Assembly: GCA_964356335.1 (NCBI GenBank) | Contig: CAYHHI010000017.1 | Coordinates: forward strand, 1 to 63,609 | Direction of reading: 5' to 3' | From: an uncultured bacterium | GTDB taxonomy: Bacteria; Arandabacterota; Arandabacteria; Arandabacterales; Arandabacteraceae | Length of the DNA stretch: 63,609 nucleotides | In this document: one piece after another, positions 1-63,609 of the stretch | How the letters are laid out: every line of letters begins with the position of its first letter | Position numbering within the stretch: position 1 is the first letter of the stretch | Program-made: the position numbers and the translations under genes | The notes under the pieces: model-generated | What the model saw: only the letters and a program-made list of their open reading frames with translations | The model's database searches: none | What the model was told of the DNA's origin: nothing

Positions 1-711
1 TTTCTTTTCGTCGGCCCTCTTCTCGATCTCCGAAGCAGGTTTCACCGCACCGGCCCCAGCAATCTTTGCCGCGGTAATGATCACGGGTTTCACAGGAACG
101 CCCTGGTACCCGCTCTTGGCGGCGACCTCGACGAGCGCAATCTTGTCAACTACATCCATACCCTCGGCGACCTTACCGAAGACGGCATAACCGTACTTGG
201 CCGGCTCTTCTCCCGTATGGTCAAGGCGCATGTTGTCAACGAGATTGATGAAGAAGTGGGAAGACCCGCTGTTTATGTCGCCGGTTCGGGCCATTGAAAG
301 CGTGCCCCGGAGGTTGCTCAGGCCGTTGGTGGCTTCATTCTTTATGCTGGGTTTCTGGGGCTTCTGCTTCATGTCCTCGGTAAAGCCGCCTGCCTGGAGC
401 ACGAAACCCTTCACCACCCTGTGGACGATGGTGCTGTCGTAGTACCCCTCGTTGACATACGAAAGGAAATTATCGACTGAAATCGGCGCCTTGTCCTTGA
501 AGAGCTCGATCTTGATGTTGCCGTAGGTGGTCTCGAGGACAACCATCGGGTTGGCTGTAACCTTCGGGCCGACCTTGGCCTCGATGGTGGCCTTTGGCTC
601 GGCGGGCGTGCCCTTAGGTGCCTGGTCGCCGCTGCCCGTCTGTGCTGCTGCGACGCTTGCCGTGATCAAGGGAAGCAGGATGCTGAGTGCAAAAAGCGCG
701 GTTACCTTCAT
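1..711 (-). CDS. ppiA: Cyclophilin-type peptidyl-prolyl cis-trans isomerase with N-terminal signal peptide (3' end runs off the window)
   Basis: Not in the ORF track; translated by hand from ATG at 711 (SD AAGGAGGGG): MKVTALFALSILLPLITASVAAAQ...VVLETTYGNIKIELFKDKAPISVDNFLSYVNEGYYDSTIVHRVVKGFVLQAGG...GTLSMART...FFINLVDN...YAVFGKVAEGMDVVDKIA. Confidence 0.93.
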   Translation of the reverse strand, partial: MKVTALFALSILLPLITASVAAAQTGSGDQAPKGTPAEPKATIEAKVGPKVTANPMVVLETTYGNIKIELFKDKAPISVDNFLSYVNEGYYDSTIVHRVVKGFVLQAGGFTEDMKQKPQKPSIKNEATNGLSNLRGTLSMARTGDINSGSSHFFINLVDNMRLDHTGEEPAKYGYAVFGKVAEGMDVVDKIALVEVAAKSGYQGVPVKPVIITAAKIAGAGAVKPASEIEKRADEKK

Positions 712-740
712 TTTCCCCTCCTTGTGAAACAAACCAAACA

Positions 741-769
741 ATTCTCATAGATTTGGGCACGAATGTCAA
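741..769 (-). promoter_or_regulatory. Sigma-70-type promoter for ppiA
   Basis: Minus strand TTGACA-17 nt-GAGAAT. Confidence 0.55.
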
Positions 770-943
770 GTTGTTTGAGGCGTTTCGGCTGTGCCGAAAC
801 GCCTTGCAGATGTTGGCTTTGAAGCTGTCCTCACGATGCTTGCATATGCGGACTCATACCCGTATGCTGTGAGAGAGAGGGGCAGCCGGCGGCAGCTTGG
901 CGGCGAACGTGAAAGGCCGGCACGACAGCAATGAGGAGATCTG

Positions 944-1390
944 ATGGCGGCAGGGAGTGAGACAGATGTTAGGTGTGCCTGTGGGCACACCTTCAAAGTC
1001 TGGATATGGCAGAGTGCCAATGTAACCCAGAAACCCGATCTCAAGAAGACCATTCTCGAAGGCAACATGAACGTCGTCAGGTGTCCCTCGTGCGGCGCAC
1101 GCTTTCATGTTGAAATACCTTTCCTCTATCATGACATGAAGCGAAAAGAATGGATCTGGGTCTATCCTGTGGGCTTTGGCGCTGATGCCGGCCATGTAAA
1201 TGACGAAGTTGAGGCAATGTGGGAGAAGATCACCGCCGCAATGCCCCCGGCCTTGAGAGAGACAATCGAGAGGAACTACAAGACCATGCTTGTCTTCGGC
1301 ATGGATGCTTTGGTTCACTACCTCAAGCACGAGCCCGCGAAAGAAGGTGGCTCGAGGGCCTCTGGGAATCAGAGCACCTTAGACCAGTGA
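944..1390 (+). CDS. CpXC-domain protein (putative metal-binding)
   Basis: CACGHTF...ANVTQKPDLKKTILEG...CPSCG...PFLYHD...IWVYP pattern of the CpXC family; SD GAGGAG upstream of the ATG. Confidence 0.8.
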   Translation: MAAGSETDVRCACGHTFKVWIWQSANVTQKPDLKKTILEGNMNVVRCPSCGARFHVEIPFLYHDMKRKEWIWVYPVGFGADAGHVNDEVEAMWEKITAAMPPALRETIERNYKTMLVFGMDALVHYLKHEPAKEGGSRASGNQSTLDQ

Positions 1391-1415
1391 GACCGGCCTG
1401 ATTCTCCTCATGGCT

Positions 1416-2492
1416 TCAATACTTGAGGAAGAGCCGTCCCCACTTGCCGGCGAGTGCCTTCTTGACTCTGCCTCTTCCGATGACATTGTACCAGTAGACA
1501 TCGTGGTAGATCACCGAAGCTGCGTAAGACCACGGTGTGATGGCAGTCCGCAGCAACATCTTCTCAAGGGGCTTCAGAGGGCCCCAGTAGATGGCCTTCT
1601 GACCACGACTTGCGAAGGTGCTGGTAGAGCACTTGAAACCGAAATTGATGCCGGAGATGTCTTCCCCGACTACTTCGATCTCTTTGGGATCGCCGCATCC
1701 GAGCCCGTGCTCATGAGCAAGCCTTATGAACTTGAGGCTCATGGGATCGAACCCCATTATCTTGGCTGATATGGCATCGATGGCGACCTGATCGCTTGAA
1801 GCAAGGATCAAGTCCTTCTCATATGGCCGCATGCACCTCGGGCCGGGTCCGTCGCCGGCGAAAGTCCCGTCCATGACTGCGAAAATGCCGGGATGGATCT
1901 CCTTTTGTATGGCGAGGAGATCCACCAGGGTCTCGTGTATCACGGAATGAGTCCAGTGCCGCTTTTCGTGAAGGAGGCCGCCGAAGGCGTTCTTCATGGC
2001 GCCCGTCATAGTCGTGAAGACGTGGGTCTTCATCGTGGGAAGATGGATCACATTGGAGCCGATCAAGCGCTTGGGTATATGGATTCCGTCGGGATAGATG
2101 GAATCGAGCACGAGCATCTTGTGCTTGGGCTCGTAGCGAACCCATTCCTCGCCTTCATAGAGGTGGATGTTTCTGATGCCGTACCTGTCGAGGACCTGCT
2201 TCTGCTTATTCGCCACCTCGCCTCTCTTGGCACTCACGACCACTGTCCGGTTGTGGGCGCCGTAGATCCTTTCCTTCGGGTATCCATCGGCGAGCATGGT
2301 CCTTATGACGCCTTCCAGCTGCCAGGGGGTTGTCGATGTCGCCGGGTACCAAAAATGCCAGGAGATGTTTATCTTGAGTGCCGTCTCCCCATCCTGCGGG
2401 ATTGCCTGCTTGTAGTCGGCCATATGCATCAGACGCGAGAAGTCTTCGAGAACGGTTTCGGGCTTTGTTCTAAGCACAGCGACCTTTGACAT
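1416..2492 (-). CDS. DUF362-domain protein
   Basis: LKINISWH, LPTMKTHVFTTMTGAMKNAFG, DGTFAGDGPGP and DQVAID motifs; ATG at 2492 with SD GAGGGAG (track start 2507). Confidence 0.85.
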   Translation of the reverse strand: MSKVAVLRTKPETVLEDFSRLMHMADYKQAIPQDGETALKINISWHFWYPATSTTPWQLEGVIRTMLADGYPKERIYGAHNRTVVVSAKRGEVANKQKQVLDRYGIRNIHLYEGEEWVRYEPKHKMLVLDSIYPDGIHIPKRLIGSNVIHLPTMKTHVFTTMTGAMKNAFGGLLHEKRHWTHSVIHETLVDLLAIQKEIHPGIFAVMDGTFAGDGPGPRCMRPYEKDLILASSDQVAIDAISAKIMGFDPMSLKFIRLAHEHGLGCGDPKEIEVVGEDISGINFGFKCSTSTFASRGQKAIYWGPLKPLEKMLLRTAITPWSYAASVIYHDVYWYNVIGRGRVKKALAGKWGRLFLKY

Positions 2493-2542
2493 CTGCTTCT
2501 CCCTCACTTTGGCTGAGAGTCAACAAGCCGGTATTCAGCAAA

Positions 2543-2631
2543 TGGTGCCGGAGGTCGGATTTGAACCGACACGAGCTTTAGGGCCCGGTGGATTTTGAGT
2601 CCACTGTGTCTGCCAGTTTCACCACTCCGGC
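2543..2631 (-). tRNA. tRNA-Leu(CAA), long variable arm, CCA encoded
   Basis: GCCGGAGTGGTGAAACTGGCAGACACAGTGGACT-CAA-AATCCAC...GGTTCAAATCCGACCTCCGGCACCA. Confidence 0.97.
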
Positions 2632-2640
2632 ACCCAGCAC

Positions 2641-2669
2641 ATAATATGGCCCGGTATCACGGGTGTCAA
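2641..2669 (-). promoter_or_regulatory. Sigma-70-type promoter for tRNA-Leu, probably also the DUF362 gene
   Basis: Minus strand TTGACA-17 nt-TATTAT directly upstream of the tRNA. Confidence 0.75.
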
Positions 2670-2776
2670 GGCGAAGAAACGGCGGAGGCTGCCGGGACGC
2701 TCGGTGAACTAAGGGCTTAGCACGAGTGGTGACATATGTCGGGCCTGAGGTAGCATCCTGCGTGTTCGGTTTAGTA

Positions 2777-2804
2777 TTGACTTTGGGTCAGGGTCTGCTA
2801 TATT
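2777..2804 (+). promoter_or_regulatory. Sigma-70-type promoter for tRNA-Ala
   Basis: TTGACT-16 nt-TATATT with TGn extended -10. Confidence 0.65.
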
Positions 2805-2831
2805 GGCTCAAAAGCAAGTCTGTACTTGGGT

Positions 2832-2907
2832 GGGGCTGTAGCTCAGTTGGGAGAGCATTTGTCTGGCAGACAAAGGGTCACGGGTTCGACTCCCGTCAGC
2901 TCCACCA
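2832..2907 (+). tRNA. tRNA-Ala(GGC), CCA encoded
   Basis: GGGGCTGTAGCTCAGTTGGGAGAGCATTTGTCT-GGC-AGACAAA...GGTTCGACTCCCGTCAGCTCCACCA; G3:U70 identity pair. Confidence 0.97.
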
Positions 2908-3130
2908 TGTTATTTCGCCTGATCATCTGGCCGGCAAGGCATTCCCTCGGAATCATTGCTGCACAGTTCATCTCTTGGGGAGAGTCTGCTCCCACGAAGC
3001 TTGACTATAAAGTTCGGGTGTGGCAATACTCACGATTGACGAATGCGGTGCTGTCGGGTGAAGCAGGAATTGGTTTTGCCTAATCTGGCGTTGGGGGTGT
3101 AGGCTCCATCCCCCCTGGGGGAGGGCATTG

Positions 3131-5083
3131 ATGGCAACGCGAGAAGTGCTGACTTCTTGCACGTGTGACTGCCCCGATACGTGCTCAATCATCGCCACAG
3201 TCTCAGATGACAGGGTCACACGCCTTAGAGGCAATCCTGACTTCAAGGTCACGAGGGGTTTCCTCTGCCGGAAGTCGCGCGGTTTCTTGAAGAGGCTCCT
3301 GAGCCCCGAGCGAGTGCTTTATCCCATGAGGCGAACCGGTCTCACCTGGAAGCGCATCACCTGGGATGAGGCTGCCGATCTCGTGGCTGACAGGACAGAC
3401 GCTGCCCTCAGGCAATACGGCCCGCTTTCGCTTTTCTATTTTCAGGAATCGGGTTCAATCTCTGCTCTGAAGCTTGTGAACCAGAGATTCTTCAACCTCC
3501 TCGGAGGCGCCACCTTCTCAAGCGGCTCGCTTTGCGGTGGTGCAGGGATAGCAGGTCAGACAAGCGATTTCGGCAAGAGGACAAGCCACGATCCCTTCGA
3601 TCTCTTGAATTCAAAGCTGATAATCATATGGGGGAGAAACCCCGCCTGGACCAATGTGCACCTCTTGCCCATTCTCCGTGCCGCCAGGCGCAACGGCACT
3701 CTGGTCGTTCTCATCGATCCCGTTAAGACGGCAACGAGCAGAGTGGTGGACATGCACATAGCGCCACGACCCGGGAGCGATTCCTTCCTTGCGCTGGGAA
3801 TCGCGAAACTGATCATAGCCGAAGGCAGCGTGAACGAAAGCGCGGTAAGGAGTTATACCAACGGCTACGATGACTTCATTGGTCTGGCTGAGCGCTTCGA
3901 TCTTAAAGATATATCTGAAGTGACTGGTGTAACACCCAAAGAAATCAGAGATTTAGCATGGCTATATGCGCGCACCATTCCGGCCGCGATTGTCACAGGG
4001 TGGGGTCTCCAGCGGCGGCGCAACGGTGCCAATATATGTCGGCTGATCGATGCGCTCGGGGCCCTCACGCGGAATATAGGTGTGAGGGGTGGTGGTGTGA
4101 GTCACGGCATGGATGAGACGCGGTGGTTCGACACACGGGTGTGCCTGCGCGACGCTGCCGCCGAACGGAGGGAGATACCCAAGCCTCAGACCGGCCGCGG
4201 TCTTCTGGCCGCGACCGATCCGCCTATTAAGATCGCCGTGGTATCGGGGGGGAATCCTGTGAATCAATGTCCCAACACGGACCTTGTCCGAGCGGGATTT
4301 GAGGCGGTGGAGTTCAAGGTGGTCCTGGACCTGTTCATGACAGACACTGCGAGGCTCGCTGACCTTGTGCTCCCCACAACCCATTTTCTCCAGGAACAGG
4401 ATGTGGTGGGCAGCTACTGGCACAACTATGTGATGCCCGTAAACGTTGCCCAGGCGAGGCTGGGAGAGGAGAAGACAGATCTTGAGATCTTCGCGCTGCT
4501 TGCAAAGAGGCTCGGCGTCGGATCGATGCTTCCGGATGATCACACCTATTGCCTCGACCGCGTCATTGCCCCGCTTAAGGCGGAGGGAATAACTCTGCCC
4601 CAGATTATGGGGGGCCCCCTTCGGCCCGCAAGTGCTGTCGATGTTCCATTCAAAGACAGGAAGTTTCAGACCGCCTCAGGCAAGTTTGAATTCGTGACCG
4701 CGATCCTTCCGACAGGAAGACCCGAGGTGACGCAGTATCCCTACTACCTTATGTCGCCGCATCCCAGAGATACGGTTCATTCCCAGCTTCCCGGCGAGTT
4801 CGAGGCGAGACTTCCCATAGCCCACATTTCGGCGTATTTGGCAGGGATACTCAGGGCAAGCAACGGCGACGAAGTCGTGGTCGAGACAGCCAAGGGCTCG
4901 CTCAAGTGTATCGCGAGTGTCGATGAGGCCGTCGGGCCACACATAGTGATGATCTACGAAGGATCGTGGGACGGGCTTGGCGGTTCGGTGAACCGCCTCA
5001 CATCCGACGAATTGAGCGACGACGGTCTGTGTGCTACATACAATGATGTGCTGTGCCGAATTCATAAGGTTGTGAAGACGTGA
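3131..5083 (+). CDS. Molybdopterin (Mo/W-bisPGD) oxidoreductase, DMSO reductase/MopB superfamily, cytoplasmic
   Basis: N-terminal CTCDCPDTC...GFLCRK Fe-S motif, IIWGRNP, IDP, TARLADLVLP, C-terminal VNRLT...YND; no Tat signal. Confidence 0.88.
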   Translation: MATREVLTSCTCDCPDTCSIIATVSDDRVTRLRGNPDFKVTRGFLCRKSRGFLKRLLSPERVLYPMRRTGLTWKRITWDEAADLVADRTDAALRQYGPLSLFYFQESGSISALKLVNQRFFNLLGGATFSSGSLCGGAGIAGQTSDFGKRTSHDPFDLLNSKLIIIWGRNPAWTNVHLLPILRAARRNGTLVVLIDPVKTATSRVVDMHIAPRPGSDSFLALGIAKLIIAEGSVNESAVRSYTNGYDDFIGLAERFDLKDISEVTGVTPKEIRDLAWLYARTIPAAIVTGWGLQRRRNGANICRLIDALGALTRNIGVRGGGVSHGMDETRWFDTRVCLRDAAAERREIPKPQTGRGLLAATDPPIKIAVVSGGNPVNQCPNTDLVRAGFEAVEFKVVLDLFMTDTARLADLVLPTTHFLQEQDVVGSYWHNYVMPVNVAQARLGEEKTDLEIFALLAKRLGVGSMLPDDHTYCLDRVIAPLKAEGITLPQIMGGPLRPASAVDVPFKDRKFQTASGKFEFVTAILPTGRPEVTQYPYYLMSPHPRDTVHSQLPGEFEARLPIAHISAYLAGILRASNGDEVVVETAKGSLKCIASVDEAVGPHIVMIYEGSWDGLGGSVNRLTSDELSDDGLCATYNDVLCRIHKVVKT

Positions 5084-5117
5084 TGAGGAGAGTACCGGAT
5101 CGTGTGGCGGTCACCCG

Positions 5118-7004
5118 GTGGCCGGCGCCGGTTCCAGGAATTTCATGGTACTCGATCGGAGAGGTGCCCAATTGCAGAAGCAGTCGGTAAGAGTCACCTT
5201 CAAGCCTGACTCCAAAGAGATCTGGGTCGTGTCGGGCTCCACAATAAAGGAAGCCCTCTTCGCCGCCTCGATTCCCATTTCGCTGCCCTGCGGGGGCCAT
5301 GGCAGATGCGGTAGGTGCCTCGTATTCGTCGAAGGCAGAGTATCGACGCCGGGTGAAGACGAGATCCGGAAAATCCCACCGCGCATGAAGAGTGCAAGGC
5401 TTGCGTGCCTGGCAAGGATTGAAGGGGACACCTTGGTAACGGTACCGCCCTCATCAAGAGTCGCAATTCAGAAAATCGCTGCCCGGGGTGTTACATCCGG
5501 GAAATATCGCTTCAAGCCGAACGTGATCAAGGTCTTCCTTGGCAAGATGAAGCCACCGGCGATGCGCACCCTTGAGAAAGACTATGGCATCCGGATTGAA
5601 GACATAGCCCTCAGCAGGATGACCGATCCGGATCTCATGGATACAGCGCTCCGGGTGGACCCCGAGTGGGGATTGGGGCTGCATTCCAATGCCACGGTCA
5701 TTGCCATGAAGAATGAGATAATCGGCTTCGAGGCTGGAGACACCTCCTCCGAATGTTACGGGGTCGCCCTTGACATCGGAACCAATACCGTTGTCTGCTC
5801 GCTTGTTGATCTCACCACCGGTAGGGAGCTGGGGGTCGCCTCCACAATCAATCCTCAGGTCATGCACGGGGACGATGTCATCTCTCGCATAAGGTTTGCG
5901 AAAACTTCGGGTGGGCTTGAGCTCCTGCGTCTTGAGATCGTAAACCTGATCAACGGTCTCGTTGAAGAGATCGCTCGAAGCCTCAAACTCGAAAGGAAGA
6001 GAATCTATCTATGCAGCGCCGTCGGCAACACCGCCATGCAGCACATTCTTGTGGGCGTCTCGCCGGTCGATTTGGGGAGAGCTCCTTACCGGGCGCGGAT
6101 CGTCTCGTCGGTTGAAACGCTTGCTTCCAGGGCCGGTATGAAAGCACATCCCGACTGCAGGCTGGTGATGCCGCCAGTGATAGGAGGATTCGTCGGGGGC
6201 GATTTGGTGGCTCTGATTGTGGCGCAATCACTCCACAAACGCAAGCGGCCCGTCATAGCGGTTGATCTTGGAACCAACGGCGAGATAGTGCTGGCATCGA
6301 ACGGCAAGATTGCGGCCTGCTCGACGGCTGCCGGTCCCGCATTCGAGGGAGAACGCATAAGTGCGGGCGTGAGAGCCATTGATGGTGCGATCGAGGACGT
6401 GCGGATCATGAGGAGGGGTGTGAGACTCAAATGCATAGGCGACGCAAGACCGGTCGGCCTATGCGGCTCGGGCCTCCTTGCGGCGGTGGCCGAGCTGGTG
6501 CGCGTCAAAGTAATCGATTCGACAGGCAGGATCCGGACGAAGGAAGAGATCGAGGATGCGATGCTTGCCAGGAGAGTGTTTGATGGCGAGCGAGGCCGTG
6601 AGTTCAGTGTGTGCCACAAGCCGTCAATCAGATTGAGGCAAGGCGACATAAGAGAGGTGCAGCTCGGTAAAGCAGCGATATGCGCAGGCATAAAAGTGCT
6701 ATCAAACGCTGTCGGGATTGGACTAGATGAGATAAGTGACATTCTTATTGCCGGCAGTTTCGGCTCTGCCCTGAAGCCTTCGAGCATAAGAGCGATAGGG
6801 CTTGTTCCGCATGTGATGAAGGCGAGGATCAGAGTGATAGGCAACTCGGCTATTGAAGGTGCAAAGATCCTGTTGACCTCACAGCAAGCAAGTGAGGAAG
6901 CAAAGGAGATTGCGGCTCGCGCTGAGCATGTCGAGCTCTTTTCACGCCCCGAATTCAAGGATGAGTTCTACGCCAGCATGGGTTTTCCGGAGCCCTCATC
7001 CTGA
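5118..7004 (+). CDS. 2Fe-2S ferredoxin plus ASKHA ATPase (DUF4445), RACo/RamA-like reductive activator of corrinoid proteins
   Basis: CGGHGRCGRC...RLAC; DIGTNTV; GDDVISRI; GGFVGGD; DLGTNGE; AAGPAFEG; GLCGSG; AGSFG. Confidence 0.9.
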   Translation: MAGAGSRNFMVLDRRGAQLQKQSVRVTFKPDSKEIWVVSGSTIKEALFAASIPISLPCGGHGRCGRCLVFVEGRVSTPGEDEIRKIPPRMKSARLACLARIEGDTLVTVPPSSRVAIQKIAARGVTSGKYRFKPNVIKVFLGKMKPPAMRTLEKDYGIRIEDIALSRMTDPDLMDTALRVDPEWGLGLHSNATVIAMKNEIIGFEAGDTSSECYGVALDIGTNTVVCSLVDLTTGRELGVASTINPQVMHGDDVISRIRFAKTSGGLELLRLEIVNLINGLVEEIARSLKLERKRIYLCSAVGNTAMQHILVGVSPVDLGRAPYRARIVSSVETLASRAGMKAHPDCRLVMPPVIGGFVGGDLVALIVAQSLHKRKRPVIAVDLGTNGEIVLASNGKIAACSTAAGPAFEGERISAGVRAIDGAIEDVRIMRRGVRLKCIGDARPVGLCGSGLLAAVAELVRVKVIDSTGRIRTKEEIEDAMLARRVFDGERGREFSVCHKPSIRLRQGDIREVQLGKAAICAGIKVLSNAVGIGLDEISDILIAGSFGSALKPSSIRAIGLVPHVMKARIRVIGNSAIEGAKILLTSQQASEEAKEIAARAEHVELFSRPEFKDEFYASMGFPEPSS

Positions 7005-7060
7005 CCCTCTCCCAGAGGGAGAGGGAAACCCGCCCTGATTGCTCTCAGCAAGGAGAGGGA
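6993..7060. repeat. BoxC-like palindromic intergenic repeat plus a degenerate second copy; possible terminator
   Basis: CCCTCATCCTGA-CCCTCTCCC-AGA-GGGAGAGGG (perfect 9-bp stem 7005-7025), followed by CCCGCCCTGATTGCTCTCAGCAAGGAGAGGGA. Confidence 0.6.
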
Positions 7061-7284
7061 ATAGGCAGGGGGAACAATGTGACAAGTGCGGAATTAGGCC
7101 CAGCCGAGTAAGGGTTTTCACCCAGACGAGGTCCCGAGAAGGCGCCGACCCCGGCGCCCGTTCTTGCTCCTTCTTCGTTGCGTTCATTTCGAACCATGCC
7201 ATAAATCCTTTACTTTCAATCCTCTGAGGCGCAAGGCGAATTGGTCGCCAGGCTCGCGGCGAGTCTTACCGCTTTGGGCCGTCC

Positions 7285-7301
7285 CTGGCATGTCAGTTGC
7301 A
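7285..7301 (+). promoter_or_regulatory. Sigma-54 (-24/-12) promoter
   Basis: CTGGCATGTCAGTTGCA matches YTGGCAYG-N4-TTGCW with exact GG-N10-GC spacing. Confidence 0.8.
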
Positions 7302-7325
7302 CCTTATGTTTACCGACAACTGAAT

Positions 7326-7457
7326 AGAAGTACAAATGGAGTTCCCTGCTATGCTCGTGACTTGCCAGGTCGTGGGCTGATCTCCTAAAAAAACGATCGA
7401 CGAGTTTCACGATTGCCTCGCGCACGGCATTTCAGTGGGGAACTCCATTTGTATTCT
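7326..7457 (+). ncRNA. Candidate structured RNA or leader: long rod-like inverted repeat
   Basis: Perfect 16-bp inverted repeat TACAAATGGAGTTCCC (7331-7346) / GGGAACTCCATTTGTA (7438-7453), with nested pairings ATGC/GCAT, CGTG/CACG, TCGTG/CACGA and GATC/GATC. Confidence 0.5.
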
Positions 7458-7469
7458 GGGACATTCCGA

Positions 7470-7499
7470 TTGACACCCCGCAAAGCAATCTGCTACCTT
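7470..7499 (+). promoter_or_regulatory. Sigma-70-type promoter for the BMC operon
   Basis: TTGACA-18 nt-TACCTT with TGn extended -10, 65 bp before pduL. Confidence 0.55.
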
Positions 7500-7564
7500 C
7501 TTCACTGGTCACACGAAGCGCCAGCCCGGCCCCGAGCGACCCTGGCCGTAGAGGTTCGAGTTCA

Positions 7565-8221
7565 ATGGAAGATCTTGATCTTGGCAGGCTTACCGATGAG
7601 GTCGCCAGACGGGTGCATGCGAGGATCATCTCCTCCGACCTTGAGGGCAGGATAGTCGTGCCTATCGGTGTATCTGCAAGGCACATGCACCTCACGCGCG
7701 AAGTGCTCGAGGGTCTTTTCGGCAAGGGACATGACCTCGGGGTGTCTCGGCCCTTGAGCCAGGGAGGTGAATTCGCCGCCGAGGAGACAGTCACGATCGT
7801 GGGATCGAACGGACGAGCAATCGAGAAGGTGAGAATCCTTGGCCCTCTGAGGCCATTTGCCCAGGCGGAGCTCGCAAGAAGCGACGGCTTGAGACTGGGG
7901 CTCGATCTTCCCGTTAGAAAAACCGGAGACCTGAATGGCACCCCTGGGCTCACAGTTGTCGGCCCGTGCGGCACCGTGGTCCTGAAGGAGGGAGCGATCC
8001 GCGCCACCCGGCACATCCACATGAGCCAAGATGATGCCGGAAGATTCGGCCTTCGGGATGGCCGGATTGTCAGGACAAGAGTCGCCGGCGTAAGGGCGGT
8101 CACTTTCGAGAACGTCGAGGTCAGGGTGGACGAGAGATTTATGCTTGACTTTCATATAGATACTGATGATGCTAACGCTTCCGGGGTGGATACGGGCTGT
8201 TTTGCTGAGGTTATTGTGTAG
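7565..8221 (+). CDS. pduL: PduL-type phosphate acyltransferase with N-terminal encapsulation peptide
   Basis: PIGVSARHMHL, LSQGGEFAA, VRILGPLR, RHIHMS, FHIDTDDANA. Confidence 0.95.
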   Translation: MEDLDLGRLTDEVARRVHARIISSDLEGRIVVPIGVSARHMHLTREVLEGLFGKGHDLGVSRPLSQGGEFAAEETVTIVGSNGRAIEKVRILGPLRPFAQAELARSDGLRLGLDLPVRKTGDLNGTPGLTVVGPCGTVVLKEGAIRATRHIHMSQDDAGRFGLRDGRIVRTRVAGVRAVTFENVEVRVDERFMLDFHIDTDDANASGVDTGCFAEVIV

Positions 8222-8240
8222 GACGAGGAGGTGATTCCCC

Positions 8241-8516
8241 TTGCCAGAAGCTCTTGGCAAGATAGAGACCAAGGGTTTTGTGGCAGCTGTTGAGGCTGCG
8301 GATGCGATGGTCAAGGCTGCCAAGGTTGAGCTCACCAAATATGAGAAGATAGGTGGCGGCTACGTCACGGTGCTGGTGCGCGGAGACGTCGGAGCGGTCT
8401 ATGCGGCTGTCGAGGCGGGTGCAAGAGCAGCCCAGAAGGTAGGTGAGCTTGTGAGCACCCACGTTATCCCGAGGCCCGACGAAGCCCTTGAAGATACGAT
8501 GCTGACCTCAGAATGA
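8241..8516 (+). CDS. BMC-H hexameric shell protein (EutM/PduA family)
   Basis: [26 protein letters not shown]...[18 protein letters not shown]...HVIPRP; TTG start with SD GAGGAGGTG. Confidence 0.96.
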
Positions 8517-8577
8517 CGTCAATGAGATCAAACGGGACGATCACGAACACTATCACTAGGGAAGGGGGTTAGGTAAA

Positions 8578-8892
8578 TTGGTTGAAGCAGGAGACGGAAT
8601 TTACAGAGAAGCCCTAGGGCTGATAGAAACACGAGGCTTTGTGGCCATGGTTGAGGCCTCAGATGCCATGGTCAAGGCCGCCAAGGTCATTCTTGTCGGT
8701 TACGAGAAGATAGGTGGGGGCTACGTGACGGCGATCGTCAGGGGCGATGTGGCGGCGGTAAAGGCTGCAACCGAGGCCGGTGGGGCCTCAGCAAGCAAGG
8801 TCGGGGAGCTCGTATCCGTCCACGTCATCCCGAGACCCCATCCGAATCTTGAGGACGTGCTTCCAATAGGTAAGCTCCAGAAGTCGAAGTAG
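8578..8892 (+). CDS. BMC-H hexameric shell protein (EutM/PduA family)
   Basis: [24 protein letters not shown]...KIGGGYVT...[10 protein letters not shown]...HVIPRPH. Confidence 0.96.
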
Positions 8893-8933
8893 CCTGGGGA
8901 TAACTTGGGTCTACGAGCGAGGCGGAGGCAGAC

Positions 8934-9227
8934 TTGATAGTCGGCGAAGTTGTCGGTACGCTTGTCGCATCGAGTAAAGAAGAGCGCCTGCGAGGGCTCA
9001 AGTTTCTGATCGTCAAGATCGTCAACGTGGACCTCAAGCCGATTGGCCAGTTCCTGGTCTGTGCTGACGCCGTGGGTGCGGGCTACGGTGAGGTGGTGCT
9101 CTGTGCACAGGGAAGTTCGGCTCGACTGACGGACAAGACCAAGGATAACCCTGTTGATGCGGTGATATGCGGCATCATCGATACGATCGAACTCCAGGGC
9201 AAAGTGGTCTATGAGAAGTATGCTTGA
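8934..9227 (+). CDS. BMC-P pentameric vertex protein (EutN/CcmL)
   Basis: GEVVGTLVASSK...DAVGAGYGEVVL...GSSAR...PVDAVICGIID. Confidence 0.95.
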   Translation: MIVGEVVGTLVASSKEERLRGLKFLIVKIVNVDLKPIGQFLVCADAVGAGYGEVVLCAQGSSARLTDKTKDNPVDAVICGIIDTIELQGKVVYEKYA

Positions 9228-10644
9228 CGAGCGAAGCATAGGCACGATCGTCGAAGAGGTCCTCAAGAAGCTGCGAACCTACGGCGTTGGTGCGCCTGCC
9301 TCGGTGTCGGGCGGCGGGAAGCGGGGAGCATTCGGATCGATCCAGGAAGCCGCAGAGCGCGCGGAGACAGCCCAGCGTCTTTTGGTTGAGGTGCCGCTTG
9401 AGACCAGGAAGAAGATCATCGAAGCCATGCGGCGGGTCTCATGCGAGCATACGGAAGAGCTGTCGCGGATGGCAGTTGAGGAGACCGGGCTCGGGAGGCT
9501 TGAGGATAAAGTAAAGAAGAATCTCCTTGCCGCCACAAGGACTCCAGGCGTGGAAGACCTTGTGCCCGATGCGGTCTCCGGCGATCATGGCCTCACGATA
9601 ATAGAAAGAGCTCCCTATGGCCTGATAGGCTCGATCACACCTTCAACCAATCCCTCTGAAACCGTGATCAATAATGCTATTGGCATGGTCGCAGGCGGGA
9701 ATTCGGTAGTCTTCAATCCGCATCCCAGTGCCAGGATGACGACGCTTCGCACAATCCAGCTTCTTAATTCAGCGATCGAGGCCGAGGGTGGCCCTCCCAA
9801 CGTTCTCGCATCAATAGAAGAGCCAAGCATCGAGTCTGCCCAGGCCTTGATGAAGCATGAGAAGGTGAGGTTGCTTGTTGTGACCGGTGGTGGTGCCGTC
9901 GTCCGTGAGGCCATGAAGTCAGGTAAGAAGGTGATCGCAGCGGGGCCCGGAAACCCTCCCGTGGTTGTGGATGAAACGGCGGACCTCGATAGCGCAGGGC
10001 GGCATATCGTCAACGGGGCCTCGCTGGACAACAACATTGTCTGTATCTGCGAGAAGGAAGTCATTGCAGTTGAAAGGATAACCGACCAGCTCAAGAAGAA
10101 GATGCTTGCGAGCGGCGCAGTTGAAATCAAAGGGGGAGACGTCGAGAGGCTCCACGCGCTCATCATCAAGGAGGACAGGGGTCCCAGCAGACATGCCGTG
10201 ACAGCAAGAGAGTTCGTCGGCAAGGATGTCTCGCATTTCTTGCGGGCGATAGGCATAAAGAGCGAGACCCAGGCGAAACTCATAATATGTGAAACGCCTG
10301 CGTCGCATGCCTTTGTCTGGACCGAGCTGCTGATGCCCGTCCTGCCGATTGTGCGAGTGCGTGACGTCGATCAAGCAATCGGATTTGCCAAGGAGGTTGA
10401 GCAGGGCTTTGGGCATTCGGCCATGATGCATTCCACCAACATAACCAAGCTTTCCCAGATGGCCAGATCCATCGGGACAACCATATTTGTGAAGAACGGG
10501 CCTTGCTATGCGGGGCTCGGTTTTGGCGGCGAGGGTTACACAAGCTTCACAATCGCGAGTCCTACGGGCGAAGGGCTCACTTCTGCACGCACTTTCACCC
10601 GTATGAGGAAGTGTGTACTCGTTGATTATTTCAGGATTGTCTGA
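9220..10644 (+). CDS. CoA-acylating aldehyde dehydrogenase (EutE/PduP family) with N-terminal encapsulation peptide
   Basis: EETGLGR, ITPSTNPSET, FNPHP, VTGG, AGPGNPPVVVDETAD, DNNIVCICEKE, FTIASPTGEG; start 9220 (or 9211) overlaps the BMC-P stop. Confidence 0.95.
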   Translation: MLDERSIGTIVEEVLKKLRTYGVGAPASVSGGGKRGAFGSIQEAAERAETAQRLLVEVPLETRKKIIEAMRRVSCEHTEELSRMAVEETGLGRLEDKVKKNLLAATRTPGVEDLVPDAVSGDHGLTIIERAPYGLIGSITPSTNPSETVINNAIGMVAGGNSVVFNPHPSARMTTLRTIQLLNSAIEAEGGPPNVLASIEEPSIESAQALMKHEKVRLLVVTGGGAVVREAMKSGKKVIAAGPGNPPVVVDETADLDSAGRHIVNGASLDNNIVCICEKEVIAVERITDQLKKKMLASGAVEIKGGDVERLHALIIKEDRGPSRHAVTAREFVGKDVSHFLRAIGIKSETQAKLIICETPASHAFVWTELLMPVLPIVRVRDVDQAIGFAKEVEQGFGHSAMMHSTNITKLSQMARSIGTTIFVKNGPCYAGLGFGGEGYTSFTIASPTGEGLTSARTFTRMRKCVLVDYFRIV

Positions 10645-10655
10645 GGTCGCTTCCA

Positions 10656-11996
10656 TTGGCTAAGGATTTCCCTTTCTCAAGAAGTGAGATCGTAAAGAAG
10701 ATTTTCGAGGCCGGAGTGGTCGGCGCTGGCGGTGCGGGCTTCCCCACGCATGTCAAAGCCCAGGCAAAGGCCGAGATAGTGATCGCCAACGGCTGTGAGT
10801 GTGAACCGCTGGTCCAATCCGATAGGCACGTGCTTGAGAGCGCCGCGGACGACGTTTTGGAAGGGCTTAGGATCATGATGCTGGCCACCGGGGCTTCACG
10901 CGGGGTTTTTGCGGTCCGGGAGTCCTACGCTGGTATCATCGAAGCCCTGCGGAACCGAGTGAAAGGCGCCAGAGGCATCGAGATCGTGGGAGTGCCAGAC
11001 AACTACCCGGCCGGAGATGAACACCTCCTTGTCTATGAGATAACCGGGAGGGTGATACCGCAGGGAGGTATTCCGCCCCAGGTTGCAGCAGTGGTTTGCA
11101 ATGTCAACACGCTTGCCAACGTGAAGCGCGCTGTCGGCGGGAAGCCTGTCGCCGCACGGGTGGTCTCGGTGTGCGGGGACCTGCCCAGACCGGCAATCGT
11201 GGAAGTGCCTGTGGGAACCACGGTCATAGACGTACTCAGGCTGACAGGCAATGATGCCGGCCTTGAGACCAAGGGAATTCTGCTTTCGGGCGTTATGATG
11301 GGCGAGCTTTGCGAGGATACATCACGGCCGATTGACAAGCGGACGGGCGCCGTTGTGGTCTTGCCACGCGATAATGAGGTGATCGTGAGAAAGTCCCTTC
11401 CCATTGAGACCATCGTGAGGAGAGCTGCCTCGGTCTGCTGCCAGTGCACCTTCTGTACCGAGCTCTGCCCGCGTCATCTGATGGGGCACGACATAACGCC
11501 TCACAAGATCATGCGCTCGGTTGGCTGGACGCGGGTCTTTACTCCGGATATCGCCGGTGCGCTTTTCTGCTCGGGTTGCGGGCTCTGCGGCGTATATGTT
11601 TGCCCGATGCTGCTCTCGCCTGATAGGATAAGCTTCAGGGTAAGGGCCGAGATGGCCAGGCGAGGCATGAAGGTGGAGCGAGAGGGAGCGCGAGATGTGG
11701 AAGGAGTGAGGGCGCACCGCCTGGTGCCCCACCGTAGAATCGTTGAGAGGACCGGGCTCGCACCGTATGAACGGGATATCACCTTTGCCGGAGCCATAGA
11801 GCCTGACAGGGTGAAGATTCCCCTGGCTCAGCATTCCGGCATTGCGGCAAGGCCCGTCGTCAAGATCGGGGATTCCGTGCGTAAGGGGCAGATAGTAGCA
11901 AGCATCAACTTGGGCGAGATCGGTGCAAACGTCCACGCGAGCATCGATGGCGTCGTCACAGGCATCAATCACAGCATAGCGATCGAGAAGCGATGA
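10656..11996 (+). CDS. pduS: PduS-like flavin/Fe-S oxidoreductase (RnfC-related, SLBB domain)
   Basis: GVVGAGGAGFPTHVK, ANGCECEPL, YPAGDE, CCQCTFCTELCP, CSGCGLCGVYVCP, C-terminal ANVHASIDG. Confidence 0.88.
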   Translation: MAKDFPFSRSEIVKKIFEAGVVGAGGAGFPTHVKAQAKAEIVIANGCECEPLVQSDRHVLESAADDVLEGLRIMMLATGASRGVFAVRESYAGIIEALRNRVKGARGIEIVGVPDNYPAGDEHLLVYEITGRVIPQGGIPPQVAAVVCNVNTLANVKRAVGGKPVAARVVSVCGDLPRPAIVEVPVGTTVIDVLRLTGNDAGLETKGILLSGVMMGELCEDTSRPIDKRTGAVVVLPRDNEVIVRKSLPIETIVRRAASVCCQCTFCTELCPRHLMGHDITPHKIMRSVGWTRVFTPDIAGALFCSGCGLCGVYVCPMLLSPDRISFRVRAEMARRGMKVEREGARDVEGVRAHRLVPHRRIVERTGLAPYERDITFAGAIEPDRVKIPLAQHSGIAARPVVKIGDSVRKGQIVASINLGEIGANVHASIDGVVTGINHSIAIEKR

Positions 11997-12550
11997 CCGA
12001 GATCATAGAGGCCATAGGGCTTGTTGAACTCAATAGCATCGCGCAGGGTATCACGACTTGCGACGAGATGGTCAAGGTCGCCCCCGTCACACTGATGCTT
12101 GCGATGACGATCTGTCCCGGCAAGTACATTTCGCTGGTCGGAGGGGATGTCTCCTCAGTCAACTCATCGGTGAAGCGCGGTGTTGAAACTGGCGGAGCAT
12201 TCGTCGTGGATAGCCTCTTCATTCCCAATATCCACGAACAGGTCTTTCCCGCAATAATGGGCACGAGTGCTCCGAGAGTGATCCGCTCGCTGGGTGTGAT
12301 TGAGACTTTTTCCGTGGCATCCGCCATCATCGCCGGTGATGGCGCGGCGAAGGCCGCAAAGATCGAACTCATTGAACTGAGGCTTGCGCAGGGACTCGCG
12401 GGGAAGTCCTTTGTCACCCTGACGGGTGACGTGAGCGATGTCACAGCAGGCGTCCGCGCCGGGGTGGCCCTCATAAAGGAAAGCGGCATGTTGGTGAAAG
12501 ACGTCATCATTCCTCGGCCTCACGAGGATCTGAAACGGAAGATCGGCTGA
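11993..12550 (+). CDS. pduT: BMC-T trimeric shell protein, PduT-like
   Basis: Tandem BMC domains; AIGLVELNSIAQG, ICPGKY (pore Cys), LRLAQGLAGKS, IIPRPH. Confidence 0.9.
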   Translation: MTEIIEAIGLVELNSIAQGITTCDEMVKVAPVTLMLAMTICPGKYISLVGGDVSSVNSSVKRGVETGGAFVVDSLFIPNIHEQVFPAIMGTSAPRVIRSLGVIETFSVASAIIAGDGAAKAAKIELIELRLAQGLAGKSFVTLTGDVSDVTAGVRAGVALIKESGMLVKDVIIPRPHEDLKRKIG

Positions 12551-12553
12551 CGC

Positions 12554-12817
12554 ATGCATATAGCGAAAGTCATAGGTACCTTGGTGGCGACCAGGAAAGT
12601 GGATTCCCTGCGTGGGCAGAAGCTCCTGGTGATCCAGCCCTTGAACCCCAAGAAAGAGGAACGAGGACACCCCGTCGTTGCAGTCGACACGGTTGGGGCC
12701 GGTCCGGGCGACATAGTCTACTTCGTCAGAGGTAGGGAGGCTGCGCATGCCCTGGATGACAAATTCAACCCGGCGGATGCAGCCATCATGGGTATTGTTG
12801 ACAGAATAGACATCTGA
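12554..12817 (+). CDS. BMC-P pentameric vertex protein (EutN/CcmL)
   Basis: AKVIGTLVATRK...AVDTVGAGPGD...GREAA...DAAIMGIVD. Confidence 0.95.
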   Translation: MHIAKVIGTLVATRKVDSLRGQKLLVIQPLNPKKEERGHPVVAVDTVGAGPGDIVYFVRGREAAHALDDKFNPADAAIMGIVDRIDI

Positions 12818-12905
12818 GCCCTCGTACTGAGAGGCGTCATAGAGGGACCCGTATCGTGAAGCCTGTGCGCCTAAGAGCATTGTCAGGCGAGTTGGCTGGA
12901 GCGTC

Positions 12906-13190
12906 ATGTATATAGGCAAGGTAGTCGGGGACGTAGTCTCGTCGGTGAAGTACGAATCCCTCAAGAATCATAAGATTCTTATTGTCCAGCCACTCCAGCC
13001 GGACGGCACGCCAGTGGGCGAGCCGATACTAGCGATAGACATGGTGGATTCAGGGACGGGTGACATTGTACTCATAGTGGATCAGGGAACCGCCGCACGC
13101 CAGGTATTGGAAATGCAGTACCCCACAATAAGGACCTTGATACTTGGCATTGTGGACAGGATAGACTTTCACAAAGGCTCGGCGCGATGA
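12906..13190 (+). CDS. BMC-P pentameric vertex protein (EutN/CcmL)
   Basis: GKVVGDVVSSVK...AIDMVDSGTGDIVL...GTAAR...PTIRTLILGIVD. Confidence 0.93.
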   Translation: MYIGKVVGDVVSSVKYESLKNHKILIVQPLQPDGTPVGEPILAIDMVDSGTGDIVLIVDQGTAARQVLEMQYPTIRTLILGIVDRIDFHKGSAR

Positions 13191-13969
13191 GATCTGTCGT
13201 CTCGATTGATGATGCTCGCGAAGGCATTATCCAGGTTGGGCGGAGAATGTACGAGCGCGGTTTCGTGGCTTCCAATGATGGTAACGTGAGCATCAGGGTC
13301 TCAGATGATCGAGTGGTAGTTACTCCCACGGGGATCAGCAAGGGCTTTATGGCAAAGGGCGATCTTGTCCTTGTTGATATGAAGGGTGAGAAGACCAGCG
13401 GCAAGCGCCAGCCCACGTCTGAGATCAAGATGCATCTCAAAGCCTACGAATTGAGGAACGATATTCAGGCGGTTGTCCATGCCCATCCGCCTTACGCCAC
13501 CGGTTTTGCAGTCGCAGGAATCCCTCTGGCTCAGTGTGTTCTGCCCGAGGTGATCCTGACAATCGGATCGGTTCCGCTGGCCCAATATGCAACGCCGTCA
13601 ACCGACGAAGTCGCGGAGTCCATCGCGCAGGTGGTAACGAAGTGCGACGCCTTCCTCCTCAAGAACCACGGGGTCATGACTGTTGGCGGTGATGTCCTGA
13701 ATGCTTATCATAAGCTCGAGACGGTTGAACATTTCGCAAAGATAGCCTTCGTGGCGAGGCACCTGGGCAGGATAAGCCCGCTTGCTCATGACGAGGTGAT
13801 GAAGCTTCTTGCGGTGAGGGAGAAACTTGGGATCAAGGGCCCGACGCCTGGATGCCAGGAATGTGGTGCATGCCTGCCTCGTGAAGAACTCGATCAAGCA
13901 GGTTTGGTTAAGATAATTGTCGATGAGGTGGTGAACATCCTAAGGGAAGGCAAACATGCGATGGAGTGA
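13187..13969 (+). CDS. Class II aldolase (FucA-like) with C-terminal encapsulation peptide
   Basis: DGNVS, TPTGISKG, PTSEIKMH, VVHAHPPYAT, LKNHG zinc-binding motifs; C-terminal LDQAGLVKIIVDEVVNIL. Confidence 0.92.
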   Translation: MRSVVSIDDAREGIIQVGRRMYERGFVASNDGNVSIRVSDDRVVVTPTGISKGFMAKGDLVLVDMKGEKTSGKRQPTSEIKMHLKAYELRNDIQAVVHAHPPYATGFAVAGIPLAQCVLPEVILTIGSVPLAQYATPSTDEVAESIAQVVTKCDAFLLKNHGVMTVGGDVLNAYHKLETVEHFAKIAFVARHLGRISPLAHDEVMKLLAVREKLGIKGPTPGCQECGACLPREELDQAGLVKIIVDEVVNILREGKHAME

Positions 13970-15677
13970 GTTCTTTCTGCCGACATTAAAGGAAACGCCG
14001 TCCGAGGCGGAAATCATAAGCCACAAGCTGATGCTGAGGGCCGGTCTCATCAGAAAACTCTCGGCAGGTGTCTATAACCTGCTGCCCCTCGGGCTCAGGG
14101 TATCCAAGAAAGTCGAGAATATAGTCCGGGAGGAGATGAACCGGGCAGGCGGCCTCGAGATCCTAATGCCAGTTCTCAGTCCCGCCGAGTTGTGGCAGGA
14201 AAGCGGCAGATGGGACGTCTACGGAAAGGAGCTAATGAGGCTAAGGGACCGCCACGGCCGCTTCTTCGCTTTGGGCCCCACGCATGAGGAGGTCGTTACC
14301 GACATCGTGAGAAGGGAAGTGCGATCATACAGGCAACTGCCGCTCACGCTTTACCAGATTCAGACCAAGTTCAGGGATGAGGTGAGGCCGCGCTTCGGAG
14401 TGGTGAGGGCGAGAGAGTTCATAATGAAGGATGCCTATAGCTTCGATCGCGACGACGAGTGCCTGGCCAAGACCTATGCCAAGATGTACGAAGCTTACAC
14501 GAGGATCTTCAAGCGCTGCGGTCTGAGGTTCGGAGTGGTTGAGGCGGACTCAGGTGCTATCGGGGGCGATGTCACTCACGAATTCATGGTCTTCGCCGAA
14601 ACGGGGGAATCGCAGGTCTTCGCGTGCGGGTGCGGCTACGCGGCCACTGCCGAGAGAGCCGAGGGTGAGGCTCAAGCGTACGAGAGCGATAGGACTCCCA
14701 AGCCCCTTGAGAAGGTCAGCACCCCCAACATGAGGACCGTAGAGGAAGTGACTCAGTTTCTGGGCAAGAAACCGTGGGAGCTCGTTAAGACCATAATATA
14801 TAACGCTGACGGAAGATATGTCGCGGTGCTCATCCGCGGTGACAGGGAGATCAATGAGATCAAGCTTGCCAAGGTACTGGGAACGGTCAATATGGTGATG
14901 GCAACCCCTGAGGAGATCGAACAGGTTACAGGCGGACCCCTGGGCTTCTCGGGGCCCGTGGAGCTTAAAGACGTGCGAATGATTGGTGACTCGACCGTTC
15001 TGGGGATGGCCAACATGGTCGTGGGCGCGAACCAGATGGATGCCCACCTCGTCAATGCGAACTTGACAAGGGATTTCAGGCTGGATGAAGTGCACGACCT
15101 CGTCCTCGCCGTTCAGGGTGACAAGTGCAAGCGCTGTGGCAAGCCGCTTTCCACATGGAGAGGCATCGAGGTCGGCCAAGTATTCAAACTGGGCACGAAG
15201 TACTCGGACAAGATGAAGGCATATTTCCTCGACGAGCATGGCAATGAGAAGCCGTTCGTCATGGGTTGCTACGGTATCGGCATCACGAGAACCATCGCTG
15301 CGGCGATCGAACAGCACAACGACAGGGATGGCATTGCATGGCCGGTGACGATTGCACCCTTCGAGGTCCACGTGCTTCCCACCAATGTCTCGGACAGCGA
15401 TCTTAAGGATACCGCCGAGAGCATGTATGCGGCGCTGACGAAGAGCGGCGTGGAGGTGCTTCTCGATGACAGGGATGAGAGACCTGGTATCAAGTTCAAG
15501 GATGCCGATCTTGTGGGAATCCCCTTCAGGCTAACTGTGGGAGAGAAGGCAGCCAAGGAAGGCAAAGTCGAAATCCGAACTCGCAAGACCGGAGAAACAG
15601 TCAAGGTCGCCCGTGGGTCTGCTGCCGAGGCGGCTGCCAAAATCGTTCAAGAGGAAAAAAGCAAGCTCGCGATCTAA
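13956..15677 (+). CDS. proS: Proline--tRNA ligase (bacterial type with editing domain)
   Basis: SHKLMLRAG, LGPTHEE, QTKFRDE, REFIMKDAYSF, GIEVGQVFKLG, MGCYGIG. Confidence 0.98.
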   Translation: MRWSEFFLPTLKETPSEAEIISHKLMLRAGLIRKLSAGVYNLLPLGLRVSKKVENIVREEMNRAGGLEILMPVLSPAELWQESGRWDVYGKELMRLRDRHGRFFALGPTHEEVVTDIVRREVRSYRQLPLTLYQIQTKFRDEVRPRFGVVRAREFIMKDAYSFDRDDECLAKTYAKMYEAYTRIFKRCGLRFGVVEADSGAIGGDVTHEFMVFAETGESQVFACGCGYAATAERAEGEAQAYESDRTPKPLEKVSTPNMRTVEEVTQFLGKKPWELVKTIIYNADGRYVAVLIRGDREINEIKLAKVLGTVNMVMATPEEIEQVTGGPLGFSGPVELKDVRMIGDSTVLGMANMVVGANQMDAHLVNANLTRDFRLDEVHDLVLAVQGDKCKRCGKPLSTWRGIEVGQVFKLGTKYSDKMKAYFLDEHGNEKPFVMGCYGIGITRTIAAAIEQHNDRDGIAWPVTIAPFEVHVLPTNVSDSDLKDTAESMYAALTKSGVEVLLDDRDERPGIKFKDADLVGIPFRLTVGEKAAKEGKVEIRTRKTGETVKVARGSAAEAAAKIVQEEKSKLAI

Positions 15678-15931
15678 GCCGGACGGGCCTTGCCCCGCTT
15701 AGCAAGCCTTGACTTGAGCCGTGCCGCCGTGCGCCAGTGAATCACCCGCTTCTTTGCCGCCCGGTCGATTGTTGAAGCAGCTCCTGGCATCATCTTCATG
15801 ACGTCATCCGGGTTCGCCGTCTGTCTGACTTTCTTGGCTATTGTCTTCACGGCTGATTTGTCTGCTCTGTTGCGAGCTCTTTTCGCTTTGTCTTGTCTGA
15901 TGCGTTTGATTGCCGCTGCATGATGTGGCAA
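15674..15931 (-). CDS. rpsT: 30S ribosomal protein S20
   Basis: AAIKRIRQDKAKRARNR...IDRAAKKRVIHWRTAARLKSRL; TTG start with SD AAGGAGG. Confidence 0.95.
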   Translation of the reverse strand: MPHHAAAIKRIRQDKAKRARNRADKSAVKTIAKKVRQTANPDDVMKMMPGAASTIDRAAKKRVIHWRTAARLKSRLAKRGKARPA

Positions 15932-15994
15932 CTTCTCAACCTCCTTACGGTCCCCGGGCTAATCTCACGATCTTACGGTCGCTACGACTCGCTC

Positions 15995-16023
15995 AATATA
16001 ACATTGGGTGATACGCGTGTCAA
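15995..16023 (-). promoter_or_regulatory. Sigma-70-type promoter for rpsT
   Basis: Minus strand TTGACA-17 nt-TATATT with TGn. Confidence 0.75.
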
Positions 16024-16028
16024 CAGAT

Positions 16029-16976
16029 TCAGCCTCCGGCTTCCTTCTGCACCTGCCAGTATGCTCTGATGTAATTGTAGGCTCTTATATAGTCTATCAG
16101 CGGGAAGAGGAGGCGCCCCAGCCGTTTGAATCTGTACACAAAGAGGGCAACCCGGTAGAAGGGAGGGGTGAGTATTATCCTGAGCCCCATTTTCTGAAGG
16201 CTCATGACCGGGTTCTCGCGTGCCAGTCTCAGCGGCTCGGCAAAATGAAGCTTGATAGCTTTCTTGAGTTCAGGGTGATGCGCCACAAGGAGGGGTACGG
16301 TGTACCGTCCGTACTCTTTCATCTTTGTTATCATGTCATCGAGGTCGGGCGGGTGATGGTGGTAGGACACCGCGCCGGCTGCGAATACGAAATTCGCACC
16401 GGCATGACAGAGCTTCATCCCGAGGTCGATGTCCTCCCCGTACTTCCATATGGATTCATCAAACTGGCCGGCCTTGTCAAATAACTCCCGTGAGAGGGAA
16501 ACATTGCCGGTTCTCACACACCTGGGTGGGATCTTCTGTCTGGACTTGAGCTTGTGTATGCCTTGCCGCTCAACATAGCGTGCCAGCGGGTGAGACTTGT
16601 ACTCCGGCGGGCTGAGGACGTTGCCGATTACAACATCTGTCGGACCTGTGCAGGCACTCACATGTCTCTCCACAAAGTCCCCGACCACTGTCATGTCATC
16701 GTCAACAAAGATGAGGATATTGCCGCTTGAATGCCTGACGCCTTCATTCCTTGCGAACGCGCGGCCCCGGTTCTGGTCGAGATAAATGATCCCGGTTGAG
16801 ATATCGCTGAACTCCACTTCCAGCATCCCCAGGTCGGCGTCGGAGCCATCATTGATCACAATCACCTCGAACCGGTGAGCGGTCTTCTGCTTTGACAGCG
16901 ACTCCAGAAGATTGTGCAGGAGATCGGGGCGCTTGTGCGTCGGTATTATTATGCTGGCCTTGGAAACCGTACTCAT
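16029..16976 (-). CDS. Glycosyltransferase family 2
   Basis: SIIIPT, VIVINDGS, ARNEG, IFVDDD, GEDIDLG. Confidence 0.92.
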   Translation of the reverse strand: MSTVSKASIIIPTHKRPDLLHNLLESLSKQKTAHRFEVIVINDGSDADLGMLEVEFSDISTGIIYLDQNRGRAFARNEGVRHSSGNILIFVDDDMTVVGDFVERHVSACTGPTDVVIGNVLSPPEYKSHPLARYVERQGIHKLKSRQKIPPRCVRTGNVSLSRELFDKAGQFDESIWKYGEDIDLGMKLCHAGANFVFAAGAVSYHHHPPDLDDMITKMKEYGRYTVPLLVAHHPELKKAIKLHFAEPLRLARENPVMSLQKMGLRIILTPPFYRVALFVYRFKRLGRLLFPLIDYIRAYNYIRAYWQVQKEAGG

Positions 16977-17003
16977 GTTTAAGTCGTACCTCCGAGCCGG
17001 AGC

Positions 17004-17032
17004 AGTATATCAGCGGTGGGGAGACGTGTCAA
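17004..17032 (-). promoter_or_regulatory. Sigma-70-type promoter for the GT2 gene
   Basis: Minus strand TTGACA-17 nt-TATACT with TGn. Confidence 0.75.
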
Positions 17033-17114
17033 GAAAGCATGGCGCACTAGAGCCCCTGCTTTTCCTTTGATGAGCAGGGGACCTTCTGCTACACTCCACC
17101 GCCGAGGTCGAGAT

Positions 17115-18731
17115 ATGCACAGCGTCTCTAAGGAAAGAATAGCCAAATCCGCTGGGCGCATAAGCGGCGCGACCATGGTGAGCCGCCTTCTCGGAATTGT
17201 CAGGGACAGCGTGTTCGCGGCCTACTTTGGCACGACTTACCTGGCGGATGCCTTCAATATTGCCTTCCTTATTCCCAATTTCCTGCGAAGGATCTTCGGC
17301 GAAGGCATGCTCAATGCCTCCTACGTGCCTGTCTACACTCATTATCTCCACAAAGAAGGCAAGCAAGGTGCCGCTGATCTCGCTGCGAAGATCTTCTCGG
17401 TCATGATCGTGCTTCTGGGCGCGGTGACTATCCTGGGAGTCGCGTTCTCGGGGCCGATAGTCAAGGTATATGCTTACGGCTGGAGGAACTCCCCCGAGAC
17501 TTTCGCCCTGACCGTGAAACTGGCCAAGATCATCTTCCCGTACGTCTTCTTTGTGGGCCTGGCTTCGCTGGCCGGTGGCACCCTGAACAGCCTCGGCTAT
17601 TTCACCATTCCCGCATTCGCCCCTGCGTTCCTGAACATAGCCTTTATCGCCACTGCCTTTACCTTGATGCGATTGGGATCAGGCTCCAGTGAGTCTATGA
17701 TAACAATCTTCTCATATGGCGCAATCCTGGGAGGAGCCCTGCAGGTATTTGTCCAGCTGCCCCAGCTGGTGAAGACCGGCCATAAGATGACGTTCATTCC
17801 CGACTTCAAAGACGCCGGCGTACGCTGGATCGGGCGTCTCATGGTTCCGACCTTGCTTGCCTTTGCATTGACGCAAGTCAATATGCTCGTCGATAGTCTG
17901 CTTGCGACTTTCCTTCCCGAGGGAAGTGTGACCGCCCTGAGGCTGGGGAACCGGATCGCCATCCAGCCGCTCGGCATTTTCGCCGTTGCGATCACGACAG
18001 CGGTCCTGCCCACCCTTTCCGAGCACGCAGCCAAGGAGGACCGAACCAGACTGGTCGATGACTTCGCCTTCTCGATGAAACTCATCCTCGCTTTCCTGAT
18101 CCCTTCAACGGTGGGCATGATCGTCCTGGCGAAGCCCATAGTGAGAGTGCTCTTCGAGCGCGGGGAGTTCACGGCGGCAAAGTCAACTCCGATGACGGTC
18201 AAGGCTCTCACTTACTATACGATCGGACTTTTCGCTTACGGTGGGGTCAAGGCCGTGGTCCAGGCCTTCTACTCGATGAAAGACACCATGACGCCGATGA
18301 AGGTTGCCATCTTCGGTGTGTTCCTCAACATCGGCTTGAATCTAGCTCTGATCCGTCCCTTGGGTCTCATAGGTCTGGCGTCGGCCACTTCGATCACTTC
18401 GATTGTCTCCTTCGCAATCCTCAACATGATCCTCAAGCGAAGGCTCGGCGACATTCGAGGCAGAGACATCTGGATCACGACCCTGAAGATTCTTGCGGCA
18501 TCCGCGGCCATGGGCTTCGTGATGTTCGTCCTGGCCCGAAAGTTTGAACCGATCGCCGTGAACTTGTGGGGTGAGATTGTCCAGCTCGGGATCGCGTCAC
18601 TTGCCGGATTCGGCGCATTCCTCCTGGTCTCCTTTTCTCTCAAGGTCGAAGAGGTTATGTTTCTCTTAGGACTCATATCGAGAAAGCTGGGCGGCAATGG
18701 CAGAGCCAAAACTGGAAGCCAAGGTAGATAG
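17115..18731 (+). CDS. murJ: Lipid II flippase MurJ (MviN)
   Basis: SRLLGIVRD, AFLIPNFLRRIFGEG, LFERGEF, AFYSMKDT; many TM helices; ATG 17115 after SD GAGG. Confidence 0.95.
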   Translation: MHSVSKERIAKSAGRISGATMVSRLLGIVRDSVFAAYFGTTYLADAFNIAFLIPNFLRRIFGEGMLNASYVPVYTHYLHKEGKQGAADLAAKIFSVMIVLLGAVTILGVAFSGPIVKVYAYGWRNSPETFALTVKLAKIIFPYVFFVGLASLAGGTLNSLGYFTIPAFAPAFLNIAFIATAFTLMRLGSGSSESMITIFSYGAILGGALQVFVQLPQLVKTGHKMTFIPDFKDAGVRWIGRLMVPTLLAFALTQVNMLVDSLLATFLPEGSVTALRLGNRIAIQPLGIFAVAITTAVLPTLSEHAAKEDRTRLVDDFAFSMKLILAFLIPSTVGMIVLAKPIVRVLFERGEFTAAKSTPMTVKALTYYTIGLFAYGGVKAVVQAFYSMKDTMTPMKVAIFGVFLNIGLNLALIRPLGLIGLASATSITSIVSFAILNMILKRRLGDIRGRDIWITTLKILAASAAMGFVMFVLARKFEPIAVNLWGEIVQLGIASLAGFGAFLLVSFSLKVEEVMFLLGLISRKLGGNGRAKTGSQGR

Positions 18732-20541
18732 TCTCCCGGACTGCCCCGGGGTTTATACCTTCAAGGATCCGAGAGGCAAGATCATATACGTCGGCAAAGC
18801 CAAATCCCTGAGGTCCAGGGTGAGGTCATATTTCCGCGGCGATGAGGCGCTGGCGCCGCGGACTCTCGCGCTTGTCAAAAGGACGCGCGGACTCGATTTC
18901 ATTGTCACGGGTTCCGAGGTCGAGGCGCTCATCCTCGAGTGCAACCTGATAAAGCACTTCAAGCCCCGGTACAACGTCAATCTCAAGGACGACAAGAAGT
19001 ATCCCTACATAAAAGTGACCACCAGGGAACCGTTTCCGTCGATCTCGGCGACAAGGAACCTGAGCGACACGGGAGCGCGGTACTTCGGTCCTTACACGGA
19101 TGCGAGGGCAATGCGCAGGAGCCTCAAGGTTCTTACGGGAGTCTTTCCCATAAGAACATGCAAACGCAACTTACCCCTCAAAGAGCCTTATCGGGGTTGC
19201 CTCAACTATCATATTGGAAAGTGTATAGGCCCGTGCAGGGGAGAGATAACAAGCGAGGCCTACAAGAAAATCATCCAGCAGGTCTGTCAGTTCCTCTCTG
19301 GGAGAATGACGGAGCTCACGCGGCAGCTCAGGGCCAAAATGGAGGCCGAAGCTTCCGAACTCAAATTCGAGGAAGCTGCCCGCCTGAGGGATCGCCTCAA
19401 GGCTCTTGAAAAGATTGCCCAGAAGCAGATCGCGATTTCAACGGACTGGAAGGACCGCGACGTGATCGGAGTGCGGACAGCCAGGGATCAGGCCGTGGGT
19501 GTTGTTCTCAAGGTGAGGGAAGGCAAGCTGGTCGGCAAGGAAGCGTACCGGTTGGGATTCGAGGGCGAGCCGGCCCGCGATGAAATTCTGACGTCCTTTA
19601 ACGAGCAGTATCTTGGTCTTGCGACAGACCTGCCTCGTGAAATCCTTGTGGAGGAAATGCCAGAGGAGGTTCGACTCATAGAGGATTGGCTCCATGAGAA
19701 GACCGGGGAGCGCATTCGCTTCCTGAGTCCCAAGAGCGGCAAAGGCCGGGAGCTCCTGAGCATGGCGGCGAATAATGCGCAGCTCCTACTGACTGAAGCT
19801 CAGGTGGGGAAACCGGCACCCAGGGTAGCCAATTCGGTGAAGGAGTTGGCCAAGTGGCTTAACTTGCCCGCGCTGCCGAAGACCATAGAAGCCTTCGATA
19901 TCTCGACCACTCAAGGCGCCCAGCCCGTCGGCTCGAGGGTTTTTTTCAAGAATGCGAGGCCGGCCAAGAGCCTTTACAGGCACTATGCGATAAAGACGGT
20001 TGAAGGCCAGGACGACTTCGCGATGATACGGGAAGTCCTGAGCAGAAGTTGGTCTCATGTGATTGCGGGAGAAGAGAAGAAACCAGATCTTGTCTTGATC
20101 GACGGCGGCAGAGGACAGGTCTCGAGCGCCATCCAGGGTATGCTCGACGCTGGTTCCTCTCAAACCGAGATGCCACCCGTTGTCGGAATCGCAAAGCGCC
20201 TCGATGAGCTCTATCTGCCGGATCGCGCAGAGCCCGTACAGATACCGCATGCCTCATCCGCGCTTCGGCTGCTTCAACGCGTTCGGGACGAGGCCCACAG
20301 ATTCGCCATCACCTATCATCGCAAGGTAAGAAGACGGGAAAGCACAAAATCTCTGCTTGAGGCTGTCCCCGGGATAGGGCCTGTAGTGACAAGGCGACTG
20401 CTAGAGACCTTCGGGTCGCTTGAGGGGGTAAGGGGTGCGGCCATCGACGATCTCCTTAAGGTGAAGGGAGTGACCATGAAAAAGGCCGAAGCAGTTCTGG
20501 CGACATTGAAGAATCTTGAACCTGGCGGGCGAAACGAGTAG
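18697..20541 (+). CDS. uvrC: Excinuclease ABC subunit C
   Basis: PGVY, IYVGKAKSLRSRVRSYF, IEAFDIS, LIDGG, RDEAHRFAI, C-terminal HhH. Confidence 0.97.
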   Translation: MAEPKLEAKVDSLPDCPGVYTFKDPRGKIIYVGKAKSLRSRVRSYFRGDEALAPRTLALVKRTRGLDFIVTGSEVEALILECNLIKHFKPRYNVNLKDDKKYPYIKVTTREPFPSISATRNLSDTGARYFGPYTDARAMRRSLKVLTGVFPIRTCKRNLPLKEPYRGCLNYHIGKCIGPCRGEITSEAYKKIIQQVCQFLSGRMTELTRQLRAKMEAEASELKFEEAARLRDRLKALEKIAQKQIAISTDWKDRDVIGVRTARDQAVGVVLKVREGKLVGKEAYRLGFEGEPARDEILTSFNEQYLGLATDLPREILVEEMPEEVRLIEDWLHEKTGERIRFLSPKSGKGRELLSMAANNAQLLLTEAQVGKPAPRVANSVKELAKWLNLPALPKTIEAFDISTTQGAQPVGSRVFFKNARPAKSLYRHYAIKTVEGQDDFAMIREVLSRSWSHVIAGEEKKPDLVLIDGGRGQVSSAIQGMLDAGSSQTEMPPVVGIAKRLDELYLPDRAEPVQIPHASSALRLLQRVRDEAHRFAITYHRKVRRRESTKSLLEAVPGIGPVVTRRLLETFGSLEGVRGAAIDDLLKVKGVTMKKAEAVLATLKNLEPGGRNE

Positions 20542-20647
20542 GCTCTCAGGAGACACGAGGCGACCCGATATGATAAGGCCGGATCGCCTGACACCAAATA
20601 GACTGGAAACGGCGAAGCGAAACTGAAAGGGTTGTGAGGACTGGGCG

Positions 20648-21175
20648 ATGCTCGTGATAAACCACCTGACGATCAATACTGGGCTTGGTGAGCTCTGGCT
20701 TGGGAGCACTCCGAAAGGCCTATTCTCTCTCAACATGGGTGGCGTGGACAGCGATGCCCTCAGGGGGCTCTTTGCGGGGCGAAAAGAAATCGTTTTCAAA
20801 GAGGGTGGAGGAATAGCCGAGAAAGCGGCGCGTGAAGTATTGCGTTATTTTGAGGGCAAGCACAAGAAGTTCTCTGTGCCGCTTGATCTCACAGGCTGGT
20901 CCCCCTTTGCGAAGCACGTATGGCGAGTAACGGCGCGCATCCCCTTTGGTCAGGTCAGGGCCTACGCCTGGGTAGCAGATAGAGTTGGTGGGCCCAACTT
21001 CGCAAGGGCTGTAGGCGGAGCCCTCGGCATGAACCCAATCCCCATCATCGTACCGTGCCACAGAGTTGTCGGAGCTCACGGCTCGCTCGGTGGGTTCACG
21101 GGCGGGCTTCACCTGAAGCGCTGGCTCCTCGAGTTTGAAGCCGGGAGTCAGGCCTTACCCTGGCTGGAACCCTGA
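20648..21175 (+). CDS. ogt: Methylated-DNA--protein-cysteine methyltransferase
   Basis: ARAVGGA...NPIPIIVPCHRVV. Confidence 0.93.
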   Translation: MLVINHLTINTGLGELWLGSTPKGLFSLNMGGVDSDALRGLFAGRKEIVFKEGGGIAEKAAREVLRYFEGKHKKFSVPLDLTGWSPFAKHVWRVTARIPFGQVRAYAWVADRVGGPNFARAVGGALGMNPIPIIVPCHRVVGAHGSLGGFTGGLHLKRWLLEFEAGSQALPWLEP

Positions 21176-21202
21176 CGTGCTCGGTTCGTGAGGAGAGCCT
21201 GG

Positions 21203-21838
21203 ATGGATTCGGACATAGATATCAGATGCGTGGTCGCAGGAATGCTTGAAGGCAACTGCTACGTGATTAGGTGCAACAGGGCTGGCGAGGGCATAGTGAT
21301 AGATCCTGGCGATGAACCCGAACGCATCTCGGATGAGATGAAGGCAATGGGTATTCGGCCTGAGGTCATTCTCCTCACACACGGCCACATCGATCACACC
21401 AACGCGGCAAGCACTCTTCGAAAGCGTTTCAGATCACGCGTCGTCTGTCATCGGCTTGACGCACCGATGGTGAAGGCAAAGAACCAGGAATCTCTCTGGG
21501 GCTTGGCGCACACGCCGTGCACGGTTGACCAGGAGGTATCTGAGGGTGAGATCCTCACCACAGGAGGTAGAGCCCTGAAGGTGCTCCACACCCCCGGTCA
21601 CACGCGCGGCAGCGTCTGTTACATCATGGGGAATCTCCTCTTTAGCGGTGACACGCTTTTCAAGGGCTCGATCGGAAGGACTGATCTGCCAGGTGGTTCG
21701 GAGCGCGAGATGATGGCGAGCCTGCACGACAGAATAGCCACGCTTGATGACCAGATGATAGTGTATCCCGGCCACGGCCCCAGCACGACGATCGGTGAGG
21801 AAAAGCGACTCAATCCGTTCCTTCAACCACAATGGTAG
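21203..21838 (+). CDS. MBL-fold metallo-hydrolase (glyoxalase II/YcbL-like)
   Basis: THGHIDH, HTPGHT, SGDTLF, GRTDLPGG, YPGHG. Confidence 0.92.
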   Translation: MDSDIDIRCVVAGMLEGNCYVIRCNRAGEGIVIDPGDEPERISDEMKAMGIRPEVILLTHGHIDHTNAASTLRKRFRSRVVCHRLDAPMVKAKNQESLWGLAHTPCTVDQEVSEGEILTTGGRALKVLHTPGHTRGSVCYIMGNLLFSGDTLFKGSIGRTDLPGGSEREMMASLHDRIATLDDQMIVYPGHGPSTTIGEEKRLNPFLQPQW

Positions 21839-22761
21839 AATTGTTAAAGGAATTCACTGACTGGCTCAGCATGGAAAGAGGCGCATCGCCGAATACGGTT
21901 GCCTCGTACGGAAACGACTTGAGAAAGTACGTCGAGTTCCTGGTATCGTCGGGCAAGGCTGGCCCATCCTCGGTCGAGGACAAAGATGTATATGCCTATC
22001 TGTCATTCCTGAGCGAATGCGGCATGTCCCCTTCAAGCATAAGGCGTGAGATTTCATCGATAAGAGCCTTCCACCGTTTCTTGATTGCTGAGTCTCATGC
22101 TACCAAGGACCCCACCACCCGTGTCGTCCTTCCCAGGGTGTGGAAGCGAGTTCCCAAGGCGCTCACCGTACCTCAGATTGAGGCCTTGCTCGCCGAGCCT
22201 GATGCCGACTTGCCCCTTGGCCTCAGGGACAAGGCAATCCTTGAGTTCACCTATGCCACGGGGATGAGGGTCTCGGAAGTGATCAGTTTTCGCCTGAGGG
22301 ATCTCAACTTCGAAACGGGGACTGCCCGGTGCGTGGGCAAGGGCTCACGCGAGCGCATAATTCCTGTGGGTTCGATAGCCATCAAGTGGGTACGATCTTA
22401 TGTGCAAGACGTGAGACCCACGCTTCTCAAGGGGGCTCGCCCCGAAATTCTTTTCCTCAACTGGAGAGGAAAACCCCTGACGAGGATGGGATTCTGGAAG
22501 ATTCTGGCAAAGTACGCCAGGCAGGCAGGCGTGAAGGCAAAGGTCACGCCTCATGTCTTGAGGCATTCCTTTGCCACTCACTTGCTTGAGGGTGGGGCGA
22601 GCCTGAGGGACGTCCAGCAGATGCTGGGGCACAGATCCATATCGACCACCCAGATTTACACCAAGGTGGACATGGAGTATCTGCGAGAAGTTATCATAGA
22701 GTTCCACCCGCGGGGGAAACTAGTCGGCGGTGGGTCCTCGAAAGCGAGAGGGGCGGCTTAA
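21832..22761 (+). CDS. xerD: Site-specific tyrosine recombinase XerD
   Basis: LGLRDKAILE..YATGMRVSE, GKGSRER, TPHVLRHSFATHLLEGGA, LGH..ISTTQIYT. Confidence 0.93.
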   Translation: MVELLKEFTDWLSMERGASPNTVASYGNDLRKYVEFLVSSGKAGPSSVEDKDVYAYLSFLSECGMSPSSIRREISSIRAFHRFLIAESHATKDPTTRVVLPRVWKRVPKALTVPQIEALLAEPDADLPLGLRDKAILEFTYATGMRVSEVISFRLRDLNFETGTARCVGKGSRERIIPVGSIAIKWVRSYVQDVRPTLLKGARPEILFLNWRGKPLTRMGFWKILAKYARQAGVKAKVTPHVLRHSFATHLLEGGASLRDVQQMLGHRSISTTQIYTKVDMEYLREVIIEFHPRGKLVGGGSSKARGAA

Positions 22762-22762
22762 A

Positions 22763-24160
22763 GTGGTGCACGGACGCGAGAGCACTGCGAAGCATAAGGT
22801 GAAGCGAGGGAAGCGTCTCGTGGGACGCCGCGCTCAAGCGAAGAGAGCGAATCTGCGAATAGATCGAGAAGCGGCAGAGAAAACTCTTGCAGAGAGATTC
22901 AAGAAGTCTCTGTCCCCTCGAAGTCACAGGTTGCTGCGGATGGTGGGCAGGTTATCGCAGGACATGGGTTCGAGAGCCTATCTTGTGGGAGGCATCGTCA
23001 GGGATATTGCGATAGGGTATCCCAACACCGACCTCGACATAGCAGTTGAGATGGATGCGGAGAGGGTCGCGCGGGAGTTCGCGCATAGAGTTGGGGGCAG
23101 TTTCAAAAGTCTCACGCAATTCGGCACCTGCAAGGTCGAGACAAAGGCCTTCGGCACGCTTGATTTCGCCACTGCCCGACGGGAAATCTATCGCCGTCCT
23201 GGAGCCCTCCCCGATACCGACGTTTCCAACATGATTCAGGATCTCCTGCGGAGGGATTTCAGCGTCAATGCGATGGCAATTTGCCTCAACCCACGGGAGT
23301 ACGGACAGCTGCTTGATCTTTGTGGCGGTCTCCGTGACCTGCGGCGTGGGAAGCTGCGAGTGATGCATGACAGGAGTTTCATCGACGATCCCACAAGGAT
23401 TCTCCGTGGCATCCGATTTGGGGCACGTTATGGCTTCGGATTTGAGAAAGGAACCCTGGGGCTTCTTCGCCAATGCCTCGAGACCGGCGGCTTCAGTTCG
23501 ATCTCAGGCAAAAGGATTTACACAGAAGTCAAACTCATTTGTATGGAGGCCAATGCTCTTCGCGGTCTCAAGATGCTTGAAAGGTATGGAATCCTTGAGA
23601 TCACGCTTGGCGCGCGCGGTGGTCGTGGCAATCTGCTCGACGTCCGGCGGAGGCTTCCACGTGCGATTCTGAACATAGAACGTGCGGCAGGCGCGGAATT
23701 CGCAGAGAGGTGGATTTGCTGGTTCGCATCGCTTTTTGCCGGTATGGGCGGCAAGCGAGCTCGTGTTCTTGTCTCATATTTCAATCTGTCCAAGGAAGTC
23801 AGGGCCGTCTGCCTGTGGATGGCAGAGGATTGCAGGCGTGTTGCCGCTCGCCTGGCTAAACTGGGTTCAGCGCAGGCCTGCCAGGTCACAGTGCTCCTCA
23901 AGCCGATCCCACCTGAGGGCCTCGTCCATCTCCATGCTGTCTCTTCTATGGCTGCCAAGGATCTCATCGTCAAGTACCTGGCAATCTGGCGCCATGTGGC
24001 TCCGTCGCTTTCGGGTGGGGAGATCGCCTCGATGGGTGTGGGGGAGGGCCCGCTTGTAGGCAGAATACTTACCGAGATTCTAAGATTGAAACTCACCGGC
24101 AAGCTCAAGACGCGAGATGACGAGATGGCTTATGTCAGGCGTCATGCAGGCCGCCGCTGA
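22763..24160 (+). CDS. Class II tRNA nucleotidyltransferase (CCA- or A-adding)
   Basis: YLVGGIVRD, DLDI, DFATARRE..PGALP, RRDFSVNAMA, DDPTRILR; start uncertain (22730 or 22763). Confidence 0.85.
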   Translation: MVHGRESTAKHKVKRGKRLVGRRAQAKRANLRIDREAAEKTLAERFKKSLSPRSHRLLRMVGRLSQDMGSRAYLVGGIVRDIAIGYPNTDLDIAVEMDAERVAREFAHRVGGSFKSLTQFGTCKVETKAFGTLDFATARREIYRRPGALPDTDVSNMIQDLLRRDFSVNAMAICLNPREYGQLLDLCGGLRDLRRGKLRVMHDRSFIDDPTRILRGIRFGARYGFGFEKGTLGLLRQCLETGGFSSISGKRIYTEVKLICMEANALRGLKMLERYGILEITLGARGGRGNLLDVRRRLPRAILNIERAAGAEFAERWICWFASLFAGMGGKRARVLVSYFNLSKEVRAVCLWMAEDCRRVAARLAKLGSAQACQVTVLLKPIPPEGLVHLHAVSSMAAKDLIVKYLAIWRHVAPSLSGGEIASMGVGEGPLVGRILTEILRLKLTGKLKTRDDEMAYVRRHAGRR

Positions 24161-24304
24161 AGCGCAGAAGAACGGAACAGCAGGCATGCTTAGAGATACG
24201 GCGGGAACGGGTTGCGGTTCACGCCTGGGAGCAAGCCGAGGAGAGGAATGCTCGGGAGATGGCATAGGAGGAGGAGTGCCAAGGTGGGGATTGGGAAATC
24301 GGTG

Positions 24305-24334
24305 TTGACACCCGCAAGCCGCAGGTGCTATATT
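24305..24334 (+). promoter_or_regulatory. Sigma-70-type promoter for the M50 protease-trpS-scpAB operon
   Basis: TTGACA-18 nt-TATATT with TGn. Confidence 0.7.
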
Positions 24335-24381
24335 CCCTCAAAATCCAGGGCTCACGCGAGTGAGCAAGGGGGCATAGTTCA

Positions 24382-25035
24382 ATACAAGGCGCAGTAGCGG
24401 GTGTCTTTGCAATACTTCTGGGGCTGAGCATCCATGAATATGCTCATGCGAGGATAGCCAGGCTTCAAGGCGATCATACCGCCGAGCAGTTGGGCCGGGT
24501 CACCCTCAATCCTCTCGCTCACATAGACATAATCGGCACCATAGTCGTTCCCTTAGTGCTACTCGTGAGTTCGGGTGGAAGAATGGGTTTCGGCTGGGCC
24601 AAGCCTGTGCCGATAAACCCATTTGCCTTCAGGCATCCGAGAAGAGGGATACTGCTTGTATCTCTGGCCGGCCCCGTTTCCAATATCGGGCTTGCCCTGA
24701 TAGCCGGCATCTTGCTGCGAGCCTTCGTGGGCTCCGTGCCCCATACGGGGCTTCAGTCGTCTCTTGCCCTGATTCTGAGTTCGATCGCCATAATCAACCT
24801 TTACCTCGCCTTTTTCAATCTGATCCCGATACCGCCGCTTGACGGCGGAGGTGTCCTCTCATCCATCCTTCCGGTTGAATACGCCAAGAAGTACGAAGGC
24901 ATCAGCCGCTATGGGACACTGGTGGTCTTGGGTCTGATCGTGCTCGGCGGCTTCGGCGGAGTGAGTATCATCGGCCTTATCATACAGCGGCCTGCCGCTT
25001 TTCTATTCAGGTTGTTCACGGGTCCCGGGTTCTGA
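24382..25035 (+). CDS. Site-2 (M50) intramembrane metalloprotease; probable ATA start
   Basis: The frame upstream of track start 24490 encodes AILLGLSIHEYAHA (HExxH); also GWAKPVP, AGPVSN and FNLIPIPPLDG; in-frame stop at 24361. Confidence 0.88.
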   Translation: MQGAVAGVFAILLGLSIHEYAHARIARLQGDHTAEQLGRVTLNPLAHIDIIGTIVVPLVLLVSSGGRMGFGWAKPVPINPFAFRHPRRGILLVSLAGPVSNIGLALIAGILLRAFVGSVPHTGLQSSLALILSSIAIINLYLAFFNLIPIPPLDGGGVLSSILPVEYAKKYEGISRYGTLVVLGLIVLGGFGGVSIIGLIIQRPAAFLFRLFTGPGF

Positions 25036-25042
25036 GGGAGCA

Positions 25043-26035
25043 ATGATGGCGCAGAAAACCATTTTGAGTGGTATGAGACCGACAGGCAAACTTCATCTCG
25101 GCAACTATGTGGGGGTCCTCGCCAACTGGGTGAGGCTCCAGGATGAGTACAGGTGCTTCTTCGAGGTTGCCGATTGGCATGCTATCACAACGGCGTATGA
25201 GCACACTGAGGAGATTGCCGATGACAGCATGGACGTCGTGATTGACTGGCTTGCCTCCGGCATAGATCCTGAGAAGAGCATTGTGTTTGTCCAGTCCGAG
25301 GTCAAGCAACACGCCGAGTTGCACCTGCTTCTCTCGATGCTCATTACAGTGGCCAGGCTCGAAAGAAACCCGACCCTGAAGGAACAGGTGCGGGACCTCG
25401 AGCTCGGCGAAAACGTCACCTATGGTCATCTCGGTTATCCGGTGCTCCAGGCAGCTGACATCCTGATCTATAAGGCGAATGCAGTTCCGGTGGGTGAGGA
25501 TCAGCTTCCGCATCTTGAGATAACACGGGAGATCGCACGCCGCTTCAATACGCTCTACAATAAGGAAGTCTTTCCCGTGCCGGAGCCGCTCCTGACCGAG
25601 TTCGCAAGGCTCCCGGGGCTCGATGGTAAGCGAATGAGCAAGTCCCTGGGAAACGCGATCCTGATCTGTGACCCGCCGGAAGTGATAGGGAAGAAAGTGG
25701 CCACAGCCATAACCGATCCTGAGAAGATCTACATGGGAGACGCCGGGCACCCGGATATCTGCAACATCTTCGCATATCAGCGAAGATTTAACTCCGAGGC
25801 GGTGGGCGAGATAAAGACAACCTGCATTGCGGGCACGCGGGGCTGTGTCGCTTGCAAGAAGGAATCCGCGGCCGCGATCTCGGGCTTTCTAGCACCCATA
25901 CGTGAACGGAGAAGTCATTACGAGACCGACAGGGCGACCGTTATGAAGATCCTTGACAAAGGCGCTGAAAGAGCTCGCGAGATCGCCGAGAACACAATGG
26001 TCGAAGTGAGGAAGGCAATGAGCTTCGGGAGGTAG
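25043..26035 (+). CDS. trpS: Tryptophan--tRNA ligase
   Basis: SGMRPTGKLHLGNY, YPVLQAADI, PVGEDQ, RMSKS. Confidence 0.97.
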   Translation: MMAQKTILSGMRPTGKLHLGNYVGVLANWVRLQDEYRCFFEVADWHAITTAYEHTEEIADDSMDVVIDWLASGIDPEKSIVFVQSEVKQHAELHLLLSMLITVARLERNPTLKEQVRDLELGENVTYGHLGYPVLQAADILIYKANAVPVGEDQLPHLEITREIARRFNTLYNKEVFPVPEPLLTEFARLPGLDGKRMSKSLGNAILICDPPEVIGKKVATAITDPEKIYMGDAGHPDICNIFAYQRRFNSEAVGEIKTTCIAGTRGCVACKKESAAAISGFLAPIRERRSHYETDRATVMKILDKGAERAREIAENTMVEVRKAMSFGR

Positions 26036-26041
26036 GTTCCA

Positions 26042-26764
26042 TTGGAGTACAAGGTCAAACTGGAGCAATTCGAGGGTCCCCTTGATCTGCTCCTCTATCT
26101 CATAAAGAAAGAAGAGATCAACATCTATGACATTCCCATAGCCCAGATCACCCAGCAGTATCTGGATCACATAAGAATGCTTGAGTTCCTGAACCTTGAG
26201 CTGGCGGGCGAATTCCTCGTGATGGCAGCGACCCTGATGAGGATAAAGGCCCGCATGCTGCTGCCTGTGAGAAGTGACGGGGACGAGGAAGAGGAAGATC
26301 CGCGGCAGGCGCTCGTTCAGCAGCTCCTCGAGTACCAGAAGTTCAAAGAGGCCGCGTCGCAACTGGAGACGATGGAATACCAGAGGCGCATGCTTTTCTT
26401 GAGACCTGAGGCTCCAGAGGGCGAAGACCTCGTTGAGATCGAATGCACCTACAATCTTTTTGATCTCATCGCTGCCTTCAAGAAGGTGCTTGATAAGGTC
26501 CAGGTGAGATATCTCGAGGTACGCGCGGAAGAGATCTCGCTTGAGGAGAAGATAGATTTCCTCAAGCGCAAGATCGAAGAGGCCGGTATCGTCGCATTCG
26601 GAGATCTCTTCGACGGCAAGTCAACCAGAATGGATCTCATAGTGACCTTCCTCGCCTTGCTTGAGATCTTGAGGCTTGGCTTCGCAATGGTCAAGCAGAC
26701 CAAGCCCTTCGGCGAAATCTGGATTCATCGGACCGGTGGGGAGAGACCTGATGGAAGAGATTAA
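26042..26764 (+). CDS. scpA: Segregation/condensation protein A
   Basis: FEGPLDLLLYLI, FLVMAATL, EDPR, VTFLALLE. Confidence 0.96.
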   Translation: MEYKVKLEQFEGPLDLLLYLIKKEEINIYDIPIAQITQQYLDHIRMLEFLNLELAGEFLVMAATLMRIKARMLLPVRSDGDEEEEDPRQALVQQLLEYQKFKEAASQLETMEYQRRMLFLRPEAPEGEDLVEIECTYNLFDLIAAFKKVLDKVQVRYLEVRAEEISLEEKIDFLKRKIEEAGIVAFGDLFDGKSTRMDLIVTFLALLEILRLGFAMVKQTKPFGEIWIHRTGGERPDGRD

Positions 26765-27350
26765 GAGGATAGTGGAGGCCTTGCTTTTTGCATCTCCCGA
26801 TCCGCTTAGTGTTGAGAGGATATTGGCTATTGTCCCTGGGGTGGAGAGGGACGAGGTCGTCCAGGCTGCGCAGGAGCTCTGTGAGGATTACGCTAAGGAG
26901 GCCAGATCTTTTCAGATAGTCGAGGTTGGGGGCGGATATCAGATTACAACCAAGCCCGATTATGCTGTTTGGGTTGAAAAGCTCTTTGAGACTGGATCGA
27001 AGGCCAGGCTTTCCAAAGCAGCGCTCGAGACCCTTGCAGTTGTGGCATACAAGCAGCCTGTCCTGCGCTCGGCTGTCGAAAGCATCCGCGGCGTCAATGT
27101 TGATGGTGTATTGAGAACGCTGATGGAGCGTAACTTCGTAAGGATAGTGGGCAGAGGCGAGGGACCGGGACGTCCTTTGCTCTTCGGAACGACCAAGGAT
27201 TTCCTGATTCAATTTGGCATCAATCGACTGAGCGATCTACCCAAGGTTGAGGAGATAGATGAGCTTGTGGGCGAGAACCTGATTCCGCCGCCGAATGCCC
27301 CGCCCGAGCTCGCATCCCAAGAATATGCCGACCAGGGTGAGACTCAATAA
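26751..27350 (+). CDS. scpB: Segregation/condensation protein B
   Basis: IVEALLFAS, LSKAALETLAVVAYKQP, IRGVN, GRPLLFGTT; ATG at 26751. Confidence 0.96.
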   Translation: MEEIKRIVEALLFASPDPLSVERILAIVPGVERDEVVQAAQELCEDYAKEARSFQIVEVGGGYQITTKPDYAVWVEKLFETGSKARLSKAALETLAVVAYKQPVLRSAVESIRGVNVDGVLRTLMERNFVRIVGRGEGPGRPLLFGTTKDFLIQFGINRLSDLPKVEEIDELVGENLIPPPNAPPELASQEYADQGETQ

Positions 27351-28080
27351 GTTCTTGCGTGACTGCCGGCTTGGCTCGCGGCGGAAGTGCGAGCAGCTGG
27401 TCCTCGACGGGCTTGTGGCGATCGATGGCAAGCCGGTGACCGAGATTGGCACGCTGGTGGATCCGGCGCATGACAGGGTCGAGGTCGGCGGCAAGGTTGT
27501 GCGGCCCTTTGAGGAGCTGATCTACATTGCGGCTCATAAGCCGCGCGGTGTGGTAGTCAGCGCAAGCGACCCGAGCGGTCGGAAAACGATTTACGAAGGC
27601 ATACGGCGCCTTCCCCGTGCAGTCTTCACCGTGGGCAGGCTGGATATGGATAGCGAAGGCTTGATCATTCTCACCAACGATGGGAAGCTGGCCTTCAGGC
27701 TTGCGCATCCGCGGTACGCGATTGAGCGGGTCTATGAAGTCAGGATCAGGGGTGAGGCCGCCGACGACCTGCTTGAGGGCCTGAGGCGGGGGGTACTGCT
27801 CGAGGACGGCGTTGCCAAAGCCAAAAGGGTGGAGCCTGTGCGGCGGGGCGAGCAGACCGTCACCATCAGGCTCACCCTGACCGAGGGGAAGAAGCATGAG
27901 GTCAGGCGAATGATCGCGGCGTGCGGCTATGAGGTGGTCCGCCTCAAGCGGGTGAGATTTGCAAATGTGGAATTGGGAAGGCTGGCGGCAGCCACATGGA
28001 GGAATCTAACACGCGACGAAATCCGGGGCTTGCGAAGACTGGTTCAGGAATCTTATGAAAGATCTCGTGGTCACGATTGA
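27325..28080 (+). CDS. rluB: 23S rRNA pseudouridine synthase (RluB/RsuA family)
   Basis: S4 domain RLNKFL..SRRK; VGRLDMDSEGL; EGKKHEVRRM. Confidence 0.9.
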   Translation: MPTRVRLNKFLRDCRLGSRRKCEQLVLDGLVAIDGKPVTEIGTLVDPAHDRVEVGGKVVRPFEELIYIAAHKPRGVVVSASDPSGRKTIYEGIRRLPRAVFTVGRLDMDSEGLIILTNDGKLAFRLAHPRYAIERVYEVRIRGEAADDLLEGLRRGVLLEDGVAKAKRVEPVRRGEQTVTIRLTLTEGKKHEVRRMIAACGYEVVRLKRVRFANVELGRLAAATWRNLTRDEIRGLRRLVQESYERSRGHD

Positions 28081-28732
28081 CGGTCCGGCAGGCTCTGGTA
28101 AGAGCACGACTGCGAAGCTTGTCGCCCAGAGACTTGGTTATACGTATCTTGATACGGGAGCCATGTATCGGGCCATGACGCTTAAGGCATTGGAAAGCGG
28201 CGTGGATGTGGCGAACCGCGAAGTGCTTTCAGAAATGGCGCGCACGACTGACATCCGGGTGGAGACCGACCCGCACGGAACACGAGTGATTCTGGATGGC
28301 CGGGATGTGACTGGGCTCTTGAGAGGGCGCGAGGTCACCGCCAATGCATCTGCGGTCTCGGCCGTGAGGGGTGTCAGAGAGAGGATGGTGGAGCTCCAGC
28401 GTGAGATCGGTCGCCGCGGTGCCATCGTTGCTGAAGGCAGGGACATAGGCTCTGTAGTTTTTCCCGATGCCGACGTGAAGATCTACCTGGATGCCGATCT
28501 CAGGTGCCGCGCCGGGCGAAGGAAGAAGGAGCTCGAAGCAGCCGGCACCTCGGTTGAGCTGGAGCGCATTGTGAGAGAAATAAAGGCAAGAGATCAGTAC
28601 GACTCGTCGCGGGAGCACAGCCCGCTTGTCGTGCCCAGAGGCTCTGTGCTCATAGACACCACAGGCCTCAGCATAGACGAGCAGGTGAGCAAGGTGATTG
28701 AAGAGGTAAAGAAGAAGATTGACGAGGCTTGA
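28055..28732 (+). CDS. cmk: Cytidylate kinase
   Basis: IDGPAGSGKST, YLDTGAMYRA, EGRDIG. Confidence 0.97.
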   Translation: MKDLVVTIDGPAGSGKSTTAKLVAQRLGYTYLDTGAMYRAMTLKALESGVDVANREVLSEMARTTDIRVETDPHGTRVILDGRDVTGLLRGREVTANASAVSAVRGVRERMVELQREIGRRGAIVAEGRDIGSVVFPDADVKIYLDADLRCRAGRRKKELEAAGTSVELERIVREIKARDQYDSSREHSPLVVPRGSVLIDTTGLSIDEQVSKVIEEVKKKIDEA

Positions 28733-29372
28733 TTTGAGGTTTCATTACAGAGTTTCGTGGCTCCTTCTCAACTTCCTCGAGCGGGTGCTTTTTGGATTTC
28801 GGGTGACAGGCCGCGAGCGTGTTCCGATATCGGGTGCCGTCATCATCGCATCCAATCACGTGTCTTATTGCGATCCTCCGGTCGTCGGGAGCGCGGTGCC
28901 GCGAGAAGTCTACTTCCTCGCAAAGGAAGAGCTCTTTCGAAACAAGGCCTTTGGCTGGCTCATCGGTCAGTACAATGCCATAGCTCTCAGGAGAGCGGTG
29001 GGCGACATCGGTGCCGTCAAGAAGGCGGTCGAGCTTCTCAAACAAGGCAGGGCGATTCTGATGTTTCCCGAAGGCACGAGGAGCTTGAGCGGGAGGCTTT
29101 TGAAGCCCAAGCCCGGCGTGGGCCTGATCGCATGCATGGCGGGGGCGCCCATAGTGCCGGCTTACGTGACAGGCACAAGCAAACTCAGGGACGCCTTCTT
29201 GAGGAGAGTGGGGCTCACCGTCATTTTCGGGGAGCCGCTCGGAGCAGGAGAATTCAGGGAAGTATGCTCAAGTGATCACGAACGATACGAGAAGTTGACG
29301 GAAGAGGTGATGAGGCGAATTGAGGACCTTGCGCAAAAGACCAGGGAAGGCTCTCAAGAGCAAGCATCCTGA
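28719..29372 (+). CDS. plsC: 1-acyl-sn-glycerol-3-phosphate acyltransferase
   Basis: SNHVSYCD, FLAKEELF, FPEGTRS. Confidence 0.92.
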   Translation: MTRLDLRFHYRVSWLLLNFLERVLFGFRVTGRERVPISGAVIIASNHVSYCDPPVVGSAVPREVYFLAKEELFRNKAFGWLIGQYNAIALRRAVGDIGAVKKAVELLKQGRAILMFPEGTRSLSGRLLKPKPGVGLIACMAGAPIVPAYVTGTSKLRDAFLRRVGLTVIFGEPLGAGEFREVCSSDHERYEKLTEEVMRRIEDLAQKTREGSQEQAS

Positions 29373-30228
29373 GGGCAAGAGTCGTGAGAGCAGGAATCTC
29401 AGGATCTATGTGAGCCCTGGCGTGGGCTTTTGCTCGGGCGTCAAGCGTGCAATAAAGATGGCGCTGGCTGCCGCAGCTCATTCTCCGCAAGGCATATGCA
29501 GTTACGGGCCCCTGATTCATAACCCACAGGTCGTGGAGAAGCTGCGTGAGGTGGGCATCAGGCCGCTTGCCAGGTTCGACAAGAGGGGGGGACTGCTGGT
29601 CATCCGGTCTCACGGCGTTGGCCCCGCCGCTCTCAGAAAGGCGAAGCGATATGGCTACAAGATCGTAGATGCTACTTGTCAGTTTGTCCGCAAAGCACAG
29701 GAGAACGCCAAGCGCCTCCACGAAATGGGTTACGAGGTAGTGATTGTGGGGGAGAAACGCCATCCTGAAGTCAAGAGTATTCGAGGCTGCGTGCCCGCCA
29801 GGTCGGTCGTCGTCGAAGACGTGGCCCAAGCAAAAAGGTTGAAGTTTCGACCCAGAGTGGGTATCATAGCTCAAACAACTATCCCGGTGGACACTTTCGC
29901 GAGTGTCGTAAGCCAAGTGGCTAGAGAAACCAGGGAGGTTTTGGTGTTCAATACGATTTGTAGCGAGACAGCCAGGCGGCAGGAGAGGGCAAGAAAGCTT
30001 GCGGGCGAGGTCGATGTTCTGCTGGTTGTCGGCGGACGGAATAGTGCCAACACCTCCCGCCTGGAAAACCTCTGCAGGTCGATCTGTACGGGCACCCATC
30101 AAATCGAGACGGCGCGCGAAATTGACAAAAGATGGTTCAGACAAGGTTCAAGTGTTGGCATCGTCACCGGAGCTTCTACACCGAAATGGCTGGTTGACAG
30201 TATTGTGCACGAGCTCGGGAAGCTTTAA
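29320..30228 (+). CDS. ispH: 4-hydroxy-3-methylbut-2-enyl diphosphate reductase
   Basis: GFCSGVKRA, IHNPQVV, SHGV, DATC, HPEV, TIC, SANT, TGASTP; start uncertain. Confidence 0.95.
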   Translation: MRTLRKRPGKALKSKHPEGKSRESRNLRIYVSPGVGFCSGVKRAIKMALAAAAHSPQGICSYGPLIHNPQVVEKLREVGIRPLARFDKRGGLLVIRSHGVGPAALRKAKRYGYKIVDATCQFVRKAQENAKRLHEMGYEVVIVGEKRHPEVKSIRGCVPARSVVVEDVAQAKRLKFRPRVGIIAQTTIPVDTFASVVSQVARETREVLVFNTICSETARRQERARKLAGEVDVLLVVGGRNSANTSRLENLCRSICTGTHQIETAREIDKRWFRQGSSVGIVTGASTPKWLVDSIVHELGKL

Positions 30229-30285
30229 GTTGGATTCTATAGCCCTCTGGGCTAAATCTATGGAAGAGGAAGGAGAAAGCGTAGG

Positions 30286-32235
30286 ATGAGAGGTCGTGAA
30301 GACTATGGCGAAGATTCCAGGTACCATGATGGTACCCAATATGATGAGAGGAGGAGAGCAAAGCCCAGGCCGGCACCCCTGAAGCTGGTATTTCGGGACG
30401 ACGAGGAAGCCGGTGAGATTTCCAAGGACGTCCTTGACATGTATGAGCAGTCGTTCAAGGAGATCGATGAGGGCGAAATAGTCACCGGGAGAGTCGTCAG
30501 GGTGACGGAGACAGACATCCTTATCGATGTAGGTTTCAAATCCGAGGGTGTGGTTGCCTTGAGCGAGTTCGGTGACAGCCCCACAGTCAGGGTTGGCGAT
30601 GAAATCGAGGTTTTCCTCGAGAAGATGGAAAACCAGGATGGCCTGGTGGTTCTTTCCAAACAGCGGGCGGATTTTCTCCGCGTGTGGGGAACGATAAAGG
30701 ATGCTTATGACCAGCAGAAAGTCGTGGAAGGCAAGCTTGCGCGGAGGATACAGGGTGGTGCTGTGGTTGATCTCTTTGGGGTGGAAGCTTTTCTGCCCGG
30801 TTCCCAGGTCGGCATCCGGCACATCCAGGATCTCAATGATCTGATCGGACAGACGATCAGAGTCAAGGTCATAAAGCTCAACAAGCGGAGACGTAACGTG
30901 GTTGTCTCGAGGCGCATGGTGCTTGAGGAAGAACGTGAGAGACAGAAGAATGTGCTTCTCGAGCATATTGAGAAGGGAGAGTTGCGTGAGGGTGTGGTCA
31001 AGAATATCACGGACTTCGGAGCCTTCATTGATCTTGGCGGAATTGACGGCCTTCTTCATATCACGGACATGGCATGGGGCCGTGTGAGCCATCCCTCCGA
31101 GCTTCTTGCGATCGGGGACAACGTCAAGGTCAAGGTGCTCGACTTCGACAAGGAGAGAGAGCGCATCTCCCTCGGCATGAAGCAGCTTACGCCTTATCCG
31201 TGGGAAGACATCGACAAGAAGTATCCCGTGGGCGCGAAGATCAGAGGTAAGGTCGTCAGCATCACCGATTACGGAGCCTTTATCGAGCTCGAGAAGGGCG
31301 TCGAGGGTCTGGTTCATAAGTCCGAGATGTCCTGGACCAAGCATGTGAAGCACCCATCCAAAGTGGTCGCGATTGGAGATATGATCGAAGCCCTTGTACT
31401 CAAGATCGATAAGGAGAATGAAAAGATATCCCTTGGCCTCAAGCAGGTCGAACCCGATCCATGGGAGACCTTGGAAGAGCGCTATCCCGAGGGGGTGAAG
31501 GTCACAGGCAAGGTCCGCAACCTCACCAATTTCGGCGCATTTGTCGAAATCGAGGAGGGCATCGAAGGTCTTGTCCACATATCCGACATGTCGTGGACCA
31601 AGAGGATAAGGCACCCGAGCGAAATCCTGAGGAAAGGCGACAAGGTCGAGGTGGTGGTTCTCAGTATCGACAAAGAGAACCGGAAGATATCCCTTGGCCT
31701 CAAGCAGATCCAGGAAAACCCCTGGGAGAATCTTGTTGAGAAGTACACTGTCGGATCGATGACCAAGGGCAAGATAAGCAAGGTTCAGGAGCGAGGAGTG
31801 GTCGTCGAGATTGAAGAGGATGTCGAAGGTTTCGTGCCGATTTCGCATCTCGGTAGAGACAATATCAAGAAACCTTCGGACATCTTTAAGCCCGGCGACG
31901 AGCTGCCCCTTAAGGTCATACGGATCGATCCCGATGCCCGCAAGATTCTCCTAAGCGTAAAAGAATATCTTGCCGACCAGGACAGAGAAGAAGTCGACGA
32001 ATACATGCGCAAGTATGGGCCTCAAAAGCTGACGGTTGCGGATGTTGTCTCTACCCAGGAAGAAGCCGCCCCGGGGCAGGCTCCGGGTGAGGATCAAGGG
32101 GAAGGCGGAGAGACAGCCAAGTACGAGCCGGCGGCAGAGGATCTGGTAGAGGGCCTGGGAGATGATTTGGATGAGGATGAGGGAGAAGGAGAGACGTCGC
32201 CCGGAGAGCCGCCCGCTGGCGGAGAATTGGCTTGA
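30286..32235 (+). CDS. rpsA: 30S ribosomal protein S1
   Basis: Six S1 repeats (DVGFKSEG, FGAFIDLGGIDGLLHI, YGAFIE, FGAFVE and others); acidic C-terminal tail. Confidence 0.97.
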   Translation: MRGREDYGEDSRYHDGTQYDERRRAKPRPAPLKLVFRDDEEAGEISKDVLDMYEQSFKEIDEGEIVTGRVVRVTETDILIDVGFKSEGVVALSEFGDSPTVRVGDEIEVFLEKMENQDGLVVLSKQRADFLRVWGTIKDAYDQQKVVEGKLARRIQGGAVVDLFGVEAFLPGSQVGIRHIQDLNDLIGQTIRVKVIKLNKRRRNVVVSRRMVLEEERERQKNVLLEHIEKGELREGVVKNITDFGAFIDLGGIDGLLHITDMAWGRVSHPSELLAIGDNVKVKVLDFDKERERISLGMKQLTPYPWEDIDKKYPVGAKIRGKVVSITDYGAFIELEKGVEGLVHKSEMSWTKHVKHPSKVVAIGDMIEALVLKIDKENEKISLGLKQVEPDPWETLEERYPEGVKVTGKVRNLTNFGAFVEIEEGIEGLVHISDMSWTKRIRHPSEILRKGDKVEVVVLSIDKENRKISLGLKQIQENPWENLVEKYTVGSMTKGKISKVQERGVVVEIEEDVEGFVPISHLGRDNIKKPSDIFKPGDELPLKVIRIDPDARKILLSVKEYLADQDREEVDEYMRKYGPQKLTVADVVSTQEEAAPGQAPGEDQGEGGETAKYEPAAEDLVEGLGDDLDEDEGEGETSPGEPPAGGELA

Positions 32236-32308
32236 CAGCGGCGAGCATCCTATTGTATCAATTGAACAGCAAGGTTTAATCCGTTGAGGAGACAGAAGTT
32301 AGGTGAAG

Positions 32309-32385
32309 GGGCGATTAGCTCAGCTGGTTAGAGTGCCTGCTCGACAAGCAGGAGGTCAGTGGTTCAAGTCCACTATCGCCCACCA
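32309..32385 (+). tRNA. tRNA-Val(GAC), CCA encoded
   Basis: GGGCGATTAGCTCAGCTGGTTAGAGTGCCTGCTC-GAC-AAGCAGG...GGTTCAAGTCCACTATCGCCCACCA. Confidence 0.95.
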
Positions 32386-32445
32386 CCATCTGTGATGGTG
32401 GCCATGCAAATTACCTGGGGGAAGGAGTAACTACAACACCCGAAA

Positions 32446-34380
32446 ATGTCTGAGAATCCTAGCGCCAGCCATTCGCCCCTGATCACTGACCTAAAAGCGG
32501 GAACAGACCTCACACAGGCTGCTGTCTCAATGGGCAAGCAAGCAAAGATGCTTATTGTAGCAGCGCGCGTGGGGAACGCCATCCTCGGGCTTTCCACAGT
32601 TCTCGATAGGGACTCGAAGGTTGAACTTCTTGCCTTTGACTCGCCCGAAGGAAAAGAGATTTACAGACACACGGCTTCCCATGTGATGGCTCAGGCAGTT
32701 AAGAGGCTTTATCCGGAGGCTAAGCTCGGGATCGGGCCAGCGATCGAAGACGGTTTCTATTATGACTTCGATATAGGCGGCAGGCTCACCGAGGAAGATC
32801 TCGCCAGGATTGGAGCCGTGATGAAGGAGATAGTCAAGGAAGACATTCCTCTCGAGAGAAGAGAGGTGGCAAGGAAGGAAGCCATAGACCTTTTTGCCGC
32901 GCGAGGCGAGATCTACAAGGTTGATCTCCTCGAGGAGATAGAAGAGGCCACAGTCACTATCTACAAGCAAGGCGATTTTGTGGACCTTTGCCGCGGACCG
33001 CACCTTCCCTCCACAGGGCTTATCCGTGCGTTCAAGCTTATTTCGCTTGCGGGAGCTTACTGGCACGGAGATGAATCAAGACAGATGCTTCAACGGATCT
33101 ACGGCACCGCGTTTGAAGACGCCAGCCAGCTGTCGGCGTATCTTGAACGGCTTGAGGAAGCAAAACGGAGAGATCACCGCCGGCTTGGGCTGGACCTTGA
33201 TCTTTTCTCCATACATGAGGAAGCAGGCCCGGGACTTGCTTACTGGCATCCCAAAGGCGCGGTAGTGCGCAACGCAATAGAGGATTTCTGGCGCTCAGAG
33301 CATGTGAGGCGGGGCTACAGTCTCGTTTACACTCCCCATATCGCAAGGGCCGCACTGTGGAAGGCCTCTGGACACCTTGATTACTACAAAGATAATATGT
33401 ATCTCGTGAAGGTTGAGGATGAGGAATACGTCTTGAAACCGATGAACTGCGTCGGGCACATCGTCATCTACAAGGCGAGAAAGAGGAGCTACCGAGACCT
33501 ACCTATGAGGTTTGCAGAGCTGGGTACGGTCTACAGGCGGGAGAGGTCAGGCACACTGCACGGCATGATGCGAGTGAGAGGCTTCACTCAGGATGACGCC
33601 CACATCTTCTGTACAAGGGAACAGATCGTTGATGAGCTGGTTGGGGTAATCGACCTCACCGAGTTCATGATGCGGACCTTCGGCTTCAATGCCTACGAGG
33701 TCAACTTGAGCGTCCGCGATCCCCGGCGGCCGCAGGACTATGCCGGATCAGCCGATCAGTGGGCCCAGGCGGAGCGAGGCCTCATCGAGGCTCTCGGCCG
33801 CAAGTCACTTCCTTATATCAGAAAAGAGGGCGAGGCCGTTTTTTACGGCCCCAAGATAGACGTCAAACTCCTTGACGCTCTTGGAAGGGGATGGCAGGGT
33901 CCGACGATACAGTTTGACTTCAATTTGCCTGGAAGGCTTGGTGTGGCGTACGTCGGGAAGGACGGATACTCTCACAACGTAGTCATGATCCATAGGACGG
34001 TCCTAGGCGCAATGGAGCGCTTCATGGCGACCCTCGTCGAGCACTATGCGGGTGCACTGCCTTTGTGGCTCGCGCCAATCCAGGTTTCAATACTCCCGGT
34101 GCTCGAGAAGACTGAGGGCTATGCCGCAAAGGTGCTCTCGATGCTCCTTGAGCAGGGTGTGAGAGCTGAGATCGCTGGTTCCGAGCAGAAGCTGGGATAT
34201 CGGATAAGGGAAAAGACCCTTGAGAAAGTGCCTTACATTCTCGTGGTTGGTGACAAAGAGGAGGATAGGGGCTGTGTTTCGGTGAGAAAACGAAAAGAAG
34301 GCGATAAGGGCGCTGTCCCTCTTGACGAGTTCGTTAAGTCGATGAGAAGCGAGATTGATTCGAAGAGTTCACAATGCTAG
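32446..34380 (+). CDS. thrS: Threonine--tRNA ligase
   Basis: RHTASHVMAQAV, DLCRGPH, RDHRRLG, LKPMNC, RVRGFTQDDAH, FYGPKID. Confidence 0.98.
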   Translation: MSENPSASHSPLITDLKAGTDLTQAAVSMGKQAKMLIVAARVGNAILGLSTVLDRDSKVELLAFDSPEGKEIYRHTASHVMAQAVKRLYPEAKLGIGPAIEDGFYYDFDIGGRLTEEDLARIGAVMKEIVKEDIPLERREVARKEAIDLFAARGEIYKVDLLEEIEEATVTIYKQGDFVDLCRGPHLPSTGLIRAFKLISLAGAYWHGDESRQMLQRIYGTAFEDASQLSAYLERLEEAKRRDHRRLGLDLDLFSIHEEAGPGLAYWHPKGAVVRNAIEDFWRSEHVRRGYSLVYTPHIARAALWKASGHLDYYKDNMYLVKVEDEEYVLKPMNCVGHIVIYKARKRSYRDLPMRFAELGTVYRRERSGTLHGMMRVRGFTQDDAHIFCTREQIVDELVGVIDLTEFMMRTFGFNAYEVNLSVRDPRRPQDYAGSADQWAQAERGLIEALGRKSLPYIRKEGEAVFYGPKIDVKLLDALGRGWQGPTIQFDFNLPGRLGVAYVGKDGYSHNVVMIHRTVLGAMERFMATLVEHYAGALPLWLAPIQVSILPVLEKTEGYAAKVLSMLLEQGVRAEIAGSEQKLGYRIREKTLEKVPYILVVGDKEEDRGCVSVRKRKEGDKGAVPLDEFVKSMRSEIDSKSSQC

Positions 34381-34395
34381 GAGGTGGGTAAGATC

Positions 34396-34974
34396 ATTAA
34401 GGGGTCAAAAGAAGTTCGGGTCAATGAGCGGATAAGGGTCTCGCAGGTCCGAGTGGTGGACGAGACCGGGCTGATGGTAGGCGTGATAGGCACCAGGGAT
34501 GCCATTCAACAAGCACGTGAGCGAGGCTACGATCTTGTTGAGGTATCACCCGGTGCGGTTCCGCCCGTGTGCAGAATAATGGATTATGGCAAGTACAAGT
34601 ACGAGCTCAGTAAGAAGGCCAAAAAGGCCAAGCGGAAGCAACACGTGGTGCACCTTAAAGAGATCAAGATGAGGCCGGGCATAGAGGCGCACGACTATAG
34701 CTTCAAGATGAATAATGCGCGGAGGTTCCTCGAGAGCCATAACAAGGTCAAGTTTTCCTTGATTTTCCGAGGCCGAGAGGTTACTCATCTCGATATAGGT
34801 ATGAACCTTCTCGGGCGGGTCTCGCGCGATCTCGCAGATATTGCGACCATTGAGTTCGGACCAAGAAAAGAAGGCATGACTGTGATGATGGTGGTTTGTC
34901 CCAAACCCGGCATCACAAAGAAAGTAGATGAACAACCTGAGGAAGTGACGGAGGAGGGAGATGTCACGAGTTAA
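34396..34974 (+). CDS. infC: Translation initiation factor IF-3; probable ATT (or ATC at 34393) start
   Basis: RVNERI, DLVEVSP..PPVCRIMDYGKYKYE, KEIKMRP, FRGRE; SD AGGAGGTG at 34379-34386 overlaps the track's GTG start. Confidence 0.95.
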   Translation: MKGSKEVRVNERIRVSQVRVVDETGLMVGVIGTRDAIQQARERGYDLVEVSPGAVPPVCRIMDYGKYKYELSKKAKKAKRKQHVVHLKEIKMRPGIEAHDYSFKMNNARRFLESHNKVKFSLIFRGREVTHLDIGMNLLGRVSRDLADIATIEFGPRKEGMTVMMVVCPKPGITKKVDEQPEEVTEEGDVTS

Positions 34975-35335
34975 ACGGGCAGTTCAGTCGCGAAGACGAC
35001 GCAGGAAAGTGCTGAAAGCAGCCAAGGGCTACGTAGGATCCAAACACAGACTCTACCGTACGGCTCTTGAGACTGTTAAGAGAGCTATGGTCTATGCTTA
35101 TCGTGATCGCCGGACGCGCAAGCGCGATATGAGATCCCTCTGGATAATAAGAATCAATGCGGCGGCAAGAACCAGTGGTATCAGTTATGGGAGGTTGATG
35201 GACGGCCTTCACAAAGCCGGAGTGACCGTGGACAGGAGAATCCTCGCTGACCTAGCCCTCACTGACGAGGCTGCTTTCAAGGAAGTTGTGACTAAAGCTA
35301 AGCAGGCCTTGGAGAGGGCTTATGGATCTGCGTGA
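34961..35335 (+). CDS. rplT: 50S ribosomal protein L20
   Basis: MSRVKR..KVLKAAKGY, YAYRDRR..KRDMRSLWIIRINAAAR. Confidence 0.97.
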   Translation: MSRVKRAVQSRRRRRKVLKAAKGYVGSKHRLYRTALETVKRAMVYAYRDRRTRKRDMRSLWIIRINAAARTSGISYGRLMDGLHKAGVTVDRRILADLALTDEAAFKEVVTKAKQALERAYGSA

Positions 35336-36347
35336 TGAGGCGAGGAAAGCAAAAGAAGCCGCCGACAGAGAGATCTCCTCATCCAAGATGCTCGACGAGC
35401 TACAAGCCAAAAAGGTGAAGTACCTTGGCAGGAAGGGTGTCGTCACCCTCCTGCTGAGGAAGCTTGTTGATGTAGAACCTGACCGGAGAAAAGAGATCGG
35501 CGGGCTTGTCAACGAGGTAAAGGACCATATCCTCACCCTTGTGGAAGCCCGCGAGCACCAGCTGAAACAAGCGGCCTATTCCTCGGTTCTCATTAGGGAA
35601 GCTGTTGATATAACCCTTCCGGGGAGAAAGGCCAGGATAGGCAGGCTACATCCCACTCTCGCCGTGATGAACGAGATGGTGGACATCTTCGTGGGTATGG
35701 GTTTCACGCCCGTCGAAGGGCCTGAGGTCGAGACCGAATATAACAACTTTGATGCCCTCAATTTCCCGCCGTGGCATCCTTCGCGTGACGAGCAGGATTC
35801 TTTCTACGTCGGCGACGGCCGCGTCTTGAGAACACACACATCGCCCGCGCAGATACGGGTGATGAAATCGCAGCCCCCTCCGGTGCGGGTTGTTGTTCCG
35901 GGAAGATGCCATCGCAGAGACACCCCTGATGCGTCACACCTCATGAGCTTCTTTCAGATAGAGGGTCTCTATGTTGACTATGAGGTGAGCATGGCTGACC
36001 TCAAGGGCACACTTGCGGCCTTCGCGAAGGAGTTTTTTGGCGGAGAAACCAGAGTCAGGTTCAGACCTCACTACTTCCCGTTCACCGAGCCGAGTGCCGA
36101 GCTTGATATCTCGTGCCTGGTTTGCGGCGGTAAGGGATGCAGGCTTTGCAAGAGCTCGGGCTGGCTGGAGGTCTTGGGATGCGGAATGGTACATCCCAAC
36201 GTTTTTGATCATGTCGGGTATGACAGGCAGAATGTGACAGGATTTGCATTCGGGCTTGGCGTTGATAGAATGGCAATGCTTCGATATGGCATCAACGATA
36301 TCAGGCTCTTGTACGAGAATGACATCAGGTTCTTGAATCAGTTCTAG
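35322..36347 (+). CDS. pheS: Phenylalanine--tRNA ligase alpha subunit
   Basis: NFDALN..HPSRD, LRTHTS, FPFTEPS, GCGMVHP. Confidence 0.98.
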   Translation: MDLRDEARKAKEAADREISSSKMLDELQAKKVKYLGRKGVVTLLLRKLVDVEPDRRKEIGGLVNEVKDHILTLVEAREHQLKQAAYSSVLIREAVDITLPGRKARIGRLHPTLAVMNEMVDIFVGMGFTPVEGPEVETEYNNFDALNFPPWHPSRDEQDSFYVGDGRVLRTHTSPAQIRVMKSQPPPVRVVVPGRCHRRDTPDASHLMSFFQIEGLYVDYEVSMADLKGTLAAFAKEFFGGETRVRFRPHYFPFTEPSAELDISCLVCGGKGCRLCKSSGWLEVLGCGMVHPNVFDHVGYDRQNVTGFAFGLGVDRMAMLRYGINDIRLLYENDIRFLNQF

Positions 36348-36358
36348 CGGGGCAAGTG

Positions 36359-38749
36359 ATGAGAGTTCCATTCGGCTGGATACAGGAGTTCGTCAAGATT
36401 GACGTCACGCCCGAGGAGCTGTGTGGCTATCTCATCATGCTCGGCTTCGGGGATGCGGAGGTCATACCCAACGAATGGGACATGCTTGACAGCATCGTGG
36501 TCGGCCGGGCGAAGAAGATCACGCCTCATCCAGGCGACCCCCATCTTAAAGTCGTGGAAGTGAATGTCGGTTACACTGACCTTGTTTCCGTGTGTGGCGC
36601 GCCTGACGTGGCTGAGGGTAATCTCTACCCCGTCGCACTGCCTGGGGCCAGGTTGGGCACCGGTCGGACGGTGGACACTGCCGAAATCGGTGGCGTGCTT
36701 TCCCAGTGCGTGCTTTGCTCGGGAAAGGAAGCCTGGATAGATGACTCCAAGGATGAGCTTCTTGGCCTCGACGATGACGTTGCACCAGGCACCAATCTGA
36801 TAGATGCCCTCGGACTTCAGGAGGCCGTGATTGAAATGGAAGTCACGCCGAATCGCGGCGACTGTCTCGGCCTCATAGGCATCGCAAGGGAACTGGCCGC
36901 GGTCTTCTGCAAGGAGCTCATGATCCCCGAACCGGGTCTCAACGAGAACGGGACCGGCATTGGGGAAATGGTTTCGGTTGAGGTGCCTGATCCGGCGGGG
37001 TGCCCGCGCTACGGAGCACTGGTCTGCGAGGATGTTGTTGTGAGAGGCTCGTCGGCACGGACACGTGCAAGGCTAAGGCTTGGGGGCGTCCGGCCGATCA
37101 GCAACATCGTCGATGCCGCTAATCTCGTGCTTCTTGAGACGGGACATCCGCTTCACACCTTTGACCTGGACAAGCTAGCGGGACGGAGGATCATCGTCAG
37201 GCGTGCCCGCGAAGGCGAGAAGATGACCGCGATTGACGGAACCGAATACGATCTCCATGATAACGATCTTGTTATCGCCGACAGTGAGAAACCTGTGGCG
37301 ATTGCAGGCGTGATTGGTGGAAAGGACAGCGAAGTCAGCCCCTCGACGCGGAGGGTCCTGATCGAGGGAGCCTTCTTCGATCATTGCAGTGTCTGGAGGA
37401 CGTCCAAGCGGCATGGCATCTCCACAGAGGCATCCTACAGGTTTGAGAGAAGCGTTGATATCGGGGCCGTGCTCTATGTGTTGGCAAGAACGGGTTCCAT
37501 CATTCAGCAGGATACCAAGTGCAGAATAGCAAGGGGCATGATAGACGTATATCCTCATCCGGTTAAGCCCAGGAGATTCCTTGTGAGCCCGAAGAGGATA
37601 AACAAGCTGCTGGGAACTTCAATTCCTGAGCAGGAGATATGTGATTACCTTGAACGTCTCGGCTTTCTTGTATCACCGGGCAAGGATCTTGAGGTGATCG
37701 TGCCGACAAGGCGAAACGACGTGGACTGTGAGGCCGACGTTGCAGAGGACGTGGCGAGACTCTACGGTTACGATCGAATTGGCGAACGGACGGCCCTCAG
37801 TTGCCAGACCTATGCCAGAATGCCACAGGCTATGCGCAGAACCCGCGAGCTCATGCACACCCTCAAGGGTATGGGGCTTTACGAAGTCGTGACCGATTCC
37901 ATGATCGGACCCAAAGAGCTAGATACTTTCAACCTGAAATCCAGGATAGAGATCTTGAACCCAATTGGCATCCAGACATCCTTTTTGAGGCCAAGTCTAA
38001 TCCCTGGGATTGTGAAATCACTGGTCGACAATGAATTCAAAGGACAGGACGGGATCGCCCTCTTTGAGCTGGGCAAAGTCCATTTCCGGGAAAGTGGCAT
38101 TCCGGCAGAACCTTACAAGCTGGCCATTGGGCTTTCGGGTCTGAAACAACCGCGGGCCTGGTACGCTAAACCATCTGACTTTGATCTATATGACCTGAAA
38201 GGCATTGTTGAGAGCCTTGGTGACTTACTGGGAGTCAGCATGACTTTTGGAGAAGGCGATAGCGAGATTCTCCATCCCGGAAGAAGAATGACGGTCACGC
38301 TTGTGGCCAAGGACACAGAGCACAACCTGGGCTTTCTGGGAGAGCTGGTGCCTCCCATTTCTGAGGCTGTGGGGTCCAAGAGGCGACTTTACGTAGCCGA
38401 ATTGGATTTTGCGCCGCTCCTATTGGTTGCCTCCGGGCCCACGAGACACAAAGAGATTCCGAAGTATCCCGGTGTCAAGAGAGACATAGCCGTCGTTGTC
38501 CCTGAAGGCGTAAAGGAATCGCAGATCAGGGAAGTCATACTTGCCGAAGGAGGTCCGCTCGTGGAATCGGTTGAGATCTTCGATCTCTACCGCGGCGAGC
38601 AGATCCCTAAAGGCACGAAGAGCCTGGCCTACGGGATACTCTTCAGAAGCGAGTCAAGAACCCTCAAAGAGGAGGAGGTCGACGAGCTCCATAAGAAGAT
38701 AGAGGAGAGGCTTAACAAAGAATTCGGTGCTAAGATAAGAACGAAATAG
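36359..38749 (+). CDS. pheT: Phenylalanine--tRNA ligase beta subunit
   Basis: TPNRGDCL, GHPLHTFD, SYRFER, EDVARLYGY, C-terminal FDX-ACB domain. Confidence 0.97.
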   Translation: MRVPFGWIQEFVKIDVTPEELCGYLIMLGFGDAEVIPNEWDMLDSIVVGRAKKITPHPGDPHLKVVEVNVGYTDLVSVCGAPDVAEGNLYPVALPGARLGTGRTVDTAEIGGVLSQCVLCSGKEAWIDDSKDELLGLDDDVAPGTNLIDALGLQEAVIEMEVTPNRGDCLGLIGIARELAAVFCKELMIPEPGLNENGTGIGEMVSVEVPDPAGCPRYGALVCEDVVVRGSSARTRARLRLGGVRPISNIVDAANLVLLETGHPLHTFDLDKLAGRRIIVRRAREGEKMTAIDGTEYDLHDNDLVIADSEKPVAIAGVIGGKDSEVSPSTRRVLIEGAFFDHCSVWRTSKRHGISTEASYRFERSVDIGAVLYVLARTGSIIQQDTKCRIARGMIDVYPHPVKPRRFLVSPKRINKLLGTSIPEQEICDYLERLGFLVSPGKDLEVIVPTRRNDVDCEADVAEDVARLYGYDRIGERTALSCQTYARMPQAMRRTRELMHTLKGMGLYEVVTDSMIGPKELDTFNLKSRIEILNPIGIQTSFLRPSLIPGIVKSLVDNEFKGQDGIALFELGKVHFRESGIPAEPYKLAIGLSGLKQPRAWYAKPSDFDLYDLKGIVESLGDLLGVSMTFGEGDSEILHPGRRMTVTLVAKDTEHNLGFLGELVPPISEAVGSKRRLYVAELDFAPLLLVASGPTRHKEIPKYPGVKRDIAVVVPEGVKESQIREVILAEGGPLVESVEIFDLYRGEQIPKGTKSLAYGILFRSESRTLKEEEVDELHKKIEERLNKEFGAKIRTK

Positions 38750-38775
38750 CAGTTTCGGCGAAGAAAGCGGGGAAT

Positions 38776-39051
38776 GTGATGCCGATTAACGAGCTTGAGC
38801 GTCTTGCAGAAAGGGTTGAGAAACTGGTTGAGGACCTCAAGGCGACCAGATCGGAGAGTCACCATATCTTGTCAGAAAAGAAGAAACTGGAGGAGAAAGT
38901 GGCGAGTCTTGAAAAACAGATGCGCCAATTTCAGAAGGAGGGAGATCAGATAGGTGAGCTTTTGGCTCAGAACAAGGCACATAAGAAGAAGAATGTCTTG
39001 TTGAAATCCAAAGTTGTTTCGATGCTTGCGAAAGTTGAGGGTTTGCAGTAA
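38776..39051 (+). CDS. Small coiled-coil protein, ZapB-like by context
   Basis: Heptad-rich 91 aa between pheT and zapA. Confidence 0.6.
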   Translation: MMPINELERLAERVEKLVEDLKATRSESHHILSEKKKLEEKVASLEKQMRQFQKEGDQIGELLAQNKAHKKKNVLLKSKVVSMLAKVEGLQ

Positions 39052-39129
39052 GGATAACATAGGGGAGTGCATGTGGTGTCGAAGCAGTTCGGGGAATATG
39101 GCTGATGGAGATTTTGGGAGGGAATTCAG

Positions 39130-39420
39130 GTGTCTGATGAGAAGGACGGCGTGACCGTTGAGATATTCGGACACGAGTACAAGATAAGAGGTAACGCTGA
39201 TCCTGACTATATTCTGGAGATTGCGCAATACGTGGACGGTAAAATGAAGGAGGTTGCGCACGGGACACCTGTAGGTTCGCTCACAAAGATTGCTATACTT
39301 GCCGCTTTGAATATCGCCGAGGAGCTTTTCAGAGTGAAGACTGAGAAGCAGAAGGTGTTACAAGATGTTGAGACTTCTACACGTAGAATGCGGCGAAAAT
39401 TGGAGGAGATAGTGCCTTGA
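39130..39420 (+). CDS. zapA: Cell division protein ZapA
   Basis: VTVEIFGHEYKI..YILEIAQYVDGKM..IAILAALNIAEELF. Confidence 0.93.
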   Translation: MSDEKDGVTVEIFGHEYKIRGNADPDYILEIAQYVDGKMKEVAHGTPVGSLTKIAILAALNIAEELFRVKTEKQKVLQDVETSTRRMRRKLEEIVP

Positions 39421-39493
39421 TCTTGTCGAGACACAGATACTTCATCTCCTTGCCATAGCCCCGGATTGTTTTTCCGCCTCTCGTAAGTAGTCA

Positions 39494-39539
39494 CACTCCC
39501 TGACACAATTGCATACAATCAGTAATTGCTGGGGAGGTG
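39494..39539 (+). promoter_or_regulatory. Stem-loop occluding the rny Shine-Dalgarno
   Basis: CTCCCTG pairs with TGGGGAG and CAATTGC with GTAATTG; SD GGAGGTG lies in the 3' arm. Confidence 0.45.
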
Positions 39540-39545
39540 CAGCCC

Positions 39546-41120
39546 ATGAGTAGCATGAATCCGAACATTCTATTGGTGATAGTCAGCATTGTGATGGGTA
39601 TGTTGCTCTTCTTGTTCGGCTGGTACGCACGCAGGCGGGCAAGCGAGAGCAAACTGATGAGCACGGAGAAGCTTGCTGAGAAGATAATCGCTGAGGCAAA
39701 GAGGGAAGCTGAGACCCACAGGCGTGGGGCGGTTCTTGAAGCCAAGGATGAGTGGTACAAGGCTAAGGAGAGCTTTGAGAGGGAGACCCAAGCCCGAAAG
39801 GCGGAACTCTCCAGGCTCGAGAAGCGCTATGCGGAAAGGGAGGCAAGCCTCAATCGCAAGGTCGACATCCTTGAGAAGAAGGAGGCCGAGGTAAGAAAGA
39901 AGGAAAGGGATGTTGGCTTCCGGGATAAGGCGCTTGGCGACAAGGAGCAGGAATTGTCGCGGCTCGTGAGAGAAGAAACGGCCCGTCTTGAGAAGATAGC
40001 CGGAATGACGGCGGAAGAAGCCAAGCAGCTCTTGATCACTAACCTCGAGAACGAGGCAAGGCAAGCGGCGGCCCACCTGGTACGGCAGATACGGGAGGAG
40101 GCCGAGCGGAAGGCGGATCGTGAGGCGAGGGAGATCCTCACGCTGGCTATCCAGAGGTGTGCGGCCGATCACGTGGTCGAATCAACGGTTTCTGTGGTGT
40201 CCCTACCCAACGAAGAGATGAAGGGCCGGATAATCGGACGAGAGGGAAGAAACATAAGATCGTTCGAACTTGCCACAGGGATAGACGTGATAATAGACGA
40301 CACCCCTGAGGCTGTGATTCTCTCGGGCTTTGATCCTGTACGGCGTGAAGTCGCCAAGATTTCGCTCGAGAGGCTTGTTGCCGACGGGCGGATCCACCCG
40401 GCACGGATCGAGGAGATCGTCGCCAAGGTCCAGGCCGAGATGGACGAGAAGATAAGAGAGGTCGGAGAGCAGGTTTCCCTTGACGTCGGGGTACATGGCC
40501 TTCATCCCGAGCTCATAAAGTTGCTGGGAAGGCTCCAGTACCGGACAAGTTACGGCCAGAACGTCTTGCAGCACAGCAAGGAAGTCGCATATCTTGCCGG
40601 GATGATGGCCGCGGAGCTGAAGTTCGACGTGTCACTGGCCAAGCGGGCAGGCCTTCTGCATGACATAGGTAAGGCTGTTGACCACGAGGCCGAAGGCACG
40701 CATACGCAGATCGGCGGGGAGCTTGCAGAGAAATTCGGCGAGAATCCGGGCGTGGTTCACGCCGTATCCTCTCACCACAGTGATTCGGTCACCGAATCAG
40801 CAATCTCAGTGCTCGTCCAGGCGGCTGATGCTGTCTCGAGCGCAAGGCCAGGCGCGCGGCGGGAAACGCTCGAGGGCTACGTCAAGCGGCTTGAGAAGCT
40901 TGAGAAGATAGCGGACTCGTTCAGGGGCGTGGCCAAGGCGTTCGCCATTCAGGCCGGACGTGAGATCCGGATCATGGTCGAGAGCAAGGAGATCGACGAC
41001 AGCAAGGCCGAGGAGCTTGCCGGTGAAATCGCAAGGAAGGTTGAGAAGGAGCTCGAGTATCCTGGGCAGGTCAAGGTGGTTGTGATACGCGAGACCAGAG
41101 CGATTCAATATGCCAAGTAG
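39546..41120 (+). CDS. rny: Ribonuclease Y
   Basis: N-terminal TM helix, coiled coil, KH ([14 protein letters not shown]), HD (LLHDIGK); ATG 39546. Confidence 0.98.
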
Positions 41121-41919
41121 CGGCGAGCTCAATATTCTCTTCATCGGGGACATCATCGGGCGCCAGGGCCGCAATGCGGTCGAACGGCTTCTGCCGGGGC
41201 TCAAACAGGAATTCAGCATTGATCTCACTATCGCTAACTGCGAAAACGTCGCGGGTGGGTTCGGACTGACGAAGAAACTCGCCGACGAACTCGCGAGCCT
41301 TGGCATAGACGTCATGACCTCGGGCAACCACATCTGGGACCGCAGAGAAGTGATGCCCGACCTTGATTCGATGTCCAATGTCTTGAGGCCCCTCAATTAT
41401 CCGAGGGGTGTGCCCGGCAGGGGCTGGGCGATCTATGAGACCGGGCGCAATGTCAAAGTCTGCGTCATAAACCTGATTGGAAGGGTTTTCATGCGGGCCC
41501 TGGACTGCCCGTTCAGAGCGGCTGATGCCATCCTGTCTCAGGTTCAAGGAGCAGTTACGGTCGTTGACATGCATGCCGAGGCGACAAGCGAAAAGGTCGC
41601 GATGGGGTGGTATCTTGATGGACGAGTGGCGGCAGTGTTGGGGACACACACCCACGTGCAGACTGCCGATGAGCGCGTCTTGCCGCGAGGGACAGCCTAT
41701 ATCACGGATGTCGGGATGACGGGGCCGTTTGATTCGGTGATCGGCGTAGATACCGCTGCTATTATAGACCGTTTCCTTACAGGCATTCCATCGCGTTTCG
41801 ATTCGGCCACTGGAGACGTGCGCCTCTGCGGCACAGTGATCTCCGTAGATTGCCAGTCTCAGAAGGCGGTGGCGATCAAGAGGATCAATTGCGCCCTTGA
41901 GCCGGGAGAGGCCAGATGA
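41110..41919 (+). CDS. ymdB: YmdB-like metallophosphoesterase (TIGR00282 family)
   Basis: [39 protein letters not shown]. Confidence 0.93.
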
Positions 41920-42803
41920 CGGCGACTCTGCTTGAAGGGAAACCCCTCGCTCGAGAGATCGAAGCTAAGTTGGTTGAGGAAGTGGCTGAGCTGAAGCGTG
42001 CCGGTATCGTCCCCTGCCTCAATGTCGTCCTTGTTGGCGACGACCCGGCCTCCGAGATATATACCTCCAGCAAAGCAAGAGCATGCACGAGAATCGGAAT
42101 CGAGTCGCAAACGATGCGGCTCCCCGCCTCAACCCCGCAAGACGAGGTCGTGCGGATCCTCGGCGGCCTCAATGAGGATCCAGCTGTTCATGGTATTCTG
42201 GTTCAGCTTCCACTTCCGCCGGCGATTGATCCGGATGCGATTCTCCGCGCCATCAAACCCCAGAAGGATGTTGACGGTTCCACCCCTGAGAACATGGGCC
42301 GGCTCCTGCTTGGATTTCCTTACACGATCCCGTGCACGCCTGCCGGCATAGTCGAGCTGCTCGAGCACTCGGGTGTCAAGATTGAAGGCATGAATGTTGT
42401 GATCGTAGGCAGGAGCAATATAGTTGGTAAGCCCCTTGCGGCACTCCTCATGCAGAAAGCCAGGGGCAGGAATTGCACTGTCACGGTCTGCCACTCCAGA
42501 ACGCGGGACATTGGGCAGATGACAAAGCTTGCGGACATGGTGGTTACAGCCATGGGGAGTCCCCGTTTCCTCAAGGCCGAAATGGTAAAGCGAGGCTGCG
42601 TCATCATCGATGTGGGTATAACGCGGGTCAGTGATTCTTCATCGGAGAAAGGCTACGTGATCGTGGGAGATGCCGATTTCGGCCCGCTCTCTCAGTTGGC
42701 CTCTTATATCACACCCGTGCCCGGCGGTGTGGGCCCGCTCACAGTCGCCATGCTGCTCAGGAATACGGTCAAAGTGGCAAGGTATCTCGCATGCAGATCT
42801 TAG
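41916..42803 (+). CDS. folD: Methylenetetrahydrofolate dehydrogenase/cyclohydrolase
   Basis: GILVQLPLP, KDVDG, PCTP, GRSNIVGKP, TPVPGGVGP. Confidence 0.97.
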   Translation: MTATLLEGKPLAREIEAKLVEEVAELKRAGIVPCLNVVLVGDDPASEIYTSSKARACTRIGIESQTMRLPASTPQDEVVRILGGLNEDPAVHGILVQLPLPPAIDPDAILRAIKPQKDVDGSTPENMGRLLLGFPYTIPCTPAGIVELLEHSGVKIEGMNVVIVGRSNIVGKPLAALLMQKARGRNCTVTVCHSRTRDIGQMTKLADMVVTAMGSPRFLKAEMVKRGCVIIDVGITRVSDSSSEKGYVIVGDADFGPLSQLASYITPVPGGVGPLTVAMLLRNTVKVARYLACRS

Positions 42804-44020
42804 AAGGTCCTCGGGAAGGCGAGAGGATTTACACAGTAGGCGAGATAACGGCATCTGTAAAAGACACTATTGAGAATAGATTTCCCCACCTGTGGATCGT
42901 TGGGGAGATCTCGAACTGCACGCTCCATTCATCAGGTCACGCCTACTTCACTCTCAAAGACGATATTGCCCAGATAAGTTGCGTGCTCTTCAGGTCTGCC
43001 CGGCAGATCGCTGTTTCTCCCGAGGATGGCCTCAAGGTCTTTGCCCAGGGCAGGATAAGCGTCTACGAGAAGCGCGGCCAGTATCAATTGATCGTCAACA
43101 CGATTCTGCCCGTGGGCAGGGGAGATCTGTATGCGGCATTCAACGAGCTCAAGGCGAGACTTGAGAAGGAAGGGCTCTTCGATCCCTCGCGCAAGAAGGA
43201 GCTTCCCAGATTCGCCTCGCGGCTCGGCGTCGTGACATCCCCGACAGGTGCTGCTGTCAGAGATGTGATAAGGATAGCAAGAAAAATATACGCAGGCGTC
43301 GAAATCATTGTGTATCCGGTCAAGGTACAGGGAGAGGGAGCCGCGGAAGACATATCCAAAGCAATACGTGATCTCAATTGGTTTGGTGAGGTTGACGTCA
43401 TTATCCTGGCAAGAGGCGGAGGCTCGATCGAGGATCTGTGGGCCTTCAACGAGGAGGTCGTGGCAAGAGCGATCAGGGCCTCATCGATCCCCGTGGTTTC
43501 AGCGGTTGGGCACGAGATTGACTTTACGATAGCCGATTTCGCAGCCGACGCGAGGGCGCCGACGCCGTCGGCGGCTCCGACCATTGTGCTCGCCGACTAC
43601 GTTGACGTGAGAACCAGGCTCGATAGTTTCCTGAGACACGCGATCCGGGCCGTTACGGTCAAACTAGGAACCCACAGAAGATTCCTCGAGAGTCTTGCCA
43701 CACGGTATGGTCTAAGAAGAATCAAAGATAGGCTGTTCACTGCGGCGCGCGATCTTGACGAGGCGGTAACACTTGCCGAGCGCCTCGTGAAATCGAGGAT
43801 AGAAAGCGAAAAGAGCGCCCTTGCGAATCTGGTTGGCAAGATTGAGTCGCTGAATCCACTCTCCACTCTCAGAAGAGGGTACTCAGTCTGCTACAAACAA
43901 GATACGGACGAGAGGGTTACCTGTTACAGGCAGGTAAACCCTGGGGACCATGTGCGTGTACTCTTCGCCGAGGGCAGGGCGATTTGTGAGGTTGAGAGAG
44001 CAGACAAGGAGATAGGGTAG
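42791..44020 (+). CDS. xseA: Exodeoxyribonuclease VII large subunit
   Basis: GEISN..SGHAYFTLKD, RGGGSIEDLWAFN, GHEID, TPS. Confidence 0.97.
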   Translation: MQILEGPREGERIYTVGEITASVKDTIENRFPHLWIVGEISNCTLHSSGHAYFTLKDDIAQISCVLFRSARQIAVSPEDGLKVFAQGRISVYEKRGQYQLIVNTILPVGRGDLYAAFNELKARLEKEGLFDPSRKKELPRFASRLGVVTSPTGAAVRDVIRIARKIYAGVEIIVYPVKVQGEGAAEDISKAIRDLNWFGEVDVIILARGGGSIEDLWAFNEEVVARAIRASSIPVVSAVGHEIDFTIADFAADARAPTPSAAPTIVLADYVDVRTRLDSFLRHAIRAVTVKLGTHRRFLESLATRYGLRRIKDRLFTAARDLDEAVTLAERLVKSRIESEKSALANLVGKIESLNPLSTLRRGYSVCYKQDTDERVTCYRQVNPGDHVRVLFAEGRAICEVERADKEIG

Positions 44021-44254
44021 ATGGCTGAGCCAAGTTTCGAGGAAGCCATGAAAAGGATCGAGCAAATAGTCGCCGATCTCGAAAAGAGCGATATCCCGCT
44101 GGATGAGTCGCTCACCCGCTTCGAAGAAGCCGTCAAGCTGGCACGGATTTGCCACCGCAAGCTCGATGAAGCCCAAAAGAAAGTCTCCAAACTGGTCGGG
44201 ACTGATGATGGTGGTTTTGCACTTGAACCTTTTGAGGAATCAAGAGAAGATTAA
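44021..44254 (+). CDS. xseB: Exodeoxyribonuclease VII small subunit
   Basis: SFEEAMKRIEQIVADLE..LDESL..FEE..C..L. Confidence 0.95.
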   Translation: MAEPSFEEAMKRIEQIVADLEKSDIPLDESLTRFEEAVKLARICHRKLDEAQKKVSKLVGTDDGGFALEPFEESRED

Positions 44255-44289
44255 AGGGTTGGCTTGCGGCCGAGGAAGATAGAGTCTAA

Positions 44290-45195
44290 ATGGATGAAAG
44301 CAAGGACATCGATCTCAAATCCTATCTTGAGACCAGATGCATCCTCGTGGACAGGACTCTGGAAAGGTACTTGCCTCCCGAGCACACTCACCCCGAAGAC
44401 CTCAGCAAGGCGATGCGCTACAGTGTCTTCAGCGGCGGGAAAAGGTTCCGGCCCATTCTCTGCATTGCAAGTTTCGAATGCTGTGGTGGAAAGGGAGATG
44501 CGGTTCTTCCGGTGGCCTGCGCGCTCGAACTCATACATACCTATTCGCTTATCCATGATGATCTTCCCTGCATGGATGATGACGACTTGAGAAGGGGCAA
44601 GCCCACGAGCCACAAAGTCTTTGGAGAAGCGGTTGCAGTGCTGGCAGGTGACGCTCTCTTGAGCTTCGCCATTGAGATTGTGGTGAAGGAAGGTGGAAGA
44701 GGGCTTTCGCCCGATCGCATCGTCCGCATACTTGGAGATATCTTGAAGGCCGCCGGTCCGGAAGGCATGGTCGCGGGACAGGTGGTGGACATCCAGAGCC
44801 AGGGGAAGGGGGCTGACCTGGATACTCTGAAATACATTCATAGCCGGAAGACCGGTGCCCTGATCGCCAGCTCTGCCAGGTGCGGAGCCATCGCCGCGGG
44901 CGGAATCGATTCGGTCATCGAACGGGTTTCGACCTATGGGGCCAGGGTGGGCCTTGCCTTCCAGATAGTGGATGATGTCCTTGATGCTGAGGGAAAATTC
45001 GGCCATTTGAAATCCGGATCGGGCCTGGATGAGAAGAAAATGAAACTGACCTATCCTGCTGCGTTCGGACTTGACGAATCCAAGGCGATCGCAGCGCGGC
45101 TTGCAAACGAGGCCAAGGAAGCCATTGGGCCTCTCGGGCAGGCTGGCTTGCCTCTGCAACTGCTGGCTGACCTGGTGGTGAATCGCTCGTCTTGA
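44290..45195 (+). CDS. ispA: Farnesyl/geranylgeranyl diphosphate synthase
   Basis: GGKRFRP, SLIHDDLPCMDDDDLRRGKP, KTGAL, FQIVDD. Confidence 0.95.
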   Translation: MDESKDIDLKSYLETRCILVDRTLERYLPPEHTHPEDLSKAMRYSVFSGGKRFRPILCIASFECCGGKGDAVLPVACALELIHTYSLIHDDLPCMDDDDLRRGKPTSHKVFGEAVAVLAGDALLSFAIEIVVKEGGRGLSPDRIVRILGDILKAAGPEGMVAGQVVDIQSQGKGADLDTLKYIHSRKTGALIASSARCGAIAAGGIDSVIERVSTYGARVGLAFQIVDDVLDAEGKFGHLKSGSGLDEKKMKLTYPAAFGLDESKAIAARLANEAKEAIGPLGQAGLPLQLLADLVVNRSS

Positions 45196-45208
45196 GGAGG
45201 TCTCCAAA

Positions 45209-47086
45209 ACGGCACTTCTTGACCGTGTAGATTGCCCGAAGGATATCAAGCAACTCTCTCCCGGGGAGCTGGTCAGTCTCGCAAATGAGATAAGGGAGAG
45301 GATCATCTCCGTGGTCTCAAGAACCGGCGGCCATCTGGCTCCGAGTCTTGGTGTGGTGGACCTGACGGTTGCGCTTCATTACTGCTTTGATTCTCCCGGG
45401 GACAAGATCGTCTGGGACGTCGGGCATCAGGCCTATGCTCACAAGATCATAACGGGAAGAAGAGAAGGCTTCGAGAACCTGAGAATGAAGGGTGGCGTGA
45501 GCGGGTTTCCCAGGATTGATGAGAGCGAGCACGACGCCTTTGGGACCGGGCACGCCAGCACATCAATATCGGCAGCTCTTGGGCTTGCCTGCGCAAGGGA
45601 TTTGAAAGGGGAGCGATATCACGTCATTGCTGTGATCGGGGACGGAGCCTTGACAGGCGGTATGGCCTTTGAGGGCCTCAACCAGGCCGGGCATCTCAAG
45701 CGGGATCTCATCGTGATCCTCAATGACAACAAGATGTCTATCTCCACGAATGTCGGAGCGCTCTCCCAGTATCTCACGAGGCTCATATCCGCGCCGGTTT
45801 ACAGAAGGTTCGAAGCCGACGTATGGGAGCTCCTGGGCAAGGTTCCGTCAGTAGGCTTTAAGGCGCGCGGCCTGGCGCGCAGGATTAAGGAAAGCCTTAA
45901 GAGCCTCATGGTCCCTGGAATCCTCTTTGAGGAGCTTGGTTTCCGATACTATGGCCCTGTTGACGGGCACAACATAGAGCAGCTGGTGAGCGTCCTCAAT
46001 CACATAAAGGAGTTCAAAGGCCCCCAGATCGTTCATGTCCTGACCACAAAGGGCAAGGGCTACTCACATGCCGAGAACGATTCGAGCAGGTTCCACGGCA
46101 TAGGCTCATTCGACAAGAAGACCGGCGTCCTGGAGAAGCAGTCCGGTTTGCCGTCTTACACCGAGGTGTTTGGAAAGACCCTCGTTGAAATCGCAGCCCA
46201 ACGAAAAGACGTTGTAGCCATAACGGCTGCCATGCCGGATGGGACAGGACTCACGCTCTTCCGGGACAAATATCCTGACAGATTCTTCGATGTCGGGATA
46301 GCCGAGCAGCACGGCACCACTTTCGCCGCTGCTCTTGCGATGGCAGGCCTCAAGCCTGTGGTCGCGATCTATTCGACCTTCCTTCAGCGGGCCTTTGATC
46401 AGCTGGTTCATGACGTTGCCCTCCAGAATCTAAACGTCGCCTTTGCCATTGACAGAGGCGGCCTGGTTGGCGAGGACGGCCCCACTCACCACGGTGTGCT
46501 TGACCTGGCCTATCTCGGGCAGATCCCCAACATGGTTGTGATGTCACCCAAGGATGAGAATGAGCTCAGGCACATGATTGCCACAATGGTGGAGTACAAG
46601 GGGGGTCCGATCGCCACAAGGTACCCGAGGGATTATGGCTATGGAGTGCCATGTGACGAGCCTCTCAAGGTTTTGGAGATCGGCAAAGCCGAGGTGTTGA
46701 GGCGCGGTGGCGATGTCGCCCTTGTGGGGATCGGATCGATGGTGATGGCTTGTGTCAAGGCGGCCGACCTACTCGCGAGCGAAGGCATCAAGGCGTGGGT
46801 CATCAATGCCAGGTTTGTCAAACCTCTTGATGCTTCGCTAATAAGCGAGATCGCCTCGTCGGTAGCACTTATCGTGACGGCTGAGGAGAACGTCGTGCGG
46901 GGCGGCTTCGGAAGTGCCGTGAGTGAAATGTTGCTTGAGAGGGGGATCAATACCCCCCTTGTGATACTTGGCCTGCCTGATAGGTTCGTCGGTCACGGCA
47001 GGAGATATGACCTGCTCAAGGAGATGGGAATCTCGCCTGAGGGTATTGCCCAGGCAGTAAGGCAGCGGCTGGCGAAGCGTAGGTGA
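45209..47086 (+). CDS. dxs: 1-deoxy-D-xylulose-5-phosphate synthase; probable ACG start
   Basis: Conserved N-terminus ALLDRVDCPKDIKQLS..LANEIRERI lies upstream of track start 45311; GGHL, WDVGHQAY, GDGAL, DVGIAEQH, DGPTHHG. Confidence 0.96.
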   Translation, partial: TALLDRVDCPKDIKQLSPGELVSLANEIRERIISVVSRTGGHLAPSLGVVDLTVALHYCFDSPGDKIVWDVGHQAYAHKIITGRREGFENLRMKGGVSGFPRIDESEHDAFGTGHASTSISAALGLACARDLKGERYHVIAVIGDGALTGGMAFEGLNQAGHLKRDLIVILNDNKMSISTNVGALSQYLTRLISAPVYRRFEADVWELLGKVPSVGFKARGLARRIKESLKSLMVPGILFEELGFRYYGPVDGHNIEQLVSVLNHIKEFKGPQIVHVLTTKGKGYSHAENDSSRFHGIGSFDKKTGVLEKQSGLPSYTEVFGKTLVEIAAQRKDVVAITAAMPDGTGLTLFRDKYPDRFFDVGIAEQHGTTFAAALAMAGLKPVVAIYSTFLQRAFDQLVHDVALQNLNVAFAIDRGGLVGEDGPTHHGVLDLAYLGQIPNMVVMSPKDENELRHMIATMVEYKGGPIATRYPRDYGYGVPCDEPLKVLEIGKAEVLRRGGDVALVGIGSMVMACVKAADLLASEGIKAWVINARFVKPLDASLISEIASSVALIVTAEENVVRGGFGSAVSEMLLERGINTPLVILGLPDRFVGHGRRYDLLKEMGISPEGIAQAVRQRLAKRR

Positions 47087-47090
47087 CGAT

Positions 47091-47975
47091 ATGTTCAAGA
47101 CGTTCGGAGTGATAGCAAATCGAAGGAAGCCGGGGATCGATGGCATCCTGATGGACCTCATGTCATGGCTCACGTCCCGGAACTTGACCGTGCTCGTCTG
47201 GGATGACCTTGCCGGCATGGTTCCCGAGGTGGCCTTGAGACCTCTTGAAGAGATTGCCGAAAGGAGCGACCTCGTGGTGGCTCTGGGGGGTGACGGGACG
47301 CTTCTGAGGGCGGCACGAGTGGTAGGCAACCGCCTGACTCCCGTACTCGGCGTCAACGTAGGCAGTCTCGGATTTCTTACTGAGGTCACAGTCGGTGAAA
47401 TAGATGAGGCCCTGGACGGAATCCTCAAGGGCAAGTTCAGGTACGAAGACCGCATGAACCTTGACGCGTCCGTCTTGAGGAACGGCAAGGAGATTGCCAC
47501 TTTCACGGCCCTCAATGACGTTGTGATAAACAAAGGCGCCCTTGCCCGTGTGATTGAAATGAAAATGACCGTGGACGGTCATTATGTTGCTGTCTATACG
47601 GCTGATGGTCTCATAGTCTCCACCCCCACGGGTTCTACCGCATATTCGCTTTCGGCCGGCGGGCCCATTGTGAACCCGGTGATGGACGCCATCATCGCCA
47701 CGCCTATCTGTCCGCATACGCTTGCCGTGAGGCCGATGATCCTGGCGGCGGAACAGAAACTCGGCGTGGAGCTCTGGGCAGGTCATGGAGTGGATGGTGA
47801 GGCTGAGGTGAAGCTCACGATCGACGGTCAGGTGGGCTTTGACTTGCTCTCGGGTGATGCGATCGTCTTCAGAAAGGCGGAACAGCGAACCAGACTGATT
47901 CTTTCTGGCGAGAGATCCTTCTACGAGGTGCTGAGAGAGAAACTCAAGTGGGGTGACGCGCGCAGGAAGTCGTAA
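47091..47975 (+). CDS. nadK: NAD(+) kinase
   Basis: GGDGT, GSLGFL, LNDVV, STPTGSTAYSLSAGGP. Confidence 0.96.
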   Translation: MFKTFGVIANRRKPGIDGILMDLMSWLTSRNLTVLVWDDLAGMVPEVALRPLEEIAERSDLVVALGGDGTLLRAARVVGNRLTPVLGVNVGSLGFLTEVTVGEIDEALDGILKGKFRYEDRMNLDASVLRNGKEIATFTALNDVVINKGALARVIEMKMTVDGHYVAVYTADGLIVSTPTGSTAYSLSAGGPIVNPVMDAIIATPICPHTLAVRPMILAAEQKLGVELWAGHGVDGEAEVKLTIDGQVGFDLLSGDAIVFRKAEQRTRLILSGERSFYEVLREKLKWGDARRKS

Positions 47976-48004
47976 GGTAATCCCCCAGGATAAGATGACG
48001 GACC

Positions 48005-49714
48005 ATGCTTCGTGAACTCAGAATCACTGATTATGCAATCATAGATCAATTGGCAGTCCACCTTGCCCCGGGTCTCAATATCCTCACCGGTGAGACGGGT
48101 GCCGGCAAATCAATAATCGTGGGTGCCTTGAGCTTCGCCCTCGGCGAGCGAGTCTCGGAGGACGTGATAAGGAAGGGCGAGCCGGTCTGCCGGGTTGAGG
48201 CGGTGTTCGATCTTGGGCCGGCGAGGTCAAGGGGCGCGGGCCTCAGATCGGATTTGGTCGAGCCGGGTGCGCGGGAGATCACCATCACCAGGGACATCGG
48301 GCGAGACGGCAAGTCTAAGTGTGTCCTGAACGGCAGGTCCATATCGCTCACCTCGCTGCGGGAACTCGGCAATCTCCTGGTTGACTTCCACGGCCAGCAT
48401 GAGCATCAGGTGATCCTCAATGTGGGAAGCCACATTGACTTCCTTGACGATTTTGGGAATTTGTACGCTCCGCGGAACGACCTGGGTGGAAAGCGCAAAG
48501 CCTTTCTCGAGACCGACAAGAGCATAAGAACGCTCAGACAGCAAATCGAAGACGTCCGTTCGAGACAGGATTTGATCAGACATGAGATAAATGAGATTGA
48601 GAGTCTGAAACTGCGCGCCAACGAAGATACCGAGATCGAGGAAGAGATCGGCCTCTTGGAGAATGCCGAAAAGATAATCCAGGCGGGTAGCGAGGCTACA
48701 GAGGCTCTCTATGATGGCGACGATGCCGCAATCAAGCTGATTGCGCGGGCGAGGCTTCTGCTCGAGAAAATCGCGCCCTATTCGCGCGGCCTCTCCCCGC
48801 TGGGGGAGAGCCTCGACCAGGCGCATGTGATCGTCAAAGAAGTGGCGGAGAGTCTCAGGGACTCCCTCGGTCGCATGGATCTGGACTCATCGCGGCTGGA
48901 GTACCTGAGGGAAAGGGCTGTGGCGATAGACAGGCTGAAGCGCAAGTTCGGGAAGAGCGTAGGCGATGTGCTCGCATACCTAAAGCAGCTCAAGGCCGGT
49001 CTTGAGAATAAGGACGAGCTTGAGGCTGAGGTTTGCCGCCTTGAGGTGGAGAGGGCGCGCCTGGCATCGGAACTCGTTGCTCTCGCTGGTGAGCTTTCAA
49101 GAAAGCGGAAGGCTGTGGCTGCGCGGTTTGAGAAGATGGTTGAGAGCGAGCTTCGTTCCCTGGGAATGGAGGGAGGCGCCTTCAAGGTGGTCTTTGAAAG
49201 AGTGGAAGACGGCGACCAGATCACGGCAAAGGAAGGTGCCGGCGTGATCATAGGCGACAAGGGTATAGACGATGTCGAGTTCTTTATCCGCACCAACAGG
49301 GGGGAGGATCTGCTGCCGCTGAGGAGAATTGCCTCGGGCGGGGAGATCTCGCGCGTGATGCTTGCCCTGAAAAGCATTCTCGCCGGTGTGGACAGGGTGG
49401 GGACCCTGGTTTTCGACGAGATAGACTCAGGTATCGGTGGCAGCATAGCCGATGTCGTGGCGGCGAAGCTCCACGAGGTCTCGAAGTCGAGGCAGGTGAT
49501 ATGCATAACCCACCTTCCCCAGATTGCCGCGGCTGCCGAGATGCATCTCGCGGTTGGGAAGGCATCGAGTCGCGGTAGGACGGTCACGACCGTGGTCGAG
49601 GCGCGTGGAGAAGAAAGAGTGAAAGAGCTCGCGCGCATGCTTGCAGGAAGCAAGCCGCCAAAGTCGGCGGTTGTGCATGCCGAGGAGATGCTCAAGAGAT
49701 CAGGTTCTGGATGA
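48005..49714 (+). CDS. recN: DNA repair protein RecN
   Basis: TGETGAGKS, HGQHE, ASGGE, FDEIDSG, ITHLPQ. Confidence 0.97.
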   Translation: MLRELRITDYAIIDQLAVHLAPGLNILTGETGAGKSIIVGALSFALGERVSEDVIRKGEPVCRVEAVFDLGPARSRGAGLRSDLVEPGAREITITRDIGRDGKSKCVLNGRSISLTSLRELGNLLVDFHGQHEHQVILNVGSHIDFLDDFGNLYAPRNDLGGKRKAFLETDKSIRTLRQQIEDVRSRQDLIRHEINEIESLKLRANEDTEIEEEIGLLENAEKIIQAGSEATEALYDGDDAAIKLIARARLLLEKIAPYSRGLSPLGESLDQAHVIVKEVAESLRDSLGRMDLDSSRLEYLRERAVAIDRLKRKFGKSVGDVLAYLKQLKAGLENKDELEAEVCRLEVERARLASELVALAGELSRKRKAVAARFEKMVESELRSLGMEGGAFKVVFERVEDGDQITAKEGAGVIIGDKGIDDVEFFIRTNRGEDLLPLRRIASGGEISRVMLALKSILAGVDRVGTLVFDEIDSGIGGSIADVVAAKLHEVSKSRQVICITHLPQIAAAAEMHLAVGKASSRGRTVTTVVEARGEERVKELARMLAGSKPPKSAVVHAEEMLKRSGSG

Positions 49715-50826
49715 AAGGGAGAATCATGGCTTCGAGAGTCTATTTCGTTGATATGCGATCGACTTCTGAATCGGGCCTCCTGGAGAGGTTCGTCGTCTGT
49801 ATGGTAAAGGCCGGGATCACCGGCATTGCCGGCGAGAAGGACATTCTTGGCATAAAGCTGCATTTTGGTGAGAAGGGCTGCACGGCTTATCTCAAGCCGA
49901 TCTACGTGAGAACGGTGATCGAGACCATGGCCAAGACCGGGTGCTCGGTGTTCCTTACGGATGCAAACACGCTTTACGGTGGCTCGCGCTCGGACAGTGT
50001 GCGGCACCTCAGGACCGCGTTCGAGCATGGCTTCTCGTATGCTTCGATGGGAGCTCCGATCCTTATCGCCGATGGGCTGAAGGGCACCAATCACGAAACG
50101 GTGAAGATCAAGGGTAAACACTTCCAGGCAGTCAAGATCGCCTCCGACGTAGCGAGGGCCGATGCCCTGCTTGTGCTCACCCATGTAAAGGGCCATGAAC
50201 TCACCGGCCTTGGAGGCGCGCTCAAGAACATGGGTATGGGCTGCGGCAGCCGCGCAGGCAAGCTTGCGATGCACTCCGACGTCCGGCCTTACGTGAGTGA
50301 CAAGTGCATCGGTTGTGGCACGTGCCTTGGTTGGTGTCCTGTCACAGCCATAAAGGTGACTGAGAAGAAGGCTACCATCGACAGCAAGGTCTGCATAGGC
50401 TGCGGGGAATGCATGTTCGTCTGCCCGCAGCGAGCCATCAAGTTCCAGTGGGATGACTCGTACAAGGTCGTTCAGGAGAAGATAGTCGAATACGCCCTGG
50501 GAGTGGCCAAGCCCAAGGGGAAGAAGGTAGGCTATGTGAGTCTCCTTGTGGACATTGCACCCCAATGCGACTGCTACCCATTCTCCGATGCGAGTATAGT
50601 GCCCAACATAGGCATCCTCGCGTCGTTAGATCCAGTGGCCATCGATCAGGCGTCCATTGATCTCATAAATGCGCAGCCGGGCATTCCCGGCACAGCTCTT
50701 AAGGACACCAAGGCCGGGACCGACAAGTTCCGCGATGTCTATCCCGATCTTGATTGGAGCGTGCAGATCAGGCACGCCGAAGACCTCAACCTCGGCAGCA
50801 GCAAATACACGCTCGTGAAGATTTGA
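49711..50826 (+). CDS. DUF362-domain protein with inserted 2x[4Fe-4S] ferredoxin
   Basis: KLHFGEKG, TDANTLY, HVKGHE..GGALKN; CIGCGTC..CP and CIGCGEC..CP; CDC; DPVAIDQAS. Confidence 0.88.
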   Translation: MKGRIMASRVYFVDMRSTSESGLLERFVVCMVKAGITGIAGEKDILGIKLHFGEKGCTAYLKPIYVRTVIETMAKTGCSVFLTDANTLYGGSRSDSVRHLRTAFEHGFSYASMGAPILIADGLKGTNHETVKIKGKHFQAVKIASDVARADALLVLTHVKGHELTGLGGALKNMGMGCGSRAGKLAMHSDVRPYVSDKCIGCGTCLGWCPVTAIKVTEKKATIDSKVCIGCGECMFVCPQRAIKFQWDDSYKVVQEKIVEYALGVAKPKGKKVGYVSLLVDIAPQCDCYPFSDASIVPNIGILASLDPVAIDQASIDLINAQPGIPGTALKDTKAGTDKFRDVYPDLDWSVQIRHAEDLNLGSSKYTLVKI

Positions 50827-50914
50827 AAAGCCTTGACTCCTCGTAGGCCCTGTGTTTGAATGCGAACACACGGGAAGCAGCAGATGCCGTCCGGCTGGCA
50901 GAGGCGCGAATCCA

Positions 50915-53293
50915 ATGGTGCGAGAATCCGGTGAGGGCCAATTGGGAGAGACTCGTTCATTCGGGGCCCTGTCCCCGGGCACTCCAATATCCCACTACCG
51001 GATCATCGAGAAGATTGGTGCCGGCGGTATGGGTGTGGTGTACAAGGCCCAGGACACCAAGCTGGATCGGATTGTGGCCTTGAAGTTCCTGCCTTCTCAC
51101 CTCGTATGTGACCCTGAGGCCAAGGACCGCTTCGAGCATGAAGCCAGGGCAGCATCGGCCTTGAACCATCCCAATATCACAACCATATATGAGATCGATG
51201 AGGTGGCAGGTGAGTGCTTCATCAGCATGGAATATGTGGCAGGCAAGTCCCTGAAAGAGACCGTAAGGGATAAGGCCCTCACGGTGCAGGAGGTCATGGG
51301 GATAGCCCTTCAGATAGGGGAGGGACTTAAGGCTGCCCACGCCAAAGGCATAGTCCACCGAGACATCAAGTCGGACAACATCAAGGTCACGGCTGAAGGC
51401 CTGGTCAAGATAATGGACTTCGGCCTGGCTAAGCTGCGGGGAGTTGCGAAGATCACCCGGACGGGGACGACGTTGGGCACTTTGCAGTATATGTCTCCGG
51501 AGCAGGCACGGGGCCTGGAGGTAGATGAACGCTCCGACATCTTCTCATTTGGGGTGGTGCTCTATGAGATGGTGACGGGGCGGTTGCCATTCACGGGGGA
51601 CAATGAGGCGGCGTTGGTCCATGCGGTGGTCAATGCAACGCCCGAGCCGATGGCGAGGTACAAGGCGAAGGTGCCTGAGGGTTTGCAGAGGGTAGTGGAG
51701 AAGGCGCTGGCGAAGAATCGGGACGAGCGCTACCAGCATGTGGACGAGATGATAGCCGATCTCAAGTCGACCAAGCGGAAGCTGGAGACGACTCCGAGTG
51801 CGGGTAAACAGGTTGGGCCTCTTGGCTCGAAGCGAAGCCGGTTGTACCTGTATGCAGGCCTCGCCCTAGTTGTTGTGCTGGTCATCCTAAGCCGTACCCA
51901 CCTCCTCGGCCCCTCGCGTGAGCCTATTGATTCTCTGGCCGTGCTGCCCCTGGAGAACCTCTCGCGTGATCCCGATCAGGAGTACTTCTCGGACGGGATG
52001 ACGGACGCCCTCATAACCGAGTTGCAGAAGATACGGTCGCTGCGGGTGATATCCCGGACATCGGTGATGCGGTTCAAGAAGAGCGAGGAGTCACTTCCCG
52101 AGATTGCCAAGACCTTGAATGTGAAGGCAGTAGTGGAGGGTTCGGTGTTGCGGGAGGGGGACGTCGTACGGATCAACGTCCAGTTGATACAGGCATCACC
52201 TGAGAAGCACTTGTGGGCGAACAGTTTCGATAGGGACATGAAAGGCGTACTAGTCCTTCAGACCGACGTTGCCCGAGCGATTGCCCAGGAGGTCAGGGCT
52301 CTTGTCACACCCGAAGAAAAGAAGGAGATGGCGAGTTCTCGGCCTGTCAATCCCGAGGCACAAGAAGCCTACCTGAAAGGTCGTTTCTATTGGAATAAGC
52401 GGACGGAGCCTGACCTGCAAAGGGCAATTGACTATTTCAATCAGGCGATTGAGAAAGATCCAAGTTATGCTCTGGCGTATGCCGGGTTGGCTTCAACACA
52501 TGTCCTACTTCCCAACTATGGTCTTCTTTCGGCCACCGAGGCCAAGACGAAGGCAGAAGCTGCAGCAGGAAGAGCGTTACAGCTTGATCCTACGCTTGGG
52601 GAGGCCCATGCGGTTTTGGCAGGGATCAAGAGCGATTATGACTGGGACTGGGCAGGTGCCGAGAGCGAATTCAAGCTGGCAATTGAGCTTTCCCCGAGCT
52701 ATCCGACAGCCCATCAGTGGTACGGCGAGCTTTTGTCGTACCTCGGCAGGCTGGATGAGGCTCTCGCAGAGATAGAACAAGCCCACGAGCTTGATCCGCT
52801 CTCACTCATTATCATTACACAACTGGGCAATGCTCTGTACTTCAAGCGAGAATATGACAATGCGATAGTTCAATACAAGAAAGCAATTGAGCTCGATCCA
52901 GACTTCCCGGGTGCCCACGTTGGGCTGGGTTGGGCGTATGAGATGCAAGGCAAGCTTGACGAAGCTATCGCAGAGTTTCAGGAGGTGAGAACACTTGGTG
53001 CCGGACTAGCGGAACTGGGGTACGGTTATGCGCGAGCCGGCAAGAGGACTGAGGCCGCGGAGATACTGAACGAGTTGCTTGAAGTTTCGAGGCAAGGGGA
53101 CCAAGTATCTTCCAGCATTGCCCTTGTCTATTATGGACTTGGGGACATGGGGAAGATGTTTGAATGGCTTGACGAAGCCTATGAGCAACGGGGCCCAGGA
53201 CTGCTGCTTATGAAAGTGGACCCGCTCTTTGACGGCCTTCGTTCGGACCCGAGATTCACCGCCTTGCTGAAGAAGATGGGGCTGGCGGATTGA
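50915..53293 (+). CDS. Hanks-type Ser/Thr kinase - TM helix - TolB-N-like domain - TPR (copy 1)
   Basis: GAGGMG, VALK, HRDIKSDN, DFG, GTLQYMSPE; TM LYLYAGLALVVVLVIL; SLAVLPLENLS..QEYFSDG; TPRs; C-terminal LRSDPRF. Confidence 0.93.
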   Translation: MVRESGEGQLGETRSFGALSPGTPISHYRIIEKIGAGGMGVVYKAQDTKLDRIVALKFLPSHLVCDPEAKDRFEHEARAASALNHPNITTIYEIDEVAGECFISMEYVAGKSLKETVRDKALTVQEVMGIALQIGEGLKAAHAKGIVHRDIKSDNIKVTAEGLVKIMDFGLAKLRGVAKITRTGTTLGTLQYMSPEQARGLEVDERSDIFSFGVVLYEMVTGRLPFTGDNEAALVHAVVNATPEPMARYKAKVPEGLQRVVEKALAKNRDERYQHVDEMIADLKSTKRKLETTPSAGKQVGPLGSKRSRLYLYAGLALVVVLVILSRTHLLGPSREPIDSLAVLPLENLSRDPDQEYFSDGMTDALITELQKIRSLRVISRTSVMRFKKSEESLPEIAKTLNVKAVVEGSVLREGDVVRINVQLIQASPEKHLWANSFDRDMKGVLVLQTDVARAIAQEVRALVTPEEKKEMASSRPVNPEAQEAYLKGRFYWNKRTEPDLQRAIDYFNQAIEKDPSYALAYAGLASTHVLLPNYGLLSATEAKTKAEAAAGRALQLDPTLGEAHAVLAGIKSDYDWDWAGAESEFKLAIELSPSYPTAHQWYGELLSYLGRLDEALAEIEQAHELDPLSLIIITQLGNALYFKREYDNAIVQYKKAIELDPDFPGAHVGLGWAYEMQGKLDEAIAEFQEVRTLGAGLAELGYGYARAGKRTEAAEILNELLEVSRQGDQVSSSIALVYYGLGDMGKMFEWLDEAYEQRGPGLLLMKVDPLFDGLRSDPRFTALLKKMGLAD

Positions 53294-53294
53294 G

Positions 53295-53381
53295 TGGTAG
53301 GCCATACAGGACAACTTTCGCACATTCTTTAGGTTGAAAGAATGCCTGGAAGTAGCGAGCCTGGCAAGGGCGCTGACCTGA
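53295..53381 (+). repeat. Post-gene repeat, copy A (att-like, tRNA-3'-end-like)
   Basis: TGGTAGGCCATACAGGACAACTTTCGCACATTC...CTGACCTGA, homologous to 57099-57185 and 59743-59829. Confidence 0.8.
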
Positions 53382-53432
53382 ACCTTCGCACCCCACCGTC
53401 GAAGTGGCGCTAGTTTCTGGATGGCGTCAGTG

Positions 53433-53595
53433 TAGTCTTCACAACCCCATTAGATTGTATTTGAAAATACAAATCCCGACGGTTGTCTGAAAAATATCAT
53501 TGTGTTGGGGAGGGGCAACGGGCGACCGGCGAGCATTCTCCCTCGGTCACAACAGATGGAGATTGTTTTCCCAAAAACAATCTGCTAGGGTTCTG
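53433..53595 (+). promoter_or_regulatory. Conserved non-coding block with two TGT-N10-ACA palindromes (copy 1)
   Basis: TTGTATTTGAAAATACAA (53455-53472) and AGATTGTTTTCCCAAAAACAATCT (53560-53583); 162/163 identical to 59881-60043 by eye. Confidence 0.65.
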
Positions 53596-53777
53596 GTGTG
53601 ACTAATCGGAAGCGATTCACAGTCATACAGGGTGACATGATCCGTTCCAGAAGAGTTACTGGCAGGGGAATGGTGGGACGGAGAAGCCGCCGCTTGGAAT
53701 CGACCCCGTGTGAGAGTCGGATTCTTCGACGACGTACAGCCAGTCGACCATGAGGAGCCTGAGAAGGAGGAACACAT

Positions 53778-56700
53778 ATGAAGTCTAGACTTGCTGTCGT
53801 CTCATTGTTTGTATGTCTGGGCTTCCTTGTCGGCCGGGCAAGTGCTGAGACTTGGCAGGACCTTCTCAGCCGGGCAGATTCACTGGCAGCTGCAGGATCC
53901 GCCGACTCCGCAGATGCTGCCCTTGAGGCAGCACTATCCAGTGCTCTGACCCAATACGAACGGTCTGACACCACGGTGGAGTTTTCCACTTTCGAGGGCG
54001 GTGCGACCCGGAGACACTATTTTCCGAGTTATGCTTACGCCGAGAGCGTCTTCGCTATGTGTCTTCGCATCAAGGAGAGGATAGTCGGATCAGCGTCACC
54101 CGGGTACGCGACGATTCTGAGCGACTTAGGGCGACTTCACAGACAGCAGGGCAGGTATTATGAGGCTGAGTCTCTGTTTGTGCAGGCGCTGTCCATCAGG
54201 GAGAAGGCACTGGGGCCAGACCATCCGGATGTGGCGGCAAGCCTCAACAGTCTGGGGAACCTCTGGTGGGATCAGGGAAGGCTCTCTGGCGCCGAATCCC
54301 TCTATGTGCGGGCCCTATCCATCAGGGAGAGGGCACTGGGGCCAAACCATCTTGATGTGGCGTGGAGCCTGAATAACCTTGCGGGCCTATGGAATGACCA
54401 GGGCAGGTACTCCGAGGCCGAACCCCTCTTTGTTCGAGCCGTGGCCATCAGGGAGAAGGTCCTAGGGCCGGACGATCTTGATGTGGCGTGGGGCCTCAAC
54501 AGTCTGGCGGGTCTCTACCAGAAGCAGGGGAGGTATTCAGAAGTCGAGCCTCTCTATGAGCGTGCGGTGGCTATAAGGGAGAAGGCGCTGGGGCCTGACC
54601 ACCCTTATGTGGCGACAAGCCTCGGCAGCCTGGCAGTTCACTACTGGGAACAGGGCAAGTATTCGGAAGCCGAGCCTCTCTTTGAGCGGGCGCTGGCCAT
54701 AAGGGAGAAGGTGCTGGGGCCTAACCACCCTAGTGTGGCGACAATCCTCAACAACCTGGGAACCATGTACTGGGATCAGGGCAGGGATTCGGAAGTCGGA
54801 CCTCTCTTTGAACGGGCACTGGCTATCTGGGAGAAGGCGCTGGGGCCTGACCACCGTAGTGTGGCGGTAAGCCTCAATAACCTGGCATCCCTCCGCTGGG
54901 ATCAGGGCAGGTACTCAGAAGCCGAGCGTCTCGAGAAGCGTGCACTGGCTATCTGGGAGAAGGCACTGGGGTCTGACCACCGGGATGTGGCATTCGGCCT
55001 CAGCAACCTGGCAACCCACCACTTCGATCAGGGCCAGTACTCAGAAGCCGAGCCTCTCTGTAAGCGGGCACTGGCTATCTGGGAGAAGGCACTGGGACCC
55101 GACCACCCGGATGTGGCATTTGGCCTCAGCAACCTGGCAGAGCTCTACCGGGAACAGGGCGAGTATTCGGAAGCCGGGCCTCTCTATGAGCGTGCACTTG
55201 CTATATTTGAGCGGGCGCTGGGGCTCGACCACCCTAATGTGGCACTGTGCCTCGAATCTTTCTGCGACCTCCATCGCCGGCGGGGCGAGCGTGCAAACGC
55301 TATCGATCTTGCTCGGCGCGCCTGCAAGATAAGGCACAAGAACCTCGTCGAAAACTCAATCGGGCTTTCCGAGAAGGACGCACTGACCTTCTCACAGCTC
55401 TTGCGGGCTTCTCTGAGCAAGTACCTCTCTTGCTGCCTCGATCTGGGCTTGACTAACCCTGCCACTGCCTTGGAGGCCGCTGATCTGGTGGTCTCCTGCA
55501 AGGGCCAAGTATCTGATGGCATACTTGAGCGTCAGAAGTCCATTGTTGGAGGGGCCGATTCAACCACTCTTAGCCTGGCTGAATCTCTCAGATATGCGAG
55601 GTTTCAACTGGCGAAGCTCTTTGTCGAAGGCTCCGGAGAGGACGTGAGTGCCTGCAAATCTGAGGTTGACTCACTGGATAGATTCTCAGAGCAACTTGAG
55701 GTCGAGCTTTCCCGAAGAAGTGCGAGTTTCAGAGCATACGAGGCTTACGGTGATGTCAACGCCGATAGGATCACTTCCTTGCTTCCTCGGAACTCGGCAC
55801 TTGCTGAATACGTGAGATATGCGTACTATGATCTAGAGCCCAAGAGAGATATTCCTCACTACCTGGTTGTCGTAATAGCTACAGATGGAGAACCCCAGGT
55901 CGTTGATCTTGGTGACGCTTCCCAGATGGACAGCGTGATTGGTACGTACCGCAGCCATATGCTAAACGTAGCCACTTCCGGCAGGCCCCCTACGTTTGTG
56001 GACGAGCAGGAATACAGGAGGTGCGCCCAGGACCTGTATGGCAAGATTTGGCAACCGATCGAGGAATACGTCTCGGGCAGAGACCTGATCTTCATCGCCC
56101 CTGACGGCGCCCTCAACATGGTTTCCTTCGCTGCTTTGATCGACAAGGATGGCAACTATCTCATCGAGGGATACCCCATCCATTACCTCTCTGCCGGGAG
56201 AGACTTGGTAAGACTCAGCGGTGAGCCAACTCCTGGCACCGGCTTGCTTGCCTTAGGTGCGCCTGACTACAACGCCTCTGCGTCAAGCCGCCTACAAGCG
56301 CCCGTAACTCAAGAGACAACCATTACCGAACTAGCTTATATCAGGACGAGGAATGTCCGTTCTGGCTGTGGCAGGCTCAATGACCTCTCCTTGCCGCCGC
56401 TTCCTGGCACGAGAAGGGAAGTTGAGCTGATATCGTCCGAGTGGAAGAAAGCCTCGCAGGAGCCTGCTTCCATCTACTTTGGCTCCGATGCAAGTGAGGA
56501 GAGATTCAAGAAGGAAGCCCATGGCAAGAGAGTCATTCACCTGGCTACTCATGGCTACTTCTTGGAGGGCGCCTGCCAGCCTGAGGTACATGAGGGAAGC
56601 CTCGAACGTGGAGGTAGCTTTGGCAGAGATGCGGGCTATGTCGGTGAGAACCCTCTTCTGCTTTCCGGCCTCTTCTTCGCAGGCGCCAACCTGCATGGTG

Positions 56701-57080
56701 AGGGAGCAGACAGATTGGGATTCGAGGACGGGATACTGACCGCATATGAGGTCTCAGGGATGAGATTGGAGGGCACTGAACTTGTGGTTCTCTCCGCCTG
56801 TGAGACGGGTTTGGGTCGGGTAGAGGAAGGAGAGGGAGTGTACGGACTGAGACGGGCCTTCCAGATGGCAGGGGCGCGAACGGTTGTCAGCGCGTTGTGG
56901 CCGGTTTCAGACGAGGCAACGGTTGAGATGATGAGCGGGTTTTATGAGAGACGCAGCGAGTCTATTCCCGAGACTATCCGCAGGATACAGTTGGAGAAGA
57001 TCAGGGACCTCAGGAGACACGGTAAGGTGGATCATCCTTATACCTGGGCGGGTTTCATCGCCTTAGGTGACTGGAGGTAG
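53778..57080 (+). CDS. Secreted TPR-CHAT (caspase-like) protease (copy 1)
   Basis: Signal peptide MKSRLAVVSLFVCLGFLVGRASA; nine 42-aa TPRs plus a cap; PDGAL, LPGTRRE, HLATHGYF, VVLSACETG, SALWPV, HPYTWAGF. Confidence 0.93.
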   Translation: MKSRLAVVSLFVCLGFLVGRASAETWQDLLSRADSLAAAGSADSADAALEAALSSALTQYERSDTTVEFSTFEGGATRRHYFPSYAYAESVFAMCLRIKERIVGSASPGYATILSDLGRLHRQQGRYYEAESLFVQALSIREKALGPDHPDVAASLNSLGNLWWDQGRLSGAESLYVRALSIRERALGPNHLDVAWSLNNLAGLWNDQGRYSEAEPLFVRAVAIREKVLGPDDLDVAWGLNSLAGLYQKQGRYSEVEPLYERAVAIREKALGPDHPYVATSLGSLAVHYWEQGKYSEAEPLFERALAIREKVLGPNHPSVATILNNLGTMYWDQGRDSEVGPLFERALAIWEKALGPDHRSVAVSLNNLASLRWDQGRYSEAERLEKRALAIWEKALGSDHRDVAFGLSNLATHHFDQGQYSEAEPLCKRALAIWEKALGPDHPDVAFGLSNLAELYREQGEYSEAGPLYERALAIFERALGLDHPNVALCLESFCDLHRRRGERANAIDLARRACKIRHKNLVENSIGLSEKDALTFSQLLRASLSKYLSCCLDLGLTNPATALEAADLVVSCKGQVSDGILERQKSIVGGADSTTLSLAESLRYARFQLAKLFVEGSGEDVSACKSEVDSLDRFSEQLEVELSRRSASFRAYEAYGDVNADRITSLLPRNSALAEYVRYAYYDLEPKRDIPHYLVVVIATDGEPQVVDLGDASQMDSVIGTYRSHMLNVATSGRPPTFVDEQEYRRCAQDLYGKIWQPIEEYVSGRDLIFIAPDGALNMVSFAALIDKDGNYLIEGYPIHYLSAGRDLVRLSGEPTPGTGLLALGAPDYNASASSRLQAPVTQETTITELAYIRTRNVRSGCGRLNDLSLPPLPGTRREVELISSEWKKASQEPASIYFGSDASEERFKKEAHGKRVIHLATHGYFLEGACQPEVHEGSLERGGSFGRDAGYVGENPLLLSGLFFAGANLHGEGADRLGFEDGILTAYEVSGMRLEGTELVVLSACETGLGRVEEGEGVYGLRRAFQMAGARTVVSALWPVSDEATVEMMSGFYERRSESIPETIRRIQLEKIRDLRRHGKVDHPYTWAGFIALGDWR
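54096..55229 (+). repeat. Nine in-frame 126-bp TPR tandem repeats
   Basis: Unit consensus HPDVAxSLNNLAxLYxDQGRYSEAEPLxERALAIREKALGPD. Confidence 0.9.
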
Positions 57081-57098
57081 ACCGTCCAAAGAATCTGG

Positions 57099-57185
57099 GA
57101 GTACACCATACAGGACAAGTTTCGCAACTTCCTGAGGTCCGAGGAGTGCCTTGAGATAGGTCAGTTGGTGGCCGCGCTCCCCTGA
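57099..57185 (+). repeat. Post-gene repeat, copy B
   Basis: GAGTACACCATACAGGACAAGTTTCGCAACTTCCTGAGGTCCGAGGAGTGCCTTGAG...CCCTGA, 18 bp after the CHAT stop. Confidence 0.8.
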
Positions 57186-57470
57186 TCCCCGCTACCCCAC
57201 CATCAAGATGGTATTAATCTCGCAGAAACCCCAAGGGTAAGAGTCGAGGCATCCGGCTGGTTGGGGATGTATCTAGCATGCATCTGAGCGATCACCGTGG
57301 GAGATCCCAGGCGCTATAAGAAACGGACTCAGGAGTCAGCACGCCTTTTCTGAGAGCCGGACACTTGTCTAACCCTTCGATAATGTCGTTGATCTGTAAC
57401 GCAACCTGTGGTGGAATGGGGACGCGCGAGAGAGGTTTAACTTCACCCGGCTGCCCAGGGGGTGAACCCA

Positions 57471-59741
57471 ATGTCCTCAGAGCCAAGTGAGGGTGGGTTG
57501 GAAGAGACTCGTCAATTCAAGGCCCTGTCCCCCGGCACTGTGATATCCCACTACAAGATCGTCGAGAAGATTGGTGCTGGAGGCATGGGTGTGGTGTATA
57601 GAGCCGAGGACACCAAGCTTCATCGGAGTGTGGCCCTGAAGTTCCTTCCTCCTGACCTGGTCTGTGATGCAGAGGCCAGGGATCGCTTTGAGCATGAGGC
57701 CGAGGCGGCATCGGCCCTGAGCCATCCCAATATTACCACCATACATGAGATAGATGAGGTGGCAGGTCGCTGCTTTATTAGCATGGAATACGTGGAGGGC
57801 AAGTCGCTGAAGGAGATGGTAAGGGAGAAGGCTCTCTCCATAGAGGATGTGTTGGCAATAGCGCTCCAGATAGGGGAGGGGCTGAAGGCAGCTCACGCCA
57901 GGGGCGTCGTGCATCGGGACATAAAGTCGGACAACATCAAGGTGACGAGTGATGGCCTGGTCAAGATCATGGACTTCGGGCTGGCCAAGCTGCGGGGAGT
58001 TGCGAAGCTCACCCGGACGGGGACGACCCTGGGCACCTTGCACTATATGTCACCGGAGCAGGCGCAGGGGCGGGAGGTGGATGAGCGCTCTGACATCTTC
58101 TCCTTTGGTGTGGTGCTTTATGAGATGGTGACGGGGCGGTTGCCATTTAGCGGGGACACTGAGGTGGCCTTGGTCCATGCGGTGGTCAACGAAACGCCGG
58201 AGCCGATGGCCAGGTACAAGGCGAAGGTCCCTGAGGGACTCGATCGGGCAGTTGAGAAGGCGCTGGCGAAGAGTCGGGACGAGCGCTACCAGCATGTGGA
58301 CGAGATGATAGCCGATCTCAAGTCAACCAGGAGGAAGTTGGAGACTGCAGCGGGTCTCGAGTTGCCGGATCAGGAGAAGTCGATTGTTGTGCTGCCCTTC
58401 GAGAACCTGAGCCCCGATCCTGACCAGGAATACTTCAGCGATGGCCTGACCGAGGAGGTAATCTCTGACCTTTCCAACGTCCGCGTGTTGCGTGTGATCT
58501 CCCGGAGCTCTGCGATGACATTCAAAGGGACGAAGACGACAATTCCTGAAATCGCAAGACGGCTCAAGGTGCAATATGTGCTGGAGGGGAGTGTAAGAAA
58601 GGCAGGCAACAGCCTGCGCATCACAGCTCAGTTGATAGACGCACGCAGCGACGCACACATCTGGGCTGAGAAGTACTCAGGCACGCTGGATGATGTCTTT
58701 GACATCCAGGAGAAGGTTTCCCGCGCCATCGTCGAAGCCCTGAAGCTCAAGCTTACGCCAGAAGAGAAACCCAGACTGTCTGTCAATCCCGAGGCGCACG
58801 AAGCCTATCTCAAGGGCCGATTCTATTGGAACAAGCGGACGGGGTCTGATCTGCAGAAGGCAGTCAACTATTTCAACCAAGTGATAGAGAAAGACCCGAT
58901 GTATGCTCTGGCGTATGCTGGATTGGCTTCGGCATATGCCGTACTTGCAAGCTATGCTCCGATGCCGCAAATGGAGGCTATGTCGAAGGCAGAAGCTGCA
59001 GCAAATAGAGCATTGGAGCTTGATGCTAAACTTGCAGAAGCCCATGCTGTCTTAGGGTCGATTAGGAGCGAGTTTGAGTGGGATTGGGCAGGTGGGGAAC
59101 GTGAGTTCAAGCGAGCAATTGAGCTCGATCCCAGCAACCCAACGGCCCGTCATTGGTACACCCTTCTGTTACTCCAGCTCGGCAGGTTGGATGAAGCCCT
59201 CGCAGAGATCAAACGAGCAAACGAGCTTGATCCGCTCTCGCTCGTCATCAACACCGTAATGGGCGATGCTCTTTACTTTAGGCGAGAATATGACGAGGCG
59301 ATAGTTCAACACAAGAAGACACTCGAGCTCGACCCATGCTTTGCTGTTGCTCATTTGCATCTGGGTGTCGTGTATGAAGCGCAAGGCAAATCGGATGAAG
59401 CTATCGCAGAGTTTCAGAAGGGAAGAGCGCTGATTGGAAGCGGTCCTTATGGACTATCAAGCTTGGGGTACGGTTACGCACGAGCCGGCGAGAGGAGTGA
59501 GGCCGCGAAGATAGTGAATGAGTTGCTTGAGTTTCCGGGCCAAGGGTACTCGGTATCTTTGGACATTGCCCAGATCTACTTTGGACTCGACGACAAGGAC
59601 AAGGCCTTCGAATGGCTCGAGAAGGCTTATCAGGAACGGCCTCAGTTGCTCCCGTATTTGAAGACGCAACCGCTTTGGGACGGCCTTCGTTCGGACCCGA
59701 GATTCACCGCCTTGCTGAAGAAAATGGGGCTAGCGGATTGA
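57471..59741 (+). CDS. Hanks-type Ser/Thr kinase - TolB-N-like domain - TPR, no TM helix (copy 2)
   Basis: Same catalytic motifs as copy 1; linker LETAAGLELPDQEKSIVVLPFENLS lacks a hydrophobic segment. Confidence 0.93.
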   Translation: MSSEPSEGGLEETRQFKALSPGTVISHYKIVEKIGAGGMGVVYRAEDTKLHRSVALKFLPPDLVCDAEARDRFEHEAEAASALSHPNITTIHEIDEVAGRCFISMEYVEGKSLKEMVREKALSIEDVLAIALQIGEGLKAAHARGVVHRDIKSDNIKVTSDGLVKIMDFGLAKLRGVAKLTRTGTTLGTLHYMSPEQAQGREVDERSDIFSFGVVLYEMVTGRLPFSGDTEVALVHAVVNETPEPMARYKAKVPEGLDRAVEKALAKSRDERYQHVDEMIADLKSTRRKLETAAGLELPDQEKSIVVLPFENLSPDPDQEYFSDGLTEEVISDLSNVRVLRVISRSSAMTFKGTKTTIPEIARRLKVQYVLEGSVRKAGNSLRITAQLIDARSDAHIWAEKYSGTLDDVFDIQEKVSRAIVEALKLKLTPEEKPRLSVNPEAHEAYLKGRFYWNKRTGSDLQKAVNYFNQVIEKDPMYALAYAGLASAYAVLASYAPMPQMEAMSKAEAAANRALELDAKLAEAHAVLGSIRSEFEWDWAGGEREFKRAIELDPSNPTARHWYTLLLLQLGRLDEALAEIKRANELDPLSLVINTVMGDALYFRREYDEAIVQHKKTLELDPCFAVAHLHLGVVYEAQGKSDEAIAEFQKGRALIGSGPYGLSSLGYGYARAGERSEAAKIVNELLEFPGQGYSVSLDIAQIYFGLDDKDKAFEWLEKAYQERPQLLPYLKTQPLWDGLRSDPRFTALLKKMGLAD

Positions 59742-59742
59742 C

Positions 59743-59829
59743 TGGTACACCAGACAGGACAACTTTCGCAACTTCCTGAGGTCGGAAGAATGCCTGGAAG
59801 TAGCGAGCCTGGCAAGGGCGCTGACCTGA
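59743..59829 (+). repeat. Post-gene repeat, copy C
   Basis: TGGTACACCAGACAGGACAACTTTCGCAACTTCCTGAGGTCGGAAGAATGCCTGGAAG...CTGACCTGA. Confidence 0.8.
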
Positions 59830-59880
59830 ACCTTCGTACCCCACCGTCGAAGTGGCGCTAATTTCTGGACGGCGCCAGGG

Positions 59881-60043
59881 TAGTCTTCACAACCCCATTA
59901 GATTGTATTTGAAAATACAAATCCCGACGGTTGTCTGAAAAATATCATTGTGTTGGGGAGGGGCAACGGGCGACCGGCGAGCATTCTCCCTCGGTCACAA
60001 CAGATGGAGATTGTTTTCCTAAAAACAATCTGCTAGGGTTCTG
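59881..60043 (+). promoter_or_regulatory. Conserved non-coding block with two TGT-N10-ACA palindromes (copy 2)
   Basis: Palindromes at 59903-59920 and 60008-60031. Confidence 0.65.
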
Positions 60044-60045
60044 CT

Positions 60046-60231
60046 GTGACTAATCGGAAGCGATTCACGGTCATACAGGGGGACATGATCTGTTCCAGAA
60101 GAATTACCGGCAGGGGAATGGTGGGACGGAGAAGACGCCGCTTAGAATCGACCCTGGGGGAGTCAGGATTCTTCGATGACGTAGAGCCAATCGAACATGA
60201 GGAGCCTGAGAACGAGGAGGCACACATATGA
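60046..60231 (+). CDS. Possible 61-aa leader ORF coupled (ATGA overlap) to CHAT copy 2
   Basis: Basic N-terminal half, acidic C-terminal half; the paralogous stretch at 53598-53781 differs largely by synonymous or conservative changes but carries a +1 frameshift. Confidence 0.35.
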   Translation: MTNRKRFTVIQGDMICSRRITGRGMVGRRRRRLESTLGESGFFDDVEPIEHEEPENEEAHI

Positions 60232-63200
60232 AGTCTAGACTTGCTGTTGTCTCATTGTTTGTATCTCTGTGCTTTCTTGCAGGCCGGGTAAGTGCTGAGG
60301 CCTGGCAAGACCTTCTCAGCCGGGCGGATTCACTGGCAGCCTTGGGATCCGCCGACTCCGCAGATGCTGCCCTTGAGGCAGCACTATCCAGTGCTCTGAC
60401 CCAATACGAACGGTCTGACACCACAGTGGAGTTTTCCACTTTCGAGGACGGTGCGACCCGGAGGCACTATTTTCCCAGTTACGCTTACGCCGAGAGTGTC
60501 TTCACCAGGTGTCTTCGCATTAAGGAGAGGATCGCCGGATCAGGTGCACCCGGGTACGCGAAGATTCTGAGCGACTTAGGGCGACTTCACAGACAGCAGG
60601 GCAGGTATTCTGAGGCTGAGTCTCTGTTTGTGCGGGCCCTAGCGATCAGGGAGAAGGCCCTGGGGCCGGACCACCCGGATGTGGCGGCAAGCCTCAACAA
60701 TCTCGGGAACCTTTGGTGGGATCAGGGAAGGCTCTCTGGTGCCGAGTCCCTTTATGTGCGGGCTCTATCCATCAGGGAGAGGGCCCTTGGGCCAGACCAT
60801 CTTGATGTGGCGTGGAGCCTGAATAACCTTGCGGGCCTATGGAATGCACAGGGCAGGTACTCCGAGGCTGAACCCCTCTTTGTTCGAGCCCTGGCCATCA
60901 GGGAAAAGGTCCTTGGGCGGGACGACCTTGATGTGGCGTGGGGTCTCAACAGCCTGGCAGGTCTCTACCGGGTGGAGGGGAGGTATTCAGAAGCCGAGCC
61001 CGCCTATGAGCGGGCGCTGGCTATAAGGGAGAAGGTGCTGGGACCTGACCACCCTTATGTGGCGACAAGCCTCAACGACCTGGCAATCCTCTGCTGGGAA
61101 CAGGGCAAGTATTCGGAAGCCGAACCTCTCTCTGAGCGTGCGCTGGCTACAAGGGAGAAGGTGCTGGGGCCTGACCACCCGAGTGTGGCGGTAAGCCTTA
61201 ACAACCTGGCAATCCTCTACTCCGATCAGGGGAGGTATTCGGAAGCCGAGGCTCTCTTTGAGCGTGCGCTGGCCATAAGGGAGAAGGTGCTGGGGCCTGA
61301 CCACGCGAGTGTGGCGATAAGCCTCAACAACCTGGCAAGCCTCTACTTCGATCAGGGCAGGTATTCAGAAGCCGAGCCTCTTTTTGAGCGTGCGCTGGCT
61401 ATAGGGGAGAAGGCACTGGGACTTGACCACCGCACTGTGGCGGGTAGCCTCGGCAACCTGGCAAACATCTACCGGTCTCAGGGCAGGTATTCAGAAGCCG
61501 AGCCTCTCTACAAGCGGGATCTGGCTACAAGTGAGAGGGCGCTGGGGCCCGACCACCCCGATTTGGCATATAGCCTCGACAACCTGGCAAGCCTCTACTT
61601 CGATCAGGGCAGGTATTCAGAAGCCGAGCCTCTCTATAAGCGGGCACTGGCAATAAGTGAGAGGGCACTGGGACCTGACCACCCGATGGTGGCGGTAATC
61701 CTCGACAACCTGGCAAACCTCTATGGGGCTCAGGGCAGGTATTCAGAAGCCGAGCCCCTCCATAAGCGGGCACTGGCAATAAGTGAGAGGGCACTGGGGC
61801 CCGACCACCCCGATGTGGCAGAGTACCTGGAGTCTTTGGGCGGACTCTATCGCCAGCAAGGCGAGCATGCACAGGCTCTAGAGTTCGCCCGGCGCGCCTG
61901 CAAGATAAGGCACAAGAACTTCGTTGAGAACTCAATCGGGCTTTCTGAGAAAGACGCACTGACCTACTCACAGTTTCTGCGGGCTTCTCTAAGCAAGTAC
62001 CTCTCTTGCTACGTGGATCTGGGCTCGGCTGACCCTGCCATTGCTCTGGGGGCCGCTCACCTGGTGCTTGACTGCAAGGGCCAAGTGTCTGATGGCATAC
62101 TTGAGCGTCAGAAGGCCATCGTGGAGAGGGCGGATTCAGCATCTCTTGACCTGGCGGAATCCCTCAGATATGCCAGGTTCCAACTGGCGAAGCTCTTTGT
62201 CGAAGGCCCGGGGGAGGATGTGAGTGCCTATAGAGCTGAGGTTGACTCACTGGGCAGATTGTCGAAGCAACTTGAGGCCGACCTTTCCCGAAGAAGTGCC
62301 AGTTTCAGAGGATACGTGGCTTACAGGAATGTCACTGCTGGTAGGATTGCCTCCTTGCTCCCTCAGAACTCGGTACTCGCTGAGTACGTGAGGTATGCAT
62401 ACCATGATCTCGAGCTCAAGAAAGACATTCCTCACTACCTGGTTGTCGTAATGGCTACCGATGGAGAACCGCAGATCGTTGATCTTGGTAAATCTGCCGA
62501 GATTGACACCGTGATTGGTACCTACCGCAGCCACATGCTGAGTGTGGCCACTTCCGGTAGGCCGCCTACGGTTGTGGACGAGCAAGAATACAGTGGGTGC
62601 GTCCAGGAGCTGTATAGCAAGGTCTGGCAACCGATCGAGCAATACGTTTCGGGCAGAGACCTGGTCGTCATCGCTCCTGATGGTGCCCTCAATATGGTTT
62701 CCTTCGCTGCCTTGATCGACAAGGAGGGCAACTACCTCATAGAGGGGTACCCCATCCAGTACCTCTCTGCGGGAAGAGACCTCGCAAGAATCAGCGATGA
62801 AACGGCTCCTGGCACTGGCTTGCTAGCGATGGGCGCGCCGGACTACAATGTCTCTGCCTCAAGCCGCCTGCAATATAGTGGAACTCCGGAGACAACCAGC
62901 AGTGACATAGCTCATATCACAACGAGGAATGTCCGTTCTGGCTGTGGCAGACTCAAAGACGTCTCCGTTCCTCCACTTCCCGGCACGAAAAGGGAGGTTG
63001 AGCTGATATCGTCCAAGTGGAAGAGAGCGTCACACGAACCTACTTCCATCTACTTTGGCTGCGATGCGAGTGAGGAAAGACTCAAGAAGGAAGCCCATGG
63101 CAAGCGAGTCATTCACCTGGCTACGCATGGTTATTTCTTGGAGGGTGCATGCCAGCCCGAGGTGTCTGAGGAAAGATTCGAATCTGGAAGCGAACTTGGC

Positions 63201-63609
63201 AAAGACCGGGGCTATGTTGGCGAGAACCCTCTTCTGCTTTCTGGCCTCTTCTTCGCAGGTGCCAACCTGCATGGTGAGGGAGCAGACAGATTGGGATTCG
63301 AGGACGGGATACTGACAGCATATGAGGTCTCAGGGATGAACCTCGAGGGCACTGAACTTGTGGTGCTCTCCGCCTGTGAGACAGGTTTGGGGCGGGTTGA
63401 GGAGGGAGAGGGAGTGTACGGACTGAGACGGGCCTTTCAGATGGCAGGGGCGCGAACGGTTGTCAGTGCGTTGTGGCCGGTTTCAGACGAGGCGACGGCT
63501 GAGATGATGAGTCGGTTTTACGAGAGACGCAGCGAGTCTATTCCCGAGACTATTCGCAGGATACAGTTGGAGAAGATCAGGGACCTCAGGAGACACGGTA
63601 AGGTGGATC
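60228..63609 (+). CDS. Secreted TPR-CHAT protease (copy 2; 3' end just beyond the window)
   Basis: Not in the ORF track (no stop in window). ATG 60228 after SD GAGGAGG, MKSRLAVVSLFVSLCFLAGRVSA; ten TPRs; HLATHGYF and VVLSACETG present; the frame at the window end matches copy 1 plus 42 aa. Confidence 0.92.
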   Translation, partial: MKSRLAVVSLFVSLCFLAGRVSAEAWQDLLSRADSLAALGSADSADAALEAALSSALTQYERSDTTVEFSTFEDGATRRHYFPSYAYAESVFTRCLRIKERIAGSGAPGYAKILSDLGRLHRQQGRYSEAESLFVRALAIREKALGPDHPDVAASLNNLGNLWWDQGRLSGAESLYVRALSIRERALGPDHLDVAWSLNNLAGLWNAQGRYSEAEPLFVRALAIREKVLGRDDLDVAWGLNSLAGLYRVEGRYSEAEPAYERALAIREKVLGPDHPYVATSLNDLAILCWEQGKYSEAEPLSERALATREKVLGPDHPSVAVSLNNLAILYSDQGRYSEAEALFERALAIREKVLGPDHASVAISLNNLASLYFDQGRYSEAEPLFERALAIGEKALGLDHRTVAGSLGNLANIYRSQGRYSEAEPLYKRDLATSERALGPDHPDLAYSLDNLASLYFDQGRYSEAEPLYKRALAISERALGPDHPMVAVILDNLANLYGAQGRYSEAEPLHKRALAISERALGPDHPDVAEYLESLGGLYRQQGEHAQALEFARRACKIRHKNFVENSIGLSEKDALTYSQFLRASLSKYLSCYVDLGSADPAIALGAAHLVLDCKGQVSDGILERQKAIVERADSASLDLAESLRYARFQLAKLFVEGPGEDVSAYRAEVDSLGRLSKQLEADLSRRSASFRGYVAYRNVTAGRIASLLPQNSVLAEYVRYAYHDLELKKDIPHYLVVVMATDGEPQIVDLGKSAEIDTVIGTYRSHMLSVATSGRPPTVVDEQEYSGCVQELYSKVWQPIEQYVSGRDLVVIAPDGALNMVSFAALIDKEGNYLIEGYPIQYLSAGRDLARISDETAPGTGLLAMGAPDYNVSASSRLQYSGTPETTSSDIAHITTRNVRSGCGRLKDVSVPPLPGTKREVELISSKWKRASHEPTSIYFGCDASEERLKKEAHGKRVIHLATHGYFLEGACQPEVSEERFESGSELGKDRGYVGENPLLLSGLFFAGANLHGEGADRLGFEDGILTAYEVSGMNLEGTELVVLSACETGLGRVEEGEGVYGLRRAFQMAGARTVVSALWPVSDEATAEMMSRFYERRSESIPETIRRIQLEKIRDLRRHGKVD
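60546..61805 (+). repeat. Ten in-frame 126-bp TPR tandem repeats
   Basis: Hand translation gives 10 full units before the capping repeat at 61806. Confidence 0.9.

Follow-up and report, generated by a model that had tools for sequence, protein, structure and literature searches.

In the window analyzed here, i.e. the whole stretch of 63,609 nucleotides, we find a gene that, judged from its sequence and from that of its homologs, very probably encodes a sigma-54-transcribed RNA related to 6S RNA. The gene consists of a sigma-54 promoter, a short 5′ leader (ACAACUGAAUAG), a covarying rod-shaped hairpin of about 100-130 nt and a U-rich tail. As an explanation of the locus as a whole, a stand-alone small-RNA gene that is 6S-related and driven by sigma-54 has, in our estimation, about even chances of being right. 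That the RNA acts on RNA polymerase is a tentative proposal made by analogy, which may well be wrong. The features to which the text refers are the following, in positions of the window:

5118..7004, + strand: gene of a RACo-type corrinoid activase, the upstream neighbor (Pfam RACo_C_ter, Raco_middle, Fer2)
7088..7123, + strand: candidate upstream activator sites, with yTGrGGnnTyTnACCC at 7108-7123 and a weaker copy, found by eye, at about 7088-7103
7286..7301, + strand: sigma-54 -24/-12 promoter TGGCAT-N5-TTGCA, a textbook site
7312..7327, + strand: inferred transcription start (about 7311-7314) and single-stranded 5′ leader, with the motif ACAACTGAATAG at 7316-7327
7326..7457, + strand: rod-shaped hairpin, the body of the putative small RNA, whose consensus comprises four helices with 41 bp in total and, at the apex, a loop of about 26 nt
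7336..7380, + strand: 14-codon ORF in the 5′ arm, judged non-coding
7364..7385, + strand: invariant block GCCAGGTCGTGGGCTGATCTCC, the 5′ strand of helices 3-4 and the first part of the apical loop
7402..7411, + strand: invariant GAGTTTCACG, which forms helix 4 on the 3′ side and has a bulged U and two G-U pairs that are conserved
7447..7464, + strand: T-rich tail at and after the 3′ end of the stem
7470..7499, + strand: sigma-70-type promoter with extended -10 (TTGACAC-N14-TCTG-N-TAnnnT) for the pduL/BMC operon
7565..8221, + strand: pduL, encoding phosphate propanoyltransferase (Pfam PTAC, E 8e-66), first gene of the BMC operon and not part of the RNA

The perfect 16-nt inverted repeat that was described in the first-pass annotation is present, with arms at 7331-7346 and 7438-7453; it is the sole one within 7200-7600 and is lengthened, as claimed, by AGAA (7326-7329) and TTCT (7454-7457). 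As RNA, the 132 nt from 7326 to 7457 fold into one long imperfect rod hairpin of -57.8 kcal/mol, compared with -33.4 ± 3.9 kcal/mol for shuffled sequences (z -6.26; none of 200 shuffles was equal). The minus strand reaches -54.2 kcal/mol (z -6.16) and is thus nearly as stable, so that the strand is undecidable from the single sequence. The homologs give the direction: G-U pairs occupy 213 of the 1395 paired cells on the + strand, pairing falls from 97.4% on this strand to 82.2% if the other strand is read, and a covariance model (R1) scores close orthologs at 137-167 bits on the + strand versus 13-25 bits on the minus strand. Based on the G-U cells, the drop in pairing and the strand-asymmetric scores, the functional molecule is therefore an RNA from the + strand, in line with the RNA-level structure proposed earlier.

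In a DNA search of 61 genomes (the source genome and 60 relatives), the hairpin was found in all 12 genomes of the same family, which represent seven genera, and in all three genomes from a second family of the order. The identity to the relatives is 76-87% and is limited to the hairpin and its promoter; in the alignment of 16 sequences the promoter, the leader motif, the hairpin and the T-rich tail are kept and the flanks are not. The covariance model R1 located the RNA in 18 of 18 Eisenbacteria genomes searched, with 137-166 bits in 16 of them and 31 bits in two class-level relatives, which reach 73-79 bits with a wider model. Of 41 genomes around one outlier genome, ten, which belong to a second clade, carry the RNA, and we take these ten to be the nearest kin of the outlier. 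In exact-pattern scans, 18 of 19 loci were true in a species genome collection, as were 22 of 22 on metagenome contigs. One pattern match, labelled Planctomycetia, lies inside a gene and is not matched by the model; it was dismissed as chance. A DNA-level element, i.e. a mobile foldback such as a MITE, a palindrome bound by a protein or a cruciform, would account for the perfect 16-bp terminal repeat and for the nearly equal folding of both strands as single sequences. Such an element is extremely improbable: the 3.45-Mb source genome holds a single full copy, the hairpin occupies the same syntenic place in 15 relatives, the G-U cells are confined to the + strand, the model scores are strongly strand-asymmetric, and the promoter and the T-tail are conserved in one orientation.

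The structure is supported by compensatory changes. A consensus fold of 16 sequences calculated with RNAalifold has 41 pairs, nine of them with compensatory changes, and the inner helices named in the first-pass annotation agree with this consensus. In 35 distinct sequences, 18 of the 41 pairs are compensatory, with changes on both sides, and 27 of 41 in a wider family of 30 distinct sequences; both of these alignments were fitted to the model and contain related sequences, so that the figures lean towards structure. The MAFFT alignment of the 16 sequences has the same helices. In the 35 sequences, 97.4% of the cells pair, compared with 39-51% when the partners are slid by 1-3 columns, and the observed covariation was reached by none of 500 shuffles. 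Helix 4 is different, as it never covaries in the 16-sequence, 35-sequence or wider sets: both strands are fixed, including the G-U pairs. In the pattern-collected sets this invariance is partly a matter of ascertainment, because the collection scans required the GAGTTTCACG motif. The 16 BLAST-collected orthologs were not gathered by pattern; in them neither helix 4 nor the nine bases at the start of the loop vary (GCCAGGTCGTGGGCTGATCTCC opposite GAGTTTCACG), GCCAGGTCGTGGGCTGATCTCC being identical in 16 of 16. The Rfam model of 6S RNA aligns GCCAGGTCGTGGGCTGATCTCC to the helix below the central bubble of 6S and to the start of the 5′ bubble strand. The A-rich loop described earlier is restricted to the source genome and its nearest relatives.

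The 14-codon ORF that had been reported within the 5′ arm is present, but it is not conserved as an ORF: among 35 distinct homologs it has 14 codons in 20 and nine codons in eight, it differs in one, and six have none. A coding role was rejected, as the variable codons alter the residue and the ORF is not kept across the family. The changes in it are accounted for by base pairing to the 3′ arm.

The hairpin starts just after the sigma-54 promoter at 7286-7301, as had been pointed out before, and this promoter is conserved. A -24/-12 site, for which the consensus is TGGCAC-N5-TTGCW, stands at a fixed upstream distance in 40 of 40 distinct homologs, 37 of which have the strict pattern and the remaining three, class-level relatives, C/G-TGC. 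In the second clade a sigma-54 site was seen by eye upstream of the RNA in 10 of 10 loci. Only 70 such sites occur in the entire 3.45-Mb genome, which is why we do not regard the site at the hairpin as a product of chance. The source genome encodes RpoN (contig C13) and 13 genes with a Sigma54_activat domain, none of which was found on the contig of the hairpin in the Sigma54_activat search. With a Gibbs sampler, a 16-nt motif, yTGrGGnnTyTnACCC, was placed in all of 27 upstream regions, 157-256 bp before the promoter, and by eye its copies often stand in tandem. We infer that this motif is a binding site for a sigma-54 enhancer-binding protein. A position weight matrix scan of the source genome gave 18 matches with a score >11, among which only the one at the hairpin has a sigma-54 site within 400 bp. 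This suggests rather than demonstrates a dedicated activator for the hairpin RNA; the genome scan joins the motif to a sigma-54 promoter at the hairpin locus only and thus yielded neither a regulon nor a signal. From the promoter architecture, the RNA would be made only when an activator fires the sigma-54 polymerase. The start of transcription was placed about 12 nt beyond the GC of the -12 element, as is usual for such promoters. Directly downstream, the leader motif ACAACTGAATAG is nearly invariant in 16 of 16 orthologs, and in the shortest variants hardly any nucleotides lie between the inferred start and the hairpin.

In the first-pass annotation the hairpin had not been recognized as a known RNA family. 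This view needs correction, because the hairpin is very probably related to 6S RNA (SsrS; RF00013), apparently as a truncated relative. No Rfam family, SRP included, reaches its threshold, and besides 6S only chance-level matches were obtained. RF00013 matches 7340-7445 with 39.5 bits, below its gathering score of 46.4, at a genome-wide E of 2e-6, and the alignment spans model positions 1-187 with 83 central ones deleted. At E ≤ 10 the model finds only two loci in the source genome, the canonical 6S gene (contig C52, 96.8 bits) and the hairpin. Among the relatives, two close ones and the diverged class-level copies score 40.4, 37.4, 37.4 and 37.4 bits, so that the matches come from two diverged subfamilies; in one scan, 15 of 18 loci (13 orthologs and two others) had no match to RF00013 at E ≤ 10. 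The hairpin loci had no significant match when they were searched by sequence alone, with an nhmmer profile made from 15 canonical 6S RNAs, and the model R1 did not match the canonical 6S RNA of the source genome. Given the nhmmer result and the sub-threshold scores, the link to 6S is weak on that evidence alone.

The reverse comparison adds to it. A model built from 30 members of the hairpin classes, with no canonical 6S RNA included (R2), pinpoints the canonical 6S gene in 13 of 15 loci (with filters off, 19-34 bits and E 5e-7 to 4e-3), and also in four whole-genome searches. Matches between the two models are thus reciprocal. The R2 alignments bring out a common leader motif, ACAAC-N-GAAUAG, just 5′ of the closing stem, followed by closing-stem letters that agree on both strands, with 130-143 extra apical nucleotides in the canonical RNA. 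The promoters of the canonical genes, which are of the sigma-70 type with an extended -10, do not keep a constant distance to this motif; the motif is therefore part of the RNA and not of the promoter. A C-G / U-G step is found in 30 of 30 family members and equals the upper-case CU/GG of the Rfam 6S consensus, and the closing-stem and bubble-flank sequence of 6S (CU/GG step, GUUCG, CGGCA, CuGA) is present in the hairpin alignments.

Compared with 6S RNA in general, the hairpin thus shares the rod shape, the sequence of the closing stem, the C-G / U-G step and a bubble-adjacent helix of similar sequence, and with the 6S RNA of these genomes also the 5′ leader motif and a U-rich 3′ end. It differs in length (about 105-150 nt versus about 185 nt) and in its promoter, which is of the sigma-54 type. 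Where 6S RNA has a large central bubble and two helical arms, the hairpin has one arm and a loop of about 26 nt. What remains of 6S is the closing arm, together with the helix beneath the central bubble and the first part of the 5′ bubble strand. The upstream arm is absent, as are the 3′ bubble strand and the greater part of the bubble. From these alignments we conclude that the hairpin is, in all likelihood, a truncated paralog of 6S RNA. It is best filed as a new family outside Rfam, i.e. as a shortened 6S variant and not as a member of RF00013. A canonical 6S gene stands elsewhere in 15 of 18 genomes, and besides it there are two to five hairpin RNAs per genome, which form a clade-specific family of paralogs with promoters of different types. 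The source genome has at least four members of the 6S family, namely the canonical gene, C7:65280-65443, C18:39469-39605 and the hairpin at 7326-7457. Weak R1 matches elsewhere proved to be such paralogs behind other promoters. Class B, the paralog closest to the hairpin, is preceded by a promoter of the sigma-70 type and followed by a guaA gene in convergent orientation; class D lies between a histidine kinase gene and a porin gene, behind TTAAC direct repeats.

Transcription probably ends at the hairpin itself, which would act as an intrinsic terminator. The 16 nt that follow GGGGAAC contain on average 8.5 T (53%), compared with 21% T in the window, and at least 8 T were counted in 27 of 35 sequences. 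In the source genome the U-tract is interrupted and paired with the A-rich 5′ arm; class-level relatives have a separate GC hairpin followed by a T-run instead. The hairpin ends before a second promoter, as the first-pass annotation had noted. This promoter, of the sigma-70 type, is conserved in 14 of 16 orthologous loci, where it follows the hairpin at a distance of 5-108 nt, and is missing in a genus in which pduL lies 1.4 kb off. The T-rich tail, the terminators of the distant members and the downstream promoter fit the suggestion made there that the RNA is a separate transcription unit.

The neighboring genes had raised the possibility that the RNA is a leader of the microcompartment operon. 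In this operon pduL is followed by two BMC-H genes, a gene for EutN, an aldehyde dehydrogenase gene, an RnfC-like gene, a second EutN gene and a class II aldolase gene; upstream of the RNA lie the RACo-type gene and a gene for a molybdopterin oxidoreductase. By tblastn at the loci of 15 relatives, RACo was found upstream in 13 (two loci gave no match) and pduL downstream in 13. The exceptions for pduL are the two loci of one genus, where 1.4 kb with convergent ORFs separates the RNA from pduL. In class-level relatives the RNA precedes a formiminotransferase-cyclodeaminase gene, and one of these genomes has no PduL match. In the second clade it stands 50-75 nt before a gene for a conserved secreted protein without a Pfam family. 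A homolog of this protein is encoded in the source genome (contig C2), with none of the 70 sigma-54 sites nearby.

A role as BMC leader is not borne out, as the distant members are not beside BMC genes. Because pduL and the genes behind it have a separate promoter of the sigma-70 type in 14 of 16 loci, we regard the RNA as a separate unit and not specifically as a BMC leader. For annotation, this means that the sigma-54 promoter beside the BMC operon most likely drives the RNA gene and not the operon. More generally, the element could act in cis as a 5′ leader or attenuator if sigma-54 transcripts read through into the downstream gene, the hairpin setting termination, stability or processing. 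The element is co-oriented with the next gene at most loci, several members of the second clade stand at their 50-75 nt from a co-oriented gene without a clear terminator, and canonical 6S RNA of E. coli is co-transcribed with its downstream gene. Nevertheless, we consider a cis-acting leader unlikely on the whole; it may hold for the second clade, whose arrangement fits one. The downstream genes are unrelated between the clades, a conserved promoter separates the hairpin from pduL, and the distance to pduL varies, up to the genus with 1.4 kb and convergent ORFs. Furthermore, class-level relatives have a strong terminator of their own, and the class B paralog, facing guaA as it does, cannot be a leader.

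For the stand-alone, 6S-related RNA gene, we propose the following course of events. A dedicated enhancer-binding protein would activate the sigma-54 RNA polymerase, which would then make an RNA of about 105-150 nt; this RNA would end at its own hairpin and would work in trans. Its likeliest partner would be a protein that reads helix 4 and the adjoining loop, because these are fixed on both strands, with G-U pairs, as in 6S. RNA polymerase would be our first choice for this protein, and we infer that the invariant part of the hairpin corresponds to the most conserved, polymerase-contacting part of 6S RNA. A partial, 6S-like binding could then feed the sigma-54 signal back on the use of the polymerase. 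Polymerase binding of the canonical 6S type is doubtful, because the hairpin lacks one arm and the full bubble that belong to the minimal functional 6S-1 RNA of Bacillus subtilis. In vitro, according to a study of this RNA, the minimal functional unit consists of the central bubble and two short arms (PMC8876501). A wider scenario, which we regard as improbable, is that the 6S family has expanded in Eisenbacteria and a neighboring clade, with its members under different sigma factors or regulators, and that the half-size sigma-54 member is a polymerase-directed riboregulator. The 6S-type arm and a template-like loop would then dock in the polymerase, be it the core or a non-housekeeping holoenzyme, and the sigma-54 signal would retune global transcription or counteract canonical 6S RNA.

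Instead of a protein, the RNA might address other RNAs. As a trans-acting base-pairing sRNA it would use the start of its loop, CUGAUCUCC, which resembles an anti-Shine-Dalgarno sequence, to kiss ribosome-binding or other sites of mRNAs and so control translation or decay, with the 6S-like stem as scaffold and terminator. Most of the characterized small RNAs that depend on sigma-54 regulate their targets post-transcriptionally. The apical loop is invariant in its 5′ part and variable in the rest, towards its 3′ side, the genes here use GGAG-type Shine-Dalgarno sequences, and Hfq was not found in the genome, which fits pairing mediated by a loop. We nonetheless judge this possibility somewhat unlikely. 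No target was found: pairing of the apical loop with the start region of pduL was no better than with shuffles in 14 genomes, and only 7 of the 55 genomic complements of the loop 9-mer stand before a start codon (of ORFs with at least 60 amino acids). The fixation of helix 4 on both strands, with its G-U pairs and without covariation, also exceeds what a seed needs. A role as CsrA sponge was considered and dropped, as a GGA in the loop is found in some genera only. Two CsrA genes are present in the source genome.

Bacillus subtilis offers a parallel for several 6S-type RNAs in one organism. Its 6S-1 and 6S-2 RNAs are full-length molecules with a central bubble and both arms, and they bind the housekeeping holoenzyme. 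More than one 6S-family RNA per genome, as found here, is also described for this species in two publications (PMC4793215, PMC3923129). In the genomes studied here, by contrast, the two to five paralogs are shortened and have differing promoter types, that of the hairpin being of the sigma-54 type. Our results suggest that 6S, which is usually one housekeeping gene or at most two full-length paralogs, can diversify, and the outcome here would be several shortened relatives on different promoters, sigma-54 included. They add to the known RNAs a well-supported structured family, with promoter, covarying structure and tail, that is absent from Rfam 15 and turned up in all the genomes of an uncultured phylum that were searched.

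Shortened 6S RNAs are also known as laboratory constructs. Much of the helical arms of 6S is dispensable in vitro, as minimal constructs of 6S-1 show; these constructs keep the bubble and both arms, whereas the hairpin RNA is one long arm capped by a loop (PMC8876501). Because the hairpin RNA has one arm and no full bubble, the work on minimal 6S-1 does not predict a 6S-type function for it. If it is true that the RNA still addresses the polymerase, it would be a natural minimal 6S arm for dissecting the contacts of the enzyme.

Another RNA to be compared is mycobacterial Ms1, which is about 300 nt long and occurs in organisms without canonical 6S. It is described as 6S-like in structure and not a true 6S RNA, binding the polymerase core without the primary sigma factor (PMC4191392). 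Here, canonical 6S is also present, and the likeness of the hairpin RNA to Ms1 is by description only. A full-text literature search found no sigma-54-dependent 6S-family RNA and no small RNA of Eisenbacteria, the one paper to mention both this phylum and small RNA being about CsrA; another publication describes an ssrS gene with a promoter of the ECF type, not of the sigma-54 type (PMC13492112).

With regard to its regulation, the hairpin gene can be set beside small RNAs of other bacteria. GlmY and GlmZ, Qrr1-5 and CrcZ depend on sigma-54. They work by Hfq-dependent pairing or by protein sequestration via multiple short hairpins. In contrast, the hairpin RNA forms one long rod of the 6S type, and no Hfq was detected in its genome. 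It has no similarity to these RNAs in sequence or structure, 6S being its only Rfam match. It does have in common with them a presumably stand-alone RNA gene, a -24/-12 promoter and candidate upstream activator sites, and the joint occurrence of the activator motif and the sigma-54 promoter at the hairpin locus only resembles regulators that serve mainly one small RNA.

The genome that holds the window (G000) also carries a paralogous hairpin RNA whose promoter is not of the sigma-54 type (class B), scored here with R2, the covariance model built from 30 hairpin-family members without canonical 6S, and a further, weak member of the family:

G000 contig C7, 65280-65443, (-): class B paralogous RNA, locus L072, R2 score 71 bits
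G000 contig C18, 39469-39605, (+): weak family member, locus L129, 23.7 bits, E 0.02

Class B RNAs, with L069, L073, L075, L076, L130-L132, L137-L139, L142, L145 and L146 as relatives, are ~150-175 nt long, are preceded by a sigma-70-type promoter and have no match in Rfam. Their leader contains repeated AAUAGCG motifs, the closing stem is the same 6S-like one, and the apex carries two small hairpins; the gene has its own terminator and is convergent with guaA. The L129 RNA folds into the same rod type as the family (-52 kcal/mol), and similar loci are L148 and L149.

Class D, likewise a paralogue with a promoter other than sigma-54, is found at four loci:

G014, L068; G008, L070; G012, L071; G001, L141: class D paralogue

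The genes on its two sides encode a HAMP histidine kinase and a Porin_5 protein, and the RNA is preceded by conserved direct repeats (CTTAACCC / TTAACAC) that look like response-regulator boxes. Class D could be either a small RNA under two-component control or a porin leader.

In Eisenbacteria, the canonical 6S genes (L010, L077-L090) have strong promoters, with TTGACA and an extended -10 (TGnTATACT/TATAAT), and a leader of 20-45 nt containing an AAC-N-GAAUA motif, which is possibly a 5' processing signal.

Around the window hairpin itself, the following elements are present:

window 7006-7027: perfect GC-rich palindrome CCCTCTCCC-AGA-GGGAGAGGG, immediately after the stop codon of the corrinoid activase gene (RACo)
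window 7141-7158: second terminator-like hairpin
window 7565-13969: microcompartment operon (PduL, two BMC-H, EutN, aldehyde dehydrogenase, RnfC-like flavoprotein, second EutN, class II aldolase)

In the palindrome region Rfam matched only whalefall-1, at chance level (E 0.64). The operon resembles the Planctomycetes-Verrucomicrobia type sugar-aldehyde compartment.

In the second clade (L121-L128, L120) the RNA is always directly followed by a conserved protein longer than 475 aa that begins with a signal-peptide-like stretch and matches no Pfam family. These proteins share 40-88% identity with each other and about 40% with the copy in G000:

G000 contig C2, 45100-46450: homologue of the second-clade downstream protein

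Downstream of class-level sigma-54-driven copies (L066 and L067 in G017 and G016; L074 and L143 in G017) lies a gene for formiminotransferase-cyclodeaminase, a folate enzyme; G017 has three sigma-54-driven copies inside 13 kb of contig C7. The position before this folate-enzyme gene is reminiscent of the 6S-ygfA linkage in proteobacteria, which is itself unexplained.

What the first reader, a model, noticed from the sequence alone, without database searches (positions are those of the whole stretch)
53295..59829. Same ~87-bp tRNA-end-like element after every visible gene end in the array: possible recombination-site-delimited cassette system
Seen: three copies (53295-53381, 57099-57185, 59743-59829) start 1-18 bp after the stops of two unrelated gene types, so the kinase-CHAT duplication alone does not explain copy B. 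(i) Copy C reads TGG-T-ACACCAG-ACAGG-AC..., the same spacing as a reverse-complemented tRNA 3' end (compare tRNA-Leu at 2543: TGG-T-GCCGGAG-GTCGG-AT-TTGAA-CCGAC), but the T-loop is replaced by AACTTTCGCAACTT before CCTG. (ii) It is an imperfect bulged palindrome, CAGG(AC)AAGTT-TCGC-AACTT-CCTG in copy B. (iii) All copies keep one start-less frame ending at the same TGA: WYTRQDNFRNFLRSEECLEVASLARALT, EYTIQDKFRNFLRSEECLEIGQLVAALP, W*AIQDNFRTFFRLKECLEVASLARALT. Inference: att-site scars carrying the C-terminal tail of a tRNA-targeting recombinase, left by repeated integration. The array would then be an integron-like accretion of single-gene cassettes. No such recombinase is in the window.
Basis: partly seen in the sequence, partly recalled or inferred. 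Interest (0 to 1): 0.85.

Follow-up and report, generated by a model that had tools for sequence, protein, structure and literature searches.

The report
tRNA-anchored gene cassette array junctions
The repeated ~90-130-base element marks the joints of single-gene cassettes that have piled up one after another next to tRNA genes in Candidatus Eisenbacteria, each joint keeping a copy of the tRNA's last 18 bases plus a conserved, start-less 28-codon tail of unknown origin.

Summary
The three copies belong to a family with 14 copies in this 3.45-Mb genome. Same-family and same-order genomes and sediment metagenomes hold over 100 more, and every named record is Ca. Eisenbacteria.

- **tRNA end:** The first 18 nt are a reverse-complement copy of a tRNA 3' end including CCA. 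Arrays at tRNA-Asp match 15-18 of 18, and arrays at tRNA-Trp match 13-17 of 18.
- **Array geometry:** All 47 neighbouring copy pairs lie on the same strand. Nine arrays end at an intact tRNA gene in the predicted orientation.
- **Variable content:** The same tRNA loci hold different cargo, or none, in related genomes.
- **Coding signature:** The next ~70 nt look protein-coding. 52% of single-base codon differences are synonymous, against 17-20% in other frames. The frame is open in 53 of 58 copies and has a fixed stop in 43 of 58. No start and no parent gene were found.
- **Not an integron:** It is not an attC site, as there is no single-strand fold.

Best reading: these are att-type junctions of recombinase-less mini-cassettes accreted at tRNA genes. 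This is a new variant of tandem tRNA/tmRNA islands. The recombinase and the role of the peptide frame remain open.

The parts
50852..53293 (+). Ser/Thr kinase-TPR gene 1 (813 aa). Its stop lies 1 nt before core A.
   Evidence: ORF; Pkinase E 5e-49 plus TPR.
53295..53312 (+). Core A: an 18-nt tRNA-3'-end-like segment (TGG, discriminator, 7-nt acceptor strand, 5-nt T-stem strand, AC), reverse complement of a tRNA end.
   Evidence: The first 9-10 nt of this core type match tRNA-Arg of contig C31.
53295..53381 (+). Module A: 28-codon start-less frame ending in TGA. It is decaying, with an in-frame TAG and about 5 non-synonymous changes against C.
53382..53430 (+). Conserved stretch after the stop. 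It is shared with C and C31:930 and continues to the CHAT gene.
53778..57080 (+). TPR-CHAT gene 1 (1100 aa), cargo of the cassette headed by A.
   Evidence: CHAT E 1.5e-67.
57081..57098 (+). Right end of the CHAT cassette (short purine-rich arm ending ..AATC TGG). It recurs at C31:4717-4744 and C106:43-70.
57099..57185 (+). Module B: core (57099-57116, TGG replaced by GAG) plus the 28-codon frame EYTIQDKFRNFLRSEECLEIGQLVAALP and TGA. It heads the kinase-2 cassette.
   Evidence: E 1e-18.
57186..57235 (+). Conserved ~50 nt after the stop (..CTACCCCACCATCnAnnTGGTATTAAT..), present in about half of the own-genome copies.
57462..59741 (+). Ser/Thr kinase-TPR gene 2 (759 aa). Its stop lies 1 nt before core C.
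59743..59829 (+). Module C: core (59743-59760) plus the intact 28-codon frame WYTRQDNFRNFLRSEECLEVASLARALT and TGA.
   Evidence: E 5e-18.
59830..59880 (+). Conserved stretch after the stop, as in A.
60228..63609 (+). TPR-CHAT gene 2, which runs off the window. Contig C106 continues it and shows the next junction.

Best explanation
**What it is.** The element is the junction module of tandem mini-cassette arrays built by site-specific recombination at the 3' ends of tRNA genes in Ca. Eisenbacteria.

**Anatomy of a joint.** Read on the strand opposite to the tRNA, each joint has three parts:
1. A short purine-rich end of the preceding cassette.
2. An 18-nt copy of a tRNA 3' end (CCA, discriminator, acceptor strand, T-stem strand and 2 T-loop bases). 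This is the att core.
3. The conserved left arm of the next cassette, about 70 nt of peptide-coding-like sequence ending at a fixed stop. In some subfamilies about 45 more conserved nt follow.

A cassette is therefore [module - spacer - one cargo gene - short right arm]. New cassettes enter at the intact tRNA and push older ones outward, so every joint points the same way and the array ends in the tRNA gene.

**Crossover (inferred).** Many cores are hybrids. Their first 7-9 nt match the local tRNA and the rest is a generic 'CCATAC(A/G)GGAC'. This places the crossover inside the acceptor-stem part.

**Recombinase (inferred).** The cassettes carry no recombinase, so they would be moved in trans. 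The candidates are the large serine recombinases of these genomes, whose genes run into tRNA or tmRNA 3' ends.

**The 28-codon frame (inferred).** It is most likely the 3' end of an ORF that crosses the attachment site in the free or tandem form of an autonomous relative. That ORF could be a recombinase tail or a small co-factor. Each integration would strand a start-less copy that then decays.

**Confidence.** The figure of 0.7 is for the att-junction and array reading. The origin of the frame is much less certain.
For: **Shown**
- **tRNA identity.** Cores match the last 18 nt of the tRNA that ends the same array. The tRNA-Asp arrays match at 15-18 of 18, with two at 18/18. The tRNA-Trp arrays match at 13-17 of 18. 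For tRNA-Arg the first 9 nt match.
- **Above background.** 18 of 100 distinct cores lie within 3 of 15 mismatches of a tRNA end. Control 18-mers reach that in 11 of 5000 and 83 of 5000.
- **Geometry.** 115 copies in 65 sequences were examined. 47 of 47 neighbouring pairs within 5 kb are on the same strand, with a median spacing of 1606 nt. Of 14 element-tRNA pairs within 4 kb, 12 are downstream on the opposite strand (9 arrays), 2 are upstream (one locus) and 0 are on the same strand.
- **Polymorphism.** The own tRNA-Asp has a spacer of roughly 250 nt to the next conserved gene. In G006 the same two anchors are about 10 kb apart, with at least 3 elements and cargo between them. The tRNA-Trp locus carries different cargo in the own genome and in G007.
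- **Module travels with the downstream cargo.** A, C and C31:930 precede CHAT genes. B and C31:7278 precede kinases.
- **A partial site.** C31:4727-4744 keeps only the first 13 nt of the core.
- **Coding signature and fixed stop.**
- **Decay in place.** A differs from C, and there are in-frame stops in C77 and C88.
- **Candidate recombinases.** Large serine recombinase genes overlap tRNA-Glu or tmRNA 3' ends. One recombinase remnant abuts an element.
- **Precedents in print.** Passages read in PMC3146451 describe tandem ssrA islands bounded by a 20-bp repeat, with a serine recombinase and integrase-less cis-mobilizable members. Passages read in bioRxiv 10.1101/2020.12.28.424599 describe tycheposons, with partial tRNAs scattered through islands.
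Against: - **No active recombinase tied to these sites.** None of 28 neighbouring proteins scanned with Pfam is a recombinase. tblastn with 4 serine recombinases found only one remnant in all loci.
- **No excised circle or precise deletion seen.** laid only short contigs.
- **Many cores are only tRNA-like.** 50 of 100 sit at 5 of 15 mismatches, close to the '..GGAC' control mode of 5-6. Only the own genome's tRNAs and a few relatives' tRNAs were in the comparison set.
- **Weak fit at two arrays.** The Arg and Glu arrays match their tRNA poorly beyond the first 4-9 nt.
- **No element on the window's left edge.** Kinase 1 starts 25 nt after a housekeeping-type gene.
- **One geometry exception.** In locus L083 the tRNAs lie on the wrong side.
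- **No gene crossing the core was found.** No long protein carries the motif. Three recombinase types read the core in three different frames.
- **No viral or episomal copy.** A scan of viral contigs found none.
Confidence: 0.7

Rival explanations
1. An independent small-protein gene of about 30-40 aa. It would be translated where it sits and duplicated along with the cassettes.
For: - The coding signature is strong and the stop is fixed.
- Conservation ends at the stop codon in the most divergent copies.
- A few copies have an in-frame ATG 4-5 codons upstream, or an MFRT start.
- Gene callers predict 112 short ORFs that end with the motif.
Against: - 30 of 58 copies have no ATG, GTG or TTG in frame before the preceding stop.
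- The N-termini of the predicted ORFs are unrelated.
- The conserved NTG at the 5' edge is out of frame, and it is the base next to the tRNA CCA copy.
- 5 of 58 frames carry stops and 15 of 58 have lost the canonical stop.
- There is no Pfam or NCBIfam match.
Confidence: 0.12
2. An integron-type cassette array, in which the element is an attC site recombined as folded single-stranded DNA by an IntI integrase.
For: The elements form one-directional arrays of mostly single, unrelated genes, each separated by a ~100-nt repeat.
Against: - There is no significant single-strand fold on either strand of the 4 copies tested. z ranges from -2.1 to +1.2, and 5 to 178 of 200 shuffles fold as well.
- No R''/R' core motifs were seen by eye.
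- The repeat is coding-like and begins with a tRNA end.
- The arrays are anchored at tRNA genes, not at an intI-attI platform.
- None of the 15 PF00589 hits in the genome lies beside an array.
Confidence: 0.02
3. The footprint of a retroelement. The 18-mer would be a primer-binding site complementary to a tRNA 3' end, as in LTR retroelements, and the frame would be the start of its leader or ORF.
For: The tRNA-complementary block is exactly 18 nt, includes CCA, and ends 2 nt into the T-loop.
Against: - Hybrid cores (local tRNA on the left, generic sequence on the right) point to crossover, not priming.
- The arrays sit precisely at tRNA genes, and the last cassette abuts the intact tRNA.
- No repeats flanking single units other than the cores were seen.
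- Reverse transcriptase genes were not searched for.
Confidence: 0.04
4. A dispersed non-autonomous repeat (MITE/REP-like), or a 3'-UTR or terminator RNA element, unrelated to recombination.
For: - It is intergenic and often 50-250 nt from a convergent gene end.
- Some copies carry a GGGG-AAA-CCCC hairpin after the stop.
- Many copies lie near contig ends.
Against: - There are no terminal inverted repeats. One search found 0 inverted pairs in 50000-63609.
- No Rfam family matches.
- No fold is better than shuffles.
- Strand polarity is strict and the arrays end at tRNAs.
- The orientation relative to neighbouring genes is not fixed.
- The substitution pattern is codon-like.
Confidence: 0.05

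Closest known systems
Dehalococcoides ssrA genomic islands (McMurdie et al. 2011, PMC3146451; passages read)
   Same: - Multiple tandem islands lie downstream of one small-RNA gene, each bounded by a ~20-bp direct repeat of that gene's 3' end.
- A large serine recombinase gene sits at the edge next to the RNA gene.
- Some members lack an integrase and are proposed to be cis-mobilizable ('accretion').
- Here a serine recombinase likewise reads into the tmRNA gene on contig C35.
   Different: - The units here are 1-4 kb and carry a single gene, rather than islands of phage-genome size.
- The anchors are several different tRNA genes.
- No integration module lies in the arrays.
- Every unit carries a conserved, peptide-coding-like arm next to the repeat.
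Tycheposons and tRNA-seeded genomic islands of Prochlorococcus (Hackl et al., bioRxiv 10.1101/2020.12.28.424599; passages read)
   Same: - Integration is at tRNA or tmRNA genes and leaves partial tRNAs at both ends.
- Successive integrations push older elements further into the island.
- Partial tRNAs and degraded remnants are scattered through the islands.
- The cargo consists of accessory genes.
   Different: - Those elements carry tyrosine recombinases (910 of 937) or large serine recombinases, and often replication genes.
- Their att segments are around 40 nt.
- Here the cassettes lack recombinases, the tRNA copy is 18 nt, and a conserved coding-like arm accompanies each.
Integron cassette arrays (attC/IntI); comparison from general knowledge
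   Same: The arrays are one-directional and made of promoter-poor, mostly single-gene cassettes, each with its own ~60-140-nt recombination-associated repeat.
   Different: - There is no attC hairpin.
- There is no IntI-attI platform.
- The anchor is a tRNA gene.
- The repeat lies at the head of the cassette, linked to the downstream cargo, not at its tail.
SSV-type integrase partition and 'gene capture' at archaeal tRNA genes
   Same: A coding sequence crosses the tRNA-derived attachment site, so integration leaves a start-less C-terminal gene fragment beside a tRNA fragment.
   Different: - No full-length gene crossing the site was found here.
- The host is a bacterial lineage.
- The stranded piece is only 25-28 codons long.
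- The recombinases nearby are serine, not tyrosine, enzymes.

Membership tests
Tandem integrative elements at tRNA/tmRNA genes (tRNA islands, ssrA-GI-like, tycheposon-like) | The array abuts the 3' end of an intact tRNA or tmRNA gene. | tested here: met
   9 arrays meet this: own C31 (Arg), C77 (Trp) and C27 (Glu), plus L057 (Trp), L058, L085, L096 and L145 (Asp) and L123 (Glu). The window's own array runs off its contig.
Tandem integrative elements at tRNA/tmRNA genes | Direct repeats of the tRNA 3' end at every unit boundary, all in one orientation. | tested here: met
   Asp arrays match at 15-18 of 18 and Trp arrays at 13-17 of 18. Arg arrays match at 10-11 of 18 and the Glu array poorly. 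All 47 of 47 neighbouring pairs are on the same strand.
Tandem integrative elements at tRNA/tmRNA genes | A site-specific recombinase encoded at the edge of the unit. | tested here: not met
   No recombinase was found among 28 neighbouring proteins. There is only one serine recombinase remnant beside an element, in L079. The units would have to be moved in trans.
Tandem integrative elements at tRNA/tmRNA genes | Presence/absence or content differences at the same site in related genomes. | tested here: met
   The tRNA-Asp site is empty in the own genome and holds a ~10-kb array in G006. The cargo at tRNA-Trp differs between genomes.
Tandem integrative elements at tRNA/tmRNA genes | Excised circles or precise excision joints. 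| tested here: inconclusive
   Four runs with small word shares were laid. They gave only short contigs and no informative joints at the cores.
Integron (attC + IntI) | attC folds as a single-stranded imperfect hairpin. | tested here: not met
   4 copies folded on both strands give z from -2.13 to +1.16.
Integron (attC + IntI) | An integron integrase with attI at the array head. | tested here: not met
   The arrays are headed by tRNA genes. None of the 15 PF00589 hits in the own genome is adjacent to an array. IntI-specific features were not tested.
MITE / IS remnant | Terminal inverted repeats and target-site duplications. | tested here: not met
   One search found 0 inverted pairs. The alignment of 14 copies shows no inverted ends.
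tmRNA or other known RNA family | A match to a curated model. | tested here: not met
   ARAGORN finds only 3 tRNAs in the window. Rfam at E<=1 returns only one spurious lncRNA hit.
LTR-retroelement primer-binding site | An 18-nt complement of a tRNA 3' end next to an LTR, with a reverse transcriptase. | tested here: inconclusive
   The 18-nt complement is present in a subset. No LTR-like flanking repeats were seen. Reverse transcriptase was not searched for.
Gene split by integration (SSV-type) | A full-length gene that spans the attachment site in the free form. | tested here: not met
   112 of 115 profile hits are short ORFs and 3 are repetitive false hits. The 'longer' search with P0049 found 4 recombinases, none with the motif. 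No viral contig matches.

The most novel reading that the evidence does not exclude
A bacterial cassette-capture system that works like an integron but is anchored at tRNA genes. Recombinase-less single-gene cassettes would be inserted and excised in trans. Their recognition arm would double as the last 25-28 codons of a gene (a recombinase tail or a directionality factor) that is complete only when a cassette end is joined to the core, in a circle or behind an autonomous unit. The act of recombination would then switch that gene's C-terminus on and off.
Probability: 0.15. Interest if true: 0.85.

Novelty: new variant of a known kind. Interest (0 to 1): 0.62.

Why it matters
**For the biology of the lineage.** The finding shows how an uncultured candidate phylum builds its variable gene content. 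Kinases, CHAT proteases, secreted beta-helix and T9SS-tailed proteins, serpins and phosphatases are stacked as one-gene units at several tRNA genes.

**For annotation.** The conserved module is a ready marker for finding these islands in metagenomes.

**For mechanism.** If the cassettes are moved in trans by a tRNA-directed serine recombinase, this would be an integron-like gene-capture device of independent origin. It would come with defined short attachment sites of possible use as recombination tools. The start-less but codon-constrained tail is an unexplained feature that could reveal a gene completed only by recombination.

Tried and rejected
**Leads that went nowhere**
- **attC-like or RNA structure.** Folds are no better than shuffles and Rfam finds nothing.
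- **Bulged palindrome.** It is confined to the B subgroup.
- **Small ORF starting at the conserved NTG, with a +1 shift.** The apparent frame-0 signal in the first 18 nt comes from different tRNA-derived cores. That frame is open in only 18 of 58 copies.
- **Antisense coding.** The reverse frames are open in 25-41 of 58 copies, against 53 of 58 for the forward frame.
- **Parent gene.**
  - The HMM search of 1.84 billion proteins found none.
  - The 'longer' word search found none.
  - Pfam and NCBIfam returned nothing.
  - The viral contig scan returned no relatives.
  - The 31 metagenome loci hold no long ORF and no recombinase.
- **C55/C53 serine recombinases as parent.** Only the last ~8 codons plus the 3' flank of the C55 gene resemble the element's end (nhmmer E 6.5e-4 in 1 kb). 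The normal tail of that recombinase family is the C53 type.
- **The C35 tmRNA-directed recombinase.** A 17/18 copy of the tmRNA end lies at C70:5230, but it is not followed by the module.
- **-1 frameshift at C_CCA_AAC in one core subfamily.** This is speculative, and the heptamer is absent from the other subfamilies.
- **Sequencing runs.** No RNA holder was listed. The DNA runs hold small shares. The contigs laid were short and gave no informative joints at the cores.
- **Literature.** 'Eisenbacteria' is held by 81 papers. I saw the listing of 15, and none concerns repeats or islands. I did not search further for this element in print. Supplementary files of papers were not opened.

Full report
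**The observation.** The window carries two Ser/Thr kinase-TPR genes and two TPR-CHAT genes:
- kinase 1, 50852-53293
- CHAT 1, 53778-57080
- kinase 2, 57462-59741
- CHAT 2, 60228 to beyond the window end

After three gene ends lies the element the finder described. Copy A begins at 53295, one base after the kinase stop. Copy B begins at 57099, 18 bases after the CHAT stop. Copy C begins at 59743, one base after the kinase stop.

A and C belong to a ~6.45-kb tandem duplication and are 92% identical over 300 nt. B is an independent copy, 75% identical to A and 86% to C over 59 nt. All three keep a start-less frame ending at the same TGA, and A has an in-frame TAG.

**A family, not three copies.** An HMM built from A, B and C finds 14 copies on 9 contigs of this 3.45-Mb, 176-contig genome. 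None is joined to a long ORF in the conserved frame.

A profile of the 28-residue frame was searched against 40 other genomes in six frames:
- 9 of 12 same-family genomes match.
- 2 of 3 genomes of a second family in the same order match.
- 1 of 2 genomes of a third family give a weak match.
- The 23 remoter genomes give only one marginal hit (E 0.006).
- Every match sits in a short open frame of 27-176 aa, apart from the marginal hit.

A pattern scan of one genome per species (185,579 species) returned 17 loci. All are in MAGs titled Candidatus Eisenbacteria or simply 'bacterium'. A scan of JGI metagenome contigs returned 31 loci. A scan of viral contigs returned none.

**The frame is codon-constrained but has no start and no parent.** Over 58 distinct copies:
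- In nt 15-90, 52% of single-base codon differences are synonymous in the finder's frame, against 17% and 20% in the other two forward frames.
- That frame is open in 53 of 58 copies. The other five frames are open in 5-41 of 58.
- A stop sits at the same codon in 43 of 58 copies.
- 30 of 58 copies have no ATG, GTG or TTG in frame before the preceding stop.

A profile of 30 copies was searched against 1.84 billion representative proteins and gave 115 hits. Of these, 112 are 24-145-aa ORFs that end with the motif and have unrelated N-termini. The other three are long repetitive proteins matched by many short stretches. Pfam and NCBIfam give nothing.

Copies also decay where they sit. A differs from its recent duplicate C by a stop and about five replacements, and the copies on C77 and C88 carry in-frame stops.

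**The 5' end is a tRNA 3' end.** I compared the first 18-20 nt of all copies with the reverse complement of the genome's tRNA 3' ends. One subfamily equals tRNA-Trp at 18 of 18. Another resembles tRNA-Asp at 16 of 18. Similarity stops 2 nt into the T-loop.

Within arrays, the cores match the tRNA gene that ends that same array:
- Three tRNA-Asp arrays: 15-18 of 18, with two at 18/18.
- Two tRNA-Trp arrays: 13-17 of 18.
- A tRNA-Arg array: 10-11 of 18, with the first 9 identical.
- A tRNA-Glu array: poor.

Many cores are hybrids. The first 7-9 nt follow the local tRNA, and the rest is a generic 'CCATAC(A/G)GGAC' that recurs at four different tRNAs. This is what a crossover inside the acceptor-stem part would leave.

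Against a set of 56 tRNA ends, 18 of 100 distinct cores lie within 3 of 15 mismatches. Control 18-mers beginning with TGG reach that in 11 of 5000, and controls ending in GGAC in 83 of 5000. Half of the cores sit at 5 mismatches, near the control mode. The comparison set lacked most of the relatives' tRNAs.

**Arrays anchored at tRNA genes.** Among 115 copies in 65 non-redundant sequences:
- All 47 neighbouring pairs within 5 kb lie on the same strand.
- Spacing ranges from 121 to 3888 nt, with a median of 1606 nt.
- Of 14 element-tRNA pairs within 4 kb, 12 have the tRNA downstream on the opposite strand (nine arrays).
- 2 pairs have it upstream (one locus, L083), and none has it on the same strand.

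In this genome, contig C31 reads: element, CHAT, partial core, kinase, element, kinase, tRNA-Arg. The last kinase stop lies one base before the tRNA's CCA end, exactly as kinase stops precede cores A and C in the window. C77 and C27 end in the same way at tRNA-Trp and tRNA-Glu.

**Cargo and orientation.** Cargo is diverse:
- kinases and CHAT proteins
- a DUF11 protein
- beta-helix proteins
- an FHA-GAF histidine kinase
- a BNR protein with a T9SS tail
- a serpin
- a DUF4185 protein
- polysaccharide deacetylases
- a SpoIIE phosphatase
- several proteins with no family match

The module has no fixed orientation relative to its neighbours. Its subtype goes with the downstream gene. A, C and C31:930 are alike and precede CHAT genes, while B and C31:7278 are alike and precede kinases. 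The unit is therefore [module - spacer - cargo - short right arm].

**Content varies between genomes.** The genes on both sides of the own tRNA-Asp (contig C20) are conserved in G006. There they are separated from the tRNA by about 10 kb holding at least three elements and cargo. In the own genome the spacer is roughly 250 nt. At the conserved tRNA-Trp locus, the own genome and G007 carry different cargo.

**Where the window's array goes.** Contig C106 continues the window after about 5 nt. It shows the CHAT-2 stop, the same 18-nt right arm and the same 13-nt core. A different conserved module ('module 2') follows, then a kinase, then module 2 again. Module 2 also lies at C31:4745 and three times in G007, on the same strand as the first module. 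The finder's predicted fourth copy is thus a junction of the same kind with a second module type.

**What it is not.**
- Four copies folded as single-stranded DNA on both strands are no more stable than shuffles, with z from -2.1 to +1.2. The attC reading therefore fails.
- Rfam and ARAGORN find no RNA family.
- There are no inverted ends.

**Recombinases.** No recombinase was found in the arrays. The lineage does have large serine recombinases whose genes run into small-RNA genes:
- The own C35 gene reads through the tmRNA 3' end, ending ..WWRRRESNPRPK...
- Genes in G008 and G013 end ..VAPRG(I/F)EPRSDG. The G008 gene overlaps tRNA-Glu(ctc).

In one locus (L079, G011) a frameshifted 3' remnant of such a recombinase abuts an element and reads the core in another frame. 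Its relatives P0116-P0119 end in tRNA-like translations, which I infer from the protein sequences alone.

P0049, a 97-aa metagenomic ORF, joins this recombinase's C-terminus in frame to the motif. It is about 8 residues shorter at the joint than its relatives, so a deletion probably made the fusion. The three recombinase types read the core in three different frames, so none is shown to own the tail.

**Interpretation.** The shown facts fit tandem accretion of small, recombinase-less cassettes at tRNA genes by site-specific recombination. These facts are:
- tRNA-end copies at every joint
- strict polarity
- arrays ending in intact tRNAs
- hybrid cores
- differences in content between genomes

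The closest described systems are the tandem ssrA islands of Dehalococcoides. Those have a 20-bp repeat, a serine recombinase and integrase-less cis-mobilizable members (PMC3146451, passages read). The tRNA-seeded islands of Prochlorococcus built by tycheposons are also close (bioRxiv 10.1101/2020.12.28.424599, passages read).

Three features are new here: the integron-like grain of one gene per 1-4 kb, the use of several tRNAs by one module family, and the conserved arm with a protein-coding signature.

My inference, not shown, is that this arm is the end of an ORF that crosses the attachment site in an autonomous or circular form. Each integration would then strand a start-less copy that slowly decays. 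A small protein translated in place is the main rival.

**Limits.**
- All genomes are fragmented MAGs.
- The recombinase is not identified.
- No excision product was seen. One search was uninformative.
- Reverse transcriptases were not searched for.

Noticed in passing
own genome, 23 places, e.g. C31:865, C77:3881, C3:99051; L057 at 10095, 14789 and 16185 (- strand): A second dispersed repeat, 'GGGGTTGGGAACAGACATCGTGACCCC', is often followed by about 80 more conserved nt. In 5 places it lies 70-90 nt upstream of the element studied here.
   Followed up: partly
C31:4745-4860; C106:71-175 and 2614-2675; L059 3554-3622 and 7867-7935; L089 757-806: A second cassette-head module ('module 2') follows the same 13-nt core after CHAT and kinase genes. 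It too keeps a short open frame ending ..PF* and starts with another tRNA-end-like 18-mer.
   Followed up: partly
own contig C35:1448-3569 and C70:5230: A 612-aa large serine recombinase gene overlaps the 3' end of the tmRNA gene by about 65 nt. A 17/18 copy of the tmRNA end lies on contig C70, which is likely the far end of that island.
   Followed up: partly
window 54021-55329 and 60471-61905: Both CHAT genes hold 126-nt (42-aa) tandem TPR repeats, 9-10 units at 60-92% identity. The second gene has an extra unit.
   Followed up: no
own contigs C53:4220-6085 and C55:2266-4053; G007 C20, C63, C80: This is a family of 86%-identical large serine recombinase genes not linked to tRNAs. The C55 copy has its last ~30 codons replaced, and its end and 3' flank resemble the element's 3' end.
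   Followed up: partly
L079 3019-3040 and other subfamily-III cores: The core 'TGGCTCCCCAAAC..' holds the heptamer C_CCA_AAC in the register of the abutting recombinase frame. A -1 slip there would lead into the conserved frame. This is speculative.
   Followed up: no
window 22159-22674: A tyrosine recombinase domain (PF00589, E 2e-48, 320-aa frame) lies about 30 kb from the array. It may be XerC/D-like.
   Followed up: no
L057 around 10100-10200 and 17660-17760: Neighbouring beta-helix cargo genes share a conserved upstream stretch ('CGTGCTATA(A/C)TG ... GCAGAG(C/T)TGAAAGG(A/G)GG' before the ATG). It looks like a common promoter and ribosome-binding region.
   Followed up: no
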